From: a virus | Taxonomy: Duplodnaviria > Caudoviricetes | IMG/VR virus record: IMGVR_UViG_3300030325_000004 | Location: 1 to 55,554 of that record | Strand: one strand, 5' to 3' | Length of the DNA stretch: 55,554 bases | In this document: piece after piece, positions 1 through 55,554 of the stretch | How the letters are laid out: each line of letters begins with the position of its first letter | How positions within the stretch are numbered: the first letter of the stretch is position 1 | The notes under the pieces: model-generated | What the model saw: the letters and a program-made list of their open reading frames with translations, nothing else | Databases searched by the model: none | Told to the model about the DNA's origin: nothing | Position numbers and translations under genes: made by a program

Positions 1-96
1 TGCTGCGTGGGATGCTGCGTGGGATGCTGCGCGGGCTCAGCAGGCCGATATTATCCGCAAATACTACCCCAACCCGCCCAAGCCGACGGAGGATAA

Positions 97-240
97 ATGA
101 TTACTCTGTCTGATATCTGCCAGGCACTCGAAGGGGCCAAGCTGGATGCAAAGGTCTGGATCGACCATGGCTACATCTGGATTGATTGCCCCACGGAGCC
201 GCGACTAATCCGCCTGTCCCTGGATCGGATGGGCCGGTGA
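97..240 (+). CDS. small hypothetical protein (47 aa)
   Basis: ATGA overlap with the upstream stop, GGAGG RBS; MITLSDICQALEGAKLDAKVWIDHGYIW... Confidence 0.6.
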   Translation: MITLSDICQALEGAKLDAKVWIDHGYIWIDCPTEPRLIRLSLDRMGR

Positions 241-410
241 AGCCTGCCCGCATCAATCCCGAACGGTTCCAGGCCATGGTCTACGCGGCCCACGAGAAGG
301 CCCGTGCCGAGGACCTGGAGAATCGCCAGAAAATCAGAGAGGAAGTCTCAATGTTGCAATATGCAACGCGCACCGAGGTCTTGAGGTCTTGGGGCGGTGA
401 CTGGAGGTAG
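237..410 (+). CDS. small hypothetical protein
   Basis: GTGA overlap start; VKPARINPERFQAMVYAAHEKARAED... Confidence 0.55.
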   Translation: MKPARINPERFQAMVYAAHEKARAEDLENRQKIREEVSMLQYATRTEVLRSWGGDWR

Positions 411-414
411 TTCC

Positions 415-738
415 ATGCTCGTCTGTGAACCACGCAGGATCGTCTCGAATGTTGACCGCATGGCCTACGATCACCTGGTCCGGGCTGGGGTCATCTACCC
501 TAACAAGGCCGGTCGCCCGCGATATGACAAGAAGGTACTCAAGTCGCGGATCGGCTGGAAGAGGCTCAACCCTACTGGCTGGCATCCCAAGGGCACGATG
601 TGCGATCAATGCGGAGCATCGTCTGGCCGCGAGAACAAACTGCATCCTTACGGCATGAGGCTCTGCCACGACTGCCTGAAGGTTCACGCCGTTTCCATTG
701 ACCGTGGACTCCGGCCCACCGATGAAATAAATTGGTGA
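415..738 (+). CDS. hypothetical protein with Zn-finger (CDQC...CHDC)
   Basis: GGAGGT RBS before ATG 415; two CxxC pairs. Confidence 0.65.
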   Translation: MLVCEPRRIVSNVDRMAYDHLVRAGVIYPNKAGRPRYDKKVLKSRIGWKRLNPTGWHPKGTMCDQCGASSGRENKLHPYGMRLCHDCLKVHAVSIDRGLRPTDEINW

Positions 739-745
739 TTCCCCC

Positions 746-773
746 TTGATCCCGGTTTACAAGAGCCTACAAT
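746..773 (+). promoter_or_regulatory. possible sigma70-type promoter
   Basis: TTGATC-16 bp-TACAAT in an intergenic gap upstream of ORF 796. Confidence 0.35.
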
Positions 774-795
774 CTACAAAAGAAAGGCGCTGAAG

Positions 796-1119
796 ATGCA
801 GACCAACTCGCTACAGATCATGGCCCGTGAGGGATCGCTTGGACCCGGCCCTGGCGACAGGACCGGCGGGATTCTCTACCGGGTCGAAGCGTGGGGCCAG
901 ACTGCCGCCCTGAATTTCCATGGCAACGGGGTTCATGCTATCGTCTACAGCTACCACCTCCCGCAGTTGCTCAACTTCTACCGGGATCTGGGGGCCGCCA
1001 TTGACTTCTTGCAGCCTGGCTTGATCAACCCACTGCCTGACGACAGCCCAGATTTTGTGGATGCCCTCAAGGTAATCCATGAAGCCGACAGAATCAGAAC
1101 CGAACGCAAGAGCCTCTAA
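796..1119 (+). CDS. hypothetical protein
   Basis: ORF with AAAGG RBS, co-oriented with neighbours. Confidence 0.65.
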   Translation: MQTNSLQIMAREGSLGPGPGDRTGGILYRVEAWGQTAALNFHGNGVHAIVYSYHLPQLLNFYRDLGAAIDFLQPGLINPLPDDSPDFVDALKVIHEADRIRTERKSL

Positions 1120-1141
1120 CTATCACCCAAGGAGCCGACAC

Positions 1142-1309
1142 ATGAAGCCCATCCGCTGGGATAAGCCCCGCCACGAACTGACCCGGAAGCAGCTCAAGCG
1201 GCTGACGAAGGGTGGCCACCATGACGCCCTTCCCGAACTCTCGAAGCGCATCGGTTGGGACCGTGCTGTCGCCGTCTGGAACTCCACCGCCTACCACCGT
1301 CCCGAATAG
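1142..1309 (+). CDS. small hypothetical protein
   Basis: AAGGAG RBS; MKPIRWDKPRHELTRKQLKRL... Confidence 0.65.
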   Translation: MKPIRWDKPRHELTRKQLKRLTKGGHHDALPELSKRIGWDRAVAVWNSTAYHRPE

Positions 1310-1317
1310 GAGCCGAG

Positions 1318-1695
1318 ATGAACCCTATGACTCACGCCGAAGCCCTCAAGGCCCTGTTTGTTGAGGGCGCTGACCTCGACCTGACCGATCGCCACGCCGC
1401 GCAGTATGCGCTGTGCATCGCGGGACAAATCGAGCGCACCGCGCAGACGCTGATCGACAGCCTGGTGGACGGCAACGATGCGATGCGGGCCGTTGCAGAT
1501 GAGCCCATGTTCTCGGAGGAGCCCTTCGCAGATCAGATCCGGCAGACCATCGCGGCACGTCGCATCCCCGTCGCCACGCCAGCAGAGGATGCCGCGCTGG
1601 ATGAGATTGAGGCCCGCCAGGTGGACCTCTCCAAGCCGGAGGTGTTCGACATTCTCGGGTTCACACAGAGCTACTTCAATCAGAAGGGGGCGTGA
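1318..1695 (+). CDS. hypothetical protein
   Basis: AGGAG RBS before ATG 1318. Confidence 0.7.
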   Translation: MNPMTHAEALKALFVEGADLDLTDRHAAQYALCIAGQIERTAQTLIDSLVDGNDAMRAVADEPMFSEEPFADQIRQTIAARRIPVATPAEDAALDEIEARQVDLSKPEVFDILGFTQSYFNQKGA

Positions 1696-1696
1696 C

Positions 1697-1912
1697 ATGC
1701 TCCAGATCCGCGTGATCAAGCCGAGCACCATTTACGGTCCCACCCTCCATGTCGGGCTAGTGGACTCCGATCTGAGCACCTGGGAAACCAACCCATTCGC
1801 GGGCATGACCCAGCCCCTCACCCCTGAGTTTGTGGCGTCCCTTGAGGATGCCGCAGCCAAGGCCAGGGTTGCGCTGAACGAGTGGCAGGCAAAGAAAGGG
1901 AAGTCCGCATGA
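1697..1912 (+). CDS. hypothetical protein
   Basis: AAGGGGG RBS; MLQIRVIKPSTIYG... Confidence 0.65.
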   Translation: MLQIRVIKPSTIYGPTLHVGLVDSDLSTWETNPFAGMTQPLTPEFVASLEDAAAKARVALNEWQAKKGKSA

Positions 1913-2118
1913 ACGCCGAAGAACGAGCAATCACCGCTCTCCACATGCTCAGACGCGCAGATGACCATGGGGAAGATTGCGGCATAGACGACTGCGCGAT
2001 TTGCGATGCCAGGGCGGTCCTCCAGGGTTCGTTCCTCCCGTGGGACATCCTGGCCGAGGCTAAGGCCGCTGGCGTAACGCTGGAATGGAAGGGTCCCTAT
2101 TTGGAGGTTATCGCATGA
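1909..2118 (+). CDS. hypothetical protein
   Basis: ATGA coupling; HxxxCxxxxCxxC motif. Confidence 0.6.
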   Translation: MNAEERAITALHMLRRADDHGEDCGIDDCAICDARAVLQGSFLPWDILAEAKAAGVTLEWKGPYLEVIA

Positions 2119-2259
2119 ACGCAGCTGAAAAGCCCTTGCGCCGTGCCCTGGAGAGATCTAACATCTTCCTCTCGGGAGGCTTGTGATGCCACACCGATGC
2201 ACACTAAAGGCAGATGACTACTACTACAGAGGGCCGATGCCCCGGAAACGGAAGGCCGC

Positions 2260-2445
2260 ATGATCCGAGCATTCAAGGCAGCCGTGATCCTGTTCTGCAT
2301 CGGCATGTGGAGCGCGTGGATTTGCGGGGCCATCATCGCCGCCAGCGACAACATCGCATACAGCCGAAAGAAGGCAGAGCAGGTCCGGCAATACAACGCC
2401 TCCATTGAGGCCATGACGAAGATTCAGAAGGAGATGCCGCGATGA
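2260..2445 (+). CDS. small membrane protein
   Basis: N-terminal hydrophobic helix; coupled to the next gene. Confidence 0.6.
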   Translation: MIRAFKAAVILFCIGMWSAWICGAIIAASDNIAYSRKKAEQVRQYNASIEAMTKIQKEMPR

Positions 2446-2825
2446 GCTGGCTCTGGTTCGCCATCATCCTAGCCGCCAGCCTCGCCGTGTGCGCCGGGAT
2501 CTACCGGGAGCAGGTTGAGCGGGACGAGGCGAGGCGACAGGAACGGGCGCGGGAACGCAGGGAACGCCTGGAGGATGCCGTCCGCGTCCTGGGAGAGCAC
2601 TACGCCGCAATGGTGGCCGTGGATGACGCCAAGGTGAAGGCATTCCGGGAGAACCGCGCCGAACTGAAGGCCCTCTGGGACGAGCAATACGCCCTGCTGA
2701 CAGGCTTCCGTAACGGCGACTTTGCTGAGTGGTATACGCATAGACTCTGGTGCCGGAACCGTGATCACTGGAGCTTCATCATCGCGGCGAAAGGCCGGAT
2801 CGTGCCGGATGAGATGAGCGCGTAA
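2442..2825 (+). CDS. membrane-anchored coiled-coil hypothetical protein; its stop codon lies in the left box of attC-1
   Basis: ATGA coupling, N-terminal TM helix, TAA inside GCGTAAC. Confidence 0.7.
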   Translation: MSWLWFAIILAASLAVCAGIYREQVERDEARRQERARERRERLEDAVRVLGEHYAAMVAVDDAKVKAFRENRAELKALWDEQYALLTGFRNGDFAEWYTHRLWCRNRDHWSFIIAAKGRIVPDEMSA

Positions 2826-2915
2826 CGGAGCCATTTAACCGGCCCCAGCGCAGGCCGGACCTTCAGAAACCACTTCGCACCCGCGCTGGGGTCCGAGTTG
2901 ATGCAGGGGTTAGGC
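2820..2915 (-). repeat. attC-like site 1 (96 bp)
   Basis: GCGTAAC...ttaaccggccccagcg / cgctgggg(t)ccg(a)gttga...GTTAGGC. Confidence 0.8.
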
Positions 2916-3242
2916 ATGGACGCAATCACTGATAAGGCCGCCATCAAGGCCATCCTGGACGACTACGACTGGCGGGAAGCGGTCAACTACGCATCCTGGA
3001 ACGCCGACGAAGTGGCCGAAATCCTGGCCATGGAAGAGGGCGAAAACGATGGGAATAACTGGCTCATGGTCGTGAAGCTCGAAGACGGGCGCTTCAGCTT
3101 CCTCTCTGCCGGTTGCGACTACACGGGCTGGGATTGCCAAGCCGGTGGAAGCAGCGACGAAAAGGGGAGTTTGGAAGAACTCATCCGAATGGGAATGGGG
3201 CAGGAGGACCGGGACAGGTTGGGATACAAGATCGACGCCTAA
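2916..3242 (+). CDS. cassette 1: hypothetical protein (SAGCDYTGWDC motif)
   Basis: ATG directly after GTTAGGC; TAA inside the next GCCTAAC. Confidence 0.8.
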   Translation: MDAITDKAAIKAILDDYDWREAVNYASWNADEVAEILAMEEGENDGNNWLMVVKLEDGRFSFLSAGCDYTGWDCQAGGSSDEKGSLEELIRMGMGQEDRDRLGYKIDA

Positions 3243-3331
3243 CGAAAAAAGTTCAGCGGCCAAGCCGCTTGAACACCCTTAACAATTTACAACACTTACG
3301 CGGCTTGGTCCGCTGGAACTAGAGGTTAGGC
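3237..3331 (-). repeat. attC-like site 2 (95 bp)
   Basis: GCCTAAC...gttcagcggccaagccgc / gcggcttgg(t)ccgctg(g)aac tagag GTTAGGC. Confidence 0.9.
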
Positions 3332-3334
3332 GTC

Positions 3335-3505
3335 ATGCAAATTAAGCAAGAACCATCATTCAAACCCGTGATCATTACGCTGAACACCCGTGAGGAAGCT
3401 GAAGATTTCTGGGCGATGCTACTAGATAAGGAATCAACACTAAAGGGCGGTCCCAAATCTCTAGCAATCAAGTTGAGCAACTGGTTCACGGAGCATTACC
3501 GTTGA
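3335..3505 (+). CDS. cassette 2: 56-aa hypothetical protein
   Basis: MQIKQEPSFKPVIITLNTREEAEDFW...HYR*; fills the space between sites 2 and 3; below the ORF-track cutoff. Confidence 0.75.
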   Translation: MQIKQEPSFKPVIITLNTREEAEDFWAMLLDKESTLKGGPKSLAIKLSNWFTEHYR

Positions 3506-3506
3506 C

Positions 3507-3606
3507 GCCTAACGACAGGCATAACCGGCCCTTGGGCCAGGAAGGACGAACCATGAACCAGAAAAACGAACAGGCCCAAGGGTCCGCGTTGAGCGGAGGG
3601 TTGGGT
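3507..3606 (-). repeat. attC-like site 3 (100 bp), RBS and ATG in loop
   Basis: GCCTAAC...aaccggcccttgggcc / ggcccaaggg(t)ccg(c)gtt...GTTGGGT. Confidence 0.85.
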
Positions 3607-3795
3607 GCGGCCACGGACCCTTGGTATCAGCACGAAGCAATTGATAGATGCCACGTCATTAATTGCATGATCTGGGACCACCTTGGAACACATCCATTTG
3701 TGTCCGCATATCCGGAGATCCAATCGCTAATCCTCAAGGCATCGGAACTACTGGGTGATGCGTACCAAAAAATGGGGCGGATAGAACTGAAGTAG
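3553..3795 (+). CDS. cassette 3: hypothetical protein
   Basis: AAGGA RBS and ATG inside site 3; ...HEAIDRCHVINCMIWDHLGTHP... Confidence 0.75.
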   Translation: MNQKNEQAQGSALSGGLGAATDPWYQHEAIDRCHVINCMIWDHLGTHPFVSAYPEIQSLILKASELLGDAYQKMGRIELK

Positions 3796-3796
3796 C

Positions 3797-3854
3797 GCCC
3801 AACTTCGGAGCTAGCTCGGCCCGATAGGGTCCGACGCTGAGCGACCAGTTGGGC
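3797..3854 (-). repeat. attC-like site 4 (58 bp)
   Basis: GCCCAAC...gctagctcggccc gata ggg(t)ccga(c)gct(g)agc gacca GTTGGGC. Confidence 0.9.
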
Positions 3855-3885
3855 CGCGAACCCCTAACCAATTGAAGGAGAAAAT

Positions 3886-4290
3886 ATGATCCAAGAATTT
3901 GTGAAGGCGTGGGAATCACGGAAGGGCGAAATCGAAGCGATGTTCCGGGCCAAGCACCCCGAGGATTATGCGGAGATCGTCAAGGCTGTAGTGATGATCT
4001 TGAACGCTGATTCGGAAGACTACGACCGGCCCGACCCGGAGCGGATTACCGGCATTGACCACGGCCATTACCAGGGCACTCTACTTTTCGTCATCGCCGG
4101 GTCGGGCTATCAACCCGATAACTTCTGGTTTGTGAAGGTGGGCTACGGGAGCTGCTCTGGATGCGACACCCTGGAGCGCATCAGGGACTATGACGATGCC
4201 CCGCCCTCAGATGAGCAGGTCGCGGACTACATGACGCTGGCCCTGCATATCGTCCAGGGATTGAAGCCGCTGGATGGTGAAACCGTCTGA
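3886..4290 (+). CDS. cassette 4: hypothetical protein (YQG...YGSCSGCD motif)
   Basis: AAGGAG RBS; Cys motif seen in small phage proteins. Confidence 0.85.
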   Translation: MIQEFVKAWESRKGEIEAMFRAKHPEDYAEIVKAVVMILNADSEDYDRPDPERITGIDHGHYQGTLLFVIAGSGYQPDNFWFVKVGYGSCSGCDTLERIRDYDDAPPSDEQVADYMTLALHIVQGLKPLDGETV

Positions 4291-4297
4291 ACGAGCG

Positions 4298-4392
4298 GCC
4301 CAACGAAAAGCTCACCGGCCCTGCCGCAGGTGAGCCACAACCCTTCAAATTTCGGACACGCGGCAGGGTCCGAGTGGAGCGCCCGGTTGGGC
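4298..4392 (-). repeat. attC-like site 5 (95 bp)
   Basis: GCCCAAC...gctcaccggccctgccgc / gcggcaggg(t)ccg(a)gtg(g)agc gcccg GTTGGGC. Confidence 0.9.
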
Positions 4393-4405
4393 GCGGGAGA
4401 TAAAA

Positions 4406-4642
4406 ATGAACTTTGGACAAGCTCTTGAAGCACTGAAGCTGGGATCAAAGGTGAGCCGTTCGGGATGGAACGGGAAGGGGCTCTGGCTGGAGCTGCAACA
4501 CCCGGACGAGAACAGCAAGATGACTCTGCCCTACATCTTCATCAACTATCCAGATGACGCGAAGACCACGCCCGGCGCACGGGTGCCCTGGTTGGCCTCG
4601 CAGACGGATGTGCTGGCCGAGGATTGGACCATCAACCTTTAG
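4406..4642 (+). CDS. tad2: cassette 5: DUF2829 / Tad2-like (Thoeris anti-defence 2) protein
   Basis: MNFGQALEALKxGxKVxRxGWNGKG...PWLASQTDVLAEDW is the DUF2829 signature. Confidence 0.85.
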   Translation: MNFGQALEALKLGSKVSRSGWNGKGLWLELQHPDENSKMTLPYIFINYPDDAKTTPGARVPWLASQTDVLAEDWTINL

Positions 4643-4643
4643 C

Positions 4644-4719
4644 GCCCAACTTTGGCATTAACCCGGCGGCGCAGCCGTCCGGTGAGCGAAGCGAACGCAG
4701 GTTGAATGCCCGGTTGGGC
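4644..4719 (-). repeat. attC-like site 6 (76 bp; identical to site 10)
   Basis: GCCCAAC tttg gcattaacc...ggtt(g)aat gcccg GTTGGGC. Confidence 0.88.
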
Positions 4720-4738
4720 GCGAACAATGGAGGAACAC

Positions 4739-4921
4739 ATGAAGCCCGAAATTGAAATCTACTTCGCCAAGTTCTACCGCCGGGATCCAGGTCTGGGGTG
4801 GCGGTTCACACTCTTCGAGATCTACAACTTCGATTCCGGAGCGGAGTGGGCACTATTCGCCATCGACTGGCAACCCGAAAACGCGCCCGATGGTAAGCGC
4901 CTAACGGTCAACCTGCTCTAG
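4739..4921 (+). CDS. cassette 6: hypothetical protein
   Basis: GGAGG RBS; MKPEIEIYFAKFYRRDPG...; TAG abuts site 7. Confidence 0.75.
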   Translation: MKPEIEIYFAKFYRRDPGLGWRFTLFEIYNFDSGAEWALFAIDWQPENAPDGKRLTVNLL

Positions 4922-4922
4922 C

Positions 4923-5020
4923 GCCCAACGATGCAGCTAACCGGCCCCGCCGTGGGCCAGAAAGGAACGATGTGAGCGAAGGCAACGCAGGCGGGGTCCG
5001 AGTTGATGCAAGGGTTGGGC
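4923..5020 (-). repeat. attC-like site 7 (98 bp), RBS and GTG in loop
   Basis: GCCCAAC...taaccggccccgcc / ggcgggg(t)ccg(a)gttg...GTTGGGC. Confidence 0.85.
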
Positions 5021-5211
5021 GCCCATCCTGCCCATTGTGCGGGAAGCCGCTGGAACGAGTGACGAATACCGGAGGCTGGATGAATGATGACCAGTTCGAT
5101 GCTTCAAAAGCTGGGGATTGGTTTTGCGAGTGCAGCGATAACGGGCGAGGGAATGCACCCTTCGCCTACTTCTGGACCCGCGAACTCGAATCCGGGCTCT
5201 TAGCCCACTGA
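4972..5211 (+). CDS. cassette 7: Zn-ribbon-like hypothetical protein
   Basis: AAAGGA RBS and GTG within site 7; CPLCG...WFCEC. Confidence 0.75.
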   Translation: MSEGNAGGVRVDARVGRPSCPLCGKPLERVTNTGGWMNDDQFDASKAGDWFCECSDNGRGNAPFAYFWTRELESGLLAH

Positions 5212-5212
5212 C

Positions 5213-5337
5213 GCCCAACGATAAAGCTGACCGGCCCAAGGGCCACCGAAACAACAGGAGGAGACATGCAAGACGAGCAGAACGCGGGAGAGCGGAAGAT
5301 GGAAGCCCTTGGGTCCGAGTTGAGCGACCGGTTGGGC
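5213..5337 (-). repeat. attC-like site 8 (125 bp), RBS and ATG in loop
   Basis: GCCCAAC...gctgaccggcccaagggc / gcccttggg(t)ccg(a)gtt(g)agc gaccg GTTGGGC. Confidence 0.87.
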
Positions 5338-5604
5338 GGTGCTCTCGAAGAGTCGCTGGTGGACACGCTTGTTACCAAGTGCGAATCCCTTCAGGCCCGC
5401 GTGAAAGAGCTTGAGGGGAAGCTGGCGGAAGAGGAACACAACCACCTTGGAACACTCGGCCAGCGTGACCAGTGCTATGAATGGGCCGACAAATTCGCCG
5501 ATGCCATCGCCGCGCATTTCCGGGAGGACATTGGCGAGCACTCGAACATGAACGACCCCTGGCGGAACGCCCTTGACTTGATCGAAGGGACATTCTGCCG
5601 GTGA
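5266..5604 (+). CDS. cassette 8: coiled-coil protein with an IGEHSNxNxPW domain (resembles Ead/Ea22-type phage proteins)
   Basis: AGGAGG RBS inside site 8; WADKFADAIAAHFREDIGEHSNMNDPWRNAL. Confidence 0.75.
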   Translation: MQDEQNAGERKMEALGSELSDRLGGALEESLVDTLVTKCESLQARVKELEGKLAEEEHNHLGTLGQRDQCYEWADKFADAIAAHFREDIGEHSNMNDPWRNALDLIEGTFCR

Positions 5605-5605
5605 C

Positions 5606-5703
5606 GCCCAACGGAGCCAGTTCACCGGACCCGCAGCCGGTGAACCACAACCTTTCAAATATCGGAATTGCTGCGGGGTCCGAGTGGAACTGGATGGTTG
5701 GAC
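5606..5703 (-). repeat. attC-like site 9 (98 bp)
   Basis: GCCCAAC...ccagttcaccggacccgcagc / gctgcggggtccg(a)gtg(g)aactgg...GTTGGAC; loop resembles site 5. Confidence 0.85.
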
Positions 5704-5725
5704 GCGATGCCTGGAGGAGAACGCG

Positions 5726-5902
5726 ATGAGTTGTGACCGACGATGTTTCGACAAAGAGAGCAAGTGGTACGGGCACGAAGACTGCAACACCTGCCCTGGA
5801 GCTGATGTATGGAGGCCCAGGAACAAGCCGGGGCAGGTGCAGAAGCAAGAGGACCCCGACCCCTGGATGGGTAGCGACCTGGCCGACGAAGGGGACAAGT
5901 AG
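5726..5902 (+). CDS. cassette 9: Cys-rich small protein
   Basis: GGAGGAG RBS; MSCDRRC...CNTC. Confidence 0.7.
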   Translation: MSCDRRCFDKESKWYGHEDCNTCPGADVWRPRNKPGQVQKQEDPDPWMGSDLADEGDK

Positions 5903-5903
5903 C

Positions 5904-5979
5904 GCCCAACTTTGGCATTAACCCGGCGGCGCAGCCGTCCGGTGAGCGAAGCGAACGCAGGTTGAATGCCCGGTTGGGC
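5904..5979 (-). repeat. attC-like site 10 (76 bp; identical to site 6)
   Basis: 5900-5997 is identical to 4640-4737 (98 bp). Confidence 0.9.
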
Positions 5980-5997
5980 GCGAACAATGGAGGAACA

Positions 5998-6186
5998 GTG
6001 CCGAGAATTAAGGTTGAATTTGAAGTCGAAATCCCCTCCGATGTGCGGATCAACGACGACAACCTGGAAGAGTGGCTGCGCTTCTGGTTGAACGACAACG
6101 GCGACATGAGTATGGAGAACCCACTGGATGATCTGGTGGGTGAGGTTGAACCCGTGTTCGGGACTTTTGAATGGGAATGGCGATAG
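5998..6186 (+). CDS. cassette 10: small acidic protein
   Basis: GGAGG RBS and GTG; very Asp/Glu-rich. Confidence 0.75.
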   Translation: MPRIKVEFEVEIPSDVRINDDNLEEWLRFWLNDNGDMSMENPLDDLVGEVEPVFGTFEWEWR

Positions 6187-6187
6187 C

Positions 6188-6253
6188 GCCCAACTTCGGA
6201 GCTAGCTCGGCCACGGCGCAGCCGGGGTCCGACGCTGAGCGACTTGGTTAGGG
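6188..6253 (-). repeat. attC-like site 11 (66 bp; same family as site 4)
   Basis: GCCCAACttcggagctagctcggcc...ggg(t)ccga(c)gct(g)agc gacttg GTTAGGG. Confidence 0.88.
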
Positions 6254-6273
6254 CGCTGAACAACGGAGGATGG

Positions 6274-6858
6274 ATGAACTGGCAGGATCGGATCGAAAAC
6301 TACAAGAGAGAGACAGGCTTTCCAGAGGCACTTTTTGTGGGGGCCGATGGCCGCGTCGTTGGGACCTGGATCATGGGGAACGACTACCGCGTGAAGTCCA
6401 CCTATTACGGCGGCTACCCGGCTGGATACCTGCGACGTATCAAATCCCTGTTCCCGGAGAAGGCCAGTGTCTTACATCTGTTTAGCGGGAAGGTGGACAC
6501 GGCAACCTTTCCAGGTAAGACAGTGGATATCAACCCCGACAACCAGCCTGATTTCTTGGATGATGCCCAACACCTTACGGGCGTCCCCGTCGAGGATTTC
6601 GATCTAGTGTTGGCAGATCCGCCGTATTCCGTCGAAGATTGCGAGCACTACCAGACCAGCATGATCAAGCGAAACGTGGTCATGAAGGCCCTTGGAAGGC
6701 GCTTGAAACCCGGAGCCCACGTTGTCTGGCTCGACCAGGTGCTACCCATGTATCGCAAGGATCAATTCGCCCTTGAGGCGGCTATCGGAATGCAGAAATC
6801 CACAAACCATCGGTTCCGAATCATCACGATTTTCCGAAAGCTAGACGAAGCGCCCTAA
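6274..6858 (+). CDS. cassette 11: DNA N6-adenine/N4-cytosine methyltransferase-like protein
   Basis: VLHLFSG (motif I-like) and VLADPPY (motif IV); TAA inside CCCTAAC. Confidence 0.8.
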   Translation: MNWQDRIENYKRETGFPEALFVGADGRVVGTWIMGNDYRVKSTYYGGYPAGYLRRIKSLFPEKASVLHLFSGKVDTATFPGKTVDINPDNQPDFLDDAQHLTGVPVEDFDLVLADPPYSVEDCEHYQTSMIKRNVVMKALGRRLKPGAHVVWLDQVLPMYRKDQFALEAAIGMQKSTNHRFRIITIFRKLDEAP

Positions 6859-6875
6859 CTAGCGCTAGGCGTACT
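6850..6875 (-). other. terminal core site of the array, possible attI-like site
   Basis: Minus strand reads gtac GCCTAGC gcta GTTAGGGcgc: a core box plus a degenerate inverted box, with no attC hairpin. Confidence 0.45.
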
Positions 6876-7020
6876 AATAAATTTACCCTTTACGCACCGC
6901 AAAACCAATAACCCCGTCTAGCCACAACGCCGGGTGGTTCGCCTAAACAACTAAACATGCCGGGTTGGGTCGGCCTTGACACGCCTAACAAATTGCCCAA
7001 CATTATGGGTGAGGTGATCG

Positions 7021-7470
7021 ATGCCGACAATCATGGTGAAAGGCCGGGAGGTAATCCTTGATGAAGAGGATATCCCGCTGCTTGAGTCCAGATCTTGGTT
7101 CTGGACTCCACAGGGTTACTTGGCAACATCAATCCCCATCAGCAAGGGGAAGCGCCGGACGGTATGCTTCCACCGGCTAGTGCTTGATGATCCGCCAACA
7201 CCAGCGGTAGACCACATCAACAGGGTTAAGCACGATAACCGTAGGTGCAATCTCCGCGCTTGTTCTGACCGAGAAAACAATCTTAACCGTCGGGGTTGGA
7301 CCAACCCAGAAAAGGGCGTTTCCTTCCGGCGCGGGAAGTGGCAAGTTATTGTCCGGGAGGGTAGCAAAATAAGATGGCTAGGGGCCTACAAAGATAAGGA
7401 TGAAGCCGTGCGGGTTGCCACCACTTATTTTGTAGCTCGGGACAACTCACCAACCGACCTAACACCATAA
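7021..7470 (+). CDS. free-standing HNH homing endonuclease (HNH plus AP2-like DNA-binding domain)
   Basis: HRLVL...VDHINRVKHDNRRCNLR...N; KGVSFRRGKWQ...WLGAY. Confidence 0.9.
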   Translation: MPTIMVKGREVILDEEDIPLLESRSWFWTPQGYLATSIPISKGKRRTVCFHRLVLDDPPTPAVDHINRVKHDNRRCNLRACSDRENNLNRRGWTNPEKGVSFRRGKWQVIVREGSKIRWLGAYKDKDEAVRVATTYFVARDNSPTDLTP

Positions 7471-7560
7471 ATCCAGCCGCAATCACGAACCGCCCCGCGC
7501 AGCAACCCCAGCGAATCCAGCCCGGAGCGGTTCGCCTAACCCACGAAACGGAGCAAGCCC

Positions 7561-7719
7561 ATGACCATCCCCCTTTCAGATATGGAGCATTGCCCGCGCT
7601 GTTGGGCCTACTTCACTAAGGGGTTCAACCATCAATGCCCGCCCCTCCTGGCGGCCCTGGTTTCGCTCCACGAACAGAAGAAAAACACCATCGAACCCGA
7701 AAGCGACCCCAACCCCTAG
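7561..7719 (+). CDS. small hypothetical protein
   Basis: GGAG RBS; CPRC...HQC. Confidence 0.5.
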   Translation: MTIPLSDMEHCPRCWAYFTKGFNHQCPPLLAALVSLHEQKKNTIEPESDPNP

Positions 7720-7727
7720 GAGCCCCC

Positions 7728-8102
7728 ATGACCAACAAACCCGCGCCCCTGGTGCTCGTCAAGCATGGCGCAACTCGGACAGTCCTGCTCATTCATAGGT
7801 GGGCCGTCAAAATCCCGTCTTGTATTGAGTGGCGGCTGTTTTTGCAGGGCCTTCTTGCCAATATGCAGGAACGCAAGTTTGCGGGTACCGAATGGCCGGA
7901 GTTTTGCCCCGTCATCTTCGGTGTGCCGGGAGGGTGGCTTCTGGTAATGCGCCGCGCTCAGCCACTGACCGATGACGAGTGGGAACGCTTCGAGCCCTAC
8001 ACGTTCTGCACACCCAAAGATCGGATCATCCCGGCAGAAGCCAAACGAGACAGTTTCGGCACCCTAAATAAAAAAATTGTGGCTGTCGACTACGGCAACT
8101 GA
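7728..8102 (+). CDS. hypothetical protein, possibly a degenerate kinase-like fold
   Basis: GATRTVLL...AVKIP...ANMQE...IVAVDYG resembles minimal kinase-fold phage proteins (inference). Confidence 0.7.
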   Translation: MTNKPAPLVLVKHGATRTVLLIHRWAVKIPSCIEWRLFLQGLLANMQERKFAGTEWPEFCPVIFGVPGGWLLVMRRAQPLTDDEWERFEPYTFCTPKDRIIPAEAKRDSFGTLNKKIVAVDYGN

Positions 8103-8121
8103 ACTAACTTAGGAGCCCCCC

Positions 8122-8808
8122 ATGACCAACGAACCGAAGCACCCGTGCCCTGAACGCGCCGCGCCCCTGGTGCCGTCCATGCCCGAATGCGATGTCTTGA
8201 GATACGGACAAACCGTTGTGATTGAAGGGCTGCGAGACTACGCCCGCCAGTGTGCCGAGATCGCCCAGGCCCAGGCGCAACGTGCGGATGGGGCGGAGCG
8301 CCGAGCCGAATACTGGAAGGCTGAACACAACGCCGCGAACGCAGAGATCGACAAACTCCACGCCACCCTCGCCCAGCGTGACCGCGAGGTGCTGGCGCTG
8401 CGGGAGGCCGCCAAAGAATCGGCTATCGCCTGGGAAGTTTGCCGATCTATCCATGAAACCTGGGCCAAGGGCAAGGACCCGCTGTATAAAACAAGACATC
8501 TCGATTTTGTGCGTGCCGCAGACAAAGCTCGCGAAGCCCTCGCCTCCACCGCGCAGGCCGGGGCAGAGGCCGAGCGCAAGATTAAAGAGTGGTGTGTCGA
8601 ATCCGCATGGAAATGGTGGAACGATCGCAGCCCCGAGCGGCCCTGTGGGCGAGATACCCTTGAGGCCGCCATCCTCGGCACGGGCGGGGAGGCCGTAGAC
8701 CTATCCAGATGCCCCAAGTGCGGAGGCCCTGCCGACAACGGGCACGACCGATGTCTGCCGCCGAATCCCTACTTCTGCACCAAATGCGAGAGCGGGGAGG
8801 AGCGATGA
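8122..8808 (+). CDS. coiled-coil hypothetical protein with C-terminal Zn finger
   Basis: AGGAG RBS; CPKCGGPADNGHDR...YFCTKC. Confidence 0.75.
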   Translation: MTNEPKHPCPERAAPLVPSMPECDVLRYGQTVVIEGLRDYARQCAEIAQAQAQRADGAERRAEYWKAEHNAANAEIDKLHATLAQRDREVLALREAAKESAIAWEVCRSIHETWAKGKDPLYKTRHLDFVRAADKAREALASTAQAGAEAERKIKEWCVESAWKWWNDRSPERPCGRDTLEAAILGTGGEAVDLSRCPKCGGPADNGHDRCLPPNPYFCTKCESGEER

Positions 8809-8975
8809 CCCGCCCCTACGCCACTGAATTGCGGCAGAATCATCGAGTATGAACGGATGAGATTTTGGGTCAGACTTCTTTCTTTGATTTTCTCTCTACT
8901 GGTAGTTGGGACCTTGGTATCCGCGATTGCCCGCGATATGAAGCGAAAGATCCCAACCCAGATCAAGGAGCACAA

Positions 8976-9176
8976 ATGATCCGAGGCTATTGCTTTTGGT
9001 GTGGACGCCACAAGTACCTCATGCGGGGACCAGACGGCAGGGAAGTGTGCGGTTTCTGCGTGGAAGAAGATGATTACATCAACCACCTGCACCGGAATGC
9101 CCGTATCGACCGGCGCGAGGCCAAGAAGGTCGCCAAGGGGCACCGCAAGCCCACGATGGTCTACGATGCCGATTGA
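8976..9176 (+). CDS. small Zn-finger protein
   Basis: AAGGAG RBS; CFWC...CGFC. Confidence 0.6.
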   Translation: MIRGYCFWCGRHKYLMRGPDGREVCGFCVEEDDYINHLHRNARIDRREAKKVAKGHRKPTMVYDAD

Positions 9177-9411
9177 TTACCGTTGCACCAGGGGAAGGGC
9201 CGTTGTCCGCGTACTGGCATACCGCCCCGCAAACGAGCCCATGCCTGACGACTGCCTGCATGTAGTGATCCAAGCCATGAATGGCAAGGAGCCTATTGCA
9301 GAAGACCCTCTGCATGTAGAAGACTGCCGGGTTCTGGATCTAGCCAGAGAGCTTCACCTAATGCGGAATGAGGGATGGGAAACCGTGGCGAACAGGGCCA
9401 TGTTATTGTAA
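9166..9411 (+). CDS. hypothetical protein
   Basis: Overlapping start MPIDYRC, co-oriented. Confidence 0.5.
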   Translation: MPIDYRCTRGRAVVRVLAYRPANEPMPDDCLHVVIQAMNGKEPIAEDPLHVEDCRVLDLARELHLMRNEGWETVANRAMLL

Positions 9412-9447
9412 ACTTGATGATGCCCACAGTGGGCGAAAGGAGCATGG

Positions 9448-9819
9448 ATGTGTTCGGTTGGTCCATCATGGCAGTTTGTTTCGAGCCCCCCAGGTTGGTG
9501 GGCCATCTACAAGAACAAGGCCGGAGGGCGCATGGCCATGCCCATCGTCTGCTGGAGGATGATGCCTGATAACCGGGATGAGGCGAGCATCGCTAATTCC
9601 CCAGACCGCCAGGTCCCCTACGGAGAGCCCATGATCCACGGCGGGGATGGCCTGCTGGAATCCTGTTTCGGCCAAGGCAACCTGATCCCTGGCGATAAAA
9701 ACAATTTCCGTTACGACTTCCGTGATGGCTGGATGTTCGATTATGCGGACTTCATCCCTAAAACCAAGGGGATTCTGCGCAAGCCTGAAGGCGATGCCAT
9801 CTATTGGGAGGTTCTGTGA
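9448..9819 (+). CDS. hypothetical protein
   Basis: AAAGGAG RBS; coupled to the next gene. Confidence 0.65.
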   Translation: MCSVGPSWQFVSSPPGWWAIYKNKAGGRMAMPIVCWRMMPDNRDEASIANSPDRQVPYGEPMIHGGDGLLESCFGQGNLIPGDKNNFRYDFRDGWMFDYADFIPKTKGILRKPEGDAIYWEVL

Positions 9820-10331
9820 AGCTGTTTGATCTTGGCCCGCTGTTTGAGCATGTCCGCGAAAAGATCGAGGCGGGTGAAACCCCTGATCCCGCAATTGTCA
9901 AGCTGATCATCCAGGAAGGCCCCAAGGCCATTGACGATTGGTTCCTGATGGTAGACGAGGTTGACGGAGACATCGAAGCGTTGAAGGCCCACCTGGAGAA
10001 GATCAAGTGCCGTCTCGATGCCCGGGAGCAGACCAAGGAGCGCATGGAGGGCATGGTCCAGGACATCCTGAAGCGGCACTTCCCCAAGGTTGACAAGGCT
10101 GGGAACATCACTGGCTATGGCCTCAAAACCGCGCTTGGGACCTATTATGTGCAGAAGACCCCGGTCTTCACCTTTACCGGCGCGGATCCAGTCAAGAACC
10201 CGCAGTTCTTCAAGTTCCCCGAACCGGAGTTCAAGAAGTCTGAAGCGATCCGGGTTTACAAGGAAGGCGTTCTCCCGGAGAATGTGACCGTGACAGAAGA
10301 ATTTACCGAAAGCGTGAGGTGCAGGCGATAG
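9816..10331 (+). CDS. siphovirus Gp157 / Gam-like coiled-coil protein
   Basis: DGDIEALKAHLEKIKCRLDAREQTKERME...KTALGT pattern; sits next to the SSB-like gene. Confidence 0.55.
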   Translation: MKLFDLGPLFEHVREKIEAGETPDPAIVKLIIQEGPKAIDDWFLMVDEVDGDIEALKAHLEKIKCRLDAREQTKERMEGMVQDILKRHFPKVDKAGNITGYGLKTALGTYYVQKTPVFTFTGADPVKNPQFFKFPEPEFKKSEAIRVYKEGVLPENVTVTEEFTESVRCRR

Positions 10332-10392
10332 ACCGCAGCTAGACGGTTTCTAGCGTAGAACAGGGGCATCAAGGCCCCGAAGGAGAAACAAC

Positions 10393-11034
10393 ATGAGCAA
10401 CGATCCCTTTGAAATCCCGTCTTCCGGCCCGCGAGTTCTCGCGCCCGAGGGCAAGTTCCCTGCCGTCCTGTATCTGGTCGCGGATCTCGGCCACCACAAG
10501 GATACCTACGACGGGAAGGAAACCATCAAGCACAAGATCTATCTGGGCTTTGAGCTTGTCGGCACGAAGATGGAAGACGGTCGGCCTTATGCCATCGGCA
10601 AGGAGTTCACCGTCTCCCCGTCGAAGTTCCACAAGGGCGACTACTACTTCGCCAAGACCTCGAACATCTACAAGCTGATCAAGTCGTGGGCCAACAAGGA
10701 CAAGATTCGGACGGATCCCGGTGTGCTGGTGGAGCTGCTGAAGCTGGCTCATCCCGCCACGATTACCGTGGAACATATCGAGTCCCGGCGCGATGCCACC
10801 AAGACCTACGCGGTCATCGAATCCGTGAAGCCCTACAAGGGCAAGGACAAGGTGGAGCGGTCCAATGAGCCCGTGGACTGCCTGAGTAACATGGATGATT
10901 TCGACAAACTGCCTGAGTGGATCCAGAAGAAGATCAAGGGCAACCTCGAAAACAATGGTGGCGTCCCCGAGATCCGCTATGACGATGCCCCTGGCGCTGG
11001 GGACGATCTTGATGACGCTTCGGTTCCCTTCTGA
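10393..11034 (+). CDS. ssDNA-binding / replication protein (NGO0469-like family)
   Basis: PEGKFPAV...DLGH...LPEWIQKKI; acidic tail ending DDASVPF. Confidence 0.7.
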   Translation: MSNDPFEIPSSGPRVLAPEGKFPAVLYLVADLGHHKDTYDGKETIKHKIYLGFELVGTKMEDGRPYAIGKEFTVSPSKFHKGDYYFAKTSNIYKLIKSWANKDKIRTDPGVLVELLKLAHPATITVEHIESRRDATKTYAVIESVKPYKGKDKVERSNEPVDCLSNMDDFDKLPEWIQKKIKGNLENNGGVPEIRYDDAPGAGDDLDDASVPF

Positions 11035-11048
11035 GCCGATTTAACCCG

Positions 11049-11079
11049 GCAGGGGGTTTAACCGCCCCCTGCTTTTTTT
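11049..11079 (+). terminator. intrinsic terminator
   Basis: gcaggggg-loop-ccccctgc followed by T7. Confidence 0.85.
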
Positions 11080-11091
11080 CTGGGGGAGAGA

Positions 11092-11331
11092 ATGAATGAT
11101 TGGCGCGGGATAGATATCATCGCGGGACTTCGCGGGGGCTACCCCGATAAATGCGATTTTTGCGGTCAACCCATGAAGCCCGAAGATGCGATCCCCGAGG
11201 AGGCTGGAGATTGGGCTTGCCGGGAGTGTTGGGACCGGTGGGAAAGCGAATCCCAGGCGCTACCTCCGTTCGAGGCCACGAAGGACGAGCGGGAACGAAG
11301 TGATAGCGAATCCGAGGGGCCGCGGGGATGA
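11092..11331 (+). CDS. small Zn-finger protein
   Basis: CDFC...CREC. Confidence 0.65.
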   Translation: MNDWRGIDIIAGLRGGYPDKCDFCGQPMKPEDAIPEEAGDWACRECWDRWESESQALPPFEATKDERERSDSESEGPRG

Positions 11332-11507
11332 AAGTAGATCAGCTTACCGAAGACGTATCCTTCCTTCGCCGCAGGCAGCATTGGCTTGAGGGACGGATCC
11401 GGGAAGGCGGGATGAAGAGCTACGATGTGAAGGAGGCAGAGGCCCTCGGCCGGGTTCTGTCTCTTTTGGAGAAGGCCGTCCAGAAAGTAGAGGAGGGCGC
11501 GAAATGA
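11328..11507 (+). CDS. small hypothetical protein
   Basis: ATGA-coupled at both ends; MKVDQLTEDVSFLRRRQHWLE... Confidence 0.6.
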   Translation: MKVDQLTEDVSFLRRRQHWLEGRIREGGMKSYDVKEAEALGRVLSLLEKAVQKVEEGAK

Positions 11508-12061
11508 CCATCTTGCGCTTCATCTGGCTTGGGATCTCCTTCCTCGCGGTAGAGGTATTCATCTTCCTGCCGCTCTACCTGGTTGGGCTTCTGGCCTTCC
11601 CCATTGCGTATCACTTTGCTTCCCTGACAGTGAAGGAATCCTACATCAACACATGCCAGGATGTTCTGGGGTTCAAGAACCGCGTCCTGGATGAGTGGCT
11701 GGGAAATCGGGAGGATGGCCTTCTCCCGGCTTGGTGGCAGAAGGAGCGCAACGGGACAGCTTACGGCTGGTTTCTCCGCAACCCGGTCTGCAACATGCGG
11801 TTCTGGCCCTATATTTCGACATTCCCGAATTCCGAAAGGATGAAGTGGATTGGAACCATCGACCATATTGGTAACGCCAACGAAACGGGTTGGTTCTTGT
11901 GCTGGCAGGGCCTTTATACAGGCTTCTGGTATCAGGGGAAGTATTTCGGGTGCTGGGTGGGGTGGAAATGTTCTCCCCGCGATAGGTTCCCGGACGCCCC
12001 GAGGGATTACCGCTATTGCGGGCTGGGCATTGCCTGCCAACTCTGGAAAGCCAAGAACTAG
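11504..12061 (+). CDS. Trp-rich membrane protein
   Basis: Long N-terminal hydrophobic segment; WLGNREDG...WFLRNP. Confidence 0.75.
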   Translation: MTILRFIWLGISFLAVEVFIFLPLYLVGLLAFPIAYHFASLTVKESYINTCQDVLGFKNRVLDEWLGNREDGLLPAWWQKERNGTAYGWFLRNPVCNMRFWPYISTFPNSERMKWIGTIDHIGNANETGWFLCWQGLYTGFWYQGKYFGCWVGWKCSPRDRFPDAPRDYRYCGLGIACQLWKAKN

Positions 12062-12176
12062 CAAGAAAAGGGAGCCCATAGGCCCCCTTGCTGGTGTGTA
12101 ACTTTTGTTGTATTCTTACTCCAGTTGCGATCCGGGCGGGTTGCACAAACGGGAGCAATAATCATGGTGGGTCAAA

Positions 12177-12374
12177 ATGGATACTTTGTCAATCCTGAAA
12201 AGGCTTGTGGATCGTCATGGACCCGCACATGCTGCGCGTCTCATCGGCGTCACTTATCAATCGGTATGGCGCTGGATGAATGGGAAGTCCACGATCCGGG
12301 GAGGGTCCGCGAAACTGATCCTACTCGCGGGGGAGGCCGATGAAAAGGATCTGGAGTCTAAGGCTCAATCTTGA
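12177..12374 (+). CDS. Cro-like HTH regulator
   Basis: AARLIGVTYQSVWRWMNG. Confidence 0.75.
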   Translation: MDTLSILKRLVDRHGPAHAARLIGVTYQSVWRWMNGKSTIRGGSAKLILLAGEADEKDLESKAQS

Positions 12375-13017
12375 CGAATTTAACGCTCTCGCTGGGATGG
12401 CGTTTACCGATTCAGATAGGGCCAGCGTCCTGAATGGCCTTCTGGCCGGGATGAATCGTGCCCAATTACCCGAACAGTGTTCGAGCATTGTTCGAGCAGC
12501 GTTCGACGCCGGGGTGCGTTGGAGACTGGATGCCGAGGAGTATGTCGAGAAGAAGGCAAATGCTGGAAAGAGGAGTGCTGACGCCCGGAGAGAGAAGTAC
12601 GGAGATGCCCAGCCGTCGAGCAGTGATCGAACACCGCTCGAACAGTCCTCGAACATAACCAATAACGATAAACCAATAACTAAGAACGAAGAACACGGGA
12701 AAGCATCCTCGCCCTCACGGGCTCGTCAGTCTGCTGAGAAGAAGGAAATACCTCCCATCCCAGAAGAGCTTCTTCCTTTCCTTGAAGCCCTCACCCGCGA
12801 CTGGCCACGCAAGAGCCATGATGGTCGGCGCGTCACGATTCTGCGCCCCAAGGACTCGTGGGAGAAGATCTGCAAGAACCGTGGCGACGATGACCCCAAG
12901 ATTCCCGTCAATGCAGCCCTTGCCTACCTCGATACCAACCCGGCCCAGTATGTCATCGGGATGGATAACTTCTTCGGGGTGGCCCGCAAATACACCAAAT
13001 TCGTTGTGGAGGATTAG
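12340..13017 (+). CDS. replication initiator (lambda O-like architecture)
   Basis: AGKRSADARR basic motif, low-complexity linker with iterons, directly upstream of DnaB. Confidence 0.65.
   Translation: MKRIWSLRLNLDEFNALAGMAFTDSDRASVLNGLLAGMNRAQLPEQCSSIVRAAFDAGVRWRLDAEEYVEKKANAGKRSADARREKYGDAQPSSSDRTPLEQSSNITNNDKPITKNEEHGKASSPSRARQSAEKKEIPPIPEELLPFLEALTRDWPRKSHDGRRVTILRPKDSWEKICKNRGDDDPKIPVNAALAYLDTNPAQYVIGMDNFFGVARKYTKFVVED
12478..12690. promoter_or_regulatory. putative replication origin (iterons)
   Basis: [TC]GTTCGA x3 at 11-bp spacing (12478-12506) and TCGA[AG]CA x4 at 11-bp spacing (12616-12655), then an A-rich tract. Confidence 0.55.
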
Positions 13018-14384
13018 TGACTGACGATCTCTGGGAGGGCATGGATGTTGATCAGAAGCCGCGCATTAAAGCCGTCCGGTCCTTGCCGGAGGACATTGAG
13101 GCGGAAAGGATGTTACTTTCCTGCATCTTCGCACCTGGATGCGACCATTATGCCGTAGAAGCTGCTGACGAGGTCCACCCGGATTGGTTTCACAATCCCC
13201 GTTATCGGATGGTTTTTGAGGCTGGATGCCGCCTGGCCAATTCGGGCACCGAAATTTCAGTTGTGGCCCTGAATGATGAACTCGGCAAAGACGCCCACAA
13301 GGTCGGTGGATTCACTGGATTGGTGGGGATGTTCCAGGACATGACGGCAGAGGACTGGAGGCCCTTCGCGAGAATTATCCGGGCCAAGTGGGAGGCCAGA
13401 ACAGCATTACTCGCTCTTTCTCGCGCCCAAGAATCAATCGAGTCGGACGGCGAGGTCGGCACTAGCCTAACCGGGCTTATGCCGCTCCTTGGGGCACTGG
13501 AGCCCCAGAACCGGGCCATTGTGGACCATTCTGACCTGTTAGACTTGGCCTCAAGTGGCATCGCCCTAATCCCCCCTGAGCGGGCCTCGAACCGTCCGAT
13601 TTTCGGGGTAGACTTCTTGGACTCGCAGTTGAATGCCACCGCTGGCCGGTTTGGGGTGATCGCCGCCAAGACTTCTGCCGGGAAATCCTCGATTGCCTAT
13701 CAGATCGCTACCGAGTCCTGTGCCCACAATAGGCGTGTTCTTTTGGTCAGCCTGGAATCCGACAAGGAAGAGGTCGTGGGGGCTATCGCCGCAAACTTGG
13801 GGCACCTGAACCGGAGCGCGGTCATGCGCTATGGGACATCTGGGTTTGAATCGGACGCACTCCCCTTGATCAAGGCTAATTTTGCTGGATATTACGCATC
13901 ATCGGGGTCAAGTTGGGATTCTCTGGAAAGGGCGATACGGGCCGAACATCGTAGGCGGCCCTTTGAAGTAGTGATCGTGGATTACTTCACACTCCTCCAG
14001 CCCCCAGAATACAAGGGCCGAAATCTAGCTTCTCTATATGGCGAAATTTCCAAGGCCGGTAAGCGTCTGGCCCAAGAGCTTGAATGCTCAGTGATCTTTC
14101 TGTCGCAGTTCAACCGTGGAATCGAGGACGGGCAGGAGCCCTACCTTGAGAACTTGCGGGAAACCGGCCAGCTCGAACAGGATGCGGATTGGGTGGTGCT
14201 AATGTGGTCCAAACCCGATGACGAGCCAGATGGAACCCGGTTGGTCTACGCGAAAGGCGCGAAGAACCGGGGCGGGAAACGGAACTTCCGGGGTAAGATG
14301 ACCTTCTACCCAGCGGAGAGCAGATTCATCGAGAACTTCTCTGAAACCGACCCCTTCAAGCCTTCCCGCCGTGGCAGGGCTTGA
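13017..14384 (+). CDS. dnaB: DnaB-like replicative helicase
   Basis: LPEDIEAERMLL, Walker A AAKTSAGKS, VIVDYF, LSQFNR, LRETGQLEQDAD, AKNR. Confidence 0.95.
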   Translation: MTDDLWEGMDVDQKPRIKAVRSLPEDIEAERMLLSCIFAPGCDHYAVEAADEVHPDWFHNPRYRMVFEAGCRLANSGTEISVVALNDELGKDAHKVGGFTGLVGMFQDMTAEDWRPFARIIRAKWEARTALLALSRAQESIESDGEVGTSLTGLMPLLGALEPQNRAIVDHSDLLDLASSGIALIPPERASNRPIFGVDFLDSQLNATAGRFGVIAAKTSAGKSSIAYQIATESCAHNRRVLLVSLESDKEEVVGAIAANLGHLNRSAVMRYGTSGFESDALPLIKANFAGYYASSGSSWDSLERAIRAEHRRRPFEVVIVDYFTLLQPPEYKGRNLASLYGEISKAGKRLAQELECSVIFLSQFNRGIEDGQEPYLENLRETGQLEQDADWVVLMWSKPDDEPDGTRLVYAKGAKNRGGKRNFRGKMTFYPAESRFIENFSETDPFKPSRRGRA

Positions 14385-14440
14385 CCGTTAAAAGAAATAG
14401 CCTAGATTTGTAACAGCGCAAGGATGCGCAAGGGGGACTG

Positions 14441-14665
14441 TTGAGAACGGATGGTCTTGCATACATCAATGATCTCGTGTATCTAATGGATAAACATAAT
14501 TTGCCCCATCCTGAGGCCATCGTTCTTACTTCCTCCATGTATGAGGATATTGAAGAGCATTTAGAGAATGTATGGTTTCCATGGGCGAAGGGCGAACGCC
14601 CCATTAAGTCAACAAGGATGAAGATGCTGGGTATTACCGTGATTAAGGGGATTCAAAATGTATGA
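14441..14665 (+). CDS. hypothetical protein
   Basis: AGGGGG RBS; overlaps the next start. Confidence 0.55.
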   Translation: MRTDGLAYINDLVYLMDKHNLPHPEAIVLTSSMYEDIEEHLENVWFPWAKGERPIKSTRMKMLGITVIKGIQNV

Positions 14666-14882
14666 CGGCCTTTCCAGGGATGATATGGCCATGATCCTTG
14701 CCCATGTGGAGTATAAGATTCTCGTGGGGACCGAGGAGTGGCGAATGGCAACGGCAATCGACAATGCCTACGGGTTCCTCGCAAAGTATGAGAAATCCCG
14801 GATGGTGGATGGAGATGTTGGCGAGGCCACGGATCAGAGCGCGAAGCGCAGCGAGGGCGATGATGCGGGGGCGCGGGGATGA
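14658..14882 (+). CDS. hypothetical protein
   Basis: AAGGGG RBS. Confidence 0.6.
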   Translation: MYDGLSRDDMAMILAHVEYKILVGTEEWRMATAIDNAYGFLAKYEKSRMVDGDVGEATDQSAKRSEGDDAGARG

Positions 14883-15048
14883 CGACAATCTCAGAAACCC
14901 TATTTAACTACGAAGAAGCCAAAGAAGGAATCAGGACCGCATCCCAAGAACTAATCCAGAAAGCAGTAGAACAGGGATGCAACGAAAAGAGCGCACAGGA
15001 TGCAAGGGTAGCCTACGCCTATCTAGTGGGCCTTACACGGAGGAAGAA

Positions 15049-15702
15049 GTGAGCGAATTCCAAGAGTTCCACAAGATGGGGCGGTGGTCCCGCGAGATCA
15101 TTGTGACGGAGAAGATTGACGGAACGAATGCCCAGATTTACATTGAGGCGCTTGAGGGTTATCCGTCTAACGACCCAAATTGCGTGTATCGGGCCGATGG
15201 GCTGGCGATGTGGGTTGGTTCCCGAACCCGGTGGATTACGCCCGCTAACGACAACTACGGCTTCGCGGACTGGGCCCTAAAGAACGCGGAAGAGCTTCTT
15301 ACCCTTGGCCCGGGTCGGCATTTTGGGGAATGGTGGGGGCAGGGCATCCAGCGGAAGTATGGGCTTGCCGAGAAGCGGTTCAGCATGTTCAACGTCCAGC
15401 GTTGGTGCCTGCACGGTGAGACGCCCATCGTTACGCCCGCCCTAAACCCCAAAGATGAACCCAGGGTGCAGCAGATTCTTCCGCCCTGCTGCGGGCTGGT
15501 CCCGATTCTGTATCGCGGCATGATGGACGAGGAACAAATCAAACTGTGCCTTTGTGATCTCCGGGATAAAGGCAGCCATGCGGCCCCAGGGTTCATGGAC
15601 GCAGAGGGCATCGTGATTTATCACACGGCATCTGGCGTTGGGTTTAAGAAAACCCTCAAGAATGACGAAACCCCGAAGTCCCTCATTAAGGAGAAGAAGT
15701 AA
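15049..15702 (+). CDS. RNA ligase family protein (Rnl2-like nucleotidyltransferase domain)
   Basis: Motif I TEKIDGTN, GSRTR, FGEWWG, VPILY, EGIVI. Confidence 0.85.
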   Translation: MSEFQEFHKMGRWSREIIVTEKIDGTNAQIYIEALEGYPSNDPNCVYRADGLAMWVGSRTRWITPANDNYGFADWALKNAEELLTLGPGRHFGEWWGQGIQRKYGLAEKRFSMFNVQRWCLHGETPIVTPALNPKDEPRVQQILPPCCGLVPILYRGMMDEEQIKLCLCDLRDKGSHAAPGFMDAEGIVIYHTASGVGFKKTLKNDETPKSLIKEKK

Positions 15703-16073
15703 TGGACAAGGAAATGCTTCAGAAGGTGCTCGATTTCATCCGCGAGGGGGCTACGGCAGCCTCTGGACCGGCTAGGTGGGGGTTTGAGCAGGTGTGTGCA
15801 TACCGGGTGAATCAAGAAATCGCTTGGTTAGTATGCCTTTCCGCGATTACGGTATTGATGGTCCTTGTTATTGCGTTCTCCTATAATCGTTGCAGCCGGG
15901 AGGGGTTTGACCCAGACGGGGGCATCGCAGATAATGTGGCCATAACCATGGGCGCTCTTGGCCTGATCGGGCTACTGGTGTGCGTACTGTGTATCCTAAC
16001 AACCCTGCCCGAATCCTATGCGGTAATCAAGAACCCGGAAGGCGCTGTATTGAGTCGTCTGTCAGGATCATAG
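15702..16073 (+). CDS. two-TM membrane protein
   Basis: Two hydrophobic helices; AAGGAG RBS. Confidence 0.7.
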   Translation: MDKEMLQKVLDFIREGATAASGPARWGFEQVCAYRVNQEIAWLVCLSAITVLMVLVIAFSYNRCSREGFDPDGGIADNVAITMGALGLIGLLVCVLCILTTLPESYAVIKNPEGAVLSRLSGS

Positions 16074-16192
16074 GCGGTGCGTATGACCAAGGCACAGAAA
16101 GAAGGTTGCATCTGGATGTCCGTGGGGGTCTTCCTCGGGTTTCTGTTCCTGACCTATGTAACGGCAAGAGTGATCCATCTTGCATGGAGGGG

Positions 16193-16420
16193 ATGATGGA
16201 AGAGGCTGAATACTACAAGACTCTGTGCGCTCTCCAGAAGAAAACACTGGAAGATTGCTGGAAGTTCATTCACGCAACAAACCGACCAACGGACCTTGAC
16301 TCGGCATCTGCCCGTGAATGGTCGCTGAGTAGCCAACTTCTGTATTGCCGCAAGGACAATGACGCTTTGCGGGAACTTGCCGAGGAATACCGGGAGAGGC
16401 TTCATGCCATCACCAACTAA
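16193..16420 (+). CDS. hypothetical protein
   Basis: GGAGGG RBS. Confidence 0.55.
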   Translation: MMEEAEYYKTLCALQKKTLEDCWKFIHATNRPTDLDSASAREWSLSSQLLYCRKDNDALRELAEEYRERLHAITN

Positions 16421-16594
16421 AAGATATGCCGTTTACGCATTCCCCTCGCTTTACGGGACCCCTTGGTACGCAGGCAATAGATCCGTCGCTCTGGCGAAGG
16501 CGGTTGCGCGGCTTCTGGTTTCTTTTGCTCTTGGGAGTTGCGAAGAAATCAGGGTTGTAGACACAAAGGATGATAATCATCTTTGGGTGATTTA

Positions 16595-16972
16595 ATGGCT
16601 AAGCGAACCCCTATGAAAGTAACTAAACCCAAGCCCCCACTTGAGAAGGAAGTTCAGAAGGCCATCATCGAGGCATTCTGGGCCAAGTATCGGATCGAGC
16701 TGGTGCCAACCGATGCGGGGGGCAAGGGGTTCCGGGGGAAGGCTGGGACGGTCCACGGACACTCCGGCATTCCCAGTGGGTTCCCCGATCTCGTGGGGGT
16801 CATCCCACCGACCGGGAGGGCCATCTACATCGAAGTCAAGCGGACGGGGCAGAAGGTTGTAGCCGGTGGACTACAAGAGGGCTGGATCCTGAAGCTATCC
16901 ACTTGGGGGGCAGTCTCTTTCTGGGCTGATTCCGTGGATGCCGCCATCAAGGCGTACGAGGCTTACCGATGA
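16595..16972 (+). CDS. VRR-NUC (PD-(D/E)xK) nuclease
   Basis: EKEVQKAII...GFPDLVG...YIEVKR...Q. Confidence 0.85.
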   Translation: MAKRTPMKVTKPKPPLEKEVQKAIIEAFWAKYRIELVPTDAGGKGFRGKAGTVHGHSGIPSGFPDLVGVIPPTGRAIYIEVKRTGQKVVAGGLQEGWILKLSTWGAVSFWADSVDAAIKAYEAYR

Positions 16973-17382
16973 ACCATCCCAAACCTTCGATTGATTACAT
17001 CGAACTCACTTACGGGACATCGTTTCAGGCATCCGTTAGGCTTGACAAGGAATACGAAGAACGGTTCAAGAACAACAAGACCTTCACCGATGAATATGAA
17101 TATCCCTGCTCTTACGGCACACTTGCAAGAAGGATCATGGTCCATATCCTTGGCTTTTCTGATCCCCAAACAATAACCTATCGGACCCCGACCTCTTGGT
17201 GGCAAATGCTCAAACGAGACCATGCCCCAGATTGGTTTAAATCTAAATTCCCCGTTCGCGAGAATGTAGATGTCATCGAAATCAAGGATATTTTCCCGTT
17301 CCCCAAGGAGAAGTTCCCGGATGGCATCGGGCCTTGCGTCAGAATTGCCACCCTTAAGAATCATTTGTGGGGCGAAGAATGA
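16969..17382 (+). CDS. hypothetical protein
   Basis: ATGA-coupled; PTSWWQMLK motif. Confidence 0.7.
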   Translation: MNHPKPSIDYIELTYGTSFQASVRLDKEYEERFKNNKTFTDEYEYPCSYGTLARRIMVHILGFSDPQTITYRTPTSWWQMLKRDHAPDWFKSKFPVRENVDVIEIKDIFPFPKEKFPDGIGPCVRIATLKNHLWGEE

Positions 17383-17729
17383 ACCGCGATCTGATTATGG
17401 TAGAGGCAGCTCGCGGAATGCCGTATGGTGTAAAACTGTTCGATGTCCACATCAATCCAAGCGGATCAATGATCTTTTTCTTGGACTATGGGCATGAAAG
17501 GTCTAGCATTGTAATTGCACCCGGAGACGACCCCGTTGGGCGTTTCCACAAATTGCTGAAGGAGGCAATCATGGCGCGTGAGATCGGGATGAAGAAGGGG
17601 GCCTCTGCCAGGGCGAAGGCTTACGACGAAATGATGGATAAGAAGAAGGGCCTCAAGGAAGGTAGCCCGCGTGATCTCGCAATGGACAAGAAGGCCATGA
17701 AGAAGTTCCCGGCCAAGAAAGGAAAGTGA
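17379..17729 (+). CDS. hypothetical protein with an internal in-frame start (17571) giving a Lys-rich peptide
   Basis: AAGGAGG RBS before ATG 17571 within the ORF. Confidence 0.6.
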   Translation: MNRDLIMVEAARGMPYGVKLFDVHINPSGSMIFFLDYGHERSSIVIAPGDDPVGRFHKLLKEAIMAREIGMKKGASARAKAYDEMMDKKKGLKEGSPRDLAMDKKAMKKFPAKKGK

Positions 17730-17839
17730 CATGAAGGACAACTGCGAAGCCACTCCCGTCAAGTGCCCGGTGGATGTTTCCAGCCCCGGCAACCCCTCCT
17801 ATCAGTCTCAGCAGGACGGCAAGAAGAGGGAGGAGCAGA

Positions 17840-18019
17840 ATGGCAAAGAGTCCTAAACATCCTGGATTTGCCGCCGTAAAGTCCAAAATCCAGAAGGAAG
17901 GCTATACCCCCGAGCAGGCCGGTGCCATCCTCGCCTCCAAGACCCGAGCCGCAAGCCCGGCAGCCAAGGTGAAGAACCCCAACCTGAAGGCCGTCAAGAT
18001 GCCGAAGAAGGAGAAGTGA
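17840..18019 (+). CDS. small basic protein
   Basis: GGAGGAG RBS; HPGFAAVKSKIQKEGY...AGAILASKTRAAS. Confidence 0.7.
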   Translation: MAKSPKHPGFAAVKSKIQKEGYTPEQAGAILASKTRAASPAAKVKNPNLKAVKMPKKEK

Positions 18020-18159
18020 TGCCCCTCATCAAGAGCAAGTCCAAGAAGGCCGTTGGCGAGAACATTAAGCGTGAGATTGCTGCTGGTAAGCCCCAGAAAC
18101 AGGCGGTGGCCATCGCACTAGATGTTCAGCGTAAGGCGGGTGGCAAGAAGAAGCCTTGA
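18019..18159 (+). CDS. small basic protein (MPL...SKKAVGENI...GKPQKQAVAIAL family)
   Basis: Recurrent small phage protein motif; TGATG coupling. Confidence 0.75.
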   Translation: MPLIKSKSKKAVGENIKREIAAGKPQKQAVAIALDVQRKAGGKKKP

Positions 18160-18183
18160 CTTCCTCGCGTGATGGGTTACATT
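18156..18183 (+). promoter_or_regulatory. possible sigma70-type promoter
   Basis: TTGACT-16 bp-TACATT before a non-coding gap. Confidence 0.35.
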
Positions 18184-18296
18184 CTTGGTGTTGGGTGGAT
18201 CTTTTAACTCGTCTACCTCTCGGAGCAAGTTAAAGGACGAGTGACAAGCGGGACCACTGGCTTCATCGAGCCCGGTCCCGCCATTTGTTGGGAGAA

Positions 18297-18605
18297 GTGT
18301 TGAAGCCTTATCGGAACCCCAAGATTCTTCGCCTCGCGGAAGAATGCCCTCACTGCATGTATTGCGGGGAATCGAATCATGGCCAGATCGTGGCTTGTCA
18401 TTCCAACTCCCAGAAGTTCGACAAAGGCCTGGGGCAAAAGGCATCGGATGTCCCGATTGCCTATCTATGCGACCAATGCCATTCTCTTTATGACGGCAGG
18501 ATCGGGCCGCACTTGACCCAGCGGGACCGCGACATGGTTTTCTACGAGGCATCCTGTAAGAGCTGGCTTTGGCTGATGCGCGAAGGCTATTCGGAGGTTA
18601 AATGA
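18297..18605 (+). CDS. DUF1364/YbcO-like nuclease-domain protein
   Basis: YRNPKILRLA..CPHCMYCG...VACHSN...KGLGQKASD...CDQCH. Confidence 0.8.
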   Translation: MLKPYRNPKILRLAEECPHCMYCGESNHGQIVACHSNSQKFDKGLGQKASDVPIAYLCDQCHSLYDGRIGPHLTQRDRDMVFYEASCKSWLWLMREGYSEVK

Positions 18606-18778
18606 ATGCCCATGAAAGGGCTGTCAAGATCGAGAGGGACCGGCTGGTGTAGGGATCTGGAGGCGCTGGAGAGAACTCCCGGCGCAACCTTCGCGGAAGC
18701 AAGGGCATTGCGAGAAAAGATTGAGCACCTGGAGCTTCAGATCATCTGGTTCCAGAACGCACCGAAGAGGTGGTTTGA

Positions 18779-19042
18779 ATGAGTAAGCTGAAGCGAGCCA
18801 TGTTCTTCAAGGATAAATTCTTGTTGGATGATAAAACCGTCTTCCATGTCGTGGATGTTCGGTTCGACCAGGTGAAAACCAGGTATGGCTATCTGGGACA
18901 CAAGAAGCTATATTTTATCATGCAAGACATGTGCGACGGATCCGAAGTGTGGCATGCGTATGATGACAAGCGCCGCAAAAAACTTTATGTTGTGGTCGCC
19001 AGCCTGGAAGGAACACGGCTTGGTAATGGAGAACCCGAATAA
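18779..19042 (+). CDS. hypothetical protein
   Basis: GAGGTG RBS; last gene of the + strand block. Confidence 0.6.
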   Translation: MSKLKRAMFFKDKFLLDDKTVFHVVDVRFDQVKTRYGYLGHKKLYFIMQDMCDGSEVWHAYDDKRRKKLYVVVASLEGTRLGNGEPE

Positions 19043-19107
19043 GCCTATTGGCCTAGTGCATCGGCGGCTTCCTCAATAGGGTTCTCAACCACACCAAAGG
19101 GCCCCGC

Positions 19108-19416
19108 CTAATCGCGGGGCTTTTTCGTTCTGGTCCTAGTGCGTGGACGGGTGAACTTGATGTCATGGCTCTTGAGATCATCGGGGCGTTTCCACGGGAG
19201 GCCGGTATTGGCGTCTATCACAATCCCATCCATCGCCAGGCGCATCATGCCGGATAGGAACGCCTCTCGCCACTTGGCAGCCTCAAGCATTTCTTCTGCA
19301 TAACGCTCATCGAAGAACTGCCCGATCAGGATGGCCCGATTGCCCTCCTTCTTGAGCAGGCTCCAGGAGAACCCGTCCTCGGGATTGCCCTCTTCGGAAA
19401 CCAGCCATTCGGACAT
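19108..19416 (-). CDS. hypothetical protein
   Basis: GGGG RBS; MSEWLVSEEG... Confidence 0.65.
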   Translation of the reverse strand: MSEWLVSEEGNPEDGFSWSLLKKEGNRAILIGQFFDERYAEEMLEAAKWREAFLSGMMRLAMDGIVIDANTGLPWKRPDDLKSHDIKFTRPRTRTRTKKPRD

Positions 19417-19500
19417 GACAACCCCCAAGACTTTCTCATTATAGGAGGCCTTGGGGGTTGCGTTCAATAAACGAAAAGGCCGGTGTTTTTAGTATCTTCG

Positions 19501-20640
19501 TCACTCATAATCAACCCACTTCTTCCCCCGAATGAGTTGATCTTCCAAGATGACGGGCATGGCGAAGGTGATACCGTGCCTCGGGTGCGTCACAAAAAGA
19601 GCTTGTTTGGGTTGCTCGAATCCGAAATTTCCAGAGTTGGCATATTCATCATAGCCCTTGAGCGATCCGTTCACGATAACCCTACCCAGATGGCAGTACT
19701 GATGCCAGTGTCCGAGCAGCATGGTGTCAAACTCCAACCCAATTTGGCCGTTCCTTGACCGCTTCTTGTGGTCGCCACGAAGGATCGGCCCAAGAGCACC
19801 GACCATCCCATCGCCCCCACGGAACTGATCCCCGTGCGTGAGAAGATAGCGATGTCCGTAGATTGAATAGGAACAATCTGGACCGGAAGAGACCTGGAAG
19901 GATATCCGCTTGTCATCCTTGAATTCCCTTTCCAAGAGGCAATAGAGAAGCCAGTCATAAGAGGAGTGGACTCGCCCCTTAGCCCGCATTTTGAGCGTAT
20001 TGCGCCCATGGTTGCCGGTTACGCAGGGTACATGGACATGCCCGAAGGCGTCGGCAAAGGACCGGACGGAGGCGCAAAGAACCTCCAGAAGATCAAGGAC
20101 GGTTGGGATGGTGGGGATCTCGTTCGTCTCCCTCAGCTCATCGTGTATGTCCCCCGAAACCATATCCCCGCCGAGGGGGAACACGATTCCGGGGTAATTG
20201 GCATTGACCATGTGGTTACGGAGCAGGTCAATAGCCCGCTCGACCAGCTTCTTGGCGCGAGCATGGGCAATCCGCAAGTTGAACTTATTGACACCATTAA
20301 TCTGTTCTGGGTCCACGACTTCTCCCCAGTGCCAGTCACTTGCGAAAAGTGTCGGAACCCCTGGACTGTGCTTGGCCTTGGGCGGGTCAATGATCCAGGA
20401 TGGGACATCCGGCCTTGCATCTGAGAGTCCAAAAATCACCTCGCGGACATGTTTGTGATCTAACGCTTTTGCATTGTGCAGATCTCTGATTTCCAATTGG
20501 GCATTCGCCAGCCTATCGAATAGACCGGTTATGACCCGCGATGCCTCATCATTGTCCTTGGTTAATCTTTCTGCGCTTCTGCGAGCACTATCGCGTCTAG
20601 CGTTATCAAGTAACCAAAGTGGATCTTGCGCCTGGGCCAT
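19501..20640 (-). CDS. calcineurin-like metallophosphoesterase
   Basis: SDWHWGE, GDMVSG..H, GNHG, HGD, GHWH motifs. Confidence 0.9.
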   Translation of the reverse strand: MAQAQDPLWLLDNARRDSARRSAERLTKDNDEASRVITGLFDRLANAQLEIRDLHNAKALDHKHVREVIFGLSDARPDVPSWIIDPPKAKHSPGVPTLFASDWHWGEVVDPEQINGVNKFNLRIAHARAKKLVERAIDLLRNHMVNANYPGIVFPLGGDMVSGDIHDELRETNEIPTIPTVLDLLEVLCASVRSFADAFGHVHVPCVTGNHGRNTLKMRAKGRVHSSYDWLLYCLLEREFKDDKRISFQVSSGPDCSYSIYGHRYLLTHGDQFRGGDGMVGALGPILRGDHKKRSRNGQIGLEFDTMLLGHWHQYCHLGRVIVNGSLKGYDEYANSGNFGFEQPKQALFVTHPRHGITFAMPVILEDQLIRGKKWVDYE

Positions 20641-20683
20641 CTTGCCTCCTAGCACCAAAGTTTACGCATCATCAGGTACAAAG

Positions 20684-20893
20684 CAAGACCCCCGAAGGGG
20701 TCCTGTTCCGCAGGGTGTGGCCTCGACCACTCCGGCACGATCCCATGATGTCCTCACCACAAGGGTTAAAGGGGGATGATGGTTCGTTCTTCCTGCGAAG
20801 GGTTAGGCCATCTATCATCTGAACCCGGATCATCGTCGTTGAGGGAGCCGCGAATGTCGGAGAGCGTGGTTGCCTCCACGCGATGATATCTGG
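20684..20893 (-). ncRNA. candidate structured RNA downstream of the tRNA cluster
   Basis: Several nested helices and a terminal cUUCGg hairpin; no convincing ORF. Confidence 0.35.
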
Positions 20894-20897
20894 CCTT

Positions 20898-20975
20898 TGG
20901 TCGCGCCTGATGGATTCGAACCATCACTGGATAGCTCCTCAAGCTATTGCCTCTGCCAAGTTGGGCTAAGGCGCG
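20898..20975 (-). tRNA. tRNA-Leu(GAG), short variable loop
   Basis: Cloverleaf, atagc-tt GAG ga-gctat, TTCGAA, encoded CCA. Confidence 0.9.
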
Positions 20976-20979
20976 ATGT

Positions 20980-21057
20980 TGGTGCCCCTCGAAGGATTCG
21001 AACCTTCACTATACTGATTCTGAATCAGTCCTCTCTGCCAAGTTGGAGTAGAGGGGC
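20980..21057 (-). tRNA. tRNA-Leu(CAG), short variable loop
   Basis: actga-tt CAG aa-tcagt; encoded CCA. Confidence 0.9.
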
Positions 21058-21059
21058 CT

Positions 21060-21137
21060 TGGTCCCGGACCTGGGATTCGAACCCAGACTGAATCGTTTT
21101 TGAAAAGATCTCCTCTGCCTAATTGGGATAGACCGGG
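21060..21137 (-). tRNA. tRNA-Leu(CAA), short variable loop
   Basis: atctt-tt CAA aa-acgat; one mismatch each in the anticodon and acceptor stems; CCA. Confidence 0.8.
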
Positions 21138-21138
21138 A

Positions 21139-21226
21139 TGGTGCTGGCGGCGAGGATTCGAACCTGCGGTGCTTTTTACGGACCAGATTTACAGTCTGGT
21201 GCATTCGGCCACTTTGCTACGCCAGC
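21139..21226 (-). tRNA. tRNA-Tyr(GTA)
   Basis: ccaga-ct GTA aa-tctgg; long variable region; CCA. Confidence 0.9.
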
Positions 21227-21228
21227 GT

Positions 21229-21305
21229 TGGTGCCAACCGTGGGAGTCGAACCCACCCTTAGCGGGGTTTAAAGCCGCTGCCTCTACCTCATGGGCTAGG
21301 CTGGC
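21229..21305 (-). tRNA. tRNA-Leu(TAA), short variable loop
   Basis: gcggc-tt TAA ac-cccgc by register with the other Leu tRNAs; CCA. Confidence 0.8.
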
Positions 21306-21309
21306 AATA

Positions 21310-21397
21310 TGGAGGAAGATGTAGGATTCGAACCCACGGAGACTTGCGCCCCTTCGGTTTTCAAGACCGACGCAATAGACCGCTCTGCCAATCTTCC
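21310..21397 (-). tRNA. tRNA-Ser(TGA)
   Basis: tcggt-ct TGA aa-accga; long variable arm; CCA. Confidence 0.92.
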
Positions 21398-21402
21398 AGT
21401 TG

Positions 21403-22137
21403 TCAATGCTTCACTAGATTCTTCTCGGCTAGGTAGGTCGTAACCACGGCCCCAGCCACGTAAAGGTAACGCTTCTTCTTCTCTGCCGCAAGGGCCTTCT
21501 TCGTATCCACCACTACCACCCGAAGGCTATCCGCCTCCTTCTGGTGTAGGTCAGCACTCTTCTCAAAGGCATCGGCCTGCTTGGACCGCGAATCGGCCAA
21601 CTTCTCCGCAAGATCCTTCGCCTTGCCGAGCCCAGTAATCAGGTTCCCCTGCGCCTCGATCTTCTGTTCAAGGAACGGAACGCGAAGATTCTCCTTGCCC
21701 CAGCCCCAGATGGTCTTGCCATCACCCTCGGTGATACCAGCAAGGCTCGGGGAGATCGTCGTGCTGGGCTTCACCACCAGTTCAAGCCCCATGCCTTTAA
21801 GCTCTGAGATAAGCTGCTGTTTCTGCTCTGGGGCAGGACCGGGCTTGGGCGGGACCTGAATCTTGTCCACGGCGGTCTGGAGCTTCCCCAGCTTCGCGTC
21901 TGCCTTGTCGAGCTGAACCTTGAGGGTATCGGCATATTCCTTGAGGCGGAATGCCTCCTTCCATGCCTGCTGGGCCTCCTCTCGCTGACGGTTGGCTTCA
22001 AGTTCGTGCTGGCTGGCTTGCCCAAGAAGATAACGAGAACGCAGGGTCAATGCACCGGCCACAGAGACTCCTAGAAAGACAACAAGTATGGTCCATTTGT
22101 AGGGCCGGAGCAAGGCTGGAATTTGTTCCCTAAACAT
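21403..22137 (-). CDS. spanin-like (Rz-like) lysis protein
   Basis: N-terminal TM helix, long coiled coil, position after endolysin and holin. Confidence 0.55.
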   Translation of the reverse strand: MFREQIPALLRPYKWTILVVFLGVSVAGALTLRSRYLLGQASQHELEANRQREEAQQAWKEAFRLKEYADTLKVQLDKADAKLGKLQTAVDKIQVPPKPGPAPEQKQQLISELKGMGLELVVKPSTTISPSLAGITEGDGKTIWGWGKENLRVPFLEQKIEAQGNLITGLGKAKDLAEKLADSRSKQADAFEKSADLHQKEADSLRVVVVDTKKALAAEKKKRYLYVAGAVVTTYLAEKNLVKH

Positions 22138-22162
22138 AGGCTTTCATCCTTTGTGGTAGGCC

Positions 22163-22420
22163 TTAAGAATTTGAGGTGTCTTTAGGCGGTTCATCTTTCT
22201 TCCCCTTCCACTTATCGACAGCCGCCCAGGCCGTGCCACCAAGGCCAACGAGAGCGCACAGCCCATAGTAGGCATTGACCCAGTTCGCGTCAATGTCCGA
22301 TGCCCACAGTTTCTTGATGGAGAAGACGACCACGACCACGAACGCGAGTAGTTTCACATCCTTGGAGGAATCCTCGGAATCGAACCACCCGCGCAATGAG
22401 GTCACTAGGTTCTTGAACAT
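22163..22420 (-). CDS. holin-like protein
   Basis: Two TM helices, charged C-terminus, adjacent to endolysin. Confidence 0.6.
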   Translation of the reverse strand: MFKNLVTSLRGWFDSEDSSKDVKLLAFVVVVVFSIKKLWASDIDANWVNAYYGLCALVGLGGTAWAAVDKWKGKKDEPPKDTSNS

Positions 22421-22421
22421 A

Positions 22422-22874
22422 TCAAGCCTCGTATCTTGAGTAAATCATTTGGCCATCAGCATTGGGGTTGGCTGTAAAAGCAAGATGCTTAGGCTTCTCG
22501 CCGTCCTTGGCGACCTGAACATGGATCCAGGGGGAGTTGTGCTTCTCAAAAATAATTTTGTCAATCGGGAGGTCGTGCAGGTGAATCAGGGCCATCTGGA
22601 ATGCCTTGAACACATCCCCATTCGGGACGATATCAGCCGCGAGACCGAGGCGATGATACGAGTTTTCAACCCCACCAACGGCCCTGTTCACCGCTGGGCT
22701 GCGATACCACGAGTTGACATGCAATGGGCCAAGAAATACCCTTAGCGGCTCAAGAACCGTCTCTGCCAGACGGACCGCGTTGGGCCTTAGGACTTCGGGG
22801 ATATCGTTATCCAAACCAGTAGAGGTCGTAGTCGCCTCATCCCACAAAAAATGAACAGAAACATTCTCGGACAC
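22422..22874 (-). CDS. endolysin, peptidase M15A
   Basis: SWYRSPAVNRAVGG...SYHRLGLAADI...WIHV. Confidence 0.9.
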   Translation of the reverse strand: MSENVSVHFLWDEATTTSTGLDNDIPEVLRPNAVRLAETVLEPLRVFLGPLHVNSWYRSPAVNRAVGGVENSYHRLGLAADIVPNGDVFKAFQMALIHLHDLPIDKIIFEKHNSPWIHVQVAKDGEKPKHLAFTANPNADGQMIYSRYEA

Positions 22875-22906
22875 TTCATTACTCCAAAAGGTTATAAAGG
22901 GTTACA

Positions 22907-23299
22907 TTACTTGCGGACGAAATAGGCTACCAGAATCGCCCCAAGGAACCCAGATATGGTGAGCAACGCAAGTTGATGCCACCACTTAATACTTCCTCTG
23001 TCCCGCTGGGAGCGATCCTCTTCAATATCTCGGATCTGATTCTTCAGGCCGGTGACTTGAGTTTCTTGGAGCCGCCTCAGCTCTGCCGTCTCCCTTTCCT
23101 GGCGCTCAAGCCTTTCATTGATAGACCTGATAGTACCAGACATTTCCCCTAGCATTCTCGCTTCCTCCACTCTAGCATTTACTAGGGTATCAATCTTTAC
23201 CGCGATCTGGGTCACGCTCTCCCCAACGCGCTTAATTTCCTCCCGAACGGCAGTCATGGAGTTGTTGAACTCAGGTCGGGAGATAAAATCTTCAGGCAT
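22907..23299 (-). CDS. coiled-coil protein with C-terminal TM helix (lysis-associated)
   Basis: Architecture and position. Confidence 0.65.
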   Translation of the reverse strand: MPEDFISRPEFNNSMTAVREEIKRVGESVTQIAVKIDTLVNARVEEARMLGEMSGTIRSINERLERQERETAELRRLQETQVTGLKNQIRDIEEDRSQRDRGSIKWWHQLALLTISGFLGAILVAYFVRK

Positions 23300-23302
23300 A
23301 AA

Positions 23303-26233
23303 TCACCCTATTTTCCATGCAGAGGCCCCGCCATCATAATACACAGGGACATGGTTAGTGCCCCCACCGGTTACAACGGAGGCGAAAGTGGTTGCGGTTG
23401 CATCCGAGACAAAGGCCCTCATGCCATCAGAACCGGCAGGTAGGGTAGCTACGGTGTAAACAGAAGTCTTGGTGGTAGTCGCCGTGAGCGCGCCCGTGGA
23501 AGCTTTCCCATCCGCGCCCACGAAGAACTTCTCAACCCCTGCATTCCGCAAACTCAGCAGTTTCGCACCGGCGTTTGACAATGCGGTATCTGTGTCCAGG
23601 AAATGCGCTACGGCACTCGCTCCATCAGCCACGCGCCCATCGAATCGTAGCCGCTCCGTTGCCTCGATCTGCCCACTGATTAACGCGCCTGACTTGGTTC
23701 CGCTGACGGTGGGATTGTCCGTGATCTTGAGGACATCGCCGGTTACGCTGAACGCGCCATAAGGGAAACGCCGGATCCATACGGTGTTGGATGCGTTGTT
23801 CGAGGCTAGTGCCCCAGCGATATAAAAAACACCGCCGTAGCTGTTCGTGCTGTTGCCGTTGACGCCGACACTGTTCGTGCTGTTGCCGTTGACGCCGACA
23901 CTGTTCGTGCTGTTGCCGTAGACGCCGACATTGTTCGTGCTGTTGCCGTTGACGCCGGTACTGTTCGTGCTGTTGCCGTAGACGCCGACATTGTTCGTGC
24001 TGTTGCCGTAGACGCCGACATTGTTCGTGCTGTTGCCGTAGACGCCGACATTGTTCGTGCTGTTGCCGTTGACGCCGGTACTGTTCGTGCTGTTGCCGTT
24101 GACGCCGACATAGGTGCGCCCATACAGCGCGAACCAGCCCGTTTTTCCTGTTTCCAGGGTCCAATCGGTTCCGTTTGTAGAATACGCATGGCGGTTCGTC
24201 CCCGTAGCAGCCCGGTCCATGCTAACGGTCCCGCCTGTTGCAGCAGACCCGCCCTGGATGATTAACCAGTAGCTAGTCCCATTCACCAGCGCCGTAGAAA
24301 CCGCAAACTGATAGATAGCGTAGGACGTGGTGAGCGATCCGATCCGGATATAGCTTGTGCCTGAAATCAACGTCCCCGGTGACCCCGCAACGTCCGTGTA
24401 AATCCGCCCATAAATCATAGCAGTGGGATTTGTCAGCGTTGCCGATACCTTGAGCCGTACGCCGAATGATCGGATGTTGTAATCACCAGAAGCCGTGAAC
24501 CGAATAGCCTCGTAAACATTGTCCAGAACCTCATCCACGCCGGTATTGTTTTCGGTTTGAAGCGTGGAGGCGGTCTGAGAGCCATAAACGCTGGGCACGG
24601 TAGCCTGGTCAACGGTTTGGACCGCGTTGAAATAGGGCGCGGTGATCTGTTTACCGGCTCCAATACCACCGGGGGTCGTGATCGCGCCAGTAGTGGTGGA
24701 GGTTGAATCCGTGGCGTTGGTGATGGATGCGCTCGTAGCCGTGAGCGCATCCATGGACAGGTTGCCGATCCCGGTATCCCCCGCCTTGTTGATGGGGGTG
24801 AAGCCTAGTGCAGTCTGGTAGTAAGACGGTAATTGGCCACCTAGTTTGGCCGAATCAACCGCCTGCTGGGAAGCGCCGAGTGCGCCCACCATCGAATAGG
24901 TAATCCCGCCAACCGTTCCGGTAAACGTCGGGCTATTCATCCTTACAAAATCCCCCGTCCCGGTCCCGGTATATTCCGCGCTGGTGAGGTGGTAATACTG
25001 GGAAGCCGTTCCTCCCTGAAGGTTCAACAGGGAGTTATGGTCAGTGACACCAGCGGGCGTAAAAAGCGTCGTGAAGGCTGAATCAATCTGGGTTGCGGTT
25101 GAAGCCCCCTGGCTGACGATGATGCGGCCCACCAGGATCCCGTGGCTCAAGACCTCCGCTGGCAGATTGGCCGGGGGTTGGGATGCCTGAGCCTCGCCCA
25201 GCGAATAGGCCCCTTGGCCAAGGAACACAACCATGTTGTCATCGTTGGTCCCGACTACCCGGTAGATAAAATTGACTGCGTATTTCCCGCCCAGAAGCGT
25301 TTGGAGGTCGGTCCCATCATCGTACTGGGTGTTGTTATATTGGGTGATGGCAGAGAAGGTCCAAACGCCCGCGACATGATATGCCAGCCACATGGTTGCA
25401 GTAGATGAGTTTACCGCAGCCAAAACCGTCTTGACGGCCCCGTGCCACACCGTCCCACCGCCGACCGTGACATACCGCGTGGCGGCTTCACCGAGCCCAA
25501 GTCCACCGGGCTCCACGCGAAACCGCTGGGTCTTTACAATGCTCTGATGAGTTTTGTTCCCCAGCGCGTCACCCAGCTCGTCCCATTCGAGAATGTGCAG
25601 GACCGTCCCACGCCTATAAATGGTATAAACCGGGATAACTGTCGTTTCATTAATGACTGTTACATCGGTGGTGGAGTATATAATGGGCGAACCGGAATTA
25701 TAATCAGCTACAATGAATTGGTTGGTGTTATCAACCATCGTAAGCGTCTGGCCCGCGATGTTGAATCGCTTGATCTTACCGATACCATTCGTATTGGTAA
25801 AGAAGCAATACAGGCCGCTGGTGAAGGTAATGGAACCGTCGCCGTTATCCATATATGTCGGCGCAATCTGCATACCCGCTGACAGACTGGGAGCAGGGTT
25901 AGCCGTTACCACCCAGTCCCCACTCCCGCTGGATTCAATGGTAATGGTCCCATAGGGATAATTGATGAGACGGGTTGCGTTGCCCTCAATCTTGTCGGTC
26001 CCATCGCATACGATGTTGATGTAATTGGTGAGGTTACAGGAGCCATCTTCATCCATGATCATGATGGTCTGCATCATCGTCGTGGACGGGGGAAGATACA
26101 GCATTCGCGGGGCCGTAAGCCCCGAATACATGACCATCCTACCGTTGGCCCCGGTAATCGTATGGTCCGTGTCTACCACCGCTTCTGCGGTGTAATAGAC
26201 AGGGGAATCGTTGGTTACGAGGCTGGTAGTCAC
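23303..26233 (-). CDS. tail fibre / receptor-binding protein
   Basis: Mosaic T/G/S-rich protein; HNSLLNLQGG...YYHLT knot; GVxGNSTNx repeats. Confidence 0.8.
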   Translation of the reverse strand: MTTSLVTNDSPVYYTAEAVVDTDHTITGANGRMVMYSGLTAPRMLYLPPSTTMMQTIMIMDEDGSCNLTNYINIVCDGTDKIEGNATRLINYPYGTITIESSGSGDWVVTANPAPSLSAGMQIAPTYMDNGDGSITFTSGLYCFFTNTNGIGKIKRFNIAGQTLTMVDNTNQFIVADYNSGSPIIYSTTDVTVINETTVIPVYTIYRRGTVLHILEWDELGDALGNKTHQSIVKTQRFRVEPGGLGLGEAATRYVTVGGGTVWHGAVKTVLAAVNSSTATMWLAYHVAGVWTFSAITQYNNTQYDDGTDLQTLLGGKYAVNFIYRVVGTNDDNMVVFLGQGAYSLGEAQASQPPANLPAEVLSHGILVGRIIVSQGASTATQIDSAFTTLFTPAGVTDHNSLLNLQGGTASQYYHLTSAEYTGTGTGDFVRMNSPTFTGTVGGITYSMVGALGASQQAVDSAKLGGQLPSYYQTALGFTPINKAGDTGIGNLSMDALTATSASITNATDSTSTTTGAITTPGGIGAGKQITAPYFNAVQTVDQATVPSVYGSQTASTLQTENNTGVDEVLDNVYEAIRFTASGDYNIRSFGVRLKVSATLTNPTAMIYGRIYTDVAGSPGTLISGTSYIRIGSLTTSYAIYQFAVSTALVNGTSYWLIIQGGSAATGGTVSMDRAATGTNRHAYSTNGTDWTLETGKTGWFALYGRTYVGVNGNSTNSTGVNGNSTNNVGVYGNSTNNVGVYGNSTNNVGVYGNSTNSTGVNGNSTNNVGVYGNSTNSVGVNGNSTNSVGVNGNSTNSYGGVFYIAGALASNNASNTVWIRRFPYGAFSVTGDVLKITDNPTVSGTKSGALISGQIEATERLRFDGRVADGASAVAHFLDTDTALSNAGAKLLSLRNAGVEKFFVGADGKASTGALTATTTKTSVYTVATLPAGSDGMRAFVSDATATTFASVVTGGGTNHVPVYYDGGASAWKIG
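23841..24110 (-). repeat. 9 x 30-bp coding tandem repeat (GV[NY]GNSTN[SN][VT])
   Basis: ctgttcgtgctgttgccgt[ta]gacgccg[ag][ct]a units seen directly. Confidence 0.95.
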
Positions 26234-29200
26234 TGTTCCGACCTACGCATGATCTTACGCTTCTCCCTGAGACCCTGTTTCAGCTTCCACGCCTCAAGGG
26301 ATTCCTTCTCTTCCGGCGTCTGCGTCCCGGCAATGTAGGCCCCCGGCGTAGCATACCCGCGAGGCGGGTTGCCGCTGCTCAATGCTCTGATCTGCTTCAC
26401 GCCAGACATGCTGTTCAACCAAGCCTCCGGTCCACCTCCGGTAAGTGTATCAAACTCATCCTTCAACCCAAAGAAGGGAGAGATATTTACAATACCCTTA
26501 TCGGCCAGAAGAAGAAGTTGGTTCTCAAATGCCTTGTCTTCATCCACCTGATTGCCAGTGATCTTCGACTTGGCCTCATAGTAGCCCCACTTGCCAGCAT
26601 GTTTCAGGAAGTCCATATTCACTCCGGCAACATGCAACATGGAATCGGCCCAATTCACTCCCTTCATGGAGGCGGCCCCTGCGATGGCACCAAGGGCGAT
26701 GATGTGCCGGACCATCTTTGCGGAGTCCTCGGACCCGAAGATGTCTTTTGAACCAGAGAGCCCGCGACGGACGATTTTGGCGTGTAGTTCACCAAGCTTC
26801 TGAGGCGTCTGTGTGAACATCACCGCCCATCGGGAGGCTGGGTTCTTGATGTATTCAGCCGCGTCAGCCCCCCCACGGAAGTTGTAGTCAAGGATGTTGA
26901 GGATCATCCCATTCATGGTTTTCTCAAACGGGATATTACGGCCCTTCTCGATGGAAGAGAGAATATTCAACCCGTTCTCGAAAGCTTCGACCGCCTTCAC
27001 GGGCTGGGCCAGCGCATTCTTGATGAACAACCGGGTATTGCCAATGGCCTTCGCCCCCTTGGACCCCGCGATCTTAGACTCAATGGGATCGGTCAGGCCG
27101 GAAACAAAGGGGTTCTCCTGAAGCATCCCGAGAATTTCTCTGGTTCCGTAGAATTGGTGGACCAATTGCGCCTTGGCTCTCCAGTCAGGCTTCTGGATAC
27201 CGAGTTTATCCATGATGCCGCGCAAAACGGGGTTCCCGGCGATCCGCGCCTCGACCAGATCCTTACCTCCTGGGGCCAGCCACGCATGGTGCTCTCCCAG
27301 CATATTGGCCAGTTTGTAGAGGTGCTTGTAGCCCGTGCGCGGGTTGAAGGCCAGAAGCCGGAAAGTCTCGTAAGCCTTTAGATGATCAACAATCCTTGAG
27401 ATCGGGTTGACCTCCTTCGGACGCTGCATGTTGGACAACATTGACTCGACATATGCCGCCGCGTTAGGGGCATAATTCTCGCTACCGGGATTTGCGTATC
27501 CCTCTAGGTTCTTGGGGTCCACCATGGGACGCCACTTATCCATGATCGGCTGCATCGCCAGCTTCTTCGCCACGGTTGGAACATAGAGCGAAGCAGAGCC
27601 ATAGGCAGAGGGAAGCCACGAAGAAGAATCTTCCATGCGGCTGGCGAACTTCAGGATCTCCGGGATTCGCTTTGCAGCACCGGGCATCATCGAAACCTGG
27701 AAAGCCTCGGGGTCCAATTGGCGGATCAGGTGGGGGACATAATCTTCGTCAAGCGTGGGGATCCCGGCCTTGTCGAGTTTGGCCTTGAAAGCTTGCATGG
27801 CCTCACGGTAGGCATCAGCCGCCTTGCGCTCTTGGGGGGTAAGACCCGGAACTTCCTTCCCCTCTGCCGCCAGATAAATTCTGGCATCGGCATATTTGCT
27901 TGCGAAATCCTTGATCATGGCGTCCTTGCGAGCCAAGATGCCTTTCAGGATCCCGCTAAGGGTGGTGTGCATATCACCGTTGCGCTCATCCCAAGTATCG
28001 AGATCCGTCTTCGCTTTCTGGATCGCCTCAGCGTTCTTTGATTCCTTGGCGGAATTCAATTTATCCACCAGTTCCCGGCGGGCAGAATCCAGAGGGAAGA
28101 AGCGTTCCGCGTTCCTTCGGAAGGTCTTGAATAGCGGGGCGATCTCCTTCTGCATCTCGGCAGAATTGTCACCGAAAGGCTTCAGGATGTCCTGGAAAAA
28201 CCGTGTGGTTTCTCCGCGCATCATGACCATATGGGTTGCGGCCTTCTGCATATCAACGGTCGGCCCCTCTGCGGTCGGCCAGATGCCATCCTCGATGATA
28301 TGCGGAGACAGCATGAACCGCTTTACATCATCGGATTTGGAGAACTTCATATCCTTAAGGACGGGGAGAGCTAACCCCGTAACCATTGTGTCGGAGATTG
28401 GCATGATTCTTCCAGATCCATCGTATTGGTGCTGGATCATGCCGCGCTTGTCGGCCTCATTGAAGAACTCAACTACGGGATTCTTCTCCTTCCAGGTCCA
28501 GATATCCTTCATAGCCCTGGCGGGTTCCGCTACGGATTCCTTGAGAGCCGTGGTCACTCGCTCTCCAATATCCTGCACGGCCTTGGTTTCCACGGGTTTG
28601 ACAGATTCCTGGGGCGGGATCTTCTCTCCGGGGAATGAATACTTCTGCCATGCCGCGTGGCGGGCTGCCTTCGCTTCGGTAGAATCACCGGGGTAGAATT
28701 CCTTCAGCATCTCCGCAAATTCTTGGCGATGCGCCTGCTTTTCAGCCTTGATATCGGGTCCGATGGCGCCCAGCTGCGATTCGCGGGTTCCCGAAATGGC
28801 ATTGTGGAAGTGCTCCGCGAGTGCCTGCGCGACATCACGGCTAATGCCCTTAATCTTGGACATAATCCTGACCACGGTTTCCTTGACCGTGGCACCAAGC
28901 TTGCCGATCCGCCCCATCACCTCGCGGCCAAGGTCTGCGTCAGTGGCACCTTCAGGTAGACCCAGTTCGCGCTTGGCGGCCTCTGCCGTGTCGCGGAGAG
29001 CTCTCGGGATATCAAGCCCAGAGTAAAGATCACCCGTCATTCCACGGCCCATTTCATGGACCTGCATGACCTTATTCCCAAACCTGCCAAGGACGGCCTG
29101 GTCGTTTCCTAACCCTTGGCTATTCTGGACCTGTGGCCCTCCAGTTTTACCGGAAACCATGATGATGGCCTCGCCATTCCTGACGGGGGCATCGGGCTGC

Positions 29201-31314
29201 GGACCAAGGTTGGTTACATTGCCAGTGCGATCCACGCGATAGTAATTGTCACCCCTCTGGGCCCTTTGGATTTCTTCGTTGGACAGAAGGTTTGAGCCGG
29301 ATCCCTGGGGGGTTAGGCCACCCTGCTCTGCATTGCGGGACACTGCGGCTTCCGACCAAGCCTTATTGGCTCCATCCACACCACCGATGGTCTGATAGAA
29401 CGCCCTGAAGTCTTCGTCGGACATCTTATCCCGCATGTCCGCGAGCCATTCGGATGCGTTCCTATACCCATCCTTACTAGCGGCAGCCACCAGATCAGCG
29501 ACTCGGCCCGGAATATCAGCGGTCCCTTCGCCCTGAGACACATCCGGGCCAATGGCACCGCGTTCACTACCCGGCTTCTTCATTTCGGCTTTCAGGTTTT
29601 CCCATGCCTGACGGGTATTCTCCCAGCCCATTTCTTCCGGGGCTTTACCTGTATTCTCAAGGATGCGCTGTTCAACATCAGCAAGTTCGTTGCGGAGACC
29701 TTCGACCGTCTTCTGCGCGATCCTACGGCCCTCCGGCCCACGCTTTCTTCCTGCGTTGGTAGCCTGTTCGGTGGCGCTCTGGATATCTGCCAGAAGCTGC
29801 TCACGCCTCTGGTTCAGTGCTTCGATGGTATCGGCCTGTTCGCCAAGGCCGGATTCAACCTCAAAGCGTCTCTGGGACTGACTAACCGGCTGCTCGGCGG
29901 GGATGGGTTCTTGCGACGGTTCTGGCTTTAGTTCCTCTGCGGGGATATTGGTTTCTGGAAGCGCACCAGCCTCCTTGCGCAGCCTCATCGCCTTAGCCGG
30001 ATCTCCAGACTCTAACGCCCGCTTCGCCTCGGCAAGAATGGATTCGCGGGTTCTGGTGGGTTCAGATTCGGCGATTGGCGCAGCAGTTTCCGCGACACGC
30101 TCGGGTTCTTCACCAATACCGCTGGGTTCGATCACTGGCTTTGCGGGTTCCTTGCCGCGAACCAGATCCCGCGCACCTCCAACAGCGGCCCCGACCAATT
30201 TGGGGACGGCATGGAAGGCGATGCCCATCTTGATATCATCTAGGCGGCGCTGGAGATTAGCAGCAGCTTCAGTGGGAGAGCCGCCCAATGGCGCGGCGGC
30301 CTCCGAAATGGCATCATTGGCAGCCCCCATCGCCGTGAAGTCTACGGCAGATTTGGTTGCGCCAACCAATAAGTCCGATACAAATTTACTGACAGGACCG
30401 CGTCCACCAAGAGCGATCTCTTTGGTTAGGGCACTCCATAGAGCCGGGTATTGAGACGAAAGGACTGGCTCTAGCGCAGTGGATGCGGTCTTTGTGATTC
30501 GGCCAGCCGCACCAATTGTCGCTCCGATACCCCCCTGGGCCAACCCGGAGAGCTGCGCCGAGGCTTCATCAGCCCCTCGCTCTTTGGCGGATTCGTAACC
30601 GGCCTCATACATACCGGTTCCCATGGTAAGCGGAGCCAGTGGTGTCAAGTGAGGCGCAACCCCACCGATCACGGCTCCAATTTTCCCCATGGTAGTCTTG
30701 GCTTCTGGCATCGGGGTTTCTTTGATTTGCCGCGAAATTTCCGATGCGGCCCCAGTCAGTGGATTCGCCTGTTGCCCGCGAATGGTCCCGGTGTCAGCGC
30801 CCTCGCCAATCGGGAATGCCTCACCAGCATATCTGAGTAGTCCAGCAGTAGTTTCCTGCGCCGAGCGTTTCCCGTGCGCATAAAACTGTTCCCCAAATTC
30901 CTTGATTGGGCTTTGTTCACGGCTGATTGCACCTGCCCTCATACCCGGAATGATTTCCGTAATCCCCGCCCGCTTTGTCTGGTGGGCGCTCATCATCGGC
31001 ATGGACGCAGATCTGGCCGCCCAAGCGTTGGCGGCCTGCGTAGCCTCTTCCGGGTTATTGTAGACGCCGATATGATTGCCCGTTTCCCAATATTGCCTCT
31101 GCGCTTCTTCATCCGTCAAATCGCGTCCAGAGGCATCGCGGGTTGGGATTAGAGCGATCTTACCTCCGGGCATGGGATGGGCCATGACACCGGGATTTGC
31201 AGGAGGAGCCGTTGTCGCATCCGGGGGCGCTACATAATCAGGGGGCGGAACATACCCAGTCTCACCCCCGGCGTCAGGAGGAGAAACATAGTCGGGAGGC
31301 GGCACATAAGGCAT
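26230..31314 (-). CDS. large internal virion / DNA ejection protein
   Basis: 1694 aa, largely helical, third of three genes in the podovirus ejection-protein position. Confidence 0.65.
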   Translation of the reverse strand: MPYVPPPDYVSPPDAGGETGYVPPPDYVAPPDATTAPPANPGVMAHPMPGGKIALIPTRDASGRDLTDEEAQRQYWETGNHIGVYNNPEEATQAANAWAARSASMPMMSAHQTKRAGITEIIPGMRAGAISREQSPIKEFGEQFYAHGKRSAQETTAGLLRYAGEAFPIGEGADTGTIRGQQANPLTGAASEISRQIKETPMPEAKTTMGKIGAVIGGVAPHLTPLAPLTMGTGMYEAGYESAKERGADEASAQLSGLAQGGIGATIGAAGRITKTASTALEPVLSSQYPALWSALTKEIALGGRGPVSKFVSDLLVGATKSAVDFTAMGAANDAISEAAAPLGGSPTEAAANLQRRLDDIKMGIAFHAVPKLVGAAVGGARDLVRGKEPAKPVIEPSGIGEEPERVAETAAPIAESEPTRTRESILAEAKRALESGDPAKAMRLRKEAGALPETNIPAEELKPEPSQEPIPAEQPVSQSQRRFEVESGLGEQADTIEALNQRREQLLADIQSATEQATNAGRKRGPEGRRIAQKTVEGLRNELADVEQRILENTGKAPEEMGWENTRQAWENLKAEMKKPGSERGAIGPDVSQGEGTADIPGRVADLVAAASKDGYRNASEWLADMRDKMSDEDFRAFYQTIGGVDGANKAWSEAAVSRNAEQGGLTPQGSGSNLLSNEEIQRAQRGDNYYRVDRTGNVTNLGPQPDAPVRNGEAIIMVSGKTGGPQVQNSQGLGNDQAVLGRFGNKVMQVHEMGRGMTGDLYSGLDIPRALRDTAEAAKRELGLPEGATDADLGREVMGRIGKLGATVKETVVRIMSKIKGISRDVAQALAEHFHNAISGTRESQLGAIGPDIKAEKQAHRQEFAEMLKEFYPGDSTEAKAARHAAWQKYSFPGEKIPPQESVKPVETKAVQDIGERVTTALKESVAEPARAMKDIWTWKEKNPVVEFFNEADKRGMIQHQYDGSGRIMPISDTMVTGLALPVLKDMKFSKSDDVKRFMLSPHIIEDGIWPTAEGPTVDMQKAATHMVMMRGETTRFFQDILKPFGDNSAEMQKEIAPLFKTFRRNAERFFPLDSARRELVDKLNSAKESKNAEAIQKAKTDLDTWDERNGDMHTTLSGILKGILARKDAMIKDFASKYADARIYLAAEGKEVPGLTPQERKAADAYREAMQAFKAKLDKAGIPTLDEDYVPHLIRQLDPEAFQVSMMPGAAKRIPEILKFASRMEDSSSWLPSAYGSASLYVPTVAKKLAMQPIMDKWRPMVDPKNLEGYANPGSENYAPNAAAYVESMLSNMQRPKEVNPISRIVDHLKAYETFRLLAFNPRTGYKHLYKLANMLGEHHAWLAPGGKDLVEARIAGNPVLRGIMDKLGIQKPDWRAKAQLVHQFYGTREILGMLQENPFVSGLTDPIESKIAGSKGAKAIGNTRLFIKNALAQPVKAVEAFENGLNILSSIEKGRNIPFEKTMNGMILNILDYNFRGGADAAEYIKNPASRWAVMFTQTPQKLGELHAKIVRRGLSGSKDIFGSEDSAKMVRHIIALGAIAGAASMKGVNWADSMLHVAGVNMDFLKHAGKWGYYEAKSKITGNQVDEDKAFENQLLLLADKGIVNISPFFGLKDEFDTLTGGGPEAWLNSMSGVKQIRALSSGNPPRGYATPGAYIAGTQTPEEKESLEAWKLKQGLREKRKIMRRSEQ

Positions 31315-31324
31315 CTAATCTCCG

Positions 31325-32641
31325 CTACTTATTTGGAACCCACTTGCCAAGGGGGCCAGAGAATTTCCATGCACCCGTGGGGGAAATTTCCCCATCGTAG
31401 TTCTGCTTGGGTTGTTCAGGTGTTGCCGCCTTGGGGGAGGGGATATGTTGGCGAGGCTGAAGCAGATTAGCCCGCGCTTCATTGATGAGGTTCTGAAGCT
31501 CATAATAGCGCACGGAACGGGGATTATTGGGATCCTGTGCCGGGGCCTGCCCCATCGCATTGAGATACTGTTTCTGCTCCGCCTGGAGTGACCGGATCTG
31601 GATATTCAGTGCGTTCTGGACATTCGTCTTGGCAGTGCTGACGCGAGGATCGTCCTTGACGAATTCATAGATTTCCTGATCCGTAGCGCCGGGATGAAGT
31701 TTTCTCGCATCTTCTTCAGCGGCATCCCAGAGAAGCTGTTTGGCGGGAGTCTTCGCTCCGGTAGGCCCAAACACCGTTTTCTGCGCCGTAAGCTTCTGCT
31801 GTGCGATATCCTCAAGCGCCTTGCGATGGGACTCCAGACTCCTCTGGTTTGCAGCAGCAGTGGCAGCACGCTCTTTCGCCGCTTCCGCCAGTGACTTCCG
31901 GTATTCAATCATTGGCATGGCTTCAGCCATCTTGGTCGGGTCTGCCGCGATCATGCTTGCGACTTCCTTGGGAACCAAACTCTGTGATCCATCGCTATGC
32001 GTGATAGCGACCTTGCCGGGATCATCAGGGTCAATACCAATGGATTTGACATCAAAACCAACCGAATTCAGATAGGGTACGGCTGACTGGTAGGATCCGC
32101 TGGCCATCGCTCTACCAGCCTGCTGGAGCGCCATGTTCTGATGCATCTGGCCGAACTGCATGGCCTGTTCATTCAGTTTCATAGCCGACAGACCAAACCC
32201 CTTCTTCTGCAACATCTGGGCGCGCTGGGAAAGCTCATAAGCCTGACGCTGGTAGGGAGTTACATACTCAGTCGGTTTAACAAGTCGCGTGTCCTGTGGA
32301 GCATTTATTGCCTCCATCTGGGACGCCGTAGGCGCATTAGGAATAGCCGTGGCTGAAGGCAACCCATTCGAGGCCATTGACGCCTGCGTTTCTGGCGATA
32401 CGGCGGCCATTGGCAGGCTATTTAAAAGTGCCGTATTGGGGCTCGTCTGCTGAGGAACCTGCGCCGATAGCGCCTCGTTCAATGCCTGCTGTTCAGCCTG
32501 CTGACGCTGGAGCGCCTGCATCTGGAGGCCCTGCATGTTCATCGCCAGAGCCGCCTGCTGACGGTTCTGCATCTGCTGTTGGGCACCCGCGATTCCGGCC
32601 CCAATCCCATAAGCCATTCCAAAGGGGGAAGAAGGCATCAT
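31325..32641 (-). CDS. internal virion / ejection protein
   Basis: Q/A-rich; position. Confidence 0.65.
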   Translation of the reverse strand: MMPSSPFGMAYGIGAGIAGAQQQMQNRQQAALAMNMQGLQMQALQRQQAEQQALNEALSAQVPQQTSPNTALLNSLPMAAVSPETQASMASNGLPSATAIPNAPTASQMEAINAPQDTRLVKPTEYVTPYQRQAYELSQRAQMLQKKGFGLSAMKLNEQAMQFGQMHQNMALQQAGRAMASGSYQSAVPYLNSVGFDVKSIGIDPDDPGKVAITHSDGSQSLVPKEVASMIAADPTKMAEAMPMIEYRKSLAEAAKERAATAAANQRSLESHRKALEDIAQQKLTAQKTVFGPTGAKTPAKQLLWDAAEEDARKLHPGATDQEIYEFVKDDPRVSTAKTNVQNALNIQIRSLQAEQKQYLNAMGQAPAQDPNNPRSVRYYELQNLINEARANLLQPRQHIPSPKAATPEQPKQNYDGEISPTGAWKFSGPLGKWVPNK

Positions 32642-32651
32642 TTACTCCTAA

Positions 32652-33380
32652 TCACGGGGCGGTGGGGGGTGTTGGGATTGGACCTTCCGCCATGGGCAGA
32701 CCATAGACTTGCGCTGGAGGAAGTGCCATGTTGGCATTCTGGTAGGCCGCCCCAACTTGCTGGACGCTCATCGGGGCCTGATAGGGCTGGTTCATGCCCT
32801 GGAGCGCATAGCCCAGATTACCGAGGTTCTGTCCAAATCCCTGCCATCCCTGGGCCGCCGCCTGGTTATACATACCCGCCTGCTGGCCGTAGAGATTGGA
32901 GAGGTTCTGCATCCCACCCATGTAGGCACCACCAGCCTGCTGGATCTGCCCGCGACCAGTCAACTGCATCCCCAGATTGCGCCGGTTGATAAGTCCCTGA
33001 CCGTAGGCCCCACTCAATGCCCCGGCCTGACCAAGCGCGGCACCTCGCATGGCACCAACATCTAGACCAGAACCTGCCACGCCGCGCATGGCCATGGAAG
33101 AAGAAATGTTGCGAAGTGCATCACCATAATTCTGCTTGATGGCCGCGTAGTTCTTCTCGTAATCAAGAGGCTGGGTGGACCGCGCTTCGGCCCCTAGTTG
33201 CTCCTCGACCGGCCCATAGAGCCCCATGTAGCGGTCATACATCTGCTTACGGAAGTCCAGATCGGCTTGGGCCATCTGCTGCTGCTGAGACATGGCCTTA
33301 GAACCAGCCTTGCTGGACTTACTGGCACCATAAAGGGAGGCACCTGCACCAACACCAGCCGCAGTAATGACACCAGACAT
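32652..33380 (-). CDS. DNA transfer (pilot) protein, P22 gp7-like
   Basis: AAGVGAGASLYGASKSSKA N-terminus; G/Q/A-rich. Confidence 0.7.
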   Translation of the reverse strand: MSGVITAAGVGAGASLYGASKSSKAGSKAMSQQQQMAQADLDFRKQMYDRYMGLYGPVEEQLGAEARSTQPLDYEKNYAAIKQNYGDALRNISSSMAMRGVAGSGLDVGAMRGAALGQAGALSGAYGQGLINRRNLGMQLTGRGQIQQAGGAYMGGMQNLSNLYGQQAGMYNQAAAQGWQGFGQNLGNLGYALQGMNQPYQAPMSVQQVGAAYQNANMALPPAQVYGLPMAEGPIPTPPTAP

Positions 33381-33381
33381 A

Positions 33382-33909
33382 TTAAACCTCCACTGCTAAT
33401 ATAGTATCGCCATAAAGAATGTGGTCCAGTTCTTCATATGTTTCGGCATAGATTTCTTTTTCGGCAGACTCAACATCGGTAGCATTGACAGAAGTCAGGC
33501 AGGTCCAAACGACATCAGTATGGCAATAGCCGAATCTCTTGGCCCCCGCTGGAGAGGCGTAAATATGAGGTCCCCGGACCCTACCATTGAACGCTTCAGA
33601 CCGGACGGTGATTTCTCCATGGGACAAGATGATCATTTGCGGGACTTTATAGATCTTCCCGGTCAACACAGTCCCCTTCGGGGCGACCATCGTCCTCGCA
33701 TAAATGCCTGCCCCGAAATGATGCTCGATGGGGATCTCGACTTGGGGCAGTTCCATCAACCGCTTTTCAACGGCCATGATTCGCTCGCGGAACGGCATGG
33801 AAGAATCATCAAAATCCATAAGTGCAGACATATCGCTCTTCTCTGCCGAATGGACAGCCTGCTTTGCCTTGATGACCGAATTAGGCCGTAAGATCAATGA
33901 TCTCTCCAT
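33382..33909 (-). CDS. cupin-like protein of the virion module
   Basis: HHFGAGIYARTM...GTVLTGKI...SPAGAKR. Confidence 0.75.
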   Translation of the reverse strand: MERSLILRPNSVIKAKQAVHSAEKSDMSALMDFDDSSMPFRERIMAVEKRLMELPQVEIPIEHHFGAGIYARTMVAPKGTVLTGKIYKVPQMIILSHGEITVRSEAFNGRVRGPHIYASPAGAKRFGYCHTDVVWTCLTSVNATDVESAEKEIYAETYEELDHILYGDTILAVEV

Positions 33910-34456
33910 CGTTCACGAAAAGCGGGAGTTCGGGATGGGCGGGGAAGATCGGTGGGATATCCTCGATCTTGCTCTTGACGGACCACCAATAGAGGGCCTT
34001 GCCGGGCCAACCGGCCTTTGCAGTATCCTTGAACATCTGTTCATCCAAAAGATCCAAATAGTCGATATGCCCTGTGATCCGGTTCCCGTGAAGATCAACC
34101 TCCTTGAACCCCAAACCGATGAGATTCCTGCCAGCTCGCGGGTTATTGGGTTTGACCGATCCATAAAGCCGATTGCAGTCGGTATCCGTGAAGATTTTTC
34201 GGATGGCCTTACGCATGGCACCGACTGCTTCCATCCCCCATGCCGAGGGCAGAAACGCGGTCAACCCAAGATACTGGCCATCCCCAAGTGCTTCAGCCAT
34301 CATCACGCCCTTACCAGGAACCACCAGTGTCCACATCAAATCAATTGATTCGGTAGAATCAAGCTCGTGATCCCCGAACCAAATATGGGGCCGGACCTTC
34401 GGGTGATTCAGGACGGAATTGATGAATGGCACATCAGCCTTGGTCGCAAGGTGCAT
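33881..34456 (-). CDS. GNAT-like protein (DUF2824 / P22 gp14-like)
   Basis: INSVLNHPKVRP...FLPSAWG...NPRAGR...GF. Confidence 0.65.
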   Translation of the reverse strand: MHLATKADVPFINSVLNHPKVRPHIWFGDHELDSTESIDLMWTLVVPGKGVMMAEALGDGQYLGLTAFLPSAWGMEAVGAMRKAIRKIFTDTDCNRLYGSVKPNNPRAGRNLIGLGFKEVDLHGNRITGHIDYLDLLDEQMFKDTAKAGWPGKALYWWSVKSKIEDIPPIFPAHPELPLFVNDGEIIDLTA

Positions 34457-34457
34457 G

Positions 34458-35042
34458 TTAAGCCTTGATCTCCGTGATGCGGAAGGAAGAAGTGGCAACG
34501 CCCCCGAAGATGGCCGTCCCCGCGTTTCCGTTCAGCGTAAAAGTTCCCGCAGTAGACCCGCCGACATTCAGCTTCAGGGTAGTGGCCGAGGTGGAGGCAG
34601 CCGTGAACTGATAGACCATCGTCAGGTGGACATCCTGATTGGTGGTCGTGGTCTGCATCGAAACGGCAGCAAGAGCATTCGCGGTGGCGTCTTGGAACAG
34701 GGCCGCAATGACATGCGCAGCCACCGAATACGCCCCAAAGATCGTCGCCTCTACTCGGATCAGGTTCCCGGTCGCGGAGGGCGTAAAAGCCACCGAAAAG
34801 AAGTTAGTTCCTTCGGTAGACTGGGGGATCGTATTGTCAAACGGGATGGTGGTCGTGCCCGTAAGGGTGGTCTGGGAAACAGTGGTCTGTGTCTTGACCA
34901 CGGAACCAGAACTACCAGATGCAGGGGTCTGGAAGGTGGCCGTCCCGGAACCGGTGGCAGTCAGAACCTGCCCGACAGTGGCCGTAGACGCGCCCTTGCA
35001 CTCATGAAGTGCGGGATCAGTCAGTGTAGAATGTCGCGCCAT
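34458..35042 (-). CDS. tail fibre-associated protein
   Basis: HSTLTDPALHECKG; IPFDNTIPQSTEG; ITEIK C-terminus. Confidence 0.7.
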   Translation of the reverse strand: MARHSTLTDPALHECKGASTATVGQVLTATGSGTATFQTPASGSSGSVVKTQTTVSQTTLTGTTTIPFDNTIPQSTEGTNFFSVAFTPSATGNLIRVEATIFGAYSVAAHVIAALFQDATANALAAVSMQTTTTNQDVHLTMVYQFTAASTSATTLKLNVGGSTAGTFTLNGNAGTAIFGGVATSSFRITEIKA

Positions 35043-35046
35043 ATAG

Positions 35047-35412
35047 TCACTCCGCTGTAATTATAGCCCCATATTGATCTTCCACAATATCCCAATCAGT
35101 ATGAACACCAGTAACGCCTAATCCAGCCTCATCAGATACGACATTACCGGATTCATCCATGATAATATCCTCAGTTTCGGTCAGGTCCACAACGATAAGA
35201 TCCAGATTCGCAATCCCATCTGCCCCCGAATCCCCCTTATCTCCCTTGTCCCCCTTGATGGGAGTGCCGGAAGTAGAAATCCCAGCTCCCACCGTTGGAG
35301 AATTACTAATATTAGTGGGATTTAGGACTTGGTTAGTAGTTTGCTTCTGGATAAGCTCAAGCGCCCGATTGAGGTCAGGCAGGGTGAGGTTAAGAACACG
35401 GTGGATGGTCAC
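35047..35412 (-). CDS. virion protein with a short collagen-like motif
   Basis: KGDKGDKGDSG. Confidence 0.65.
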   Translation of the reverse strand: MTIHRVLNLTLPDLNRALELIQKQTTNQVLNPTNISNSPTVGAGISTSGTPIKGDKGDKGDSGADGIANLDLIVVDLTETEDIIMDESGNVVSDEAGLGVTGVHTDWDIVEDQYGAIITAE

Positions 35413-35822
35413 GATGTAGAACTCGTCGGGGAAACGGTATATTCGATGGCTCTTGGCGCAGCATCGCCACAGATTTCAATGTCTAGCGAGTAACCGCGAG
35501 TTCCCACCGGCAACCCGAATCGGCGGTCCTTGCTGGGGGTTTCAGTCATTGTAATGGTCCCATCGGCAATCCAGACACCATCTACATAGGCCCTGATGTA
35601 TAGGCTGCCCGTGCCGTGGAATTCAATCTGCTGGAACCGCTTCCGTTCATCCGGCGCTCCGAAAGTCTGGGCTCCCGTGCGAACATGCAGAGGAATTCGG
35701 AGCGACCCATAGGGCGGAGCGAACCGATAGATAGACCTCCCGTTAAGCGTGGTAGGCGTGGCGCTAGAAAGTGTCGATTCGGCGGCATAGAAGGAGGTGA
35801 AATTATCAAGAGTCCCGGTCAT
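35409..35822 (-). CDS. tail protein resembling the C-terminal domain of podovirus nozzle proteins
   Basis: VRTGAQTFGAPDERKRFQQIEF... Confidence 0.6.
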   Translation of the reverse strand: MTGTLDNFTSFYAAESTLSSATPTTLNGRSIYRFAPPYGSLRIPLHVRTGAQTFGAPDERKRFQQIEFHGTGSLYIRAYVDGVWIADGTITMTETPSKDRRFGLPVGTRGYSLDIEICGDAAPRAIEYTVSPTSSTS

Positions 35823-35825
35823 GGA

Positions 35826-38207
35826 TCACCACAAAAGAACTTGCGCCCGCTGCGTTGAAGTTGCCCCGCTCATCGACACAAATCTATCAGTCCCGTAAAC
35901 GCTACAATTCCAGGTCCCATTGGGCACATTGGTGCTTACCCTGTAGAAGGTCTGGCAATCCGGCGTCAGATAAGAACCCCACGTAAGATTTGGTGTAGTA
36001 GGGGTTATAACGAACTGACCGTCCCCGTAGGAAACAGAACGGACTTGGACACCCGCATCCGGTAGACTGACAAGGTGCCAGGTTATCCCATCGCTTGACC
36101 ACATGACCTGATTTGAGGTAACAACATTCGCAACGGCAACATAGATCCCATTCCCATAGGCCACGCTGATCCAACTCTGGGAGGGCGCTGCGGTATGAGA
36201 AGTCCAGTTGATCCCATCGGGAGAGGTCATCGTTGTCCCGCCAGTGCACACCGCCACGAACTGCCCGCCACCATAGCAGATGGCCCTCCAATCCTGATTA
36301 GACGCAGTATTCCTGCTGGTCCAGGTGATGCCATCCGGCGATGTCATGGCCTGCCCGGTTGTGCCGTTAAGATAGGACAGGGCCGCGAAAACGCCATTTC
36401 CATAAGCCACGCATTGCCACTGTTTATTGGGGAATGTTGGGGCGGTCCATGTGATTCCGTCCGTAGAATAAACCACATAATTCGCGCCAGCATGAGTCCC
36501 GACCATCACATAGGTCCCATTGCCATATGCGGCACTCAGGAAGTTGGCCAGAACCGGCGAATTCCGCTGTGTCCAAGTAGAGCCATCGGGCGAAGTGAGA
36601 ATCCCATTCGTCCCGCTGGTATTGTCATTTGCCCCAGTAACAAACAGGCCATTCCCATAGGTCATGGCAGTCCACACTCGGGCATAGGCCGTATTGCCAA
36701 TCCAGTTGGCGACCTTCACATTGATTGTCTTGCTGGCAATGGCCGTCCCGCCAGTAGACGTGTCGGTAGCCGTCACCTTCGCCAGAAGGCTCCCCGTAGT
36801 GTTGAGATTCTTATTGACCGGGTTCCCGTAAAGGGTGTCTCCGTCGCTGAAGTCCCAACTATAATTGAACGTGCTCCCGGGATTGCCGACGGTGGAGGCA
36901 GAGGCCGTGAAATTGGCCCCTCCGCCGAGGATAAAGGAGCTTACCCCGGAGGGGGAATAGACGCGGATCTTCACCGACTGAGAAGTGGATGTAGCGGTCC
37001 CAACCGTAGCGACAACCTTGAAGGTGGACCCATCATCGAGATTGGATACAGCCTTTACGAGGGTCTGCGAGGTGGCGCCGACGATTGCCGTGTTATTTTG
37101 ATACCACTGGTAGGAAACGGTCCCGCTTGAAACCGCCTGCGCCGATAGGGTCAGCGTCCCGCCATTCGCCAGGGTCGTATCGGACGTGGCCGCAGCCGTC
37201 ACGGACACCGAATCCGGGATGGGTGTAGGAGTGTTGACGGTCAGCGTAGCCGTGGAAGAAGCAGCCGTCCCGTTGGCATCTACCACAGTGCAGTAGAAGG
37301 TATCGCCATTGGTGCAGGTTGTTACGTCAAGAACGATGCTAGAGTCGTAGCCCCCATATCCCTTAGTCGGAATCACCCAACTGGATGGGACCGGAGAGCC
37401 ATTCCGATACCAAGTCACGGTCGGAGTGGCATTACTGATGTATTTAACGCCCATGGCGATGGAGTTATAGGTTACCCCGCCAGAGGTCCAAGGAATCGTC
37501 GTGCTGGATGGCTGCGAATAGATGAATGGGGCCTGCGTACTGGAGAAAAGGATGACGCTACCCTTGCTCGTAGACGTGTCTGCCGTGAAGGCCGTAGCAG
37601 ATGGATTGGTCGTATAGAGCGTGTATTTATATCCGGTGGTAGCCGTAACCGATGGCGTCGTATAGGTAAACGCCAGATAAGACGCAAGGGTATTAAAGGT
37701 CTGGGTGGCGACCGTAGTCTCACTTCCGGTAGTCGGGTATACCTGCATCTGGGTGATATATACCGTCATCGGAAACGATGCAGTCGTTAGCGGAGCCCCA
37801 GTCCCGAGCGGATTCACATCGAGATAGAGCAACTTGGTTGTTCCATTTGGAACCGTCAGACAATTCCCATAAGAATTGAACATCCAGTTTGAATAGAACA
37901 GATCCGTGGTGATCTTCGGATAAATAACCTCAGAAAACCCATCCAATGGACTGAGTTTAAAAACGTGTGCATAGGTATCACCGGGTCCAGAGAATGACAG
38001 TGAACCGATGGAGGCGTTGGGGTTGGACGGGACCGTGCATGGGATCGTAACGGCGGTATTGTTATTGGCCGTCCCACTGGTAGTAACGCCGAATTGAGTG
38101 AAGATCCAAGTCACCGGGTAAGGGCCATCAAGCGCAAAGGTATAGTTCACGCTCTGCCCGACCGTAATAGTCCCAGATGGTTGGGTCATTTGGGTAATGG
38201 CGCTCAT
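35826..38207 (-). CDS. virion adhesin with Ig-like/PKD domains and a C-terminal beta-propeller
   Basis: SYQWYQN, YSWDFSDG (PKD), repeated YGNG.FV...SPDG.TWT. Confidence 0.8.
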   Translation of the reverse strand: MSAITQMTQPSGTITVGQSVNYTFALDGPYPVTWIFTQFGVTTSGTANNNTAVTIPCTVPSNPNASIGSLSFSGPGDTYAHVFKLSPLDGFSEVIYPKITTDLFYSNWMFNSYGNCLTVPNGTTKLLYLDVNPLGTGAPLTTASFPMTVYITQMQVYPTTGSETTVATQTFNTLASYLAFTYTTPSVTATTGYKYTLYTTNPSATAFTADTSTSKGSVILFSSTQAPFIYSQPSSTTIPWTSGGVTYNSIAMGVKYISNATPTVTWYRNGSPVPSSWVIPTKGYGGYDSSIVLDVTTCTNGDTFYCTVVDANGTAASSTATLTVNTPTPIPDSVSVTAAATSDTTLANGGTLTLSAQAVSSGTVSYQWYQNNTAIVGATSQTLVKAVSNLDDGSTFKVVATVGTATSTSQSVKIRVYSPSGVSSFILGGGANFTASASTVGNPGSTFNYSWDFSDGDTLYGNPVNKNLNTTGSLLAKVTATDTSTGGTAIASKTINVKVANWIGNTAYARVWTAMTYGNGLFVTGANDNTSGTNGILTSPDGSTWTQRNSPVLANFLSAAYGNGTYVMVGTHAGANYVVYSTDGITWTAPTFPNKQWQCVAYGNGVFAALSYLNGTTGQAMTSPDGITWTSRNTASNQDWRAICYGGGQFVAVCTGGTTMTSPDGINWTSHTAAPSQSWISVAYGNGIYVAVANVVTSNQVMWSSDGITWHLVSLPDAGVQVRSVSYGDGQFVITPTTPNLTWGSYLTPDCQTFYRVSTNVPNGTWNCSVYGTDRFVSMSGATSTQRAQVLLW

Positions 38208-40495
38208 ACTGGGCTCGTAATGGTTACAGTCGTTACCGGGGCCGCATTGTCGAATAAAACGTATGCGTTTTCAAACTCGTCTACGTGCGCGTCCAGAGCC
38301 TTCATGCCTAGTGTCGTGATGGGAAGTCCCGGCATTTGCAGATCAATCACGAAGGCTGTATTCCCGGCATAATCGTCCCCGGAATAGAACAGATAATACT
38401 TGCCGAGGTGGTAGAATGATTTGATGTATTTGTTATAGCCCTCGATGGTCCGCGTATTGTCAAGGGTAAAGACATACTGGTTGCCCTTGATGCTTTCTTC
38501 CCCAGCCAGATCCGCATAGTTACGGGTCATTATCGTGGGCATCCACCAGAATGGATAGGGGGAACTGAGCCGGGAGGGGGCAGTCAAGGTGGTTCCGGGA
38601 ATGCGCGTATCAGTTAGACACTCAGCCTTGGAACCATCGAAGATCATGATGCCGCGCTTAGACAGATACATCAGGCCCTTATCGGTTTTCTGGACCGAGT
38701 GGGGGGCAAAGCAACCATCTTCTGCATGGGTTTTGAACTGGCTCATCCCTGTAGCGGTATTTCCATCAATGCGGTAGATGGCGTCCTCGCAAAGAACGAT
38801 TAGGCCCTGTGCGAAAGAGGCAAGCGCAACGGGTTGGTAGCCAAAGGAAAGGGAAAAGGTTTCCGGCCACGCATCGGGCTGGAGAATGGGCGTCCAGCGC
38901 ACGGTATGGCCCGAAATGCCAAAGAGCATCCCATAGTGCAGCTCGATGCCCTGCAAGCCAAGCGGGGCCTTATCGAAGTCAACATCCTGCCCGTTTTCGG
39001 AATAGAACGAGGTCGGCGTTCCACCCAGCGCAGAGAATGGTTTGGCATCCGTATAGGTGGTTTTGTCTAGCGTGACTTCATCCACCAGATTCCAGATTCC
39101 CTGCTCACTTCGGTAGATTCTCCAGCGCCAGTAGTAGTTATTATTCGGGCACCATTTGACGGTGGTAAGCGTGATGGTTGCGGTCGTCAGTAGCGGGACA
39201 GAGAAGGATGACGCCGAAATGCGGGTAGCCTTGTAGAACCCCGAGACGGTCTGGCCGGTCCCGGTCCCGACGAGATAAACCATATCCCCAGTAGCCACGG
39301 ACGAAGCAGCCGTGTAGTTCACGATGGACTTCACCGGCTGGACCCTCGCCGTAGCGGGCAAGGGAGTCCCATCGCTCGGGATATTCACGCCCGAAACAGC
39401 GAAGTTATTAGCATCGATATAGATGATGTCATAGGTCTGGTTGGACCACACGGGGTCAGACAGGCCGTAGAAATAGCCCTTATCATCCGTGGAGAACCCA
39501 TGATTCGTCTTGGCGAACTTGGTCATTCCCGTGATGGAGTTATATGTAACCGCGACTCCACTTAACGATACCGGAGGATAGGAAGTTGCCGATACGGCGG
39601 GGATGGTTCCAGTTCCCGAGACAGCCGTAGCCACTCCGCTGGAATTGGTCACATCGAAATACCCGTCATTCAGGAAGTCTCGGGTGATGATCCGCCCCTG
39701 TGCCGCCGTAATTTCCTGCGAGGGGGATGAAAGCCCGGACTCGTCGAATACCCCGTTCACATTTCTCAGATAGGAATAGGCGTAGGTAAACGGCTGTTCC
39801 TGCTGGAACTGCGTGGCATTATCACCCGAAGAAGTGGTCGATCCCGTGTCAGCATAAGACAGCGCGGATGCCGGGACTTCCGTCAACCGGTATTGGGCAG
39901 TCTGTGTTCCCTCGAAGATAATGTAGCCAGTTGCCTTCGGAACCGCGCCCCAAGTCAGATTTACCGAAGCACCGGCATGGGTCGTATCATCTACCGTGAC
40001 AGAAACCGGGGCCGTGGGCGGCATGATGCCGTCCTTCGTTCTTGCGGAAATTCGGTACAGTCTTTCCCCATCGGGAAGATTCCCGGCTCCGGTATAAGAA
40101 ACAGATGCGGATAATCCCGAGGGGGAAAGATCTGTAGATTTGCCCACGGCCAATGGAGTCTTGGGCCTGGCCGTCCCGAGAAGGGCCGTAACCCCGCCAA
40201 TCGTCTTAGTAGGGTATTTCCCTTCCTCAGTGGTATAGACCCTCTCGATCCCACCAACAAATTCGCCCACATGGTCTTGCCATTTGTCGGAGTGAAACCA
40301 GCGCCCACGGTAGGACCATGACCGCGTTGTGGTAGATGGCGTTGCAAATTGCCACTCGGGGGCCTTGAACGGGCGGGGAGAGCCCGAGCGAAGGTCCACA
40401 TTATCGAGAACCGTTGCGAATCCTTCCGGCAGGATGGCCTTATCGCCAACCACATTGATTCCCTTCTCGAAGGAAAGCCGGTAGGTCTTGCTCAC
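38204..40495 (-). CDS. tail nozzle / stabilisation protein (P22 gp10-like)
   Basis: FEKGIN...LDNVDLRSG; PDAWP; GC.APHSV...YLSKRGI; position. Confidence 0.7.
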   Translation of the reverse strand: MSKTYRLSFEKGINVVGDKAILPEGFATVLDNVDLRSGSPRPFKAPEWQFATPSTTTRSWSYRGRWFHSDKWQDHVGEFVGGIERVYTTEEGKYPTKTIGGVTALLGTARPKTPLAVGKSTDLSPSGLSASVSYTGAGNLPDGERLYRISARTKDGIMPPTAPVSVTVDDTTHAGASVNLTWGAVPKATGYIIFEGTQTAQYRLTEVPASALSYADTGSTTSSGDNATQFQQEQPFTYAYSYLRNVNGVFDESGLSSPSQEITAAQGRIITRDFLNDGYFDVTNSSGVATAVSGTGTIPAVSATSYPPVSLSGVAVTYNSITGMTKFAKTNHGFSTDDKGYFYGLSDPVWSNQTYDIIYIDANNFAVSGVNIPSDGTPLPATARVQPVKSIVNYTAASSVATGDMVYLVGTGTGQTVSGFYKATRISASSFSVPLLTTATITLTTVKWCPNNNYYWRWRIYRSEQGIWNLVDEVTLDKTTYTDAKPFSALGGTPTSFYSENGQDVDFDKAPLGLQGIELHYGMLFGISGHTVRWTPILQPDAWPETFSLSFGYQPVALASFAQGLIVLCEDAIYRIDGNTATGMSQFKTHAEDGCFAPHSVQKTDKGLMYLSKRGIMIFDGSKAECLTDTRIPGTTLTAPSRLSSPYPFWWMPTIMTRNYADLAGEESIKGNQYVFTLDNTRTIEGYNKYIKSFYHLGKYYLFYSGDDYAGNTAFVIDLQMPGLPITTLGMKALDAHVDEFENAYVLFDNAAPVTTVTITSPV

Positions 40496-41193
40496 GCCTT
40501 GATCCCTTCGATGAAGTAACCCATGATCGTCGGGTAGAGATTCCCGCCCTTATCCTTGATAATGGCATTGAAGGTCCGGGTCGTGGTGGGGTTCGCACTA
40601 AGGATCAAACCCGCATCCCCGTTGCTGTCAGATCGCCCGCAGGGCCAGCTTTGGGCAAATGTCCCAGCGGTATTGGACCCCACGAAAAACACGATCCACT
40701 TGCAGTCGCTTTCATTCGCGGTCGTGCCATCGGGATAGGTGGGAAGGGGCACGGTCTGGGTAGCAGAAGTGGTGAAGGTAAGCAGCCCCACAGCACGAGC
40801 GATATTAGACTTCACTGTAATGGAAGTCGTGATACCCGCGACGGCCTCTGAGATCTTGGGGGCGATGCCGTTTAGAATCGTGGTGCTGGTATCCGAAAGA
40901 TTGGTCGTGGTCGCCAGATCCACGCCATTCAGCTTGGCGGAAGTAGTGAAATTGGGGGCATCATTCGGGGCCCATCCGGTCGCACCCGCAATAGCGCCGG
41001 TCATAGTCCCACCCGTTAGGGGGAGCATACCCAGATTCGCGTTATTCGCGTTCCCGATCAGAACCCATGCAGTAGAAGAGGTATTGGATTCGTAGATGTC
41101 GCCAGTGGTAGTGTCCTGGGCCTGATATCCAGCCACAGGAGTAGGGAGAGCGCCTGTCCCGATATAGCGGTTTCCAACAAGGGTGTAGGTCAT
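40492..41193 (-). CDS. tail/virion structural protein
   Basis: LPLTGGTMTG fibre motif. Confidence 0.65.
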   Translation of the reverse strand: MTYTLVGNRYIGTGALPTPVAGYQAQDTTTGDIYESNTSSTAWVLIGNANNANLGMLPLTGGTMTGAIAGATGWAPNDAPNFTTSAKLNGVDLATTTNLSDTSTTILNGIAPKISEAVAGITTSITVKSNIARAVGLLTFTTSATQTVPLPTYPDGTTANESDCKWIVFFVGSNTAGTFAQSWPCGRSDSNGDAGLILSANPTTTRTFNAIIKDKGGNLYPTIMGYFIEGIKA

Positions 41194-41856
41194 TTACATC
41201 TCCCGTTCGGCCTGTGTCCGGCTCGTATTCAACTTAGCGAGCAGAACCGGATCAGCATACCCAATCAACTGATTGAATTTGGTCATGTAGGAATCTGCAA
41301 GAGCGAGATTCTGGTTATCTCCGTCCAACTGCAAGAGCCAGAAGGCTGCCGCATATTTCAGGTATTCGTTATGCGGATCGGGGATTCTAGCATCCACGGT
41401 ATCCGCGTCCAGGGCCAGATCGGTTGGCTTCTGGACATAGCCCACAATAGCCGTATATGCGGGGCTCGGGATGGGGGTGAGCTTTACCTTGGCTCCACTC
41501 CAAAGAACCCACCTGCGGGGAGGATAGCCAGCGGTGGCCTGCGTGAGCGTCTGCCATGTATTGCTGTTATCCGACTCGAACTTGAAGCTGGACTCAATCA
41601 ACTGAGTCGCGGTCGTTCCACCCACATTGAAGATCACGCGCCGGACCCTGATGTAGTCAGTGGGTAGAGTCACAAACCCGCTGGCATCCGGGACGATGGG
41701 GGACGATTCCGCATAGGTGATGCCGGTCTTTACGGCATAGTCCTTGATAGCGAAATTGATTGCATCCTGATACATCTGGAGCGAGTAGGTGGTCAGCTGC
41801 GGATCACCTACGATGTACTGGGTCCATCCCCGGATGGTTTGAAGCGTCTGGGCCAT
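41194..41856 (-). CDS. head-tail adaptor protein
   Basis: LPTDYIRVRRV...P.P...IPDPHNEYLKYAA. Confidence 0.7.
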   Translation of the reverse strand: MAQTLQTIRGWTQYIVGDPQLTTYSLQMYQDAINFAIKDYAVKTGITYAESSPIVPDASGFVTLPTDYIRVRRVIFNVGGTTATQLIESSFKFESDNSNTWQTLTQATAGYPPRRWVLWSGAKVKLTPIPSPAYTAIVGYVQKPTDLALDADTVDARIPDPHNEYLKYAAAFWLLQLDGDNQNLALADSYMTKFNQLIGYADPVLLAKLNTSRTQAEREM

Positions 41857-42530
41857 TACAACCACCTTGTATCATAGGATCGGACTGCCCGCGCCGCGAA
41901 TACCTTCCCGACAGCTCTGGCCCGTCCCGACTGACCGAGTAGGGCACTTGCCTTCAGGAAGTCGATTTCGCGGTTGTAAAGAACCTCACGGTCCTTGGCC
42001 AGCCCCATGTTCTGACCGGGACCGGGCTGCATCAGGAGCATGGCCATCGCCCCCGCGATGATCGCTTCTTCAGCCTCTTCGGGGAGCGGGATGGTATCAA
42101 TCTCGCCCGAAGGGATGTAAGAGACAGTTACTTCCAGCGTGGAGACATCAGTAGGCGTCGGGTAAAGCTGGATGACCGAATTGCCCTGATAGGCCCAAGA
42201 GGTGATGACACCCGTGCTGTAATCGCGGTATTGCTCGTAATTATCAATCGTTGTCTGGTTGTATTCGTAGAGCGTCTTGTAGGACTGCATATCCGCGTCA
42301 TAGACACGGACCAGCATCACGCGGTAAATGGCCCCATTCGTGACTAGGCTCGACAAATCAACAGTGGGGGTAAGTGCAACAGTAGATGCCGTGACTACCT
42401 GCTGGGCATAGCCAGTCTGGCGGCAGATCTTACGGACGGTTTCCTGGATGGCGTAGATTGCCCGCGACTCCTCCAGATCCTCGCGGAATACCTTAACCTT
42501 CGGGAGCAAGGATCTGACGGTAATGGACAT
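41856..42530 (-). CDS. head-tail adaptor protein
   Basis: IQLYPTP...EAIIAGAMAMLLMQPG. Confidence 0.7.
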   Translation of the reverse strand: MSITVRSLLPKVKVFREDLEESRAIYAIQETVRKICRQTGYAQQVVTASTVALTPTVDLSSLVTNGAIYRVMLVRVYDADMQSYKTLYEYNQTTIDNYEQYRDYSTGVITSWAYQGNSVIQLYPTPTDVSTLEVTVSYIPSGEIDTIPLPEEAEEAIIAGAMAMLLMQPGPGQNMGLAKDREVLYNREIDFLKASALLGQSGRARAVGKVFAARAVRSYDTRWL

Positions 42531-42535
42531 TTGAT

Positions 42536-42808
42536 CTACCTCCCGTGCTTCAGGATAGCATCAATCAGAGAATCCTTCCTACGCCTATCGCATTCGATCT
42601 CAAAATCATCAGCGATTTTCTGCAATTCCTTCATGGAATAGCCCTTCAGTTGGTCTTCCGTATAAACCTCGGGGTCTTCCTCCCCCTCGACCTCGTGCAT
42701 GACGAGTCGGTAGCTTTCGGGGTCGCTCTTGGCGTAGGCGATGAGATTCGGATTGGGATCAAATTCAACGCCCGTCTTGGTGTTGAAGACACACTTAATG
42801 CTCTGCAT
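42536..42808 (-). CDS. Rho-N/HeH-domain small protein
   Basis: SMKELQKIA...KDSLIDAIL; typical position after the capsid gene. Confidence 0.7.
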   Translation of the reverse strand: MQSIKCVFNTKTGVEFDPNPNLIAYAKSDPESYRLVMHEVEGEEDPEVYTEDQLKGYSMKELQKIADDFEIECDRRRKDSLIDAILKHGR

Positions 42809-42821
42809 TCATCCTCCAAGG

Positions 42822-42850
42822 CTCGGGGGAGAGCCTAAACCCTCCCCCGG
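42822..42850 (-). terminator. hairpin after the major capsid gene
   Basis: cgggggag-loop-ctcccccg; weak U-tract. Confidence 0.5.
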
Positions 42851-42864
42851 CTTGTCATCGGTTA

Positions 42865-44140
42865 TTAGTAGACGCGGACACGAACCATCGCTTCCGGCTT
42901 GACCGTCTTGAAACCATAGACATTCAGGCCGCGAACCAGGGTGCCGAAAGTGCGCGGGTTGGGCAGCATCTCGGGCTTCTGGAACTGCGAAGCAAAGGCA
43001 AGGGCGCTGGAGTGACCCACGAGGCACTCCGAGGGGGCGCCGACGGTGGCACCATTGGCATTGAGGATGTTGTTGCTGATGTACACCTTCATGCCGTCGA
43101 TCTCACCGACATAGCCATTGCGCAGGGGAGACTTATCATCGCCCGTGATGAGGACCTGCTTCAGATCGGAGAGCTTCAGGTAGTTGGCGAACTGCGGGGT
43201 AATCACGGCCCAGCGGTTCCCATCGCGGGGAACATTGTTCGCATCAAGCACCTGACCGGCATTGAGCAGGGGGGTGATGTAGGTGGCGGTGGCCAGCGAA
43301 GAAAGCTGGAGGGGAGTCGTGACGCCAATGCTCGTGCCCACGGTATTGGCGGTGGCAACATCGGCATACACGGACTGGAGCACAGACTGGTCAATGGCGA
43401 CCTTCATCTGCATCGCAGCATCTTCCGTCAACTTCTCGATGATGGCGATGTCGCTCTGGTACTGATCGACATAGGTCACATTGAAGTTGTAACCCTTGGC
43501 CTTGTCGATCAGGAGAGTGATCGACTCATCGGACACATCCTGGACCGGCAGATCCGCATTCACCACATGATCGAAAATCTGGATCGTGGGGATCTTGCGA
43601 ATGACAACCTTATCGCCAGCGCCCTTGATATCCGTTCGTGTTATCGCTAGGCTCTTTATCCTAACTTCTACGGCTCTCACCGTAGACCAGACTATATCTT
43701 ATACCCGATTCTTGTAGGGACTCGGCTTGGTTTCCGAGTAGTGGAGAATGCTAAGGTAGTCCACCCAACAAAAGTCAAGTACCCCCGCGTTCGTGGCATC
43801 GTAGTCTTCGGCACCACCCGGTAAGACCCAATACTAGTCGTTGAACCTTCCGCAAGTTTCCTAGCGGCTTGGCTGCTGATTGCCCAATCCACGATCTTTT
43901 CGACCGTCGCGCTTGTCTTTTCAAACTTCGCTGTGGTGATCATGGCTCTAAGGGGTTTCCAGCAATTAACGGGGTTTAAGGAAGGCTCAATACAGAGGGT
44001 CAACCTTCCCAGTCATGGTTGGCGATAGCAGGGACGACAGACGCAGCATAGAACTTGGCCTGCATCTTGGCGGAGTAAATAGTGGGGACAAAGACGCCAG
44101 CAGCAAGGTTGGCACCAACGCGAGAAACAGAGAGACCCAT
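42865..44140 (-). CDS. major capsid protein (P22 coat-like), spliced: exon 1 44140-44003, exon 2 43632-42865, 301 aa
   Basis: MGLSV...FVPTIYSAKMQAKFY...NHDWEG | DIKGAGDKVVIRKIP...RGLNVYG; AGGAG RBS; the exons join in frame. Confidence 0.92.
43633..44002 (-). ncRNA. group I self-splicing intron (370 nt, no ORF)
   Basis: Exon ends in U with P1 GGAAGGU/GCCUUCC; P AAUUGCUGGAAA, Q AAUCAGCAG, R UUCAACGACUA, S AAGAUAUAGUCU; terminal G. Confidence 0.93.
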
Positions 44141-44150
44141 GTTTTACTCC

Positions 44151-44618
44151 TTAAAAAGCCTGATAGCCCTTGACCACGAACTGATAAACACCAGTGGTCA
44201 CGGGGGTTGCGCCAAGGGTAACGCGGACGGCATTGGCAGTAGAATAGAGCTTGCCACCGCTCCAGACATTGTTGACCGCAGGCGTGGTCGCGTAATCCGT
44301 GAGGATGTAAGCGCCGTCGGCGGCGGTAATGCCGGTCCCACTCGAAGCATTCAGGGTGGTGATGAAGCCGGTCGCGGAATCAGCGTCACCAACGGTAAAC
44401 GCCTGGGCCGTGCCAGCGGTAATCTGCTTGGCGAACACATTCTCCACCACGAAACCGGCGGGGAGAGTGATGATGTCAGCAGTCTTGCTGCCAGCAGAGG
44501 CAGCAGTGCCAGTGAACTTGGCAAAGTCGAGAGTCTTGGACAGAATCTGGAACCCAAGATCATGCGACTGGAACTTGCCATCAGCTCCACTGGTCAGATC
44601 ATAATCAGCAGCAGCCAT
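44151..44618 (-). CDS. capsid decoration/cement-like protein
   Basis: Beta-rich, LPAG..V...VGD...GF pattern; adjacent to the capsid gene. Confidence 0.6.
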   Translation of the reverse strand: MAAADYDLTSGADGKFQSHDLGFQILSKTLDFAKFTGTAASAGSKTADIITLPAGFVVENVFAKQITAGTAQAFTVGDADSATGFITTLNASSGTGITAADGAYILTDYATTPAVNNVWSGGKLYSTANAVRVTLGATPVTTGVYQFVVKGYQAF

Positions 44619-44634
44619 GTGCTACTCCTATAAA

Positions 44635-45600
44635 TCAAGGTGTCAAAGCGGATGAAATCCGGCTTTCCCACTTGGCGAGTTCTTCCGCGCTCATCTTATG
44701 ACTGTTGTGCATAAAATAATCGAGGTCCTTCTCGGTCAGGGGTTCATCGGATTTCGGTTTAGTAGAGATTTGCGTATTGGTCTTGACGGGGGCCGCGATT
44801 TCAGCCGCTCCGGGCGTACTCGCCGTGACTACCTTCTTGGCGGGTGTGGTGGATTGTTTGAAGGCGTCAAGGACGAGAATGCGGTCCTTCGCGGTTGAAG
44901 GGACGGACCCATCAAAAATCGCTCGGAAAATGGGCGGGGCTTCGTTGTTGATCCACGCTACCATCTCGTCGGAATTCACAACCTGCTCATAATCAGGGTG
45001 GATCTTTGAGACTTCGGAATAGATCGTTCGAGCAAGCGTTTCCTGCTCGGTCAACTTAACCCGTTCCTCCTGGGCATTTTTCCACTTCTCGAAATCTGCC
45101 AGCCTGCGCTCAAGCTCAGACTTGACTCGCTCAGCATTTCGCTTAACGATCTTGGCGACTTCGGGAAGGTCGCGCTCAAGTTCTTCCAAGTCATCATCCA
45201 CGGGCTCTACCTTAGTGGGTTCCTTGGGTTTCTTGGCGTCTTCGAGGATTTCCTTCAGCCGGTCTTCAGCTTCCTGCGCCCTGCGATTCGCCTCTTCAGC
45301 GATCTTCGCAGCCTCTGCGGCTTTGCGCTGGGCCTCATTCATACCCTTCAGAGAATCCTTGTACTTCTTCTCCAGGTCATTGGGCTCTGGAACGGGATCC
45401 GGGGTAGTAACGGGTTCCTGCGCGGCCTCTTCGACCACGGGTTCAGGGGCGGGGTCGGGCACGGTCTCGGGATCCTTAGTCTCTCCGACGGGATCCGAAA
45501 ACATGGCGGCGAACTCCTTGTCGGCCTTGGCGGCTTCCTCCTCAAACTGCTTGATCTTGCTCACTTCTTGCTCCTTTTGGACGGCATATGCTTGGTCCAT
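44635..45600 (-). CDS. scaffolding protein
   Basis: Acidic coiled coil, HPDYEQVVNSDEMVAWI; lies between portal and capsid. Confidence 0.8.
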   Translation of the reverse strand: MDQAYAVQKEQEVSKIKQFEEEAAKADKEFAAMFSDPVGETKDPETVPDPAPEPVVEEAAQEPVTTPDPVPEPNDLEKKYKDSLKGMNEAQRKAAEAAKIAEEANRRAQEAEDRLKEILEDAKKPKEPTKVEPVDDDLEELERDLPEVAKIVKRNAERVKSELERRLADFEKWKNAQEERVKLTEQETLARTIYSEVSKIHPDYEQVVNSDEMVAWINNEAPPIFRAIFDGSVPSTAKDRILVLDAFKQSTTPAKKVVTASTPGAAEIAAPVKTNTQISTKPKSDEPLTEKDLDYFMHNSHKMSAEELAKWESRISSALTP

Positions 45601-45619
45601 TTATATAATGGAACGGTTC

Positions 45620-45856
45620 TCACAATTGAGTCTTGGTTCCACTCATACTCATAGTTTTTAATACATCATCACGCAAAGTCAATATATATTTGATGATTGA
45701 AAGCTCACCCTGCAAACGCTTAAGGCTTGTCTCTGGGCAAACGGACAGGTCATCCAGCTTTTCAATCTTCAGATGGTTCATATAAACCATGAAGTTATCC
45801 CAATCTGGACGCCTCACGAGGGATGCAAGGGATTCAGCCGTCTTATTGTCCAGCAT
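45620..45856 (-). CDS. small head-module protein
   Basis: RLQGE motif; typical position after the portal. Confidence 0.65.
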   Translation of the reverse strand: MLDNKTAESLASLVRRPDWDNFMVYMNHLKIEKLDDLSVCPETSLKRLQGELSIIKYILTLRDDVLKTMSMSGTKTQL

Positions 45857-48083
45857 TCATACCTCCCATATCCGTCGGCATGGTGGATTCCTGGGGCATG
45901 GCGGTGGCATCAGGGGGCATCTGCGTGGGCTGCGGAGCTTGGCCACCCGGAGGCATACCGACGCCCAGTTTCTGTGACATTTCGATGTCTTTTTCAAGGA
46001 TGGCTAGTTCCTGCTGATCCGCGAATGCCTTGTTCTCAAGGATGTTCTTGTGTTTCATCATTTCTAGCGCAGCGGCAGATTGCGGGTCCAATTCATTCAT
46101 GAGGGACAGGAGCTTCCCATACATGATCGGATAGATGGGATCAGTGGGAGGCGTCTTCTCCAGGATCTGGAGAACGGCATCTGCCGGGGTTGTCTGGGCC
46201 TTGGGCTTGGGAAGGTTCTGGACCTGGGCAATCTGGGCCTGCTGCTGGACTTGCGCCTGCTGATCCTGCTGGCGCTTCTTCATGACTTCCTGATCGCTAA
46301 GGATCACATTGTCATTGATGACATCCAACGCCCGGAATACTTCCTTCATCAGCTCAGGCATATTGATGTAGTCTGCACCACCGGGGATCTGGCCAACCGC
46401 CTGTAACAGTTCCGCAAGCCTCTGGCTGGTTAGTTCCTTGGCCATGAGGCCCTGAACGCCAGACGCCTTCACGGTCATGTCGCCCTTGATGCTCGGGTCA
46501 GGGCAATACTGCATCTCCCAGTCATACAGCGCCCTGATCATGGGCTTGGTTAGGTAATTATCCACGTTGAAGATCACGGATTTGATGTAGGAGTCAGCCG
46601 CCCCAAAGAGCATGGACATCCCACCCATCGTCCGGTTATGCTCCGAGTTCATGCCGGATGACATATCGGGTATGGAGGTGACCTCGTTCACGAAGGCCCG
46701 GAAGATATCCTGGATGACCTTGAGTTCAGCCAGAATGGGATCAATCTTCTGGAACCGCACGGGGGGCTCGGTGATGCCCTCGATGTTCTTGACGGCCCAG
46801 ATACCCCAAGGAACGATCTGGTCCACCTTCGTTCCGGGCATGACGCGGTTCACATCATAGATAACCTGAGGACCAGCGGCCATGCCCATGTTTTCGACCA
46901 TGGCGCGGGAAGAGGCATTGATGATCGCCTGGGGATCCGCCATCTTCTCAGGGAGTCCGCGTCCCCAGATCTTGTAGGGCACCTTTTCATAGGGCACGAT
47001 GAAGAACGGGATGCGCTGGGAAGCGGTGCTGGAAACGGAAATCTTCACGCAGTAATTGCCGACGATCCAGATATTGCAAAGATGCAGTTTGTTCGCATCA
47101 TTGTCGTCGCCCATGTCATACCCGGCATTGCTCAATTCGCGGGAACTGAGATACCCCCAGTATTCAAGGACGGTATACCGGCTGGACAGATAAGCTGCCT
47201 GAGACCGGCGGTTAATGATGTCCATGAACCCTTCCCAGGGCTCGGAATACCAGTTGCCGTCAGGATTCTGGTCCAAGGATGTGGCGATTTCATCAGCGTC
47301 AAATCCCTTGCCACGGGCCAGTTCTACCACCTGAGCCTTGGACATGACATGCCGATGGATGCACCACATGGCGTCATCCATGGAATATGCGCCGGGATCC
47401 GGGTAGAACTCAAACGGGGAGAGCCATTCCATCGTGGCCCGCCACTCATCATCCGGGTCAGAGGCCAGAACATACTTGGATTCCTGGACCTTCATGCCGA
47501 GGAACCCCTTGATCTTCTCGATGGCCGACTGCTCCTTGAGAACCCACTTCTTGGGCTTCGCCGGAGTTGCAATCGGCCCCTTGAAGACCATCGTGCCCAT
47601 CGTGACGAGATCCAGAACACCACGGGCCAGCTTCTCTTCCCAGTGGGATTCGGTCAGGTCATCATCAATGCGGTTCCGCATCCCATCACAAGCAGTCTTG
47701 GCTGCGGTAATCTCCTGCTTGAAGGCTGGATCAAGCTCTGGGATCGACTGTGCCGCCTGCGGAGTAAGACCCATCTTGACCAATTCAGGATGTGGGGTTG
47801 GCTCAACATCCCACGGGAACCCAGAGGCACCGGCAAGAATCGCCATGACCCGCGAATACGCAGCCATGGTCTTCATCTGGGTGATGTTCACGAAGACGGA
47901 TGATGCGCCTTCGCGGAAGGTCACGGACGGGCCATATTCTCCGTTGAAGTTCTGCATGGCCTCGATCCACAACTGTTCCTGGAGAACGCGCTGGGTCCGG
48001 CTAAGGGAGAACTTGGTTTGGATGAGGGACGCAAGGCCGCTGGTTGCGGAACTGGCACTGAGGTCAACCTGCTGCTGGTCCAT
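45843..48083 (-). CDS. portal protein (P22-like)
   Basis: VFVNITQMK, FYPDP, VLEYWG, WGRGLPE, RTMGGMSML; Q-rich barrel tail. Confidence 0.92.
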   Translation of the reverse strand: MDQQQVDLSASSATSGLASLIQTKFSLSRTQRVLQEQLWIEAMQNFNGEYGPSVTFREGASSVFVNITQMKTMAAYSRVMAILAGASGFPWDVEPTPHPELVKMGLTPQAAQSIPELDPAFKQEITAAKTACDGMRNRIDDDLTESHWEEKLARGVLDLVTMGTMVFKGPIATPAKPKKWVLKEQSAIEKIKGFLGMKVQESKYVLASDPDDEWRATMEWLSPFEFYPDPGAYSMDDAMWCIHRHVMSKAQVVELARGKGFDADEIATSLDQNPDGNWYSEPWEGFMDIINRRSQAAYLSSRYTVLEYWGYLSSRELSNAGYDMGDDNDANKLHLCNIWIVGNYCVKISVSSTASQRIPFFIVPYEKVPYKIWGRGLPEKMADPQAIINASSRAMVENMGMAAGPQVIYDVNRVMPGTKVDQIVPWGIWAVKNIEGITEPPVRFQKIDPILAELKVIQDIFRAFVNEVTSIPDMSSGMNSEHNRTMGGMSMLFGAADSYIKSVIFNVDNYLTKPMIRALYDWEMQYCPDPSIKGDMTVKASGVQGLMAKELTSQRLAELLQAVGQIPGGADYINMPELMKEVFRALDVINDNVILSDQEVMKKRQQDQQAQVQQQAQIAQVQNLPKPKAQTTPADAVLQILEKTPPTDPIYPIMYGKLLSLMNELDPQSAAALEMMKHKNILENKAFADQQELAILEKDIEMSQKLGVGMPPGGQAPQPTQMPPDATAMPQESTMPTDMGGMNAGQ

Positions 48084-49481
48084 TTAGTACCCCACCTTCG
48101 AGTCCGCCGGGCGGAATTGTTTGATCTCAATTTTCTTCTGGAATCGCTTTGGCATTTCACCTTGCTCTTCGATATTCATACAGATATATCTTAGCGGGTC
48201 AACAAGATCGTCGTTTGTTTTAATTACCACTTCGCCTCCGGTCTCGGAGGTTTTAGTTCTATATGTTCTCATCTCCTGCAACAGTTTGCTGCATGTCGTG
48301 AATATATACAACCTACCAGATCCGATAAGCCTTCTGACCTCTTCAACTGATGGCCTCCAGGATCCAGAGTGATTTTTAGCGCTCACAATATCAAGCCCCT
48401 CGTCTTGATAAATGGACGCAGTACTAATAAGCGTACCCTGCCCCTTTTGGAAGGCCGATTTATCAATCACAAATTTAACACCCCAATGCTTTAGGTGGGA
48501 TGAGTGTTCAACCGCCGTTTTCCCTGCACACTTATACTCATTTGTAATATAAATAGTCTTCGAGTCATCATCAATTGCAGCCATCAACGCGCCAGTCGGA
48601 TGATTCCCACCAACATCAAGCCCTCCTAACCTACGCCAATGTGCGGGGATCTCAAATGGTTCAATGGTGTATTCCTCTTCCGCGAAGCTAAATACCTTGC
48701 CGGAACTGGTAATGGGTTTACCATCGCGCCGGGCTGCGAGATCAGCATCAGACATACCGGCGTGAAGTCGCTTCAGGGCTTCTTCGGTCAGATGAGGCAC
48801 CTCTGTCTGGGAGATGAAGTGCTTAAACACATTTGGATCTTGGATCAGTTCGTCATAAAGCGGCGTGATACCATCAACAGGCGTGAATGAATACAGCAGC
48901 AGCCCATTACAGGCCGCGAGGCGAGTCTTAATTTCGGTGTTCACATCAGCCGGTGGTTCCTCGTCGCACCATGCACCACCATCAAGCGTTGTTCCCATGA
49001 ATTTTTCAAGGCCCTGGTCGTAAGAAAAGAACTGTATATTTGACCAACCACCATCAACATGTTTCACATCAACACGATCAAATGCGGCTGGGACATTGGT
49101 TTTCTTCAATACGGTCGCCGTATTGATGAGGTGCTTTGGGATCATGCCAGTCCCAAGCCTTCCGATGCTTCCGAATAATTTGCGCTGGATTGTGTCGCGT
49201 ACTCGAAGGCCAGTTACCCCCGCAGCCCACCACTCGGTTGCATGAACAAGCCTAATCCCCCTCCACCAATCAGGATATAAACCCGTCAGATGGCAGGCAA
49301 CCATATAAGACACAAGGGTCGTTTTCCCGATTTGATTCCCCGCAATCAAAGCAGCGGTTAGACTTGTCGTATTGGAAAATGGCAACTGACAGTCATAAGG
49401 CTTAAACGATACGAGCTTGTTCTCCTCCTCCTTCTGCTTTAGGGCAGTAAGGGCCATCAGCAAATCGCGTTCATTCCCCAT
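48084..49481 (-). CDS. terL: terminase large subunit
   Basis: AGNQIGKT (Walker A), WCDEEP (Walker B), FTP, GLDVG, DDLVDPLRY. Confidence 0.95.
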   Translation of the reverse strand: MGNERDLLMALTALKQKEEENKLVSFKPYDCQLPFSNTTSLTAALIAGNQIGKTTLVSYMVACHLTGLYPDWWRGIRLVHATEWWAAGVTGLRVRDTIQRKLFGSIGRLGTGMIPKHLINTATVLKKTNVPAAFDRVDVKHVDGGWSNIQFFSYDQGLEKFMGTTLDGGAWCDEEPPADVNTEIKTRLAACNGLLLYSFTPVDGITPLYDELIQDPNVFKHFISQTEVPHLTEEALKRLHAGMSDADLAARRDGKPITSSGKVFSFAEEEYTIEPFEIPAHWRRLGGLDVGGNHPTGALMAAIDDDSKTIYITNEYKCAGKTAVEHSSHLKHWGVKFVIDKSAFQKGQGTLISTASIYQDEGLDIVSAKNHSGSWRPSVEEVRRLIGSGRLYIFTTCSKLLQEMRTYRTKTSETGGEVVIKTNDDLVDPLRYICMNIEEQGEMPKRFQKKIEIKQFRPADSKVGY

Positions 49482-50017
49482 ACCACAAAAGTATATTGCG
49501 CGGAGTGGCAATATGCAACATAATGATGGTCGGGTGTGGTAAACGACATTTTTGGAGGTCCTCAATGAAGAAGCCCAGCAACAAGCCCGCGCCGAAGGGC
49601 AGCCGCCAGGAATACGAAGTGATGCAGGCGTCTACCCAGGGCGCGAAGAAGGGCACTGGCGAGCCCAAGAAGTAAGTCTCTGGCCCTTCTGGGCAGAGCC
49701 GGGGGGAACCGAGATTCAAGGTTCCCCCCTTTTCTTTATCGCTCAACATCAATTGCGAATAGGAATCTTTTCTATCTGGTCCAATGCCATCTAGAGGAGT
49801 GGTCTGTTCGTAGTGTCAAAACAGAGAAAAGAAGCTAAATGGAGAAGGTGGTCTGTGGTAAGTGAGATCTGTCTGGGATGGGGTGGTTGACAGACGATGG
49901 CTGGAGAAGCACTCTTTGTTGTGGTTCCGACAAAGAAAGAAAAGAAGCAAAAGAAAGAAACTTAGTACAGTACTTAAAAGATTAAAAGATAAAAGATTAA
50001 AAACTTCAGGGAGAACT

Positions 50018-50272
50018 ATGTTCAGAATTACAAACAAGTGGCTCCACGAAAACTCGACCTCATCTACTGGGAACGGATTCAGCAAGGCTCAGCTCGCGGT
50101 GCTAGGCATTGAATGGCCCCCGCAGAAGGGATGGGCACTAGAATTGATGGGCAGACCAATCCCTATTGAAGTAAAACTGGAATTCGAGTCCTACCGCCAT
50201 ACCTCGCCCAAGGACATCCAGAAGATGAAGAACCCCAAACGGTGCCCCCACTGTGGAAAAGAGATTGATTGA
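50018..50272 (+). CDS. hypothetical protein
   Basis: GGGAG RBS; AQLAVLGIEWPPQKGW; CPHC. Confidence 0.65.
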   Translation: MFRITNKWLHENSTSSTGNGFSKAQLAVLGIEWPPQKGWALELMGRPIPIEVKLEFESYRHTSPKDIQKMKNPKRCPHCGKEID

Positions 50273-50498
50273 CAGATTATGGAACTCCACCGAAATCTCG
50301 ACCCACTCGAAAATCTCTCCTTCTTCAAGGACCAATGTCTGGTATGCGGGAGATTGGTCATCGAGGCCATCGAGGAAGAGGTTGCCGAGAGCTGGGCCGT
50401 TTGCAGGTGCGGCCATGTATTCCCCTGCAAGAATCGCATCCGTTGGCACTAGAACTTGCGCGTTTTAGAATTTGATGTAAACTGATGGTGGTGAGAGA

Positions 50499-50702
50499 GT
50501 GAATCGAGACATGCTCTGGTCCAGAATGAAGACTGCCGGGATTACTCAGTCCAAGCGTCAGGACTGTCCTCCCGATGCAGACCTCAAGATCGTCCTACAA
50601 CATGCACAGGTATCGGCCAAAGGGTTGATTGACTTCCTCTGCTCTCTTGACTCGAAACCCGCGAGTTCTCTTGCGCGTGATGAAGAAAAGCCTATATTTT
50701 AA
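50499..50702 (+). CDS. hypothetical protein
   Basis: ORF with a plausible RBS. Confidence 0.45.
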   Translation: MNRDMLWSRMKTAGITQSKRQDCPPDADLKIVLQHAQVSAKGLIDFLCSLDSKPASSLARDEEKPIF

Positions 50703-50735
50703 GTATCGCCTCGATAGGCGATCATGGGAGTTAGA

Positions 50736-50912
50736 ATGTCTAACAAGGCACGATGGATTCGCACGACCTCGGGGTGGGCTGGCCGTAAGGGGTTCATCTT
50801 CGGCGCAGAGAAGGGCAATGGTGGCAAGTATGGCTACCGTGAATATCTTGGAATCGAGACGGTTTATTCTGATCTCATTTCCGAGTTGAAGAAGCTGGCC
50901 GATCAGGAATGA
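50736..50912 (+). CDS. small hypothetical protein
   Basis: GGGAG RBS; ATGA-coupled to the next gene. Confidence 0.55.
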   Translation: MSNKARWIRTTSGWAGRKGFIFGAEKGNGGKYGYREYLGIETVYSDLISELKKLADQE

Positions 50913-51514
50913 CTCACGAAGAGTGGCTAGAAGCGCGTAAACTCGGGGTCTCTGGCTCTGACATCGCCTGCATCATGGGTGCCAATCCCTACAAGTCGGA
51001 AGAGCAGCTTCTTCTCGACAAACTGGGGGTTGGCAAACCCTTTGTCGGTAATGCCGCGACCAGGGCCGGTCAGCGTTTGGAGCCCCTCGTCGCCAACTGG
51101 TGGGCCAAGCGAAACCAGAAGATCATCATCAATGGGGCCTTCACCGTTTCAGAAGAAGACCCGCGATTCATCGGAACCCCGGACTTCCTGACCATATTTG
51201 GCGGCATCGACACCAAGACAGGGGCCTACCATATCTACAAGGATGGCTGCCCAAAGTATTATGAACTCCAGACCCGCTGGTATAACATGATCCACGGAGG
51301 GGATCACTGGGACATCGTGGTATGCATCGTCCCTAAAGATCGGTCAGAGATTCCTCTTCATGAATCTGATGATTTTCTTTTTCAATGGGTGCAGAATCGC
51401 CCAGTTCGAGAGTTTCCGTTTCATCGGGATCGAGCGATTGAACAGACAATGCGGGAAGCGGCGTTGCGGTTCCTAGACCGTCTTGAAGCCCTGAAGCGTC
51501 AAGGACGCTCTTGA
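50909..51514 (+). CDS. YqaJ-like (lambda exonuclease family) nuclease
   Basis: EEWLEARKLGVSGSDIA...G..LEP...TPD...IDTKT...YELQ. Confidence 0.9.
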   Translation: MTHEEWLEARKLGVSGSDIACIMGANPYKSEEQLLLDKLGVGKPFVGNAATRAGQRLEPLVANWWAKRNQKIIINGAFTVSEEDPRFIGTPDFLTIFGGIDTKTGAYHIYKDGCPKYYELQTRWYNMIHGGDHWDIVVCIVPKDRSEIPLHESDDFLFQWVQNRPVREFPFHRDRAIEQTMREAALRFLDRLEALKRQGRS

Positions 51515-52091
51515 GGCTGGGATCCGCCTCCAGCATCCGACGAACCCGGTCACGGATCTGCTCCACCGTCATCTGAGAATACTCATCGCGCTGTTCAATG
51601 ACTTGTTTTTCCTGGAAGCGCTTGTTTGAACGGGCCGCATGGCGTAGAAGCACATCTACCTTGAGCTTGTCTGCTGCCACATTCTCCCGGTCCGTATTGA
51701 TCCCAATATCCAGCGCCTTTTCACCGAGACGGTGACCTCGAATTTCCTCTGCCCGTTCGTATTCGCGGAGGAAGTCAGGGTGGTTATCAAACCACGAGTA
51801 GATCTCCTGCATGGTAGGCATCCCTCGAACTTCACATAGTTCTGGTAGGGAGATACCTTCAGAGATCTGAGTCACGATATAGAGCATCATTTTCTTGCGG
51901 TTGAGGATCTTGTCATCCACGATCCATTCCTGCTTGTAATCCATCTTCCGCAGCTCCTTCATCCTTCTATTGTAAAGCGCAAGCCTCTCCTTGGCCTTGC
52001 GGTCCCCGAACTGAGCCGCAAGCCTGAGTTCATAGGACTCCTTTAACTGCTTCTTGGAGACCTTGAACTTGAAGTATTTACTGTTTGCCAT
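51333..52091 (-). CDS. terS: terminase small subunit (Sf6-like)
   Basis: ISEGISLPELC...MPTMQEIYSW...FLREYERA...KLKVD. Confidence 0.75.
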   Translation of the reverse strand: MANSKYFKFKVSKKQLKESYELRLAAQFGDRKAKERLALYNRRMKELRKMDYKQEWIVDDKILNRKKMMLYIVTQISEGISLPELCEVRGMPTMQEIYSWFDNHPDFLREYERAEEIRGHRLGEKALDIGINTDRENVAADKLKVDVLLRHAARSNKRFQEKQVIEQRDEYSQMTVEQIRDRVRRMLEADPSLKSVLDASGLQDGLGTATPLPALSVQSLDPDETETLELGDSAPIEKENHQIHEEESLTDL

Positions 52092-52245
52092 TGTATTTCA
52101 GATCCAGATCCTCAATGGAAGGGATGCCACCTGGCTTCCACTCGATGCAGACCATCCCCCGCTGGAAGACCCACACCTCTCCAGCCATCGGATCATTGCG
52201 CTTGTAGACCAACCGGTAAGGCCCAACCCAGTCATTGATTTTCAT
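52078..52245 (-). CDS. small hypothetical protein (55 aa)
   Basis: MKINDWVGPYRLVYKRNDPMAGEVWVFQRG...; paralogous to neighbours. Confidence 0.6.
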   Translation of the reverse strand: MKINDWVGPYRLVYKRNDPMAGEVWVFQRGMVCIEWKPGGIPSIEDLDLKYNGKQ

Positions 52246-52461
52246 GTTCACCACCATTTCAGGTTGGGGAAATACTTGATAGTCAGGCAGCGTAGGTAGG
52301 TGTCAGAGAAGAAATGGCTGTATTTGATGGACCATCCCCAATCTGTAACCCTTCGCCAAGTCTCCAACGAACAGGCCCACGCGATAAACGGGATAGACAG
52401 GAACCTAGCCATTTCTCTCTTATTCATCCCACGCTCCAGTAGTAACCCCATAACCCAAAAT

Positions 52462-52536
52462 TCAGACCTCACCCCACATGGGATTATTCTTCTTGTAAAC
52501 CAACCGGTAAGGGCCTACGGAATCATTCGGATTCAT
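52462..52536 (-). pseudogene. truncated paralogue of 52078-52245
   Basis: MNPNDSVGPYRLVYKKNNPMWGEV* has TGA where the paralogue has TGG. Confidence 0.5.
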
Positions 52537-52783
52537 AGTCCACCTGGAGAGAATTGATCTTCTTGCCCTTATCCTTCAACTCTTGATAGATCCGCGCAGC
52601 CAACTGGTCCAGCATGAATTCGCGGTCATGGGGAGACAGAATGGCCGTGAAGTACTCGTCGTATTTAATCCCTACCGTAATGGCCTCATTCCCTCTGGAA
52701 AAGATCCAGACATGCCCATGCTCCGTATCGGTAGAAGCCTCCACGATGCAACCAGCAAACTTATCGCCTTTTTCGAGAATCAC
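52523..52783 (-). CDS. hypothetical protein
   Basis: GGAGG RBS; GHVWIFSRG. Confidence 0.65.
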   Translation of the reverse strand: MILEKGDKFAGCIVEASTDTEHGHVWIFSRGNEAITVGIKYDEYFTAILSPHDREFMLDQLAARIYQELKDKGKKINSLQVDYESE

Positions 52784-52821
52784 GATAGACCTCCCACTGG
52801 ATTACCAAAACGCGCAGAAAG

Positions 52822-53013
52822 TTAGTCATGGGAATCCCTCTTCCGAAGGGCCAGCGTCTTCTCCACCCATTCAATCGGGACTCCGGGTTTCCCATCCGGG
52901 TCGCGGTCACACGGAATGGACTTGCGCAGACACCGCTGATAGATATTTTGTCGCGTGGTCCCCAACTCGCGGGCCACCCTTGAGAATGAATAATGACTAG
53001 ACCAGAAATCCAT
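52822..53013 (-). CDS. HTH DNA-binding protein
   Basis: FSRVARELGTTRQNIYQR. Confidence 0.7.
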   Translation of the reverse strand: MDFWSSHYSFSRVARELGTTRQNIYQRCLRKSIPCDRDPDGKPGVPIEWVEKTLALRKRDSHD

Positions 53014-53944
53014 GTAAACTCCCAATACCAAGTATGCAGTAACCCGTAAACCTGTCAACCATCCAACCCCATCCATAGTTCATGAACCGTGAACGCTATG
53101 CAGAAATAGACAAAATAGAATTCACTCAACACTGGAGCCACTCTAACCTCAGTATCACAGGAACCAGACTTGAGGCTCGTAAACTCAAAACCAATTCTTG
53201 CCCCTGTCCATACCGCATATTGCAATAGGCTACCCCATGTATTCAACCATTGAGTCATACACCATTTAACCATACTCACTATTCAAATTATTATACTCTA
53301 CATAGATTCACTAGGTAGTCTCAACCCCGTGTCTGGAGAGACCAAACCATCGAACTACAGTATGCGCTATTCCATTATAAGGCTCGTCATACTGCAATAG
53401 CCGTGTAAACTCACCCTTGATTTGAGCCCGTATTCGGAGTGGTGTGCTTCTTCCCCCGCTACCCATGTTCCCGCTGGTCCCCTCCCAGGGGGGCTTCCTG
53501 GGGGTTGCGGGATGGAGGCATGGCGCTAGGCAAGGCACGGGGACACGGCCTGTTGAGGGCCCTGGAAGGGCTCTGGTGGCGGCTCTTGGCTGTGCTGGTG
53601 TAGCGCCGTCGCGGCTCCCGAGGCTTATTCCCGTGCTGCGTAAACCTTGTTTATTGCCCAAGGGTGGCGTGCAGTGTGGGGAAGTGCTTCATCGGATGTC
53701 CATTGCATAGGTTTCTTGTTCGTAGCTCGCGGCCGAAAGCGGCCTTCTAGTCTGTGTGTTGTCTGTATGTATTGGATGATCGAACCTGCAGGCCCGCGAG
53801 TTGCGCTGGCGAGTGTCTACTTTGTTTACAGTCTATTCTCTAAGATGCGAGATGCCGTATTCCCAGGCGGCAATATAAAAACATTAGACTTAGGTATTTT
53901 GCATCATAGAGTTGCATCGGGCGCAGGGGAACCGATATTGGTCT

Positions 53945-54421
53945 ATGGAGGAGTCAATGGACCAACGCGTTTTTAGGCTATTTTGCAGGCATTTTGAGCG
54001 GCTATCTGATTCCGAGTGCTGGATGTGGACCGGATGGCGCGACGCAAATGGGTATGGTAGATTTATGGTCCAGCGCAAGCCGCGAGCAGCACACAGGCTA
54101 TTATATGAACACATGGTTGGTCCGATAGGTAACGGCCTTGTGTTGGACCATATCTGCCATAACCCAGCGTGCGTGAATCCTAGCCACCTGCGACAATGCA
54201 CGAACTCCCAAAATGTTAGAAATAGCGTTAAGCGCAAAGGTGAGTCGAGGTTTAAGGGCGTTACAAGGGCGCGCAATAAATGGGCCGCGAGAATCCATGT
54301 TGAGGGTGTCTCGTTTTATTTAGGATCGTTCAACACCGAGGAGGAAGCGCACGCAGCCTATTGCCGAAGGGCCGAGATGCTGTTTGGCGAATACTTCAAC
54401 GATGGGCGTGTTGCGAAATGA
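53945..54421 (+). CDS. free-standing HNH endonuclease with AP2 domain
   Basis: CWMWTG...GYG...AHR...LDHICHNPACVNPSHL...N; SRFKGV...YLGSF.TEEEAHAAY. Confidence 0.92.
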   Translation: MEESMDQRVFRLFCRHFERLSDSECWMWTGWRDANGYGRFMVQRKPRAAHRLLYEHMVGPIGNGLVLDHICHNPACVNPSHLRQCTNSQNVRNSVKRKGESRFKGVTRARNKWAARIHVEGVSFYLGSFNTEEEAHAAYCRRAEMLFGEYFNDGRVAK

Positions 54422-54559
54422 CATGTCATTATGCCTCATGTTGCATTGTGCCGCTGGCCCGCGGACTGTCTTTGCTTGATTCTATTGGAGTTTGAGTTTG
54501 GCATGAATCTAGCAACCAATTAACCGGCCATGAATGGCCCAACCTGAAGGGAACATGAC

Positions 54560-54925
54560 ATGAAATACTCGAAGGCCGAGATCGCCGAATCCCGCGAGAC
54601 GCTCCTCCAGTGGCTCAAGCCTGGGATGACCGTCTACACTGCGCTTGATCATGTCAGCCGCTCTGGAATGAGCCGCAATATCCGCCTGATCCTCTTGGAG
54701 GAGGACTACCCGCGCTACCTGACCTACCATGCCGCCCGCGTTTTGGGCTATCCCATGGCTCACGATGCCATCAAGATCGGCGGCTGCGGGATGGACATGG
54801 GATTCGCCCTGGTCTACGAGCTGGGCATGAAGCTGTGGCCCGACGGGACGCCCGAGCCCCACGGCCAGCGTAACGGGGAGCCCGATTCCAACGGCGGGTA
54901 TGCTCTCCGTCAGAGGTGGATCTGA
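54560..54925 (+). CDS. hypothetical phage early protein
   Basis: HVSRSGMSR...GGCGMDMGF motif; AAGGGA RBS. Confidence 0.8.
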   Translation: MKYSKAEIAESRETLLQWLKPGMTVYTALDHVSRSGMSRNIRLILLEEDYPRYLTYHAARVLGYPMAHDAIKIGGCGMDMGFALVYELGMKLWPDGTPEPHGQRNGEPDSNGGYALRQRWI

Positions 54926-55116
54926 TGCTCCGAACCCGTCTCATCTACATCCCCGTGCTCGTCTGCATTGCCGTCTATATCTTGTTGTATATCTATGAGG
55001 CTTTGGAGATGGTTAAGGTGGTGCTGCTCTAGCCCGTGCCGCGTCTCCCGTCTCGTCTGTTTCGCTTCGCTCAACTCAACTCAACTTCGCCGGGACCCGG
55101 CCACGAAAGGGCTCAA

Positions 55117-55554
55117 ATGTCGAAAAGTCTTGATCTTTTGCTCGAAAGACTCGGTGCCTGCGCCGAAGCCCGCGAATGGGCGAAAACCCAGCCATCCAGA
55201 AAAGCGGCTTGGGCCAATTGCAAGCGGTCCGACTGGATGCTCTGGATTATCGCCAGATCCGCCATTAACCCGGATGGCCCAAAACTCCGGTTAATGGCTT
55301 GCGACTTTGCCGAAGCCGTTTTACACCTTGTGCCCAAGGGCGAAAACAGGCCCGCTGAGGCGATCCGCGTTGCCCGCCTTTTTGCCGCAGGTGCGGCGGC
55401 ACGCGAAGACCTGGATGCTGCGCGGGCTGCTGCGCGGGCTGCTGCGTGGGCTGCTGCGGGGGCTGCTGCGTGGGCTGCTGCGCGGGCTGCTGCGGGGGAT
55501 GCTGCGCGGGCTGCTGCGCGGGCTGCTGCGCGGGCTGCTGCGTGGGATGCTGCG
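55117..55554 (+). CDS. Ala/Trp-repeat phage protein (Imm5-like 'putative immunity' family), continues across the origin to TGA at 98-100
   Basis: MSKSLDLLLERLGACAEAREWA...DWMLW...RLMACDFAEAVL...RPAEAIRVAR...(AAWDAARAAA)n. Open to the window end and continues in frame at nt 20-100 (...AQQADIIRKYYPNPPKPTEDK*). Not in the ORF track. Confidence 0.8.
   Translation, partial: MSKSLDLLLERLGACAEAREWAKTQPSRKAAWANCKRSDWMLWIIARSAINPDGPKLRLMACDFAEAVLHLVPKGENRPAEAIRVARLFAAGAAAREDLDAARAAARAAAWAAAGAAAWAAARAAAGDAARAAARAAARAAAWDAA
55414..55554 (+). repeat. 12-bp coding tandem repeat (G[AC]TGCTGCG[CTG]GG), continues at 1-37; last 19 nt identical to first 19 nt
   Basis: Direct inspection: tgctgcgtgggatgctgcg is present at both ends. 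Confidence 0.9.

What the first reader, a model, noticed from the sequence alone, without database searches (positions are those of the whole stretch)
2820..6859. Integron-type cassette array built into a phage early region, with no integrase
Seen: 11 imperfect hairpins of 58-125 bp, each bounded by RYYYAAC...GTTRRRY with inner L-type boxes and 1-3 bulged bases, alternate one-to-one with 11 small ORFs. Ten of the 11 cassette ORFs stop in, or 1 nt before, the next box. Known: this is attC/cassette architecture, normally a feature of bacterial chromosomes and plasmids, and is recombined by IntI. Seen: I recognise no tyrosine recombinase in this apparently complete genome, and the cargo looks like phage accessory genes rather than bacterial ones. 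Inference: the phage uses the host's integron integrase to gain, drop and reorder early genes, i.e. a phage gene-shuffling system.
Basis: partly seen in the sequence, partly recalled or inferred. Interest (0 to 1): 0.95.

Follow-up and report, generated by a model that had tools for sequence, protein, structure and literature searches.

The report
Integron gene-cassette array inside a phage
A phage with no recombinase of its own keeps eleven small early genes, including anti-defence genes, as integron-type cassettes whose recombination sites match those of its probable bacterial hosts, so it probably borrows the host enzyme to swap these genes.

Summary
Eleven imperfect hairpins (2820-6254, 58-125 bp) alternate with eleven small + strand genes. 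Ten of the eleven genes stop in, or 1 nt before, the next core box.

The hairpins are true attC sites. A covariance model built only from attC sites next to integron integrase genes in Holophagaceae (Geothrix, Holophaga) chromosomes finds exactly these 11 sites, all on the + strand (E 4e-21 to 4e-3). Nothing else in the 55 kb scores better than E=1 except the reverse strands of those same sites.

The window holds no tyrosine or serine recombinase. IntI is above cut-off in 40 of 61 sampled genomes of the probable host family.

The sites are inverted relative to the genes: each hairpin belongs to the gene downstream of it and often carries that gene's ribosome site and start codon.

Three results point to site-specific turnover:
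- Core boxes flanking a gene match each other better than boxes within a hairpin.
- A related phage has the array at the same place with entirely different genes.
- Contigs from four independent metagenomes show cassettes present or absent, with breaks at the left boxes.

Action of host IntI in trans is inferred, not shown.

Integrase-less attC clusters (CALINs) in phages are already published (Qi et al. 2023, 2-3 sites each). This scan has also noted integron-like arrays in other phages, run by different enzymes. I rate this a new variant of a known kind.

The parts
2442..2825 (+). c0, a conserved backbone gene. Its TAA stop lies inside the first core box and marks the left border of the array.
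   Evidence: The homologue in related phage G008 (56-59% aa identity) ends the same way, with TAA inside GCCTAAC. No Pfam hit.
2820..2915 (+). attC site 1 (bottom strand on +), boxes GCGTAAC / GTTAGGC
   Evidence: R1 50.9 bits, E 3.7e-12; fold
2916..3242 (+). cassette gene c1 (108 aa). ATG directly follows the right box; TAA lies inside the next left box.
   Evidence: no family hit
3237..3331 (+). attC site 2
   Evidence: R1 59.9 bits, E 1.1e-14
3335..3505 (+). cassette gene c2 (56 aa)
   Evidence: 82% aa identity to an ORF in the attC array of locus L048, an Acidobacteria MAG. The unit site 2 + c2 is held at about 100% identity in 4 of 4 metagenome runs laid.
3507..3606 (+). attC site 3; its loop holds the RBS and ATG (3553) of c3
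   Evidence: R1 48.1 bits, E 2.2e-11; sequence
3553..3795 (+). cassette gene c3 (80 aa); starts inside the loop of site 3
   Evidence: phrog_5142, E 2.5e-5
3797..3854 (+). attC site 4 (58 bp, short type)
   Evidence: R1 32.6 bits, E 5e-7
3886..4290 (+). cassette gene c4 (134 aa); the only one that stops 7 nt before the next box
   Evidence: phrog_12588, E 2.9e-15. Its viral relative L179 (56% identity) has no attC sites.
4298..4392 (+). attC site 5
   Evidence: R1 65 bits, E 4e-16
4406..4642 (+). cassette gene c5, Tad2-like (Thoeris anti-defence 2 / DUF2829)
   Evidence: PF11195, E 2.3e-24, 86 bits; blastn hit to a DUF2829 gene of phage PaBG
4644..4719 (+). attC site 6. It is identical to site 10 within a 98-bp module (4640-4737) that also holds the RBS.
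   Evidence: R1 18.8 bits, E 0.004; sequence
4739..4921 (+). cassette gene c6 (about 60 aa from the ATG behind GGAGG; the frame is open from 4706)
   Evidence: no family hit
4923..5020 (+). attC site 7; its loop holds the RBS and GTG (4972) of c7
   Evidence: R1 57.6 bits, E 4.7e-14
4972..5211 (+). cassette gene c7 (79 aa, zinc-ribbon-like CxxC...CxC). It has no start codon after the right box, so it must start in the loop.
   Evidence: weak PF21302 hit, E 3e-4
5213..5337 (+). attC site 8 (125 bp); its loop holds the RBS and ATG (5266) of c8
   Evidence: R1 82.9 bits, E 3.6e-21
5266..5604 (+). cassette gene c8 (112 aa)
   Evidence: phrog_6628, E 5e-8
5606..5703 (+). attC site 9
   Evidence: R1 57.4 bits, E 5.5e-14. 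A nearly identical site lies in L048.
5726..5902 (+). cassette gene c9 (58 aa)
   Evidence: The unit 5606-5910 is held in run X10 with unlike sequence on both sides.
5904..5979 (+). attC site 10 (copy of site 6)
   Evidence: R1 18.8 bits, E 0.004
5998..6186 (+). cassette gene c10 (62 aa, GTG start behind GGAGG)
   Evidence: run X4 holds 5882-6194 and then diverges
6188..6254 (+). attC site 11 (short type); right box GTTAGGGC
   Evidence: R1 22.9 bits, E 2.8e-4
6274..6858 (+). cassette gene c11, a DNA methyltransferase (DPPY motif); TAA lies inside the terminal box
   Evidence: phrog_3816, E 4e-47. Zero cover at 6408-6741 in all 4 runs, although the right flank is identical in them. The 86% relative in L180 is also bounded by attC sites.
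6852..6859 (+). terminal bare core box GCCCTAAC (no hairpin), complementary to the right box of site 11; right border of the array
   Evidence: Contigs of 4 runs start to match here, at 6856/6857. G008 ends its array with a bare GCCCAAC.
6860..7020 (+). non-coding stretch with further core-like heptamers (6937, 6983, 6995); a candidate attI-like region standing where attI and the intI promoter stand in the bacterial integrons
   Evidence: It shares 9 nine-mers (e.g. TGGTTCGCCTA, TAGGCGTACT) with attI regions of 4 Holophagaceae integrons; 0 of 2042 control windows reach 9. The GGTTCGCCTAA motif is also in G008.

Best explanation
This is a genuine integron cassette array, a cluster of attC sites lacking an integrase (CALIN). 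It belongs to the attC family used by the chromosomal integrons of Holophagaceae (Geothrix/Holophaga, Acidobacteriota) and sits at a fixed place in the early region of a phage of those bacteria.

Shown:
- The 11 hairpins belong to that attC family and have the canonical geometry: 7-bp R box, 5-nt unpaired spacer, 3 bp, bulged G, 6 bp, bulged T.
- The + strand, which is the coding strand, is the recombinogenic bottom strand.
- Each gene is flanked by a matched pair of half-boxes.
- Relatives and environmental variants differ by whole units that break at the left boxes.

Inferred:
- During infection the phage + strand folds when single-stranded.
- The host's own integron integrase, which the phage lacks, cuts at RYYYAA|C of the left box. 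It excises cassettes as circles, inserts cassettes at another attC or at the attI-like right end, and so adds, drops and reorders accessory genes such as a Tad2-like anti-Thoeris gene and a methyltransferase.

Because the genes lie on the bottom strand, each cassette is 'attC, then gene'. The attC supplies or precedes the ribosome-binding site and start codon. The whole row can be read as one early transcript, since no promoter or terminator was found inside it.
For: (1) Site family.
- The motif from the 3' arm hit at least 120 stretches in GTDB genomes, overwhelmingly Geothrix/Holophagaceae, in dense arrays.
- 6 of 6 such genomes tested have an integron integrase at 451-466 bits, against a cut-off of 265. 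So do 40 of 61 sampled genomes of that family.
- Model R1 was built from 36 attC sites beside intI. It finds the 11 window sites at full length on the + strand, E 3.6e-21 to 4e-3. The only other matches below E=1 are the reverse strands of these sites.

(2) Geometry and strand.
- True class 1 attC sites have their two bulges in the 5' arm of the ORF strand.
- In the Holophagaceae integrons the bulged arm is on the bottom strand relative to intI, and ORFs lie on the other strand in 52 of 57 intervals.
- In the window the bulged arm is on the ORF strand.

(3) Covariation. In 56 phage-borne sites, 94.3% of cells are paired and 212 cells are compensatory against 55 in shuffles (0 of 500 shuffles reach this).

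(4) Cassette signature (mismatches within a hairpin versus across a gene):
- window 6 versus 2
- L024 8 versus 1
- L012 3 versus 0
- bacterial L161 4 versus 0
- The methyltransferase gene has matched boxes in each of two phages, but the boxes differ between them: GTTAGGGC...GCCCTAAC here and GTTAGAC...GTCTAAC in L180.

(5) Turnover.
- Relative G008 has the c0 homologue ending in the first box, 14 sites, a bare end box, and none of c1-c11.
- Logan contigs from four studies hold the right flank at 100% identity but never c11. They hold site 2 + c2 and site 9 + c9 as units, with unlike sequence beyond the left boxes.

(6) The pattern is general in phages.
- R1 finds 48 sites in 17 of 20 viral loci.
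- 0 of 19 of those virus records has IntI.
- ORFs stop at the left box on the same strand at 35 of 48 sites, against 13 of 48 for the opposite arrangement.

(7) A G008 cassette ORF has homologues inside chromosomal integron arrays, in the same inverted orientation.
Against: - No experiment or read shows IntI acting on this DNA. No circular cassette or excision junction was seen, because only contigs were available, and joints with fewer than 30 letters on a side were not trusted.
- The host is inferred only from the attC family.
- R1's training sites were picked with a motif taken from the window, so its 3' arm is partly circular evidence. IntegronFinder and HattCI could not be run.
- Among 146 fetched loci, no segment of at least 250 nt and at least 88% identity is shared between a viral and a bacterial locus, so no recent phage-host exchange was caught.
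- Hairpin-gene linkage is not absolute. The 98-bp hairpin+RBS module precedes two unrelated genes, and homologues of c2 and c11 elsewhere have unrelated hairpins. Some other recombination therefore also acts.
- All genes are inverted relative to the integron norm, which departs from the classical expression logic (Pc promoter, attI-proximal expression).
Confidence: 0.7

Rival explanations
1. The sites descend from attC sites, but the shuffling is done by general or phage-encoded homologous recombination between the conserved arms and boxes. This would resemble the promoter-stem-loop (PeSL) modules that mediate modular shuffling in T4-type phages. IntI would play no part.
For: The 98-bp hairpin+RBS module is identical before two unrelated genes. 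Homologues of c2 and c11 in other arrays have unrelated hairpins on both sides. The phage encodes an exonuclease (phrog_284). PeSL shuffling is a documented precedent (PMC2839356 and PMC4122927, seen as search listing and abstract starts only).
Against: Homologous exchange in the longest conserved stretch, the 3' arm and right box, would uncouple the right box from the next left box, yet these stay matched while boxes within hairpins do not. The same gene carries different but matched box pairs in two phages, which fits selection on a circular intermediate. The bulged letters and arm sequence are kept identical to those of the host sites, which recombination by homology alone does not require.
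Confidence: 0.15
2. The array is a fossil: an integron fragment captured once. The hairpins are now kept for RNA-level roles in the polycistronic early transcript (processing sites, stabilisers, translation starts), with no ongoing mobility.
For: RBS and start codons sit inside three loops (3553, 4972, 5266). There is no promoter or + strand terminator inside the array. Because the genes lie on the bottom strand, every hairpin is part of the mRNA.
Against: Gene content is completely different in G008 at the same borders. Near-identical genomes in four metagenomes differ by presence or absence of cassettes. An RNA hairpin would select for complementarity within the hairpin, but the outer boxes are mismatched within hairpins and matched across genes. 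An RNA role could still coexist with recombination.
Confidence: 0.1
3. The array is an artefact: either a bacterial integron piece misassembled into a phage contig, or a bacterial fragment called viral.
For: Repeated attC sites can mislead assemblers. Relative G008 breaks inside its array at both contig ends.
Against: The array is internal and flanked on both sides by phage genes. The record has portal, terminase, helicase and virion proteins and is rated 97% complete. The same flanks bracket an array in G008. Three source-study runs hold 99% of the stretch's sampled words. Complete virus records with terminal repeats also carry such sites.
Confidence: 0.03

Closest known systems
Clusters of attC sites lacking an integrase (CALINs) in phage genomes (Qi, Rajabal, Ghaly, Tetu and Gillings 2023, Front Microbiol, PMC9892861; abstract, methods 2.1, section 3.4 and table/figure legends read)
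   Same: attC sites and gene cassettes occur in virulent phages with no intI. Methyltransferase cassettes are present. The idea that phages draw on the cassette pool is the same, and a bacterial IntI (IntI1) recombined 5 of 6 phage attC sites tested there.
   Different: The CALINs shown there have 2-3 predicted sites and come from 10,705 NCBI phage genomes; only gene direction is discussed. This array has 11 sites. They can be tied to the chromosomal integron family of a named host lineage, and the array lies at a conserved locus with matched-box and population evidence of turnover. All genes are inverted, with translation signals inside or directly after the attC. The paper's supplementary tables, which list all 17 CALINs, could not be opened, so I cannot say that no similar case is listed there.
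Sedentary chromosomal integrons, here those of Geothrix/Holophaga found here (and, from general knowledge, the Vibrio cholerae superintegron)
   Same: Same attC family and geometry, one gene per cassette, matched half-boxes around each gene, a bare core box and attI-like sequence at the integrase-proximal end, and long arrays.
   Different: There is no intI. The replicon is a phage. The genes lie on the bottom strand (10 of 11 sites here against 9 of 55 in the bacterial arrays by the stop-at-box test). attC loops are variable and short (58-125 bp) rather than a uniform 124-131 bp. An HNH endonuclease gene stands where intI stands.
PeSL regulatory cassettes of T4-type phages (Arbiol et al. 2010, PMC2839356; Comeau et al. 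2014, PMC4122927; listing and abstract starts only)
   Same: Repeated stem-loop modules between small accessory genes in a hyperplastic early region of a phage, proposed to mediate modular gene shuffling. The 98-bp hairpin+RBS module here behaves like such a unit.
   Different: PeSLs are promoter-terminator motifs recombined by homology. These sites are attC sites of a site-specific system, with bulged bases, R/L boxes and matched boxes across genes.

Membership tests
integron attC site | Outer inverted core boxes RYYYAAC ... GTTRRRY (R''/R') | tested here: met
   Nine of 11 sites fit on both sides; site 1 has GCGTAAC on the left and site 11 reads GTTAGGG(C) on the right.
integron attC site | Imperfect hairpin with an unpaired central spacer, an inner L box, extrahelical bases on one strand, and a variable terminal loop | tested here: met
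   Folds. The R1 consensus reads 7 bp, 5 nt unpaired, 3 bp, bulged G, 6 bp (with one extra A), bulged T, then the stem. This is the same order as the class 1 attC sites read. Loops make total lengths of 58-125 bp.
integron attC site | Scores with a covariance model of attC sites | tested here: met
   With R1, built from 36 attC sites beside intI in four Holophagaceae integrons, 11 of 11 sites score at E 3.6e-21 to 4e-3. Rfam has no hit here. The IntegronFinder and HattCI models were not available, so that exact test was not run.
integron attC site | Structure conserved by compensatory change | tested here: met
   56 phage-borne sites: 20 of 26 pairs have double changes, and the covariation score is 0.374 against 0.097 in shuffles (0 of 500 reach it). 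The alignment was fitted to the model.
integron attC site | Recombined by an integron integrase on the folded bottom strand | not testable with these tools
   Needs a recombination assay.
integron gene cassette | One ORF per unit, and half-boxes flanking the ORF that are complementary (the mark of a circular intermediate) | tested here: met
   11 ORFs for 11 sites. Gene-flanking mismatches total 2 over 10 pairs, against 6 over 11 within hairpins. The terminal GCCCTAAC pairs with GTTAGGGC of site 11.
integron gene cassette | ORF on the top strand, followed by its attC | tested here: not met
   The ORFs lie on the bottom strand and each attC precedes its gene. Inverted cassettes are known in chromosomal integrons (general knowledge), but not as the rule.
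complete integron | intI gene next to the array | tested here: not met
   No hit to PF00589 or TIGR02249 at E<=1 in six frames of the record.
complete integron | attI site at the integrase-proximal end | tested here: inconclusive
   A bare box followed by 160 nt that shares 9 nine-mers with four bacterial attI regions; 0 of 2042 controls reach 9. Function is untested, and some of the shared words contain the core box itself.
CALIN (cluster of attC sites lacking an integrase) | At least two attC sites close together with no intI nearby | tested here: met
   11 sites in 3.4 kb and no intI anywhere in the 55.5-kb record.

The most novel reading that the evidence does not exclude
Holophagaceae phages and their hosts share one integron machinery but split the cassette pool by strand. 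Phage cassettes are built 'attC first, gene on the bottom strand', with their own ribosome site in or behind the attC. They would therefore be expressed in a phage early transcript but lie silent, antisense to the cassette promoter, when parked in a host chromosomal integron. Host cassettes would be silent in the phage for the same reason. The host integron would then act as an involuntary bank of phage counter-defence genes, and the phage, which has an attI-like end but no intI, would hijack the SOS-inducible host integrase during infection to withdraw and reorder them.
Probability: 0.3. Interest if true: 0.88.

Novelty: new variant of a known kind. Interest (0 to 1): 0.74.

Why it matters
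Integrons are viewed as bacterial devices, and recent work shows that their cassettes store anti-phage defences (bioRxiv 10.1101/2024.07.02.601686, passages read). This locus shows the mirror image. A phage holds counter-defence and other accessory genes as cassettes of the host's own integron family, without paying for a recombinase.

If host IntI acts on it, three things follow:
- Phage early regions can evolve by site-specific cassette exchange among phages and with host chromosomes.
- Integron integrases have a cost to the host that has not been considered.
- Cassette orientation becomes a readable marker of which party a cassette serves.

The case is also directly testable. The sites, the crossover point and the recombinogenic strand are all predicted, cultured Geothrix strains with IntI exist, and at least 17 further viral contigs carry the same sites.

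Tried and rejected
- Rfam has no family matching these sites. It found only tRNAs and a group I intron elsewhere.
- blastn of the array against the phage collection found only the Tad2/DUF2829 gene in PaBG and one other phage.
- Searches for relatives through c0 found nothing with the single protein, only G008 with the two-protein alignment, and nothing in metagenome contigs.
- An exact 29-mer of the right flank was not found in metagenome or viral contigs.
- An all-against-all census of shared segments among 146 loci gave 222 segments. Of their left ends, 131 lie at left boxes and 82 are far from any detected site; 66 right ends lie at right boxes. Because bacterial attC sites are nearly identical to one another, this pattern fits a crossover in either box and cannot place it. 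No segment involved a viral locus.
- G-T versus A-C counts in paired columns (36 versus 27) give no strand signal.
- The c2 comparison with L048 and the c11 comparison with L180 do not show which hairpin travels with the gene, because both flanking hairpins differ. The metagenome contigs do show this for site 2 + c2 and site 9 + c9.
- Joints with fewer than 30 letters on a side were not used.
- No listed run is on record as RNA, so nothing can be said about expression.
- The HNH gene at 7021-7470 was considered as a possible recombination enzyme and set aside. G008 has no such gene at that place, and HNH_3 genes are commonly homing endonucleases (general knowledge).
- Four literature searches found no paper on attC arrays in phages of Acidobacteria or on inverted-gene phage cassettes. 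Only Qi et al. 2023 treats attC sites in phages.

Full report
WHAT THE WINDOW IS. The window is a whole IMG/VR virus record of 55,554 bp, linear, rated 97% complete by CheckV.
- It encodes a portal, a large terminase, a DnaB-like helicase, an exonuclease and large virion proteins.
- It has five tRNAs and a group I intron.
- G+C is 55%.
- Six-frame searches found no tyrosine recombinase (PF00589; TIGR02249) and no serine recombinase (PF00239). The control genomes all gave hits with both tyrosine recombinase profiles, and 13 of 14 did with the serine recombinase profile.

THE OBSERVATION. The sequence shows eleven imperfect hairpins between 2820 and 6254.
- Each is bounded by a left box of type RYYYAAC and a right box of type GTTRRRY.
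- Lengths are 58-125 bp and single-strand DNA folding energies are -14 to -26 kcal/mol.
- They alternate one-to-one with eleven + strand ORFs. Ten or eleven of these ORFs have a GGAG-type ribosome site before the start.
- Ten of the eleven ORFs stop inside, or 1 nt before, the next left box. The last stops inside a bare eighth-base-extended box, GCCCTAAC, at 6852-6859. c4 stops 7 nt early.
- The heptamers are concentrated in 2-8 kb of the window.

ARE THEY attC SITES? Rfam has no attC model and IntegronFinder is not on hand, so I looked for the sites' relatives.
- A motif from the conserved 3' arm matched 20 stretches of viral contigs.
- The genome hits are overwhelmingly Geothrix, Holophaga and other Holophagaceae, in dense arrays of up to ten copies per 6.6 kb.
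- All six such genomes examined have a full-length integron integrase scoring 451-466 bits against NCBIfam TIGR02249, whose cut-off is 265. In a wider sample of that family, 40 of 61 genomes do; many of the rest are small, incomplete assemblies.
- In four genomes I fetched the DNA beside intI. It holds arrays of 124-131-bp sites with the same arms as the window sites.
- From 36 of these chromosomal sites, and none from the phage, I built covariance model R1.
- With filters off, R1 finds exactly the eleven window sites at full length with the boundaries given above. All are on the + strand, at 82.9 to 18.8 bits (E 3.6e-21 to 4e-3). The next matches are the reverse strands of the same sites (E 0.0042 and worse). 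Everything else in the 55 kb has E above 1.
- One caveat applies: the training sites were located with a motif taken from the window, so agreement in that 3' arm is partly built in. The left arm, the spacing and the boxes were not selected.
- Aligned to the model, 56 phage-borne sites keep 94.3% of cells paired, with 212 compensatory cells against 55 in shuffles (0 of 500 shuffles reach this). Sliding the partner by one column drops pairing to 45%.

GEOMETRY AND STRAND. As a reference for true attC sites I read the class 1 integron carried by a P1 phage record.
- In the strand that carries the cassette genes, the two bulged bases lie in the 5' arm. The bottom strand therefore has them in its 3' arm, in the order bulged T, 6 bp, bulged G, 3 bp, 5 unpaired nt, 7-bp R box.
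- The Holophagaceae sites and the window sites have the same order in the arm that carries the motif, with one extra bulged A. The bulged letters are T in 52 of 53, A in 37 of 47 and G in 55 of 56 phage-borne sites.
- In the bacterial integrons this arm lies on the strand that is 'bottom' relative to intI. The cassette ORFs lie on the other strand in 52 of 57 intervals, which is the canonical arrangement.
- In the window the arm lies on the + strand, the strand of the genes. That these genes are real and on the + strand is shown by c5 (Tad2-like, PF11195, E 2e-24), c11 (DNA methyltransferase, phrog_3816, E 4e-47), c3, c4 and c8 (PHROG hits) and c2 (82% identical to an ORF elsewhere). The long - strand ORFs have no hits.
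- The sites are therefore inverted relative to the genes. An integron integrase cuts the bottom strand in the R' box (established knowledge of attC recombination). Here the crossover would lie at RYYYAA|C of the LEFT box, and a cassette is 'C, hairpin, right box, gene, RYYYAA'.
- This explains why three genes (c3, c7, c8) have their ribosome site and start codon inside the loop of the preceding hairpin. c7 has no possible start after the right box.

THE CASSETTE SIGNATURE. In integron arrays the half-boxes on either side of a gene come from one circular cassette and should pair with each other. The two boxes of one hairpin come from neighbouring cassettes and need not pair.
- I counted mismatches:

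| Array | Within hairpins | Across genes |
|---|---|---|
| Window | 6 over 11 hairpins | 2 over 10 genes |
| Viral L024 | 8 | 1 |
| Viral L012 | 3 | 0 |
| Chromosomal integron L161 | 4 | 0 |

- The right box of site 11 (GTTAGGGC) pairs with the terminal bare box (GCCCTAAC), not with its own left box.
- The methyltransferase cassette gives an independent example. Its closest relative, 86% aa identity in viral locus L180, is the only one of 47 loci fetched for relatives of c4 and c11 (46 of them for c11) that has R1 sites. There the gene is flanked by GTTAGAC and GTCTAAC. The pair is matched in each phage but differs between them.
- This is what selection on a circular, refolding intermediate predicts. 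Selection on an RNA hairpin in the array would not predict it.

RELATIVES AND POPULATIONS.
- Virus record G008 (41.7 kb) shares early genes with the window at 40-62% aa identity.
- Its c0 homologue (59% identity) ends with TAA inside a GCCTAAC box exactly as c0 does here. Fourteen R1 sites follow on the same strand, split over the two contig ends.
- Its array ends with a bare GCCCAAC box and a non-coding stretch that shares GGTTCGCCTAA with the window. A homologue of window gene 8122-8808 comes next.
- None of c1-c11 is present in G008. The borders are the same and the content is wholly different.
- One search of public runs found three runs of the probable source study holding 99% of the words. 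Runs of other studies hold 21-39%.
- I laid Logan contigs of four runs from four studies. The results were:
  - The right flank 6857-7400 is held with no differences in X4, X5 and X10, and from 6856 in X6. The c11 interior (6408-6741) has no cover in any of them.
  - In X4 the letters before 6857 are the end of a different cassette.
  - The unit 'left box, site 2, c2, left box' is held at about 100% identity in all four runs (3236-3515, 3241-3515, 3239-3531, 3255-3513). In X5 it is preceded by 27 unlike letters. In X10 it is followed, directly after the left box, by a hairpin of another type.
  - The unit 5606-5910 (site 9 + c9) in X10 has unlike sequence on both sides.
  - In X4, 5882-6194 runs through site 10 and c10 and diverges after the left box of site 11.
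- Near-identical genomes therefore differ by whole cassettes. The breaks lie at left boxes, and the hairpin stays with the gene downstream of it.
- These are short contigs. They show presence and junctions, not frequencies or absence.

HOW GENERAL IT IS.
- R1 finds 48 sites in 17 of the 20 viral loci, usually several per locus on one strand.
- None of the 19 virus records behind them has an integron integrase, and 2 have weak hits to other tyrosine recombinases. Among records rated complete or carrying terminal repeats, G015, G017, G022 and G025 have no tyrosine recombinase hit; G007 is one of the two with weak hits.
- A same-strand ORF of at least 40 aa stops at the left box at 35 of 48 viral sites. 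An opposite-strand ORF stops at the right box at 13 of 48. In the chromosomal integrons the figures are 9 and 22 of 55.
- A six-site array of the phage type, holding the c2 homologue and a near-copy of window site 9, lies in an Acidobacteria MAG. It is on a different contig from that genome's intI, between a DarB-like giant gene and tail-fibre-like and portal-like genes, so it is probably a prophage or other mobile element.
- A 49-aa cassette ORF of G008 has homologues (50-75% identity) in seven bacterial loci, including the array beside intI in Geothrix alkalitolerans. In the five of those loci where I know the site strand, it lies on the same strand as the sites. Phage-type cassettes therefore also sit in host integrons.

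THE RIGHT END.
- In the bacterial integrons, read on the bottom strand, the array ends with a bare core box. The attI region and then intI follow.
- The window has the same layout, with an HNH endonuclease gene (PF13392) in the place and orientation of intI.
- The 177 nt after the terminal box share nine 9-mers with the four bacterial attI regions, for example TGGTTCGCCTA and TAGGCGTACT. None of 2042 control windows of the phage reaches nine; their mean is 0.54 and maximum 8.
- Some shared words include the core box itself, so I call this suggestive only.

MECHANISM.
- Shown: the site family, geometry, strand, matched boxes, a conserved locus with turnover, breaks at left boxes, no recombinase in the phage, and IntI in the probable host family.
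- Inferred: host IntI acts in trans on the folded + strand of phage DNA during infection, excising and inserting cassettes. New cassettes enter at the attI-like right end, which fits c11, the end cassette, being the one missing from otherwise identical genomes. The row is read as one early transcript, since no sigma-70-like promoter or + strand terminator was found inside it.
- Evidence that other processes also act: the identical 98-bp hairpin+RBS module before two unrelated genes (4640-4737 and 5900-5997), and unrelated hairpins around the homologues of c2 and c11.

COMPARISON WITH WHAT IS KNOWN.
- By the usual definition this is a CALIN.
- Qi et al. 2023 (PMC9892861; abstract, methods 2.1, section 3.4 and legends read) reported 17 CALINs in 10,705 NCBI phage genomes. 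The figured ones have 2-3 sites. They showed that IntI1 recombines five of six tested phage attC sites, and they noted methyltransferase cassettes.
- The idea that phages carry attC sites is therefore in print.
- New here: the size of the array; the explicit tie to the chromosomal integron family of a host lineage; the consistent inversion, with translation signals in or behind the attC; the conserved locus with an attI-like end; the matched-box and population evidence for ongoing turnover; and a Tad2-like anti-defence gene as cargo.
- I found no paper on this in four searches.
- Earlier notes of this scan describe integron-like arrays in other phages, mostly of Bacteroidota and run by Xer-like recombinases. 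One notes genes 'facing the other way'. Those are other systems on other DNA, and I did not test them.

VERDICT. I rate it a new variant of a known kind, with interest 0.74.

Noticed in passing
window 43668-44037 (-): A group I intron (Rfam RF00028, 69.4 bits, E 1.4e-15) lies between ORFs 42865-43680 and 44151-44618 of the structural module, presumably inside the capsid gene, as another first-stage note says.
   Followed up: no
window 20901-21397 (-): A tight cluster of five tRNA genes by Rfam. Another first-stage note counts six and calls them Leu/Ser/Tyr only.
   Followed up: no
window 4326-4365 and 5636-5675; also L166 around 4040-4010 (-) and L048 1050-1085: The loops of sites 5 and 9, of one G008 site and of one L048 site share a conserved stretch, CCACAACC.T.CAAAT.TCGGA, even though loops are otherwise free to vary. 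It could be a promoter or a protein-binding element carried inside the attC.
   Followed up: no
window 7021-7470 (+): An HNH_3 endonuclease gene (PF13392, E 1e-5) stands exactly where intI stands in the bacterial integrons, behind a near-consensus TTGACA element. Relative G008 has no gene there.
   Followed up: partly
L157, L158, L159, L161 versus L176/L177: The chromosomal integron arrays of Holophagaceae have 53-58% G+C, close to the phage's 55%. Ordinary chromosome around the L048 array has 62-67%.
   Followed up: no
L176 8131-14751 (+), L177 692-2287: In an Acidobacteria MAG, a 2206-aa DarB-like methylase/helicase gene and a homologue of window gene 9001-9411 lie just upstream of a six-site phage-type attC array, with tail-fibre-like and portal-like genes downstream. 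This is probably a prophage carrying the same kind of array.
   Followed up: partly
L161 9504-9601: Inside the chromosomal integron beside intI of Geothrix alkalitolerans, one attC is short (98 bp) and has a GGAGG...ATG in its loop on the bottom strand, like the phage sites. It is a candidate phage-type cassette parked in a host integron.
   Followed up: partly

What the first reader, a model, noticed from the sequence alone, without database searches (positions are those of the whole stretch)
2820..6253. All attC sites are inverted relative to their ORFs
Known: in canonical attC the bulged bases appear on the coding strand as C and A on the left arm (G and T on the recombined bottom strand). 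Seen: here the bulged T and G lie on the right arm of the coding strand (site 2 gcggcttgg-T-ccgctg-G-aac; sites 4, 5, 8, 11 similar), and the mostly 5-bp R''-L'' spacer is at the right end. The array begins with a full hairpin and ends with a bare core. Inference: the coding strand is the recombinogenic strand, crossover is at the left AA|C, and each hairpin travels with the gene downstream of it. Such cassettes would be antisense to Pc, so silent in a host integron but expressed from phage promoters.
Basis: partly seen in the sequence, partly recalled or inferred. Interest (0 to 1): 0.85.

Follow-up and report, generated by a model that had tools for sequence, protein, structure and literature searches.

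The report
Reversed integron gene cassettes in phage
A soil phage that probably infects Geothrix-like bacteria keeps eleven small accessory genes as integron-type swappable cassettes written on the opposite DNA strand to those in its host's integron, so the folding recombination site sits in front of each gene, not behind it.

Summary
Confirmed. Window 2820-6859 holds 11 attC hairpins and 11 small genes, all on +.

Four tests put the canonical attC top strand on -:
- Bulged bases lie on the 3' arm of + (23 vs 3). In 29 control attCs read in gene direction they lie on the 5' arm (33 vs 4).
- A covariance model from class 1 attCs hits 5 sites, only on -.
- A model from 24 Geothrix/Holophaga integron attCs, oriented by intI and host genes, hits 11 of 11 on -.
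- The array starts with a full hairpin and ends in a bare core.

Host arrays of the same attC family are canonical: 114 of 129 intervals, 1 reversed. In 13 other viral loci 20 of 21 intervals are reversed. The published phage TJE1 is canonical.

Metagenome contigs from four studies break at left cores. One variant puts hairpin 2 plus its downstream gene behind another gene, joined inside AAC. This supports crossover at the left AA|C and hairpins travelling with the downstream gene.

Exceptions exist: breaks in the 3' arm and a 98-bp hairpin copy before unrelated genes. The phage has no integrase, so host IntI is presumed. Silence in host integrons is untested.

This scan's notes report the same layout in other phage genomes. 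I found no paper describing it.

The parts
2820..2915 (-). attC site 1 (canonical top strand on -; bottom strand = + = coding strand). Its left core GCGTAA|C holds the stop codon of upstream gene 2442-2825.
   Evidence: R2 46.2 bits on -; bulges A20/T24 on the 3' arm of +
2916..3242 (+). Cassette ORF B (108 aa, no family). Its stop TAA lies in core GCCTAA|C.
   Evidence: codon log-odds +39; no Pfam or PHROG hit
3237..3331 (-). attC site 2
   Evidence: R2 65.3 bits on - against 13.5 on +; R1 18.4 bits on -; G and T bulges on the 3' arm of +
3335..3505 (+). Cassette ORF C (56 aa)
   Evidence: 82% identical homologue in prophage-like locus L067, also on the bottom strand; contig pieces 3236/3239/3241-3513/3515/3531 in 3 runs plus 3255-3513 in a fourth
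3507..3606 (-). attC site 3. Its loop holds AGGAAGGA and the ATG (3553) of ORF D.
   Evidence: R2 47.0 bits on -; loop purine fraction 0.70
3553..3795 (+). Cassette ORF D (80 aa), starting inside the loop of site 3
   Evidence: phrog_5142 E 2.5e-5, residues 23-76
3797..3854 (-). attC site 4 (58 nt)
   Evidence: R1 28.3 bits and R2 34.6 bits, both on -
3886..4290 (+). Cassette ORF E (134 aa)
   Evidence: phrog_12588 E 2.9e-15; codon log-odds +43.6
4298..4392 (-). attC site 5, with three bulges on the 3' arm of + (G, A, T)
   Evidence: R2 65.4 bits on - against 18.9 on +; 76.5% identical to the hairpin upstream of the Tad2 homologue in L167
4406..4642 (+). Cassette ORF F, a Tad2-like protein (Thoeris anti-defence 2-like domain)
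   Evidence: PF11195 E 2.3e-24, full length
4644..4719 (-). attC site 6 (76 nt), identical to site 10
   Evidence: R1 24.2 bits and R2 18.5 bits on -
4739..4921 (+). Cassette ORF G (60 aa)
   Evidence: codon log-odds +16 for frame 4706-4921
4923..5020 (-). attC site 7. Its loop holds the GTG (4972) that is the only in-frame start upstream of the CPLC motif of ORF H.
   Evidence: R2 58.4 bits on -; loop purine fraction 0.74
4972..5211 (+). Cassette ORF H (79 aa; CPLC...CEC, possibly a zinc ribbon). The start is less certain: an alternative ATG lies at 5080.
   Evidence: translation; weak Pfam hit Zn_ribbon_RlmA, E 3e-4, below cut-off
5213..5337 (-). attC site 8 (125 nt, most host-like). Its loop holds AGGAGGAG and the ATG (5266) of ORF I.
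   Evidence: R2 83.9 bits on -, aligned over the whole host model including the loop
5266..5604 (+). Cassette ORF I (112 aa), starting inside the loop of site 8
   Evidence: phrog_6628 E 5e-8; codon log-odds +29.6
5606..5703 (-). attC site 9
   Evidence: R2 52.2 bits on -; contig piece 5606-5910 in run X10 runs from left core to left core
5726..5902 (+). Cassette ORF J (58 aa)
   Evidence: codon log-odds +6.3 for frame 5684-5902
5904..5979 (-). attC site 10, a copy of site 6 placed before an unrelated gene
   Evidence: same scores as site 6; sequence
5998..6186 (+). Cassette ORF K (62 aa)
   Evidence: codon log-odds +14.6 for frame 5962-6186
6188..6253 (-). attC site 11. Its right core GTTAGGG is the exact complement of the terminal bare core.
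   Evidence: R1 27.4 bits and R2 28.0 bits on -
6274..6858 (+). Last cassette gene: a DPPY-motif DNA methyltransferase-like protein. It carries 5 extra C-terminal codons that run into the core, and the core TAA is its stop.
   Evidence: 46 viral relatives; 16 of them inspected show no cores or hairpins, only the window and L004 do; weak Pfam hit, E 0.0098
6853..6859 (+). Terminal bare core GCCCTAA|C, the right end of the array and the junction with the constant phage backbone
   Evidence: zero-mismatch contig pieces start at 6856/6857 in all 4 runs laid, with different sequence to the left

Best explanation
The stretch is an integrase-less array (a CALIN) of 11 genuine integron-type cassettes whose attC sites belong to the family that fills the chromosomal integrons of Geothrix/Holophaga (Acidobacteriota), the likely hosts. 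The polarity is reversed: every gene lies on the attC bottom strand.

The mobile unit, read along the gene, is [C - attC hairpin - ribosome site/start - ORF - stop - RYYYAA]. The hairpin is the 5' leader of its gene. In three cases the loop supplies the ribosome-binding site and start codon. The next core supplies, or directly follows, the stop codon.

Shown:
- the strand assignment;
- the host family and the canonical polarity of host cassettes;
- the same reversed layout in other viral contigs;
- variant junctions at left cores in metagenomes.

Inferred:
- The host integron integrase cuts the + strand at 5'-AA|C of the left core and moves these units between phage genomes during infection.
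- The first unit entered at a simple GTT-type secondary site.
- Because polarity is fixed by attC, such cassettes would be antisense to Pc in a host integron, and host cassettes would be antisense to phage transcription. That would leave two cassette pools sharing one enzyme while each is read only in its own context.
For: Strand assignment
- The bulge mirror image against 29 controls matches the published rule: extrahelical bases lie opposite the 5'-AAC on the bottom strand, with G16, optional N20 and T23/24 (PMC5027507, passages).
- R1 hits 5 sites, all on -.
- R2 hits 11 of 11 on -.
- The + strand folds more stably in 10 of 11 sites, as published for bottom strands.

Host
- The right-arm pattern gives at least 120 genome loci, nearly all Geothrix/Holophagaceae.
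- 6 of 6 genomes tested carry an IntI above cut-off, at 458-471 bits.
- In two genomes the motif lies on the intI-sense strand: 25 vs 2, and 3 vs 0.
- Host genes lie on the model's top strand in 114 of 129 intervals, with 1 reversed and 14 unclear.

Generality
- In 13 other viral loci, 20 of 21 intervals have the best ORF opposite the model's top strand.
- A prophage-like locus in an Acidobacteria MAG shows the same layout.

Method control
- R1 puts the three attCs of phage TJE1 on the gene strand, which is canonical.

Crossover
- 18 of 42 listed contig-piece ends lie within 3 nt of a left or terminal core, and 1 lies at a right core.
- Run X4 carries an ORF D variant followed by the interior of hairpin 2 (window 3244-3262), joined in AAC.
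- Cores flanking a gene match better than cores within one hairpin: 2 vs 6 mismatches, by eye.
- The Tad2 pair shares its upstream hairpin at 76.5% but its downstream one at only 53.8%.

No recombinase of its own
- The window holds no IntI and no tyrosine recombinase.
- 0 of 10 related viral records hold an IntI.
Against: - No recombination was assayed, so strand choice and cut site rest on structure, homology and natural variants.
- A second class of break lies in the conserved 3' arm: the L173/L182 pair and the ORF D variants that start at T3583.
- Sites 6 and 10 are one hairpin-plus-leader copy placed before unrelated genes, so hairpin and gene are not always inherited together. Homologous exchange at the conserved arms may contribute.
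- The ORF C pair is uninformative: upstream hairpin 54.5%, downstream 60.7%.
- tblastn of the cassette proteins against 136 host loci (893 kb) found none inside a typical 124-nt host array, so exchange with host integrons is not shown.
- Only 3 of 11 loops carry the purine-rich bottom-strand signature.
- The contig pieces listed were chosen by the tool (266 more were not shown), and contig ends are not always real junctions.
Confidence: 0.8

Rival explanations
1. The hairpins descend from attC sites but now serve the phage as conserved linkers and RNA leaders. Genes are shuffled by homologous recombination at the 27-nt conserved 3' arm and the 11-nt stop-plus-core box, not by an integron integrase. 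The reversed polarity is kept because the purine-rich bottom strand makes a useful 5' leader carrying a ribosome site and start codon.
For: - Breaks occur in the 3' arm.
- An identical hairpin-plus-leader copy precedes unrelated genes at sites 6 and 10.
- No recombinase is found in the phage or in 10 relatives.
- Start codons lie in three loops.
Against: - A junction is confined to the 3-nt AAC of a left core.
- Gene-flanking cores are cognate, and the terminal bare core is the exact complement of the last right core.
- Bulges are kept at the exact 16/20/24 spacing and the stems covary. RNA leaders or homology boxes would not need either.
- Every host genome tested has an IntI.
Confidence: 0.14
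2. The sites are canonical. The coding strand is the top strand, the crossover is at the right-hand G|TT, and each hairpin belongs to the gene upstream of it, as in bacterial integrons and in phage TJE1.
For: - Each stop codon lies next to an RYYYAAC box, as in classical cassettes.
- The cores are palindromic, so sequence alone is ambiguous.
- Weak + strand model scores exist: up to 18.9 bits.
Against: - Both models score - far above + at all sites.
- Bulges lie on the wrong arm for this reading.
- Three genes would be cut by the boundary.
- The last gene would lack an attC.
- Identity collapses just after the downstream left core in two gene pairs.
- Only 1 of 42 listed piece ends lies at a right core.
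Confidence: 0.03
3. The array is an artefact: a piece of a host chromosomal integron joined to a phage contig by misassembly or binning.
For: - The attC family is that of the host chromosome.
- The record is a metagenome assembly.
Against: - Gene polarity is opposite to host arrays.
- Site lengths are 58-125 nt against a uniform 124 nt in Geothrix.
- The cargo is phage-type: Tad2-like and a phage methyltransferase.
- The junction with the phage backbone recurs with zero mismatches in runs of four studies.
- Similar arrays occur in 13 other viral loci, some in records rated 100% complete.
Confidence: 0.02

Closest known systems
CALINs (clusters of attC sites lacking an integron integrase) in phage genomes; Qi, Rajabal, Ghaly, Tetu and Gillings 2023, PMC9892861 (abstract, section 3.4 and part of section 3 read)
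   Same: Arrays of attC sites and small genes sit in phage genomes without an integrase. Methyltransferases are among the cargo. Five of six phage attCs tested there recombined with IntI1, the bottom strand better than the top.
   Different: In their best example, phage TJE1, my class 1 model puts all three attCs on the gene strand, which is canonical. Here all 11 are on the opposite strand. The passages I read do not mention reversed polarity.
Sedentary chromosomal integrons of Geothrix/Holophaga, found here, and of Vibrio (a control here)
   Same: The attC family is the same: same arms, same three bulges, and part of the loop in site 8. The core sites are the same. A true IntI is present in all 6 host genomes tested.
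   Different: Host sites are a uniform 124 nt, and host genes lie on the top strand, divergent from intI (114 of 129 intervals). Phage sites are 58-125 nt and all phage genes lie on the bottom strand.
Single reversed cassettes inside bacterial integrons, such as toxin-antitoxin cassettes with their own promoters in Vibrio (recalled). Two minus-strand genes are annotated in the Vibrio phage integron used as a control.
   Same: The gene lies on the attC bottom strand and so cannot depend on Pc.
   Different: Those are occasional exceptions within a canonical array (1 of 129 intervals in the host arrays here). In this phage the reversed design is the rule for the whole array, and it recurs across phage contigs. 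The promoter scan found no promoter-like site inside the array.
attG secondary-site insertion by integron integrases (Loot et al. preprint, 10.1101/2022.09.11.507474; passages read)
   Same: It offers a route by which a cassette can enter DNA that has no attI, at a loose GWT motif. The array here ends in a bare core joined to ordinary phage DNA.
   Different: That route was shown in E. coli chromosomes with IntI1. Nothing here shows that this is how the first cassette entered the phage.

Membership tests
attC recombination site (integron cassette site) | Outer cores RYYYAAC ... GTTRRRY forming the R box | tested here: met
   All 11 sites have them. Two cores carry one off-consensus base.
attC recombination site (integron cassette site) | Imperfect hairpin with extrahelical bases at about 16, (20) and 23/24 on one arm, plus an unpaired central spacer of 5-7 nt | tested here: met
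   23 bulges on one arm against 3 on the other, at positions 16-17, 20-21 and 23-26 (a few deeper). The spacer is 5 nt in 9 of 11 sites (rule from PMC5027507).
attC recombination site (integron cassette site) | Scores with covariance models built from accepted attC sites | tested here: met
   R1 (class 1): 5 sites at 18.4-28.3 bits. R2 (host integrons): 11 of 11 at 18.5-83.9 bits. IntegronFinder's own model was not available, and Rfam gave no attC match.
attC recombination site (integron cassette site) | Recombined by an integron integrase as a folded bottom strand | not testable with these tools
   Only indirect support: natural junctions at left cores.
CALIN (at least 2 attC sites, no integron integrase nearby) | A cluster of attC sites with no intI in the element | tested here: met
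   11 sites in 3.4 kb. TIGR02249 and PF00589 give no match in the 55.5-kb record, which is estimated 97% complete.
Classical integron cassette | The gene lies on the attC top strand, upstream of its own attC, and is read from Pc | tested here: not met
   All 11 genes lie on the bottom strand, downstream of the hairpin.
Complete integron | intI, attI and Pc next to the array | tested here: not met
   No intI is present. An HNH endonuclease gene lies after the array end. No attI could be defined.

The most novel reading that the evidence does not exclude
Phages of Holophagaceae, and by this scan's notes many other phages, keep a mirror-image pool of integron cassettes. The pool borrows the host's integron integrase for shuffling but is written on the bottom strand. 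Phage cassettes carrying counter-defence cargo such as Tad2-like proteins and methyltransferases would then be read only from phage transcripts, and host cassettes only from Pc. The attC bottom strand would double as a translation leader that supplies the ribosome site, the start codon and the neighbour's stop codon.
Probability: 0.45. Interest if true: 0.85.

Novelty: new variant of a known kind. Interest (0 to 1): 0.72.

Why it matters
Integrons are known as a bacterial tool. Recent work shows that many of their cassettes carry anti-phage defences.

A phage-side cassette pool would give phages an equivalent fast gene-swapping system for accessory and counter-defence genes. It would use the same hairpins, and presumably the host enzyme, with polarity flipped throughout.

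It would also show that attC orientation decides who gets to read a cassette.

The case is directly testable. The host genus has cultured strains with intact integrons. The sites are short enough for standard strand-specific assays. Natural variants with shuffled cassettes are already visible in public metagenomes.

Tried and rejected
Searches that gave nothing useful
- Rfam at gathering thresholds gave no attC-type match, only a group I intron and 5 tRNAs.
- Megablast of window 1-20000 against 50,697 phage records gave no match.
- My first site-finding scripts were too strict and found 0 and 1 control sites.
- MAFFT alignments A1 and A2 of mixed attC types misplaced the right arms and were not used for models.
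- R1 on the three control loci recovered its 4 training sites plus cmlA1 (35.8 bits on +), but only marginal hits in the Vibrio and Shewanella arrays. It is a narrow model, so I built R2 from host sites.
- The promoter and terminator scan of 1-8000 was no better than shuffles: 2 promoter-like sites against 3.0 expected, and 4 terminator-like against 7.6. It says nothing about how the array is transcribed.
- No RNA holder was listed for the stretch.
- Five literature searches found no description of reversed phage cassettes. A sixth, for integrons of Geothrix, returned one unrelated sewage survey.

Same genes in other arrays
- One relative of ORF E and 80 relatives of the Tad2-like gene were fetched. 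None of the 81 loci had an R2 hit at E <= 0.01, so they gave no extra junctions.
- tblastn of the 12 proteins (11 cassette genes plus the upstream gene) against 136 host loci gave two hits. Both lie in phage-type arrays (L067, L167), not in typical host arrays. This does not show that phage cassettes are absent from host integrons.
- The ORF C pair was uninformative.
- L172 and L179 matched the DNA pattern but gave no R2 hit. They were left out of the interval count.
- L004 was left out of the count and described separately.
- Intervals whose best ORF scored 5 or less were dropped before the 20-of-21 count.

Read laying
- Most joints are marked 'between: not known' with sides under 30 letters. 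I did not interpret them.
- Parts of the stretch without contig cover are not evidence of anything.

Full report
**What is there.** The window is a 55.5-kb IMG/VR virus record rated 97% complete. Between 2820 and 6859 lie 11 imperfect hairpins bounded by RYYYAAC and GTTRRRY cores, alternating with 11 small open reading frames, all on the + strand.

The + strand is the coding one. One gene is a full-length Tad2-like protein (PF11195, E 2.3e-24), three others match PHROG families, and the last is a DPPY-motif methyltransferase with 46 viral relatives. A codon model trained on the window's 12 longest ORFs scores every + ORF of the array positive (1.8 to 50). Most - ORFs score negative, and the highest reach only +3 to +8.

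The hairpins are confined to this stretch. The host-derived model described below finds the 11 sites and nothing else below E = 0.2 in the window. Across nine sites the stems covary: 93.3% of cells are paired against 80.1% in shuffles, and 11 of 26 pairs carry compensatory changes. That alignment was fitted to the model.

**The observation.** I folded each site with only the AAC:GTT pairs forced and walked the main helix. On the + strand 23 pure bulges lie on the 3' arm and 3 on the 5' arm, at positions 16-17, 20-21 and 23-26 from the 3' end (a few deeper).

As a control I treated 29 attCs the same way, read in cassette-gene direction. They came from a Vibrio phage-borne integron (MK672802), a Shewanella prophage integron (MZ568829) and two class 1 integrons on a P1 phage (MH445380). 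They give 33 bulges on the 5' arm and 4 on the 3' arm, at positions 16, 20 and 23-24. A few control boundaries were mis-picked.

The published rule is the same. [quoted passage not shown] The + strand here is therefore a bottom strand down to the numbering, for example site 2: T23, a six-base stem, G16, AAC, a five-base spacer, GTTAGGC. The + strand also folds more stably in 10 of 11 sites, the direction published for bottom strands.

Rfam gave no attC match, so I built two models without using the window.

- R1 comes from four class 1 attCs in top-strand orientation. On its own locus it scores the untrained cmlA1 site at 35.8 bits on the gene strand, and it scores reverse strands far lower. 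With filters off it hits window sites 4, 11, 6, 10 and 2 at 28.3 to 18.4 bits. All are on -, and none of the 11 sites appears on + at E up to 10.
- As a control for the method, R1 puts the three attCs of the published phage TJE1 on the + strand, the strand of its genes. That array is canonical.

**The host and its integrons.** Nearly all are Geothrix or other Holophagaceae, with up to 10 matches per 8 kb. All six host genomes tested carry an integron integrase above the curated cut-off, at 458-471 bits.

In Geothrix fuzhouensis the array lies upstream of intI, and the motif is on the intI-sense strand 25 times against 2. A second genome has the same geometry. The long ORFs between host sites lie on the other strand.

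The host site is a uniform 124 nt. Its top strand reads GCT-C-AAC-T-CGG-A-CCCC, so the three bulges sit at 16, 20 and 24 on the 5' arm.

R2 was built from 24 such sites of seven arrays in that orientation. It hits all 11 window sites with exact boundaries on - at 18.5-83.9 bits, against at most 18.9 bits on +. Site 8 aligns to the host model over its whole length, loop included.

In 13 host loci the longest ORF lies on the model's top strand in 114 of 129 intervals. It lies on the bottom strand in 1 interval, a marginal 55-codon case, and 14 are unclear. Phage and host thus share one attC family but use opposite gene strands.

**How general it is.** R2 found 38 sites in 14 of 61 other viral loci. 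In 13 of these, which come from 12 contigs of which two are near-identical in the array, a codon model puts the best ORF opposite the model's top strand in 20 of 21 between-site intervals with a score above 5.

The closest relative of the window, L004, has its methyltransferase flanked by sites on -. One of them is almost the bottom strand of an aadA-type class 1 attC (68.3 bits with R1).

A region of a 342-kb Acidobacteria MAG contig, with tail-fibre and portal hits and with intI on another contig, carries six phage-type sites and an 82% homologue of ORF C in the same reversed layout.

Neither the window nor 10 related viral records encode an IntI, and the window has no tyrosine recombinase at all.

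**Where the crossover is.** Internal evidence:

- Every ORF, start to stop, lies inside a unit that runs from the C of one left core to the AA of the next.
- Three ORFs start inside a loop: the ATG at 3553 after AGGAAGGA, the ATG at 5266 after AGGAGGAG, and the GTG at 4972, the only in-frame start ahead of a CPLC motif. A right-hand G|TT boundary would cut all three.
- The array begins with a whole hairpin and ends in a bare core. The last right core, GTTAGGG, is the exact complement of that terminal CCCTAAC.
- Cores flanking a gene mismatch at 2 positions in total, and cores within a hairpin at 6 (by eye). This last point shows core-site exchange but does not by itself tell the two polarities apart.
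- The methyltransferase of the window and of L004 runs five codons past the end of 16 relatives that have no hairpins, and it stops at the core TAA.

Comparative evidence:

- The Tad2-like gene of the window and of L167 is 85.7% identical. The upstream hairpins are 76.5% identical, and the downstream ones 53.8%, with different lengths.
- In the L173/L182 pair a block of about 95% identity runs through the gene to TAGCGCCCAACG and then collapses. Its left end lies in the 3' arm of the upstream hairpin.

Population evidence comes from Logan contigs of four runs from four studies, covering soil, aquatic and groundwater samples:

- Zero- or one-mismatch pieces run 3236/3239/3241 to 3513/3515, which is left core 2 to left core 3, and 5606 to 5910, which is left core 9 to left core 10.
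- All four runs have the backbone starting at 6856/6857 with other sequence to the left. In X4 that sequence is ...TAGCGCCC, a typical cassette end.
- Of 42 listed piece ends inside the array, 18 lie within 3 nt of a left or terminal core and 1 at a right core. About 1.6 would be expected from length alone. The tool chose which pieces to list.
- In X4 a variant of ORF D ends in its left core and runs straight into 19 letters that are window 3244-3262, the interior of hairpin 2. There hairpin 2 and ORF C follow ORF D, and the junction is confined to AAC.

**Exceptions.** ORF D variants in two runs begin to match at T3583, with a different loop and stem before it. The L173/L182 block also starts in the 3' arm. 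Sites 6 and 10 are one copy of hairpin plus leader placed before unrelated genes. Exchange at the conserved arm therefore happens too, whether by homology or otherwise.

**What remains inference.** No assay was run.

- That the host IntI acts on these sites follows from family membership and from the junctions.
- That the cassettes are silent in a host integron follows from geometry only.
- I found no phage-type cassette in 893 kb of host-array DNA.
- No RNA run holds the stretch.
- Only three loops carry the purine-rich signature of bottom strands that the host loops show, at a mean of 0.73. Those three loops are the ones that hold start codons, which suggests why this strand makes a useful leader.
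- Entry of a first cassette at a loose GWT site has a precedent in E. coli (preprint 10.1101/2022.09.11.507474, passages).

**Comparison and novelty.** Phage CALINs are published, and five of six tested phage attCs recombined with IntI1 (PMC9892861; abstract, section 3.4 and part of section 3 read). That paper describes TJE1 as typical, and my test agrees.

Five searches found no paper describing reversed polarity in phage arrays, and a sixth found none on Geothrix integrons. The supplements, which I could not open, may matter here.

Notes of this scan report the same reversed layout in at least eight other phage genomes. They are unchecked by me. What this window adds:

- a named host family whose own arrays are canonical;
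- a canonical published phage as a control;
- natural junctions that place the exchange point.

I class the finding as a new variant of a known kind.

Noticed in passing
window 4640-4738 and 5900-5997: About 98 bp are identical in the two places: the stop codon, hairpin (sites 6 and 10), right core and leader up to the start codon. The genes before and after differ. The hairpin and leader were therefore copied or exchanged without the gene.
   Followed up: partly
window 6840-6859; L004 2281-2305: The methyltransferase of the window and of L004 runs five codons past the end of 16 homologues that have no hairpins, and it stops at the TAA of the recombination core. The core seems to have replaced the original stop.
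   Followed up: partly
L004 2299-2354: A viral contig related to the window carries a site that scores 68.3 bits with the class 1 (aadA-type) attC model. It is almost the bottom strand of that clinical attC type and sits directly after a phage methyltransferase.
   Followed up: partly
L195 (Geothrix fuzhouensis, 20 kb next to intI) and other host loci: Geothrix chromosomal integrons are very large and uniform. There are 25 sites in 20 kb and 133 model hits in 90 kb of 12 loci. The 124-nt attC is nearly the same across species, with a purine-rich bottom-strand loop. One literature search found no paper on integrons of this genus.
   Followed up: partly
L067 1-8000 (Acidobacteria MAG contig, 342 kb): A prophage-like region with tail-fibre and portal PHROG hits carries six phage-type reversed attC sites, while the genome's intI lies on another contig.
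   Followed up: partly
window 7021-7470: An HNH endonuclease gene (HNH_3, E 1e-5) lies about 160 bp after the array end. A 49% identical homologue lies in host locus L151. Core-like heptamers at 6983 and 6995 gave only 7.3 bits with R2, which is not significant.
   Followed up: partly
window 43668-44037 (-): Group I intron match in Rfam, 69.4 bits over the full model.
   Followed up: no
window 20901-21397 (-): A cluster of tRNA genes. Rfam lists five.
   Followed up: no
window 4899-4905: An extra GCCTAAC core lies inside ORF G, 18 nt before the real left core of site 7. It may be chance or a remnant.
   Followed up: no

What the first reader, a model, noticed from the sequence alone, without database searches (positions are those of the whole stretch)
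3507..5337. RBS and start codons embedded inside attC hairpin loops
Seen: sites 3, 7 and 8 hold the RBS and start codon in the variable loop (AAGGAcgaaccATG 3553; AAAGGAacgatGTG 4972; AGGAGGagacATG 5266). The right arm is therefore translated as an N-terminal tag (QGSALSGGLG, GVRVDARVG, LGSELSDRLG). In sites 1 and 2 the likely RBS overlaps the right end and ATG follows within 0-3 nt. Inference: the recombination site doubles as a translation-initiation module, and RNA folding or upstream ribosomes could gate expression. These tags could be used to find similar arrays from protein data alone.
Basis: partly seen in the sequence, partly recalled or inferred. Interest (0 to 1): 0.7.

Follow-up and report, generated by a model that had tools for sequence, protein, structure and literature searches.

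The report
Start codons inside phage attC hairpins
A lytic phage carries a string of integron recombination hairpins turned the opposite way round from bacterial ones, so each hairpin is the leader of the gene behind it, and in about a third of them the ribosome-binding site and start codon sit in the hairpin's loop.

Summary
Window 2820-6254 holds 11 attC-type hairpins between small + strand genes of a 55.5-kb lytic phage record that has no integrase. A covariance model built only from attC sites of Geothrix/Holophagaceae chromosomal integrons finds all 11, all on the + strand, and nothing else in the window. In sites 3, 7 and 8 an SD plus ATG/GTG lies in the open apical loop, and the frame runs out through the 3' arm into the gene.

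The phage coding strand is the attC bottom strand. The crossover point (RYYYAA|C) is therefore at the left end of each site, and the attC belongs to the cassette of the gene behind it. Contigs from four other metagenomes break at exactly those left boxes.

Loop starts recur in other phage contigs: 22 of 61 sites, against 0 of 61 on the opposite strand and 3 of 133 in host arrays. Homologues of all three window genes begin where the attC ends, and no other start codon is available for 4972-5211. Elsewhere its GTG start is ATG.

Translation from the loop is very likely but not shown directly. Gating by RNA folding is untested. I rate this a new variant of a known kind, since attC clusters without an integrase (CALINs) are already described in phages.

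The parts
2820..2915 (+). attC site 1. Stop TAA of gene 2442-2825 lies inside the left R box GCGTAAC. ATG 2916 follows the right R box directly, with the SD-like spacer GCAGGGG before the box.
   Evidence: 50.0 bits, E 3.5e-11
3237..3331 (+). attC site 2. TAA of gene 2916-3242 lies inside the left R box GCCTAAC. ATG 3335 is 3 nt after the right box.
   Evidence: 59.5 bits. Contig pieces 3236/3241-3515 in other runs equal site 2 + gene 3335-3505.
3507..3606 (+). attC site 3 with SD AAGGA 3542-3546 and ATG 3553 in a roughly 30-nt open loop. The 3' arm is read as GSALSGGLG.
   Evidence: P unpaired: SD 0.82, ATG 0.92; 44.5 bits
3553..3795 (+). Gene of 80 aa (phrog_5142). Family profile position 9 aligns to residue 23, so about 14 N-terminal residues are attC-coded extra.
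3797..3854 (+). attC site 4 (short loop). A separate SD and ATG 3886 lie downstream.
   Evidence: 30.0 bits
4298..4392 (+). attC site 5, with the conserved non-coding loop CCACAACCCTTCAAATTTCGGA. Followed by SD and ATG 4406.
   Evidence: 62.3 bits
4406..4642 (+). Tad2-like (Thoeris anti-defence 2-like) cassette gene
   Evidence: PF11195, E 2.3e-24, 86.2 bits against a cut-off of 25
4644..4719 (+). attC site 6, a variant with a 16-nt insertion in the 3' arm. Identical to site 10, and the identity runs on for 18 nt behind the right R box, through the RBS of the next gene.
   Evidence: 14.1 bits, E 0.14
4923..5020 (+). attC site 7 with SD AAAGGA 4961-4966 and GTG 4972 in the loop. The 3' arm is read as GVRVDARVG.
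   Evidence: 58.1 bits. GTG is ATG in three other metagenome runs (4971 T>C, 4972 G>A).
4972..5211 (+). Zinc-ribbon protein of 79 aa. The invariant CPxC begins 3 residues after the attC ends. There is no other in-frame start before it.
5213..5337 (+). attC site 8 with SD AGGAGG 5256-5261 and ATG 5266, plus a second in-frame ATG at 5299, in the loop. The 3' arm is read as GSELSDRLG.
   Evidence: 74.7 bits; the loop aligns with the host 124-nt attC loop
5266..5604 (+). Gene of 112 aa. The conserved body starts at ALEESLVDTL directly behind the attC. Orthologues carry different loop-coded leaders.
5606..5703 (+). attC site 9 (non-coding loop of the site-5 type), followed by SD GGAGG and ATG 5726.
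   Evidence: 47.9 bits. Contig piece 5606-5910 in run X10 equals site 9 + gene + the next left R box.
5904..5979 (+). attC site 10 (identical to site 6), followed by GTG 5998.
6188..6254 (+). attC site 11 (site-4 type), followed by the DNA methyltransferase gene 6274-6858.
   Evidence: 22.6 bits, E 7.4e-4
6853..6859 (+). R-box-like CCCTAAC holding the TAA stop of the methyltransferase. This is the right end of the variable array; the conserved flank starts at 6856/6857 in all four runs laid.

Best explanation
Window 2820-6859 is an integron cassette array without an integrase (a CALIN) in the early region of a lytic phage. Its attC sites belong to the attC family of the chromosomal integrons of Geothrix/Holophagaceae, the probable hosts.

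The array is mirrored relative to bacterial arrays. The genes lie on the strand that is the attC bottom (recombinogenic) strand. The crossover point RYYYAA|C is therefore at the 5' end of each site, and a cassette is [attC, then its gene, then stop codon plus RYYYAA]. The attC is thus the whole 5' leader of its gene, and the translation signals have moved into it in one of three ways:
- into the sequence-free variable loop (sites 3, 7, 8; about 36-40% of phage sites);
- into the purine-rich 3' spacer, with the ATG 0-4 nt behind the right R box (sites 1, 2);
- onto a short added stretch behind the site (sites 4, 5, 6, 9, 10, 11).

With a loop start, the mRNA hairpin shows SD and AUG/GUG single-stranded at its tip. 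The ribosome then reads through the 3' arm, giving a polar, probably disordered N-terminal extension: a 7-21-residue leader followed by GSELSxGLG or GVRVDxxVG/R.

Shown: family membership, orientation, cassette boundaries, recurrence of loop starts, and where the homologues begin. Inferred: that ribosomes start there, and that the host integrase moves these cassettes.
For: Family and orientation.
- 5 of 5 such genomes tested have an integron integrase: TIGR02249, 459-472 bits against a cut-off of 265.
- In the three loci where an array lies beside intI, the array is divergent from intI, and the phage + strand reading of the site is on the strand opposite to the array's top strand.
- Model R2 was built from 44 host sites only. 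It finds 11 of 11 window sites on the + strand. The same sites read on the - strand score at most 17 bits, against 58-62 bits on +. There is no other match in 55.5 kb.
- The host alignment has 96.6% standard pairs and 9 covarying pairs.

Gene strand.
- ORFs of at least 60 aa ending at the 5' R box, phage: bottom strand only 35, top strand only 3, both 14, of 61.
- The same count for hosts: bottom strand only 9, top strand only 62, both 12, of 133.

Cassette unit.
- Contig pieces from other metagenomes run 3236/3241-3515 (runs X4, X5) and 5606-5910 (run X10), which is left R box to next left R box.
- Gene 3335-3505 keeps site 2 upstream but is followed by other attCs in runs X10 and X6.
- The related phage G008 shares both flanks of the array but not its content.

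Loop starts.
- 26 of 65 phage sites have one, 19 of them with no alternative start.
- The opposite-strand control is 0 of 61. Host sites give 3 of 133.
- The SD region is unpaired with P 0.55-0.90 in all 15 sites folded, against 0.18-0.38 for the arms.
- Gene 4972: 5 of 7 homologues start M(P)xCPxC right where the attC ends. C20 and C23 are invariant. There is no other in-frame start.
- The GTG start is ATG in 3 other runs and in L095.
- In L002 the arm has lost one base and the ATG register compensates.
- L005 and L016 differ in the leader at 2 bases, both synonymous.
- Orthologues of gene 5266 have different leaders on the same body, and P0014 without a tag starts 7 residues before ALEESL.
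- AlphaFold2 gives pLDDT below 50 for residues 1-8 and 12-14 of the 4972 protein, and 78-86 for the 10-residue blocks covering residues 21-70.
Against: - There is no expression or protein data. No RNA run holding the stretch was listed.
- In the GSELS frame the arm itself holds an in-frame TTG behind a G-rich stretch, so a start inside the arm cannot be excluded for sites 3 and 8.
- In 7 of 26 loop-start sites a later in-frame or nearby start with an SD also exists.
- SD-to-ATG spacing in site 8 is only 4 nt.
- The start codon itself is predicted paired in 2 of 15 sites (P unpaired 0.01 and 0.09).
- Sites are related by descent, so counts are not independent events.
- Some IMG/VR contigs used for the counts may not be phages.
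- No recombinase is present in the phage, so recombination in the phage rests on breakpoints in assemblies. Sharing of short conserved sequence could also shape those breakpoints.
- Sites 6 and 10 are identical beyond the right R box, through the RBS, and stand in front of unrelated genes. A simple one-crossover picture does not explain this.
Confidence: 0.78

Rival explanations
1. The loop ATG/GTG codons are incidental. Translation really begins downstream of the sites, or at the TTG inside the 3' arm, and the 'tags' are never made.
For: An in-frame TTG lies in the arm of all GSELS-frame sites. 7 of 26 loop-start sites also have a later candidate start, for example ATG 5080 with GGAGG in gene 4972-5211. 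The host consensus attC also carries an ATG in its loop that is mostly followed by a stop, so a loop ATG alone can be a family relic.
Against: - A start at 5080 would remove the invariant CPxC pair.
- The conserved parts of all three window proteins begin directly behind the attC with no start codon there.
- SD motifs differ between sites but keep their spacing.
- The start shows ATG/GTG polymorphism.
- An arm indel is compensated by a shift in the ATG register.
- Loop starts occur in 0 of 61 sites on the opposite strand and 3 of 133 in hosts.
Confidence: 0.1
2. The hairpins descend from attC sites but no longer act as recombination sites in the phage. They work as RNA elements between cistrons (processing or stabilising hairpins, as RNase III sites do in the T7 early region; that comparison is recalled). 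The array varies by homologous recombination at the conserved arms. The loop starts would still be real.
For: The phage has no integrase. The hairpins are strong as RNA. One breakpoint lies inside a site, at the T bulge (3583 in runs X4 and X5). Sites 6 and 10 are identical past the right R box. L005 and L016 share only the attC, with both flanks different.
Against: Both R boxes, the spacers and the bulged bases are kept as in host sites, and an RNA role would not require this. Contig pieces start and end at left R boxes, as the integrase crossover predicts. One site of the related phage G008 scores as high as host sites do (137.7 bits), which suggests recent exchange. No Rfam family matches and no + strand terminator-like site was found.
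Confidence: 0.2
3. The array is host DNA carried along by mis-assembly or mis-binning, not part of the phage.
For: Similar arrays occur in contigs binned as Acidobacteria (L052, L055, L095).
Against: The array is inside a 55.5-kb record with terminase, portal, helicase and exonuclease genes, rated 97% complete. The related phage G008 has an array at the same place between the same flanks. Gene strand and start-codon layout differ sharply from host arrays. Three runs hold 99% of the sampled words of 2400-7400, though these may be the source samples.
Confidence: 0.03

Closest known systems
[quoted passage not shown] 2023, Front Microbiol, PMC9892861; abstract and section 3.4 read)
   Same: attC sites in lytic phage genomes without an integrase. 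Orphan DNA methyltransferases occur among the cassettes. The idea that phages draw on the cassette pool is shared.
   Different: [quoted passage not shown] It describes same-direction cassettes as the typical bacterial layout. In the parts I read there is nothing about start codons inside attC or about a mirrored gene strand. Here there are 11 sites of the host's own attC family, genes on the attC bottom strand, and translation signals inside the sites.
ORF-11 / ORF-18 in attI1 of class 1 integrons (as described in the review PMC8876359; passages read)
   Same: A functional SD plus ATG sits inside an integron recombination site and serves the expression of the cassette behind it.
   Different: There it is a separate short ORF in attI that helps by translational coupling. 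Here the start codon of the cassette protein itself lies in the loop of an attC, and the arm is part of the protein.
attC hairpins as obstacles to ribosomes in cassette mRNAs (Jacquier et al. 2009, recalled; Carvalho et al. 2024 preprint 10.1101/2024.03.26.586746, seen in a search listing only)
   Same: attC structure in the mRNA affects translation of the next cassette.
   Different: Those cases concern top-strand transcripts, with the attC behind its gene acting as a barrier. Here the bottom-strand hairpin carries the initiation signals in its loop.
Sedentary chromosomal integron repeats such as the Vibrio cholerae repeats (recalled)
   Same: Host Geothrix arrays have a near-uniform 124-nt attC (81% mean column identity) next to intI.
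   Different: The phage sites keep the arms but have diverse loops of 58-134 nt and the opposite gene strand.

Membership tests
integron attC recombination site | Inverted core sites RYYYAAC ... GTTRRRY at the two ends | tested here: met
   8 of 11 sites have exact, fully complementary boxes. Site 9 has one mismatch between its boxes. Sites 1, 3 and 11 were missed by that script and were found by the model; their boxes were read off the sequence.
integron attC recombination site | Imperfect inner stem with extrahelical bases on one arm, an unpaired central spacer, and a variable terminal loop | tested here: met
   Folds show a 7-9-bp R stem, an internal loop, an L stem with single-base bulges only in the 3' arm (T, A/C, G), and loops of very different length. 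The same pairs hold in host sites with covariation. The comparison with the canonical T and G bulges rests on a recalled aadA1 59-base element.
integron attC recombination site | Same site family forms arrays next to an integron integrase gene | tested here: met
   Met in hosts: 5 of 5 genomes have TIGR02249 above the cut-off, with arrays beside intI in L155-L157. A model built from host sites recognises all window sites.
integron attC recombination site | Recombined by an integron integrase at the conserved triplet of one R box | not testable with these tools
   Indirect only: contig pieces in other metagenomes begin and end at left R boxes.
canonical integron cassette (gene followed by its attC, gene on the attC top strand) | ORF on the top strand with the attC at its 3' end | tested here: not met
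   Phage genes lie on the bottom-strand side (bottom only 35, top only 3, both 14, of 61). Hosts are the reverse (bottom only 9, top only 62, both 12, of 133). Gene 3335-3505 is linked to its upstream attC, not its downstream one.
[quoted passage not shown] | Two or more attC sites with no integron integrase nearby | tested here: met
   11 sites. No PF00589 or TIGR02249 match in the 55.5-kb record.
Tad2-like anti-defence protein (PF11195) | Match to the family profile above the curated cut-off | tested here: met
   86.2 bits against a cut-off of 25, residues 1-76 to profile positions 1-72 of 73. Anti-Thoeris activity was not tested.
intrinsic terminator / known RNA family | GC stem followed by a T run, or a match to an Rfam model | tested here: not met
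   0 terminator-like sites on the + strand in 1800-7600. Only one chance-level Rfam match, E 0.22.

The most novel reading that the evidence does not exclude
Phages of Holophagaceae keep a cassette pool of their own that uses the host's integron integrase but is written in mirror image. Because the genes sit on the attC bottom strand, the attC has become a complete unit between genes: stop codon in the left box, hairpin, then ribosome-binding site and start codon in the loop or 3' spacer. The shared recombination chemistry forces any cassette that crosses between phage and host arrays to land antisense. Phage anti-defence cassettes (for example the Tad2-like one) would then stay silent in host integrons, and host cassettes would stay silent in phages. 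This would be an orientation-based insulation between two gene pools that share one recombinase.
Probability: 0.3. Interest if true: 0.85.

Novelty: new variant of a known kind. Interest (0 to 1): 0.68.

Why it matters
Integron cassettes are usually described as a promoterless gene followed by its attC. Here a whole set of phage cassettes is built the other way round, and the recombination site has taken over the job of the 5' leader, including the first 17-25 codons of the window's three loop-start proteins.

If this is right, four things follow:
1. The variable loop of an attC can carry coding and regulatory sequence without leaving the family.
2. Lytic phages can hold sizeable arrays of the host's own attC type. 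This one includes a Thoeris anti-defence-like gene and an orphan methyltransferase. Integrons would then link to the phage side of the arms race as well as to bacterial defence.
3. Gene callers and integron finders that assume the canonical orientation will mis-assign cassettes in such arrays.
4. The short arm-coded peptides (GSELSxGLG, GVRVDxxVR) mark these cassettes in protein data.

Tried and rejected
I rewrote the pattern.
- Two other RYYYAAC..GTTRRRY pairs in the window (7534-7607, 13465-13544) are chance. They show no hairpin context and no model match.
- Judging gene strand from the longest ORF between sites was uninformative for phage contigs (6 bottom, 4 top, 11 ambiguous, of 21), because both strands are open at this G+C content. 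I replaced it with ORFs ending at the R box.
- The first covariance model, with the automatic consensus structure, had only 11 pairs and was discarded.
- tblastn of the 12 array proteins against all loci fetched up to that call gave only 3 real homologues.
- The methyltransferase was not found in five related virus records.
- The search for gene 3553-3795 gave only one relative, whose first 40 residues are identical to the window protein's. It therefore says nothing about the start.
- No RNA holder was listed for the stretch, so expression could not be examined.
- Terminators and Rfam families were considered and rejected, as were tyrosine, Y1 and serine recombinases in the phage.
- Literature: six searches found no paper describing start codons inside attC loops or mirrored phage cassette arrays. 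Subscription journals and supplements were not visible.
Full report
**What is there.**
The window is a complete-looking virus record: 55,554 bp, linear, CheckV estimate 97%. It has terminase, portal, internal virion protein, DnaB-type helicase, exonuclease, RNA ligase, an HNH endonuclease and a DNA methyltransferase. It has no tyrosine recombinase, integron integrase, Y1 transposase or serine recombinase.

Between 2820 and 6254, eleven inverted repeats of 58-125 nt separate eleven small + strand genes. Each begins with RYYYAAC and ends with GTTRRRY. As RNA, each folds into a long imperfect hairpin of -37 to -54 kcal/mol. The z-score is -3.3 to -7.0 for nine of the ten folded and -1.4 for site 1. 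From base to tip the hairpin has:
- a 7-9-bp basal stem;
- an internal loop;
- a second stem with single-base bulges only in the 3' arm (GGG-T-CCG-A-GTT-G-AGC);
- a loop of very variable size.

**The quoted observation is exact.**
- Site 3: AAGGA at 3542-3546 and ATG at 3553 lie in a roughly 30-nt open loop.
- Site 7: AAAGGA at 4961-4966 and GTG at 4972.
- Site 8: AGGAGG at 5256-5261 and ATG at 5266, with a second in-frame ATG at 5299.
- In each case the frame continues through the 3' arm into an ORF of 79-112 codons.
- Sites 1 and 2: the ATG follows the right box by 0 and 3 nt, and the purine-rich spacer before the box serves as an SD-like element.

**These are attC sites of the host's family.**
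A right-arm pattern found 26 stretches in IMG/VR.

Five of five such genomes carry an integron integrase: TIGR02249 at 459-472 bits against a cut-off of 265. In three of them a dense array starts just upstream of the divergently transcribed intI.

I built a covariance model from host sites only. A script drew 131 pattern hits from 20 host loci and thinned them to 47. I dropped three Holophaga rows that had been picked on the wrong strand, which left 44. Three of those 44 rows were cut short on the left by my pattern. On that alignment the structure I supplied has 96.6% standard pairs and nine pairs with changes on both sides. Zero of 500 shuffles reached these values, and they collapse when the partner column is slid.

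Searched without filters, the model finds all eleven window sites, full length, all on the + strand. Nine have E of 7.4e-4 or better. The variant sites 6 and 10 have E 0.14. Nothing else matches in the 55.5 kb. The three sites that also matched when read on the - strand score 14-17 bits there, against 58-62 bits on +.

**The twist: the sites are inverted relative to the genes.**
In the host loci the array lies to the right of an intI on the - strand, so the array's top strand is +. The phage + strand reading of the site is found on the - strand there. The model was built in that sense, and it matches the window on +.

The position of the bulges in the 3' arm agrees with this. The order is T, then about six pairs, then G, then three pairs, then a spacer, then the R box. 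This is the layout of the canonical bottom strand as I recall it from the aadA1 59-base element (a recalled comparison, not a tool result).

Gene strand differs accordingly. I counted ORFs of at least 60 aa that end at the 5' R box on only one strand.
- Phage contigs: bottom-strand side 35, top-strand side 3, both 14, of 61 evaluable sites.
- Host arrays: bottom-strand side 9, top-strand side 62, both 12, of 133.

The host figures come from the best 150 of 286 matches, in 54 of the 120 genome loci. I chose those 54 by their Holophagaceae, Geothrix or Acidobacteria titles.

The consequence follows from established integron chemistry, in which cleavage is in the bottom strand at RYYYAA|C. The crossover point is then at the left end of each phage site. 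A phage cassette is the attC, then its gene, then the stop codon plus RYYYAA.

**Independent support for that unit.**
Logan contigs from four other metagenome runs (four studies) were laid on 2400-7400 at 90% likeness or more. They contain single cassettes at near-identity, and the pieces end at left R boxes.
- 3236-3515 (X4), 3241-3515 (X5) and 3239-3531 (X6): site 2, gene 3335-3505 and the left box of the next site.
- 5606-5910 (X10): site 9, its gene and the next left box.
- 5882-6194 (X4).
- 6856/6857 onward in all four runs: the flank behind the methyltransferase's R-like box.

Gene 3335-3505 keeps site 2 in front but is followed by a site-11-like attC in X10 and by a site-1-like loop in X6. 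So the gene is linked to its upstream attC. The related phage G008 shares both flanks (window 1302-2827 and 7444-8828) but, between them, only attC-like matches.

Not everything fits one crossover:
- One breakpoint lies inside a site, at the T bulge (3583, runs X4 and X5).
- Sites 6 and 10 are identical for 18 nt beyond the right box, in front of unrelated genes.
- L005 and L016 share an attC with both flanks different.

Exchange by short homology, or whatever process creates cassettes, must also contribute.

**Are the loop starts real?**
The model-defined sites come from 29 phage sources: the window, L001-L026 and two pieces of G008. These gave 82 matches and 66 distinct sites. Of those, 65 could be classified:

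| Class | Sites |
|---|---|
| SD plus ATG/GTG in the loop only | 19 |
| Loop start plus a later candidate start | 7 |
| ATG/GTG 0-4 nt behind the right box | 10 |
| Start 0-4 nt behind the box plus a later candidate | 1 |
| Separate start 5-60 nt behind the site | 23 |
| None | 5 |

Further points from the counts:
- The same test on the opposite strand gave 0 of 61.
- With a 60-aa threshold the figures are 22 of 61 in phage and 3 of 133 in hosts. The three host cases are copies of one 64-aa antisense ORF in L030. Fisher p is 4e-10, overstated because the sites are related.
- An upstream same-strand ORF stops within -12 to +5 nt of the site start in 56 of 65 sites. In 27 of these the stop is TAA inside the left box.
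- In all 15 loop-start sites folded, the SD region is mostly unpaired (P 0.55-0.90), against 0.18-0.38 for the arms. The start codon itself is paired in two of them.

**Protein evidence for the three window genes.**

*Gene 4972-5211.* Seven homologues were found. Five start M(P)xCPxC exactly where the attC ends. C20 and C23 are invariant. The window has no start codon between the loop GTG and CPLC, and the next Met (5080) lies behind the first Cys pair. The GTG is ATG in three other runs (4971 T>C, 4972 G>A) and in L095. That change keeps a start codon. AlphaFold2 with the 8-row alignment gives pLDDT below 50 for residues 1-8 and 12-14. The 10-residue blocks covering residues 21-70 average 78-86.

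*Gene 5266-5604.* Orthologues P0012 and P0013 carry other leaders (MSQDETKAGSELSEGLGG, MENETQAWSELSAGLGG) on the same body. P0014 lacks the arm-coded part and starts seven residues before ALEESL. In most of the 150 listed hits the widespread domain starts near residue 40 of the query (1172 hits at E of 1e-3 or better).

*Gene 3553-3795.* Position 9 of the phrog_5142 profile aligns to residue 23. In X4 and X5 the same body is preceded by a different loop sequence.

*Elsewhere.* Three homologous proteins (xLPFLGLLS..KTEAIMRGERV) in L001, L002 and L055 all start in loops with different leaders. In L002 the arm has lost the A bulge and the ATG register compensates. L005 and L016 differ in the leader at two bases, both third-codon positions and both synonymous. 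The 16 leaders tallied are 7-21 residues long and polar, with 9 of 153 residues hydrophobic or aromatic.

**How it most likely works.**
Because the attC is the only sequence between the cassette boundary and the gene, it has to serve as the leader. The loop is the one part of an attC whose sequence and length are free. That is established for attC sites in general, and it is seen here as loops that differ in sequence and length on conserved arms (sites of 58 to 134 nt).

Placing SD and start codon in the loop keeps them single-stranded whether or not the hairpin forms. The cost is a short, polar N-terminal extension whose second half is dictated by the arm. Only two of the three frames through GTTGA are open, which gives GSELS.. 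or GVRVD...

The upstream stop codon sits in or next to the left box. A terminating ribosome would therefore open the base of the hairpin, so coupling is possible. Neither that nor gating by folding was tested.

That the host's integrase moves these cassettes is inferred from three things: the conserved site features, the left-box breakpoints, and a G008 site that scores like host sites (137.7 bits).

**What is known already.**
CALINs in virulent phages, recombined by IntI1 in assays and often carrying methyltransferases, were reported by Qi et al. 2023 (PMC9892861; abstract and section 3.4 read). A start signal inside attI1 (ORF-11/ORF-18) that helps the first cassette is described in the review PMC8876359 (passages read).

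I found no report of start codons inside attC loops, of mirrored cassette arrays in phages, or of integrons in Geothrix. This rests on six searches and on passages of 10.1101/2024.07.02.601686. Supplements and subscription journals were not visible.

**Verdict.**
This is a new variant of a known kind, of good interest, and it can be tested with standard assays.

Noticed in passing
window 4298-4392 and 5606-5703; also L002, L003, L016, L020, L055: Sites without a loop start share a conserved loop motif (CCACAACCYTTCAAATWTCGGA). Their loop begins with a perfect complement of the left inner arm (for example GCTCACC...GGTGAGC in site 5, GTTCACCGG...CCGGTGAAC in site 9). A competing small hairpin is therefore possible. 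Function unknown; it could be a switch or a promoter-like element.
   Followed up: partly
window 4640-4738 and 5900-5997: Sites 6 and 10 are identical from the upstream TAG through 18 nt behind the right R box (including the RBS GGAGG), yet they are followed by unrelated genes. They also carry a 16-nt insertion in the 3' arm at the place of the A bulge.
   Followed up: partly
window 4406-4642: One cassette gene is Tad2-like (Thoeris anti-defence 2-like domain, PF11195, E 2.3e-24). The last cassette is an orphan DNA methyltransferase (6274-6858). The array therefore looks like an anti-defence locus.
   Followed up: partly
host loci, e.g. L156:11060-16083, L103, L087 (alignment A2): Geothrix chromosomal integrons have a near-uniform 124-nt attC. 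Read on the bottom strand, its loop holds GGAAGGCAATG followed by CAG GCG GGG TCC GAG TTG AGC. In many copies a stop (TAG/TGA/TAA) comes next, which gives a mini-frame MQAGSELS*. The second ATG of window site 8 (5299) aligns with it.
   Followed up: partly
L055:692-2287 (MAG contig of 342 kb) and L118:4834-4933 (Geothrix MAG): A phage-type array sits inside a large contig binned as Acidobacteria. It has six sites about 300 bp apart, genes on the bottom-strand side, one loop start, and an 82% identical homologue of window gene 3335-3505. Separately, a single mirrored cassette with a loop start sits within a normal host array. These could reflect a prophage, mis-binning or real exchange; this was not resolved.
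   Followed up: partly
window 6860-7020: Behind the array end there is a short palindrome (CTAGCGCTAG), then TTGACA at about 6977 with CATTAT 19 nt on. This is a possible promoter for the HNH gene 7021-7470. The consensus scan did not list it.
   Followed up: no
window 1-35: The record begins with a 15-base unit repeated about twice (TGCTGCGTGGGATGCTGCGTGGGATGCTGCG). It may be an end repeat or an assembly effect.
   Followed up: no
window 23303-31314 (-): Two very large ORFs (976 and 1694 aa) in the structural block have no PHROG match at E of 1e-3 or better.
   Followed up: no
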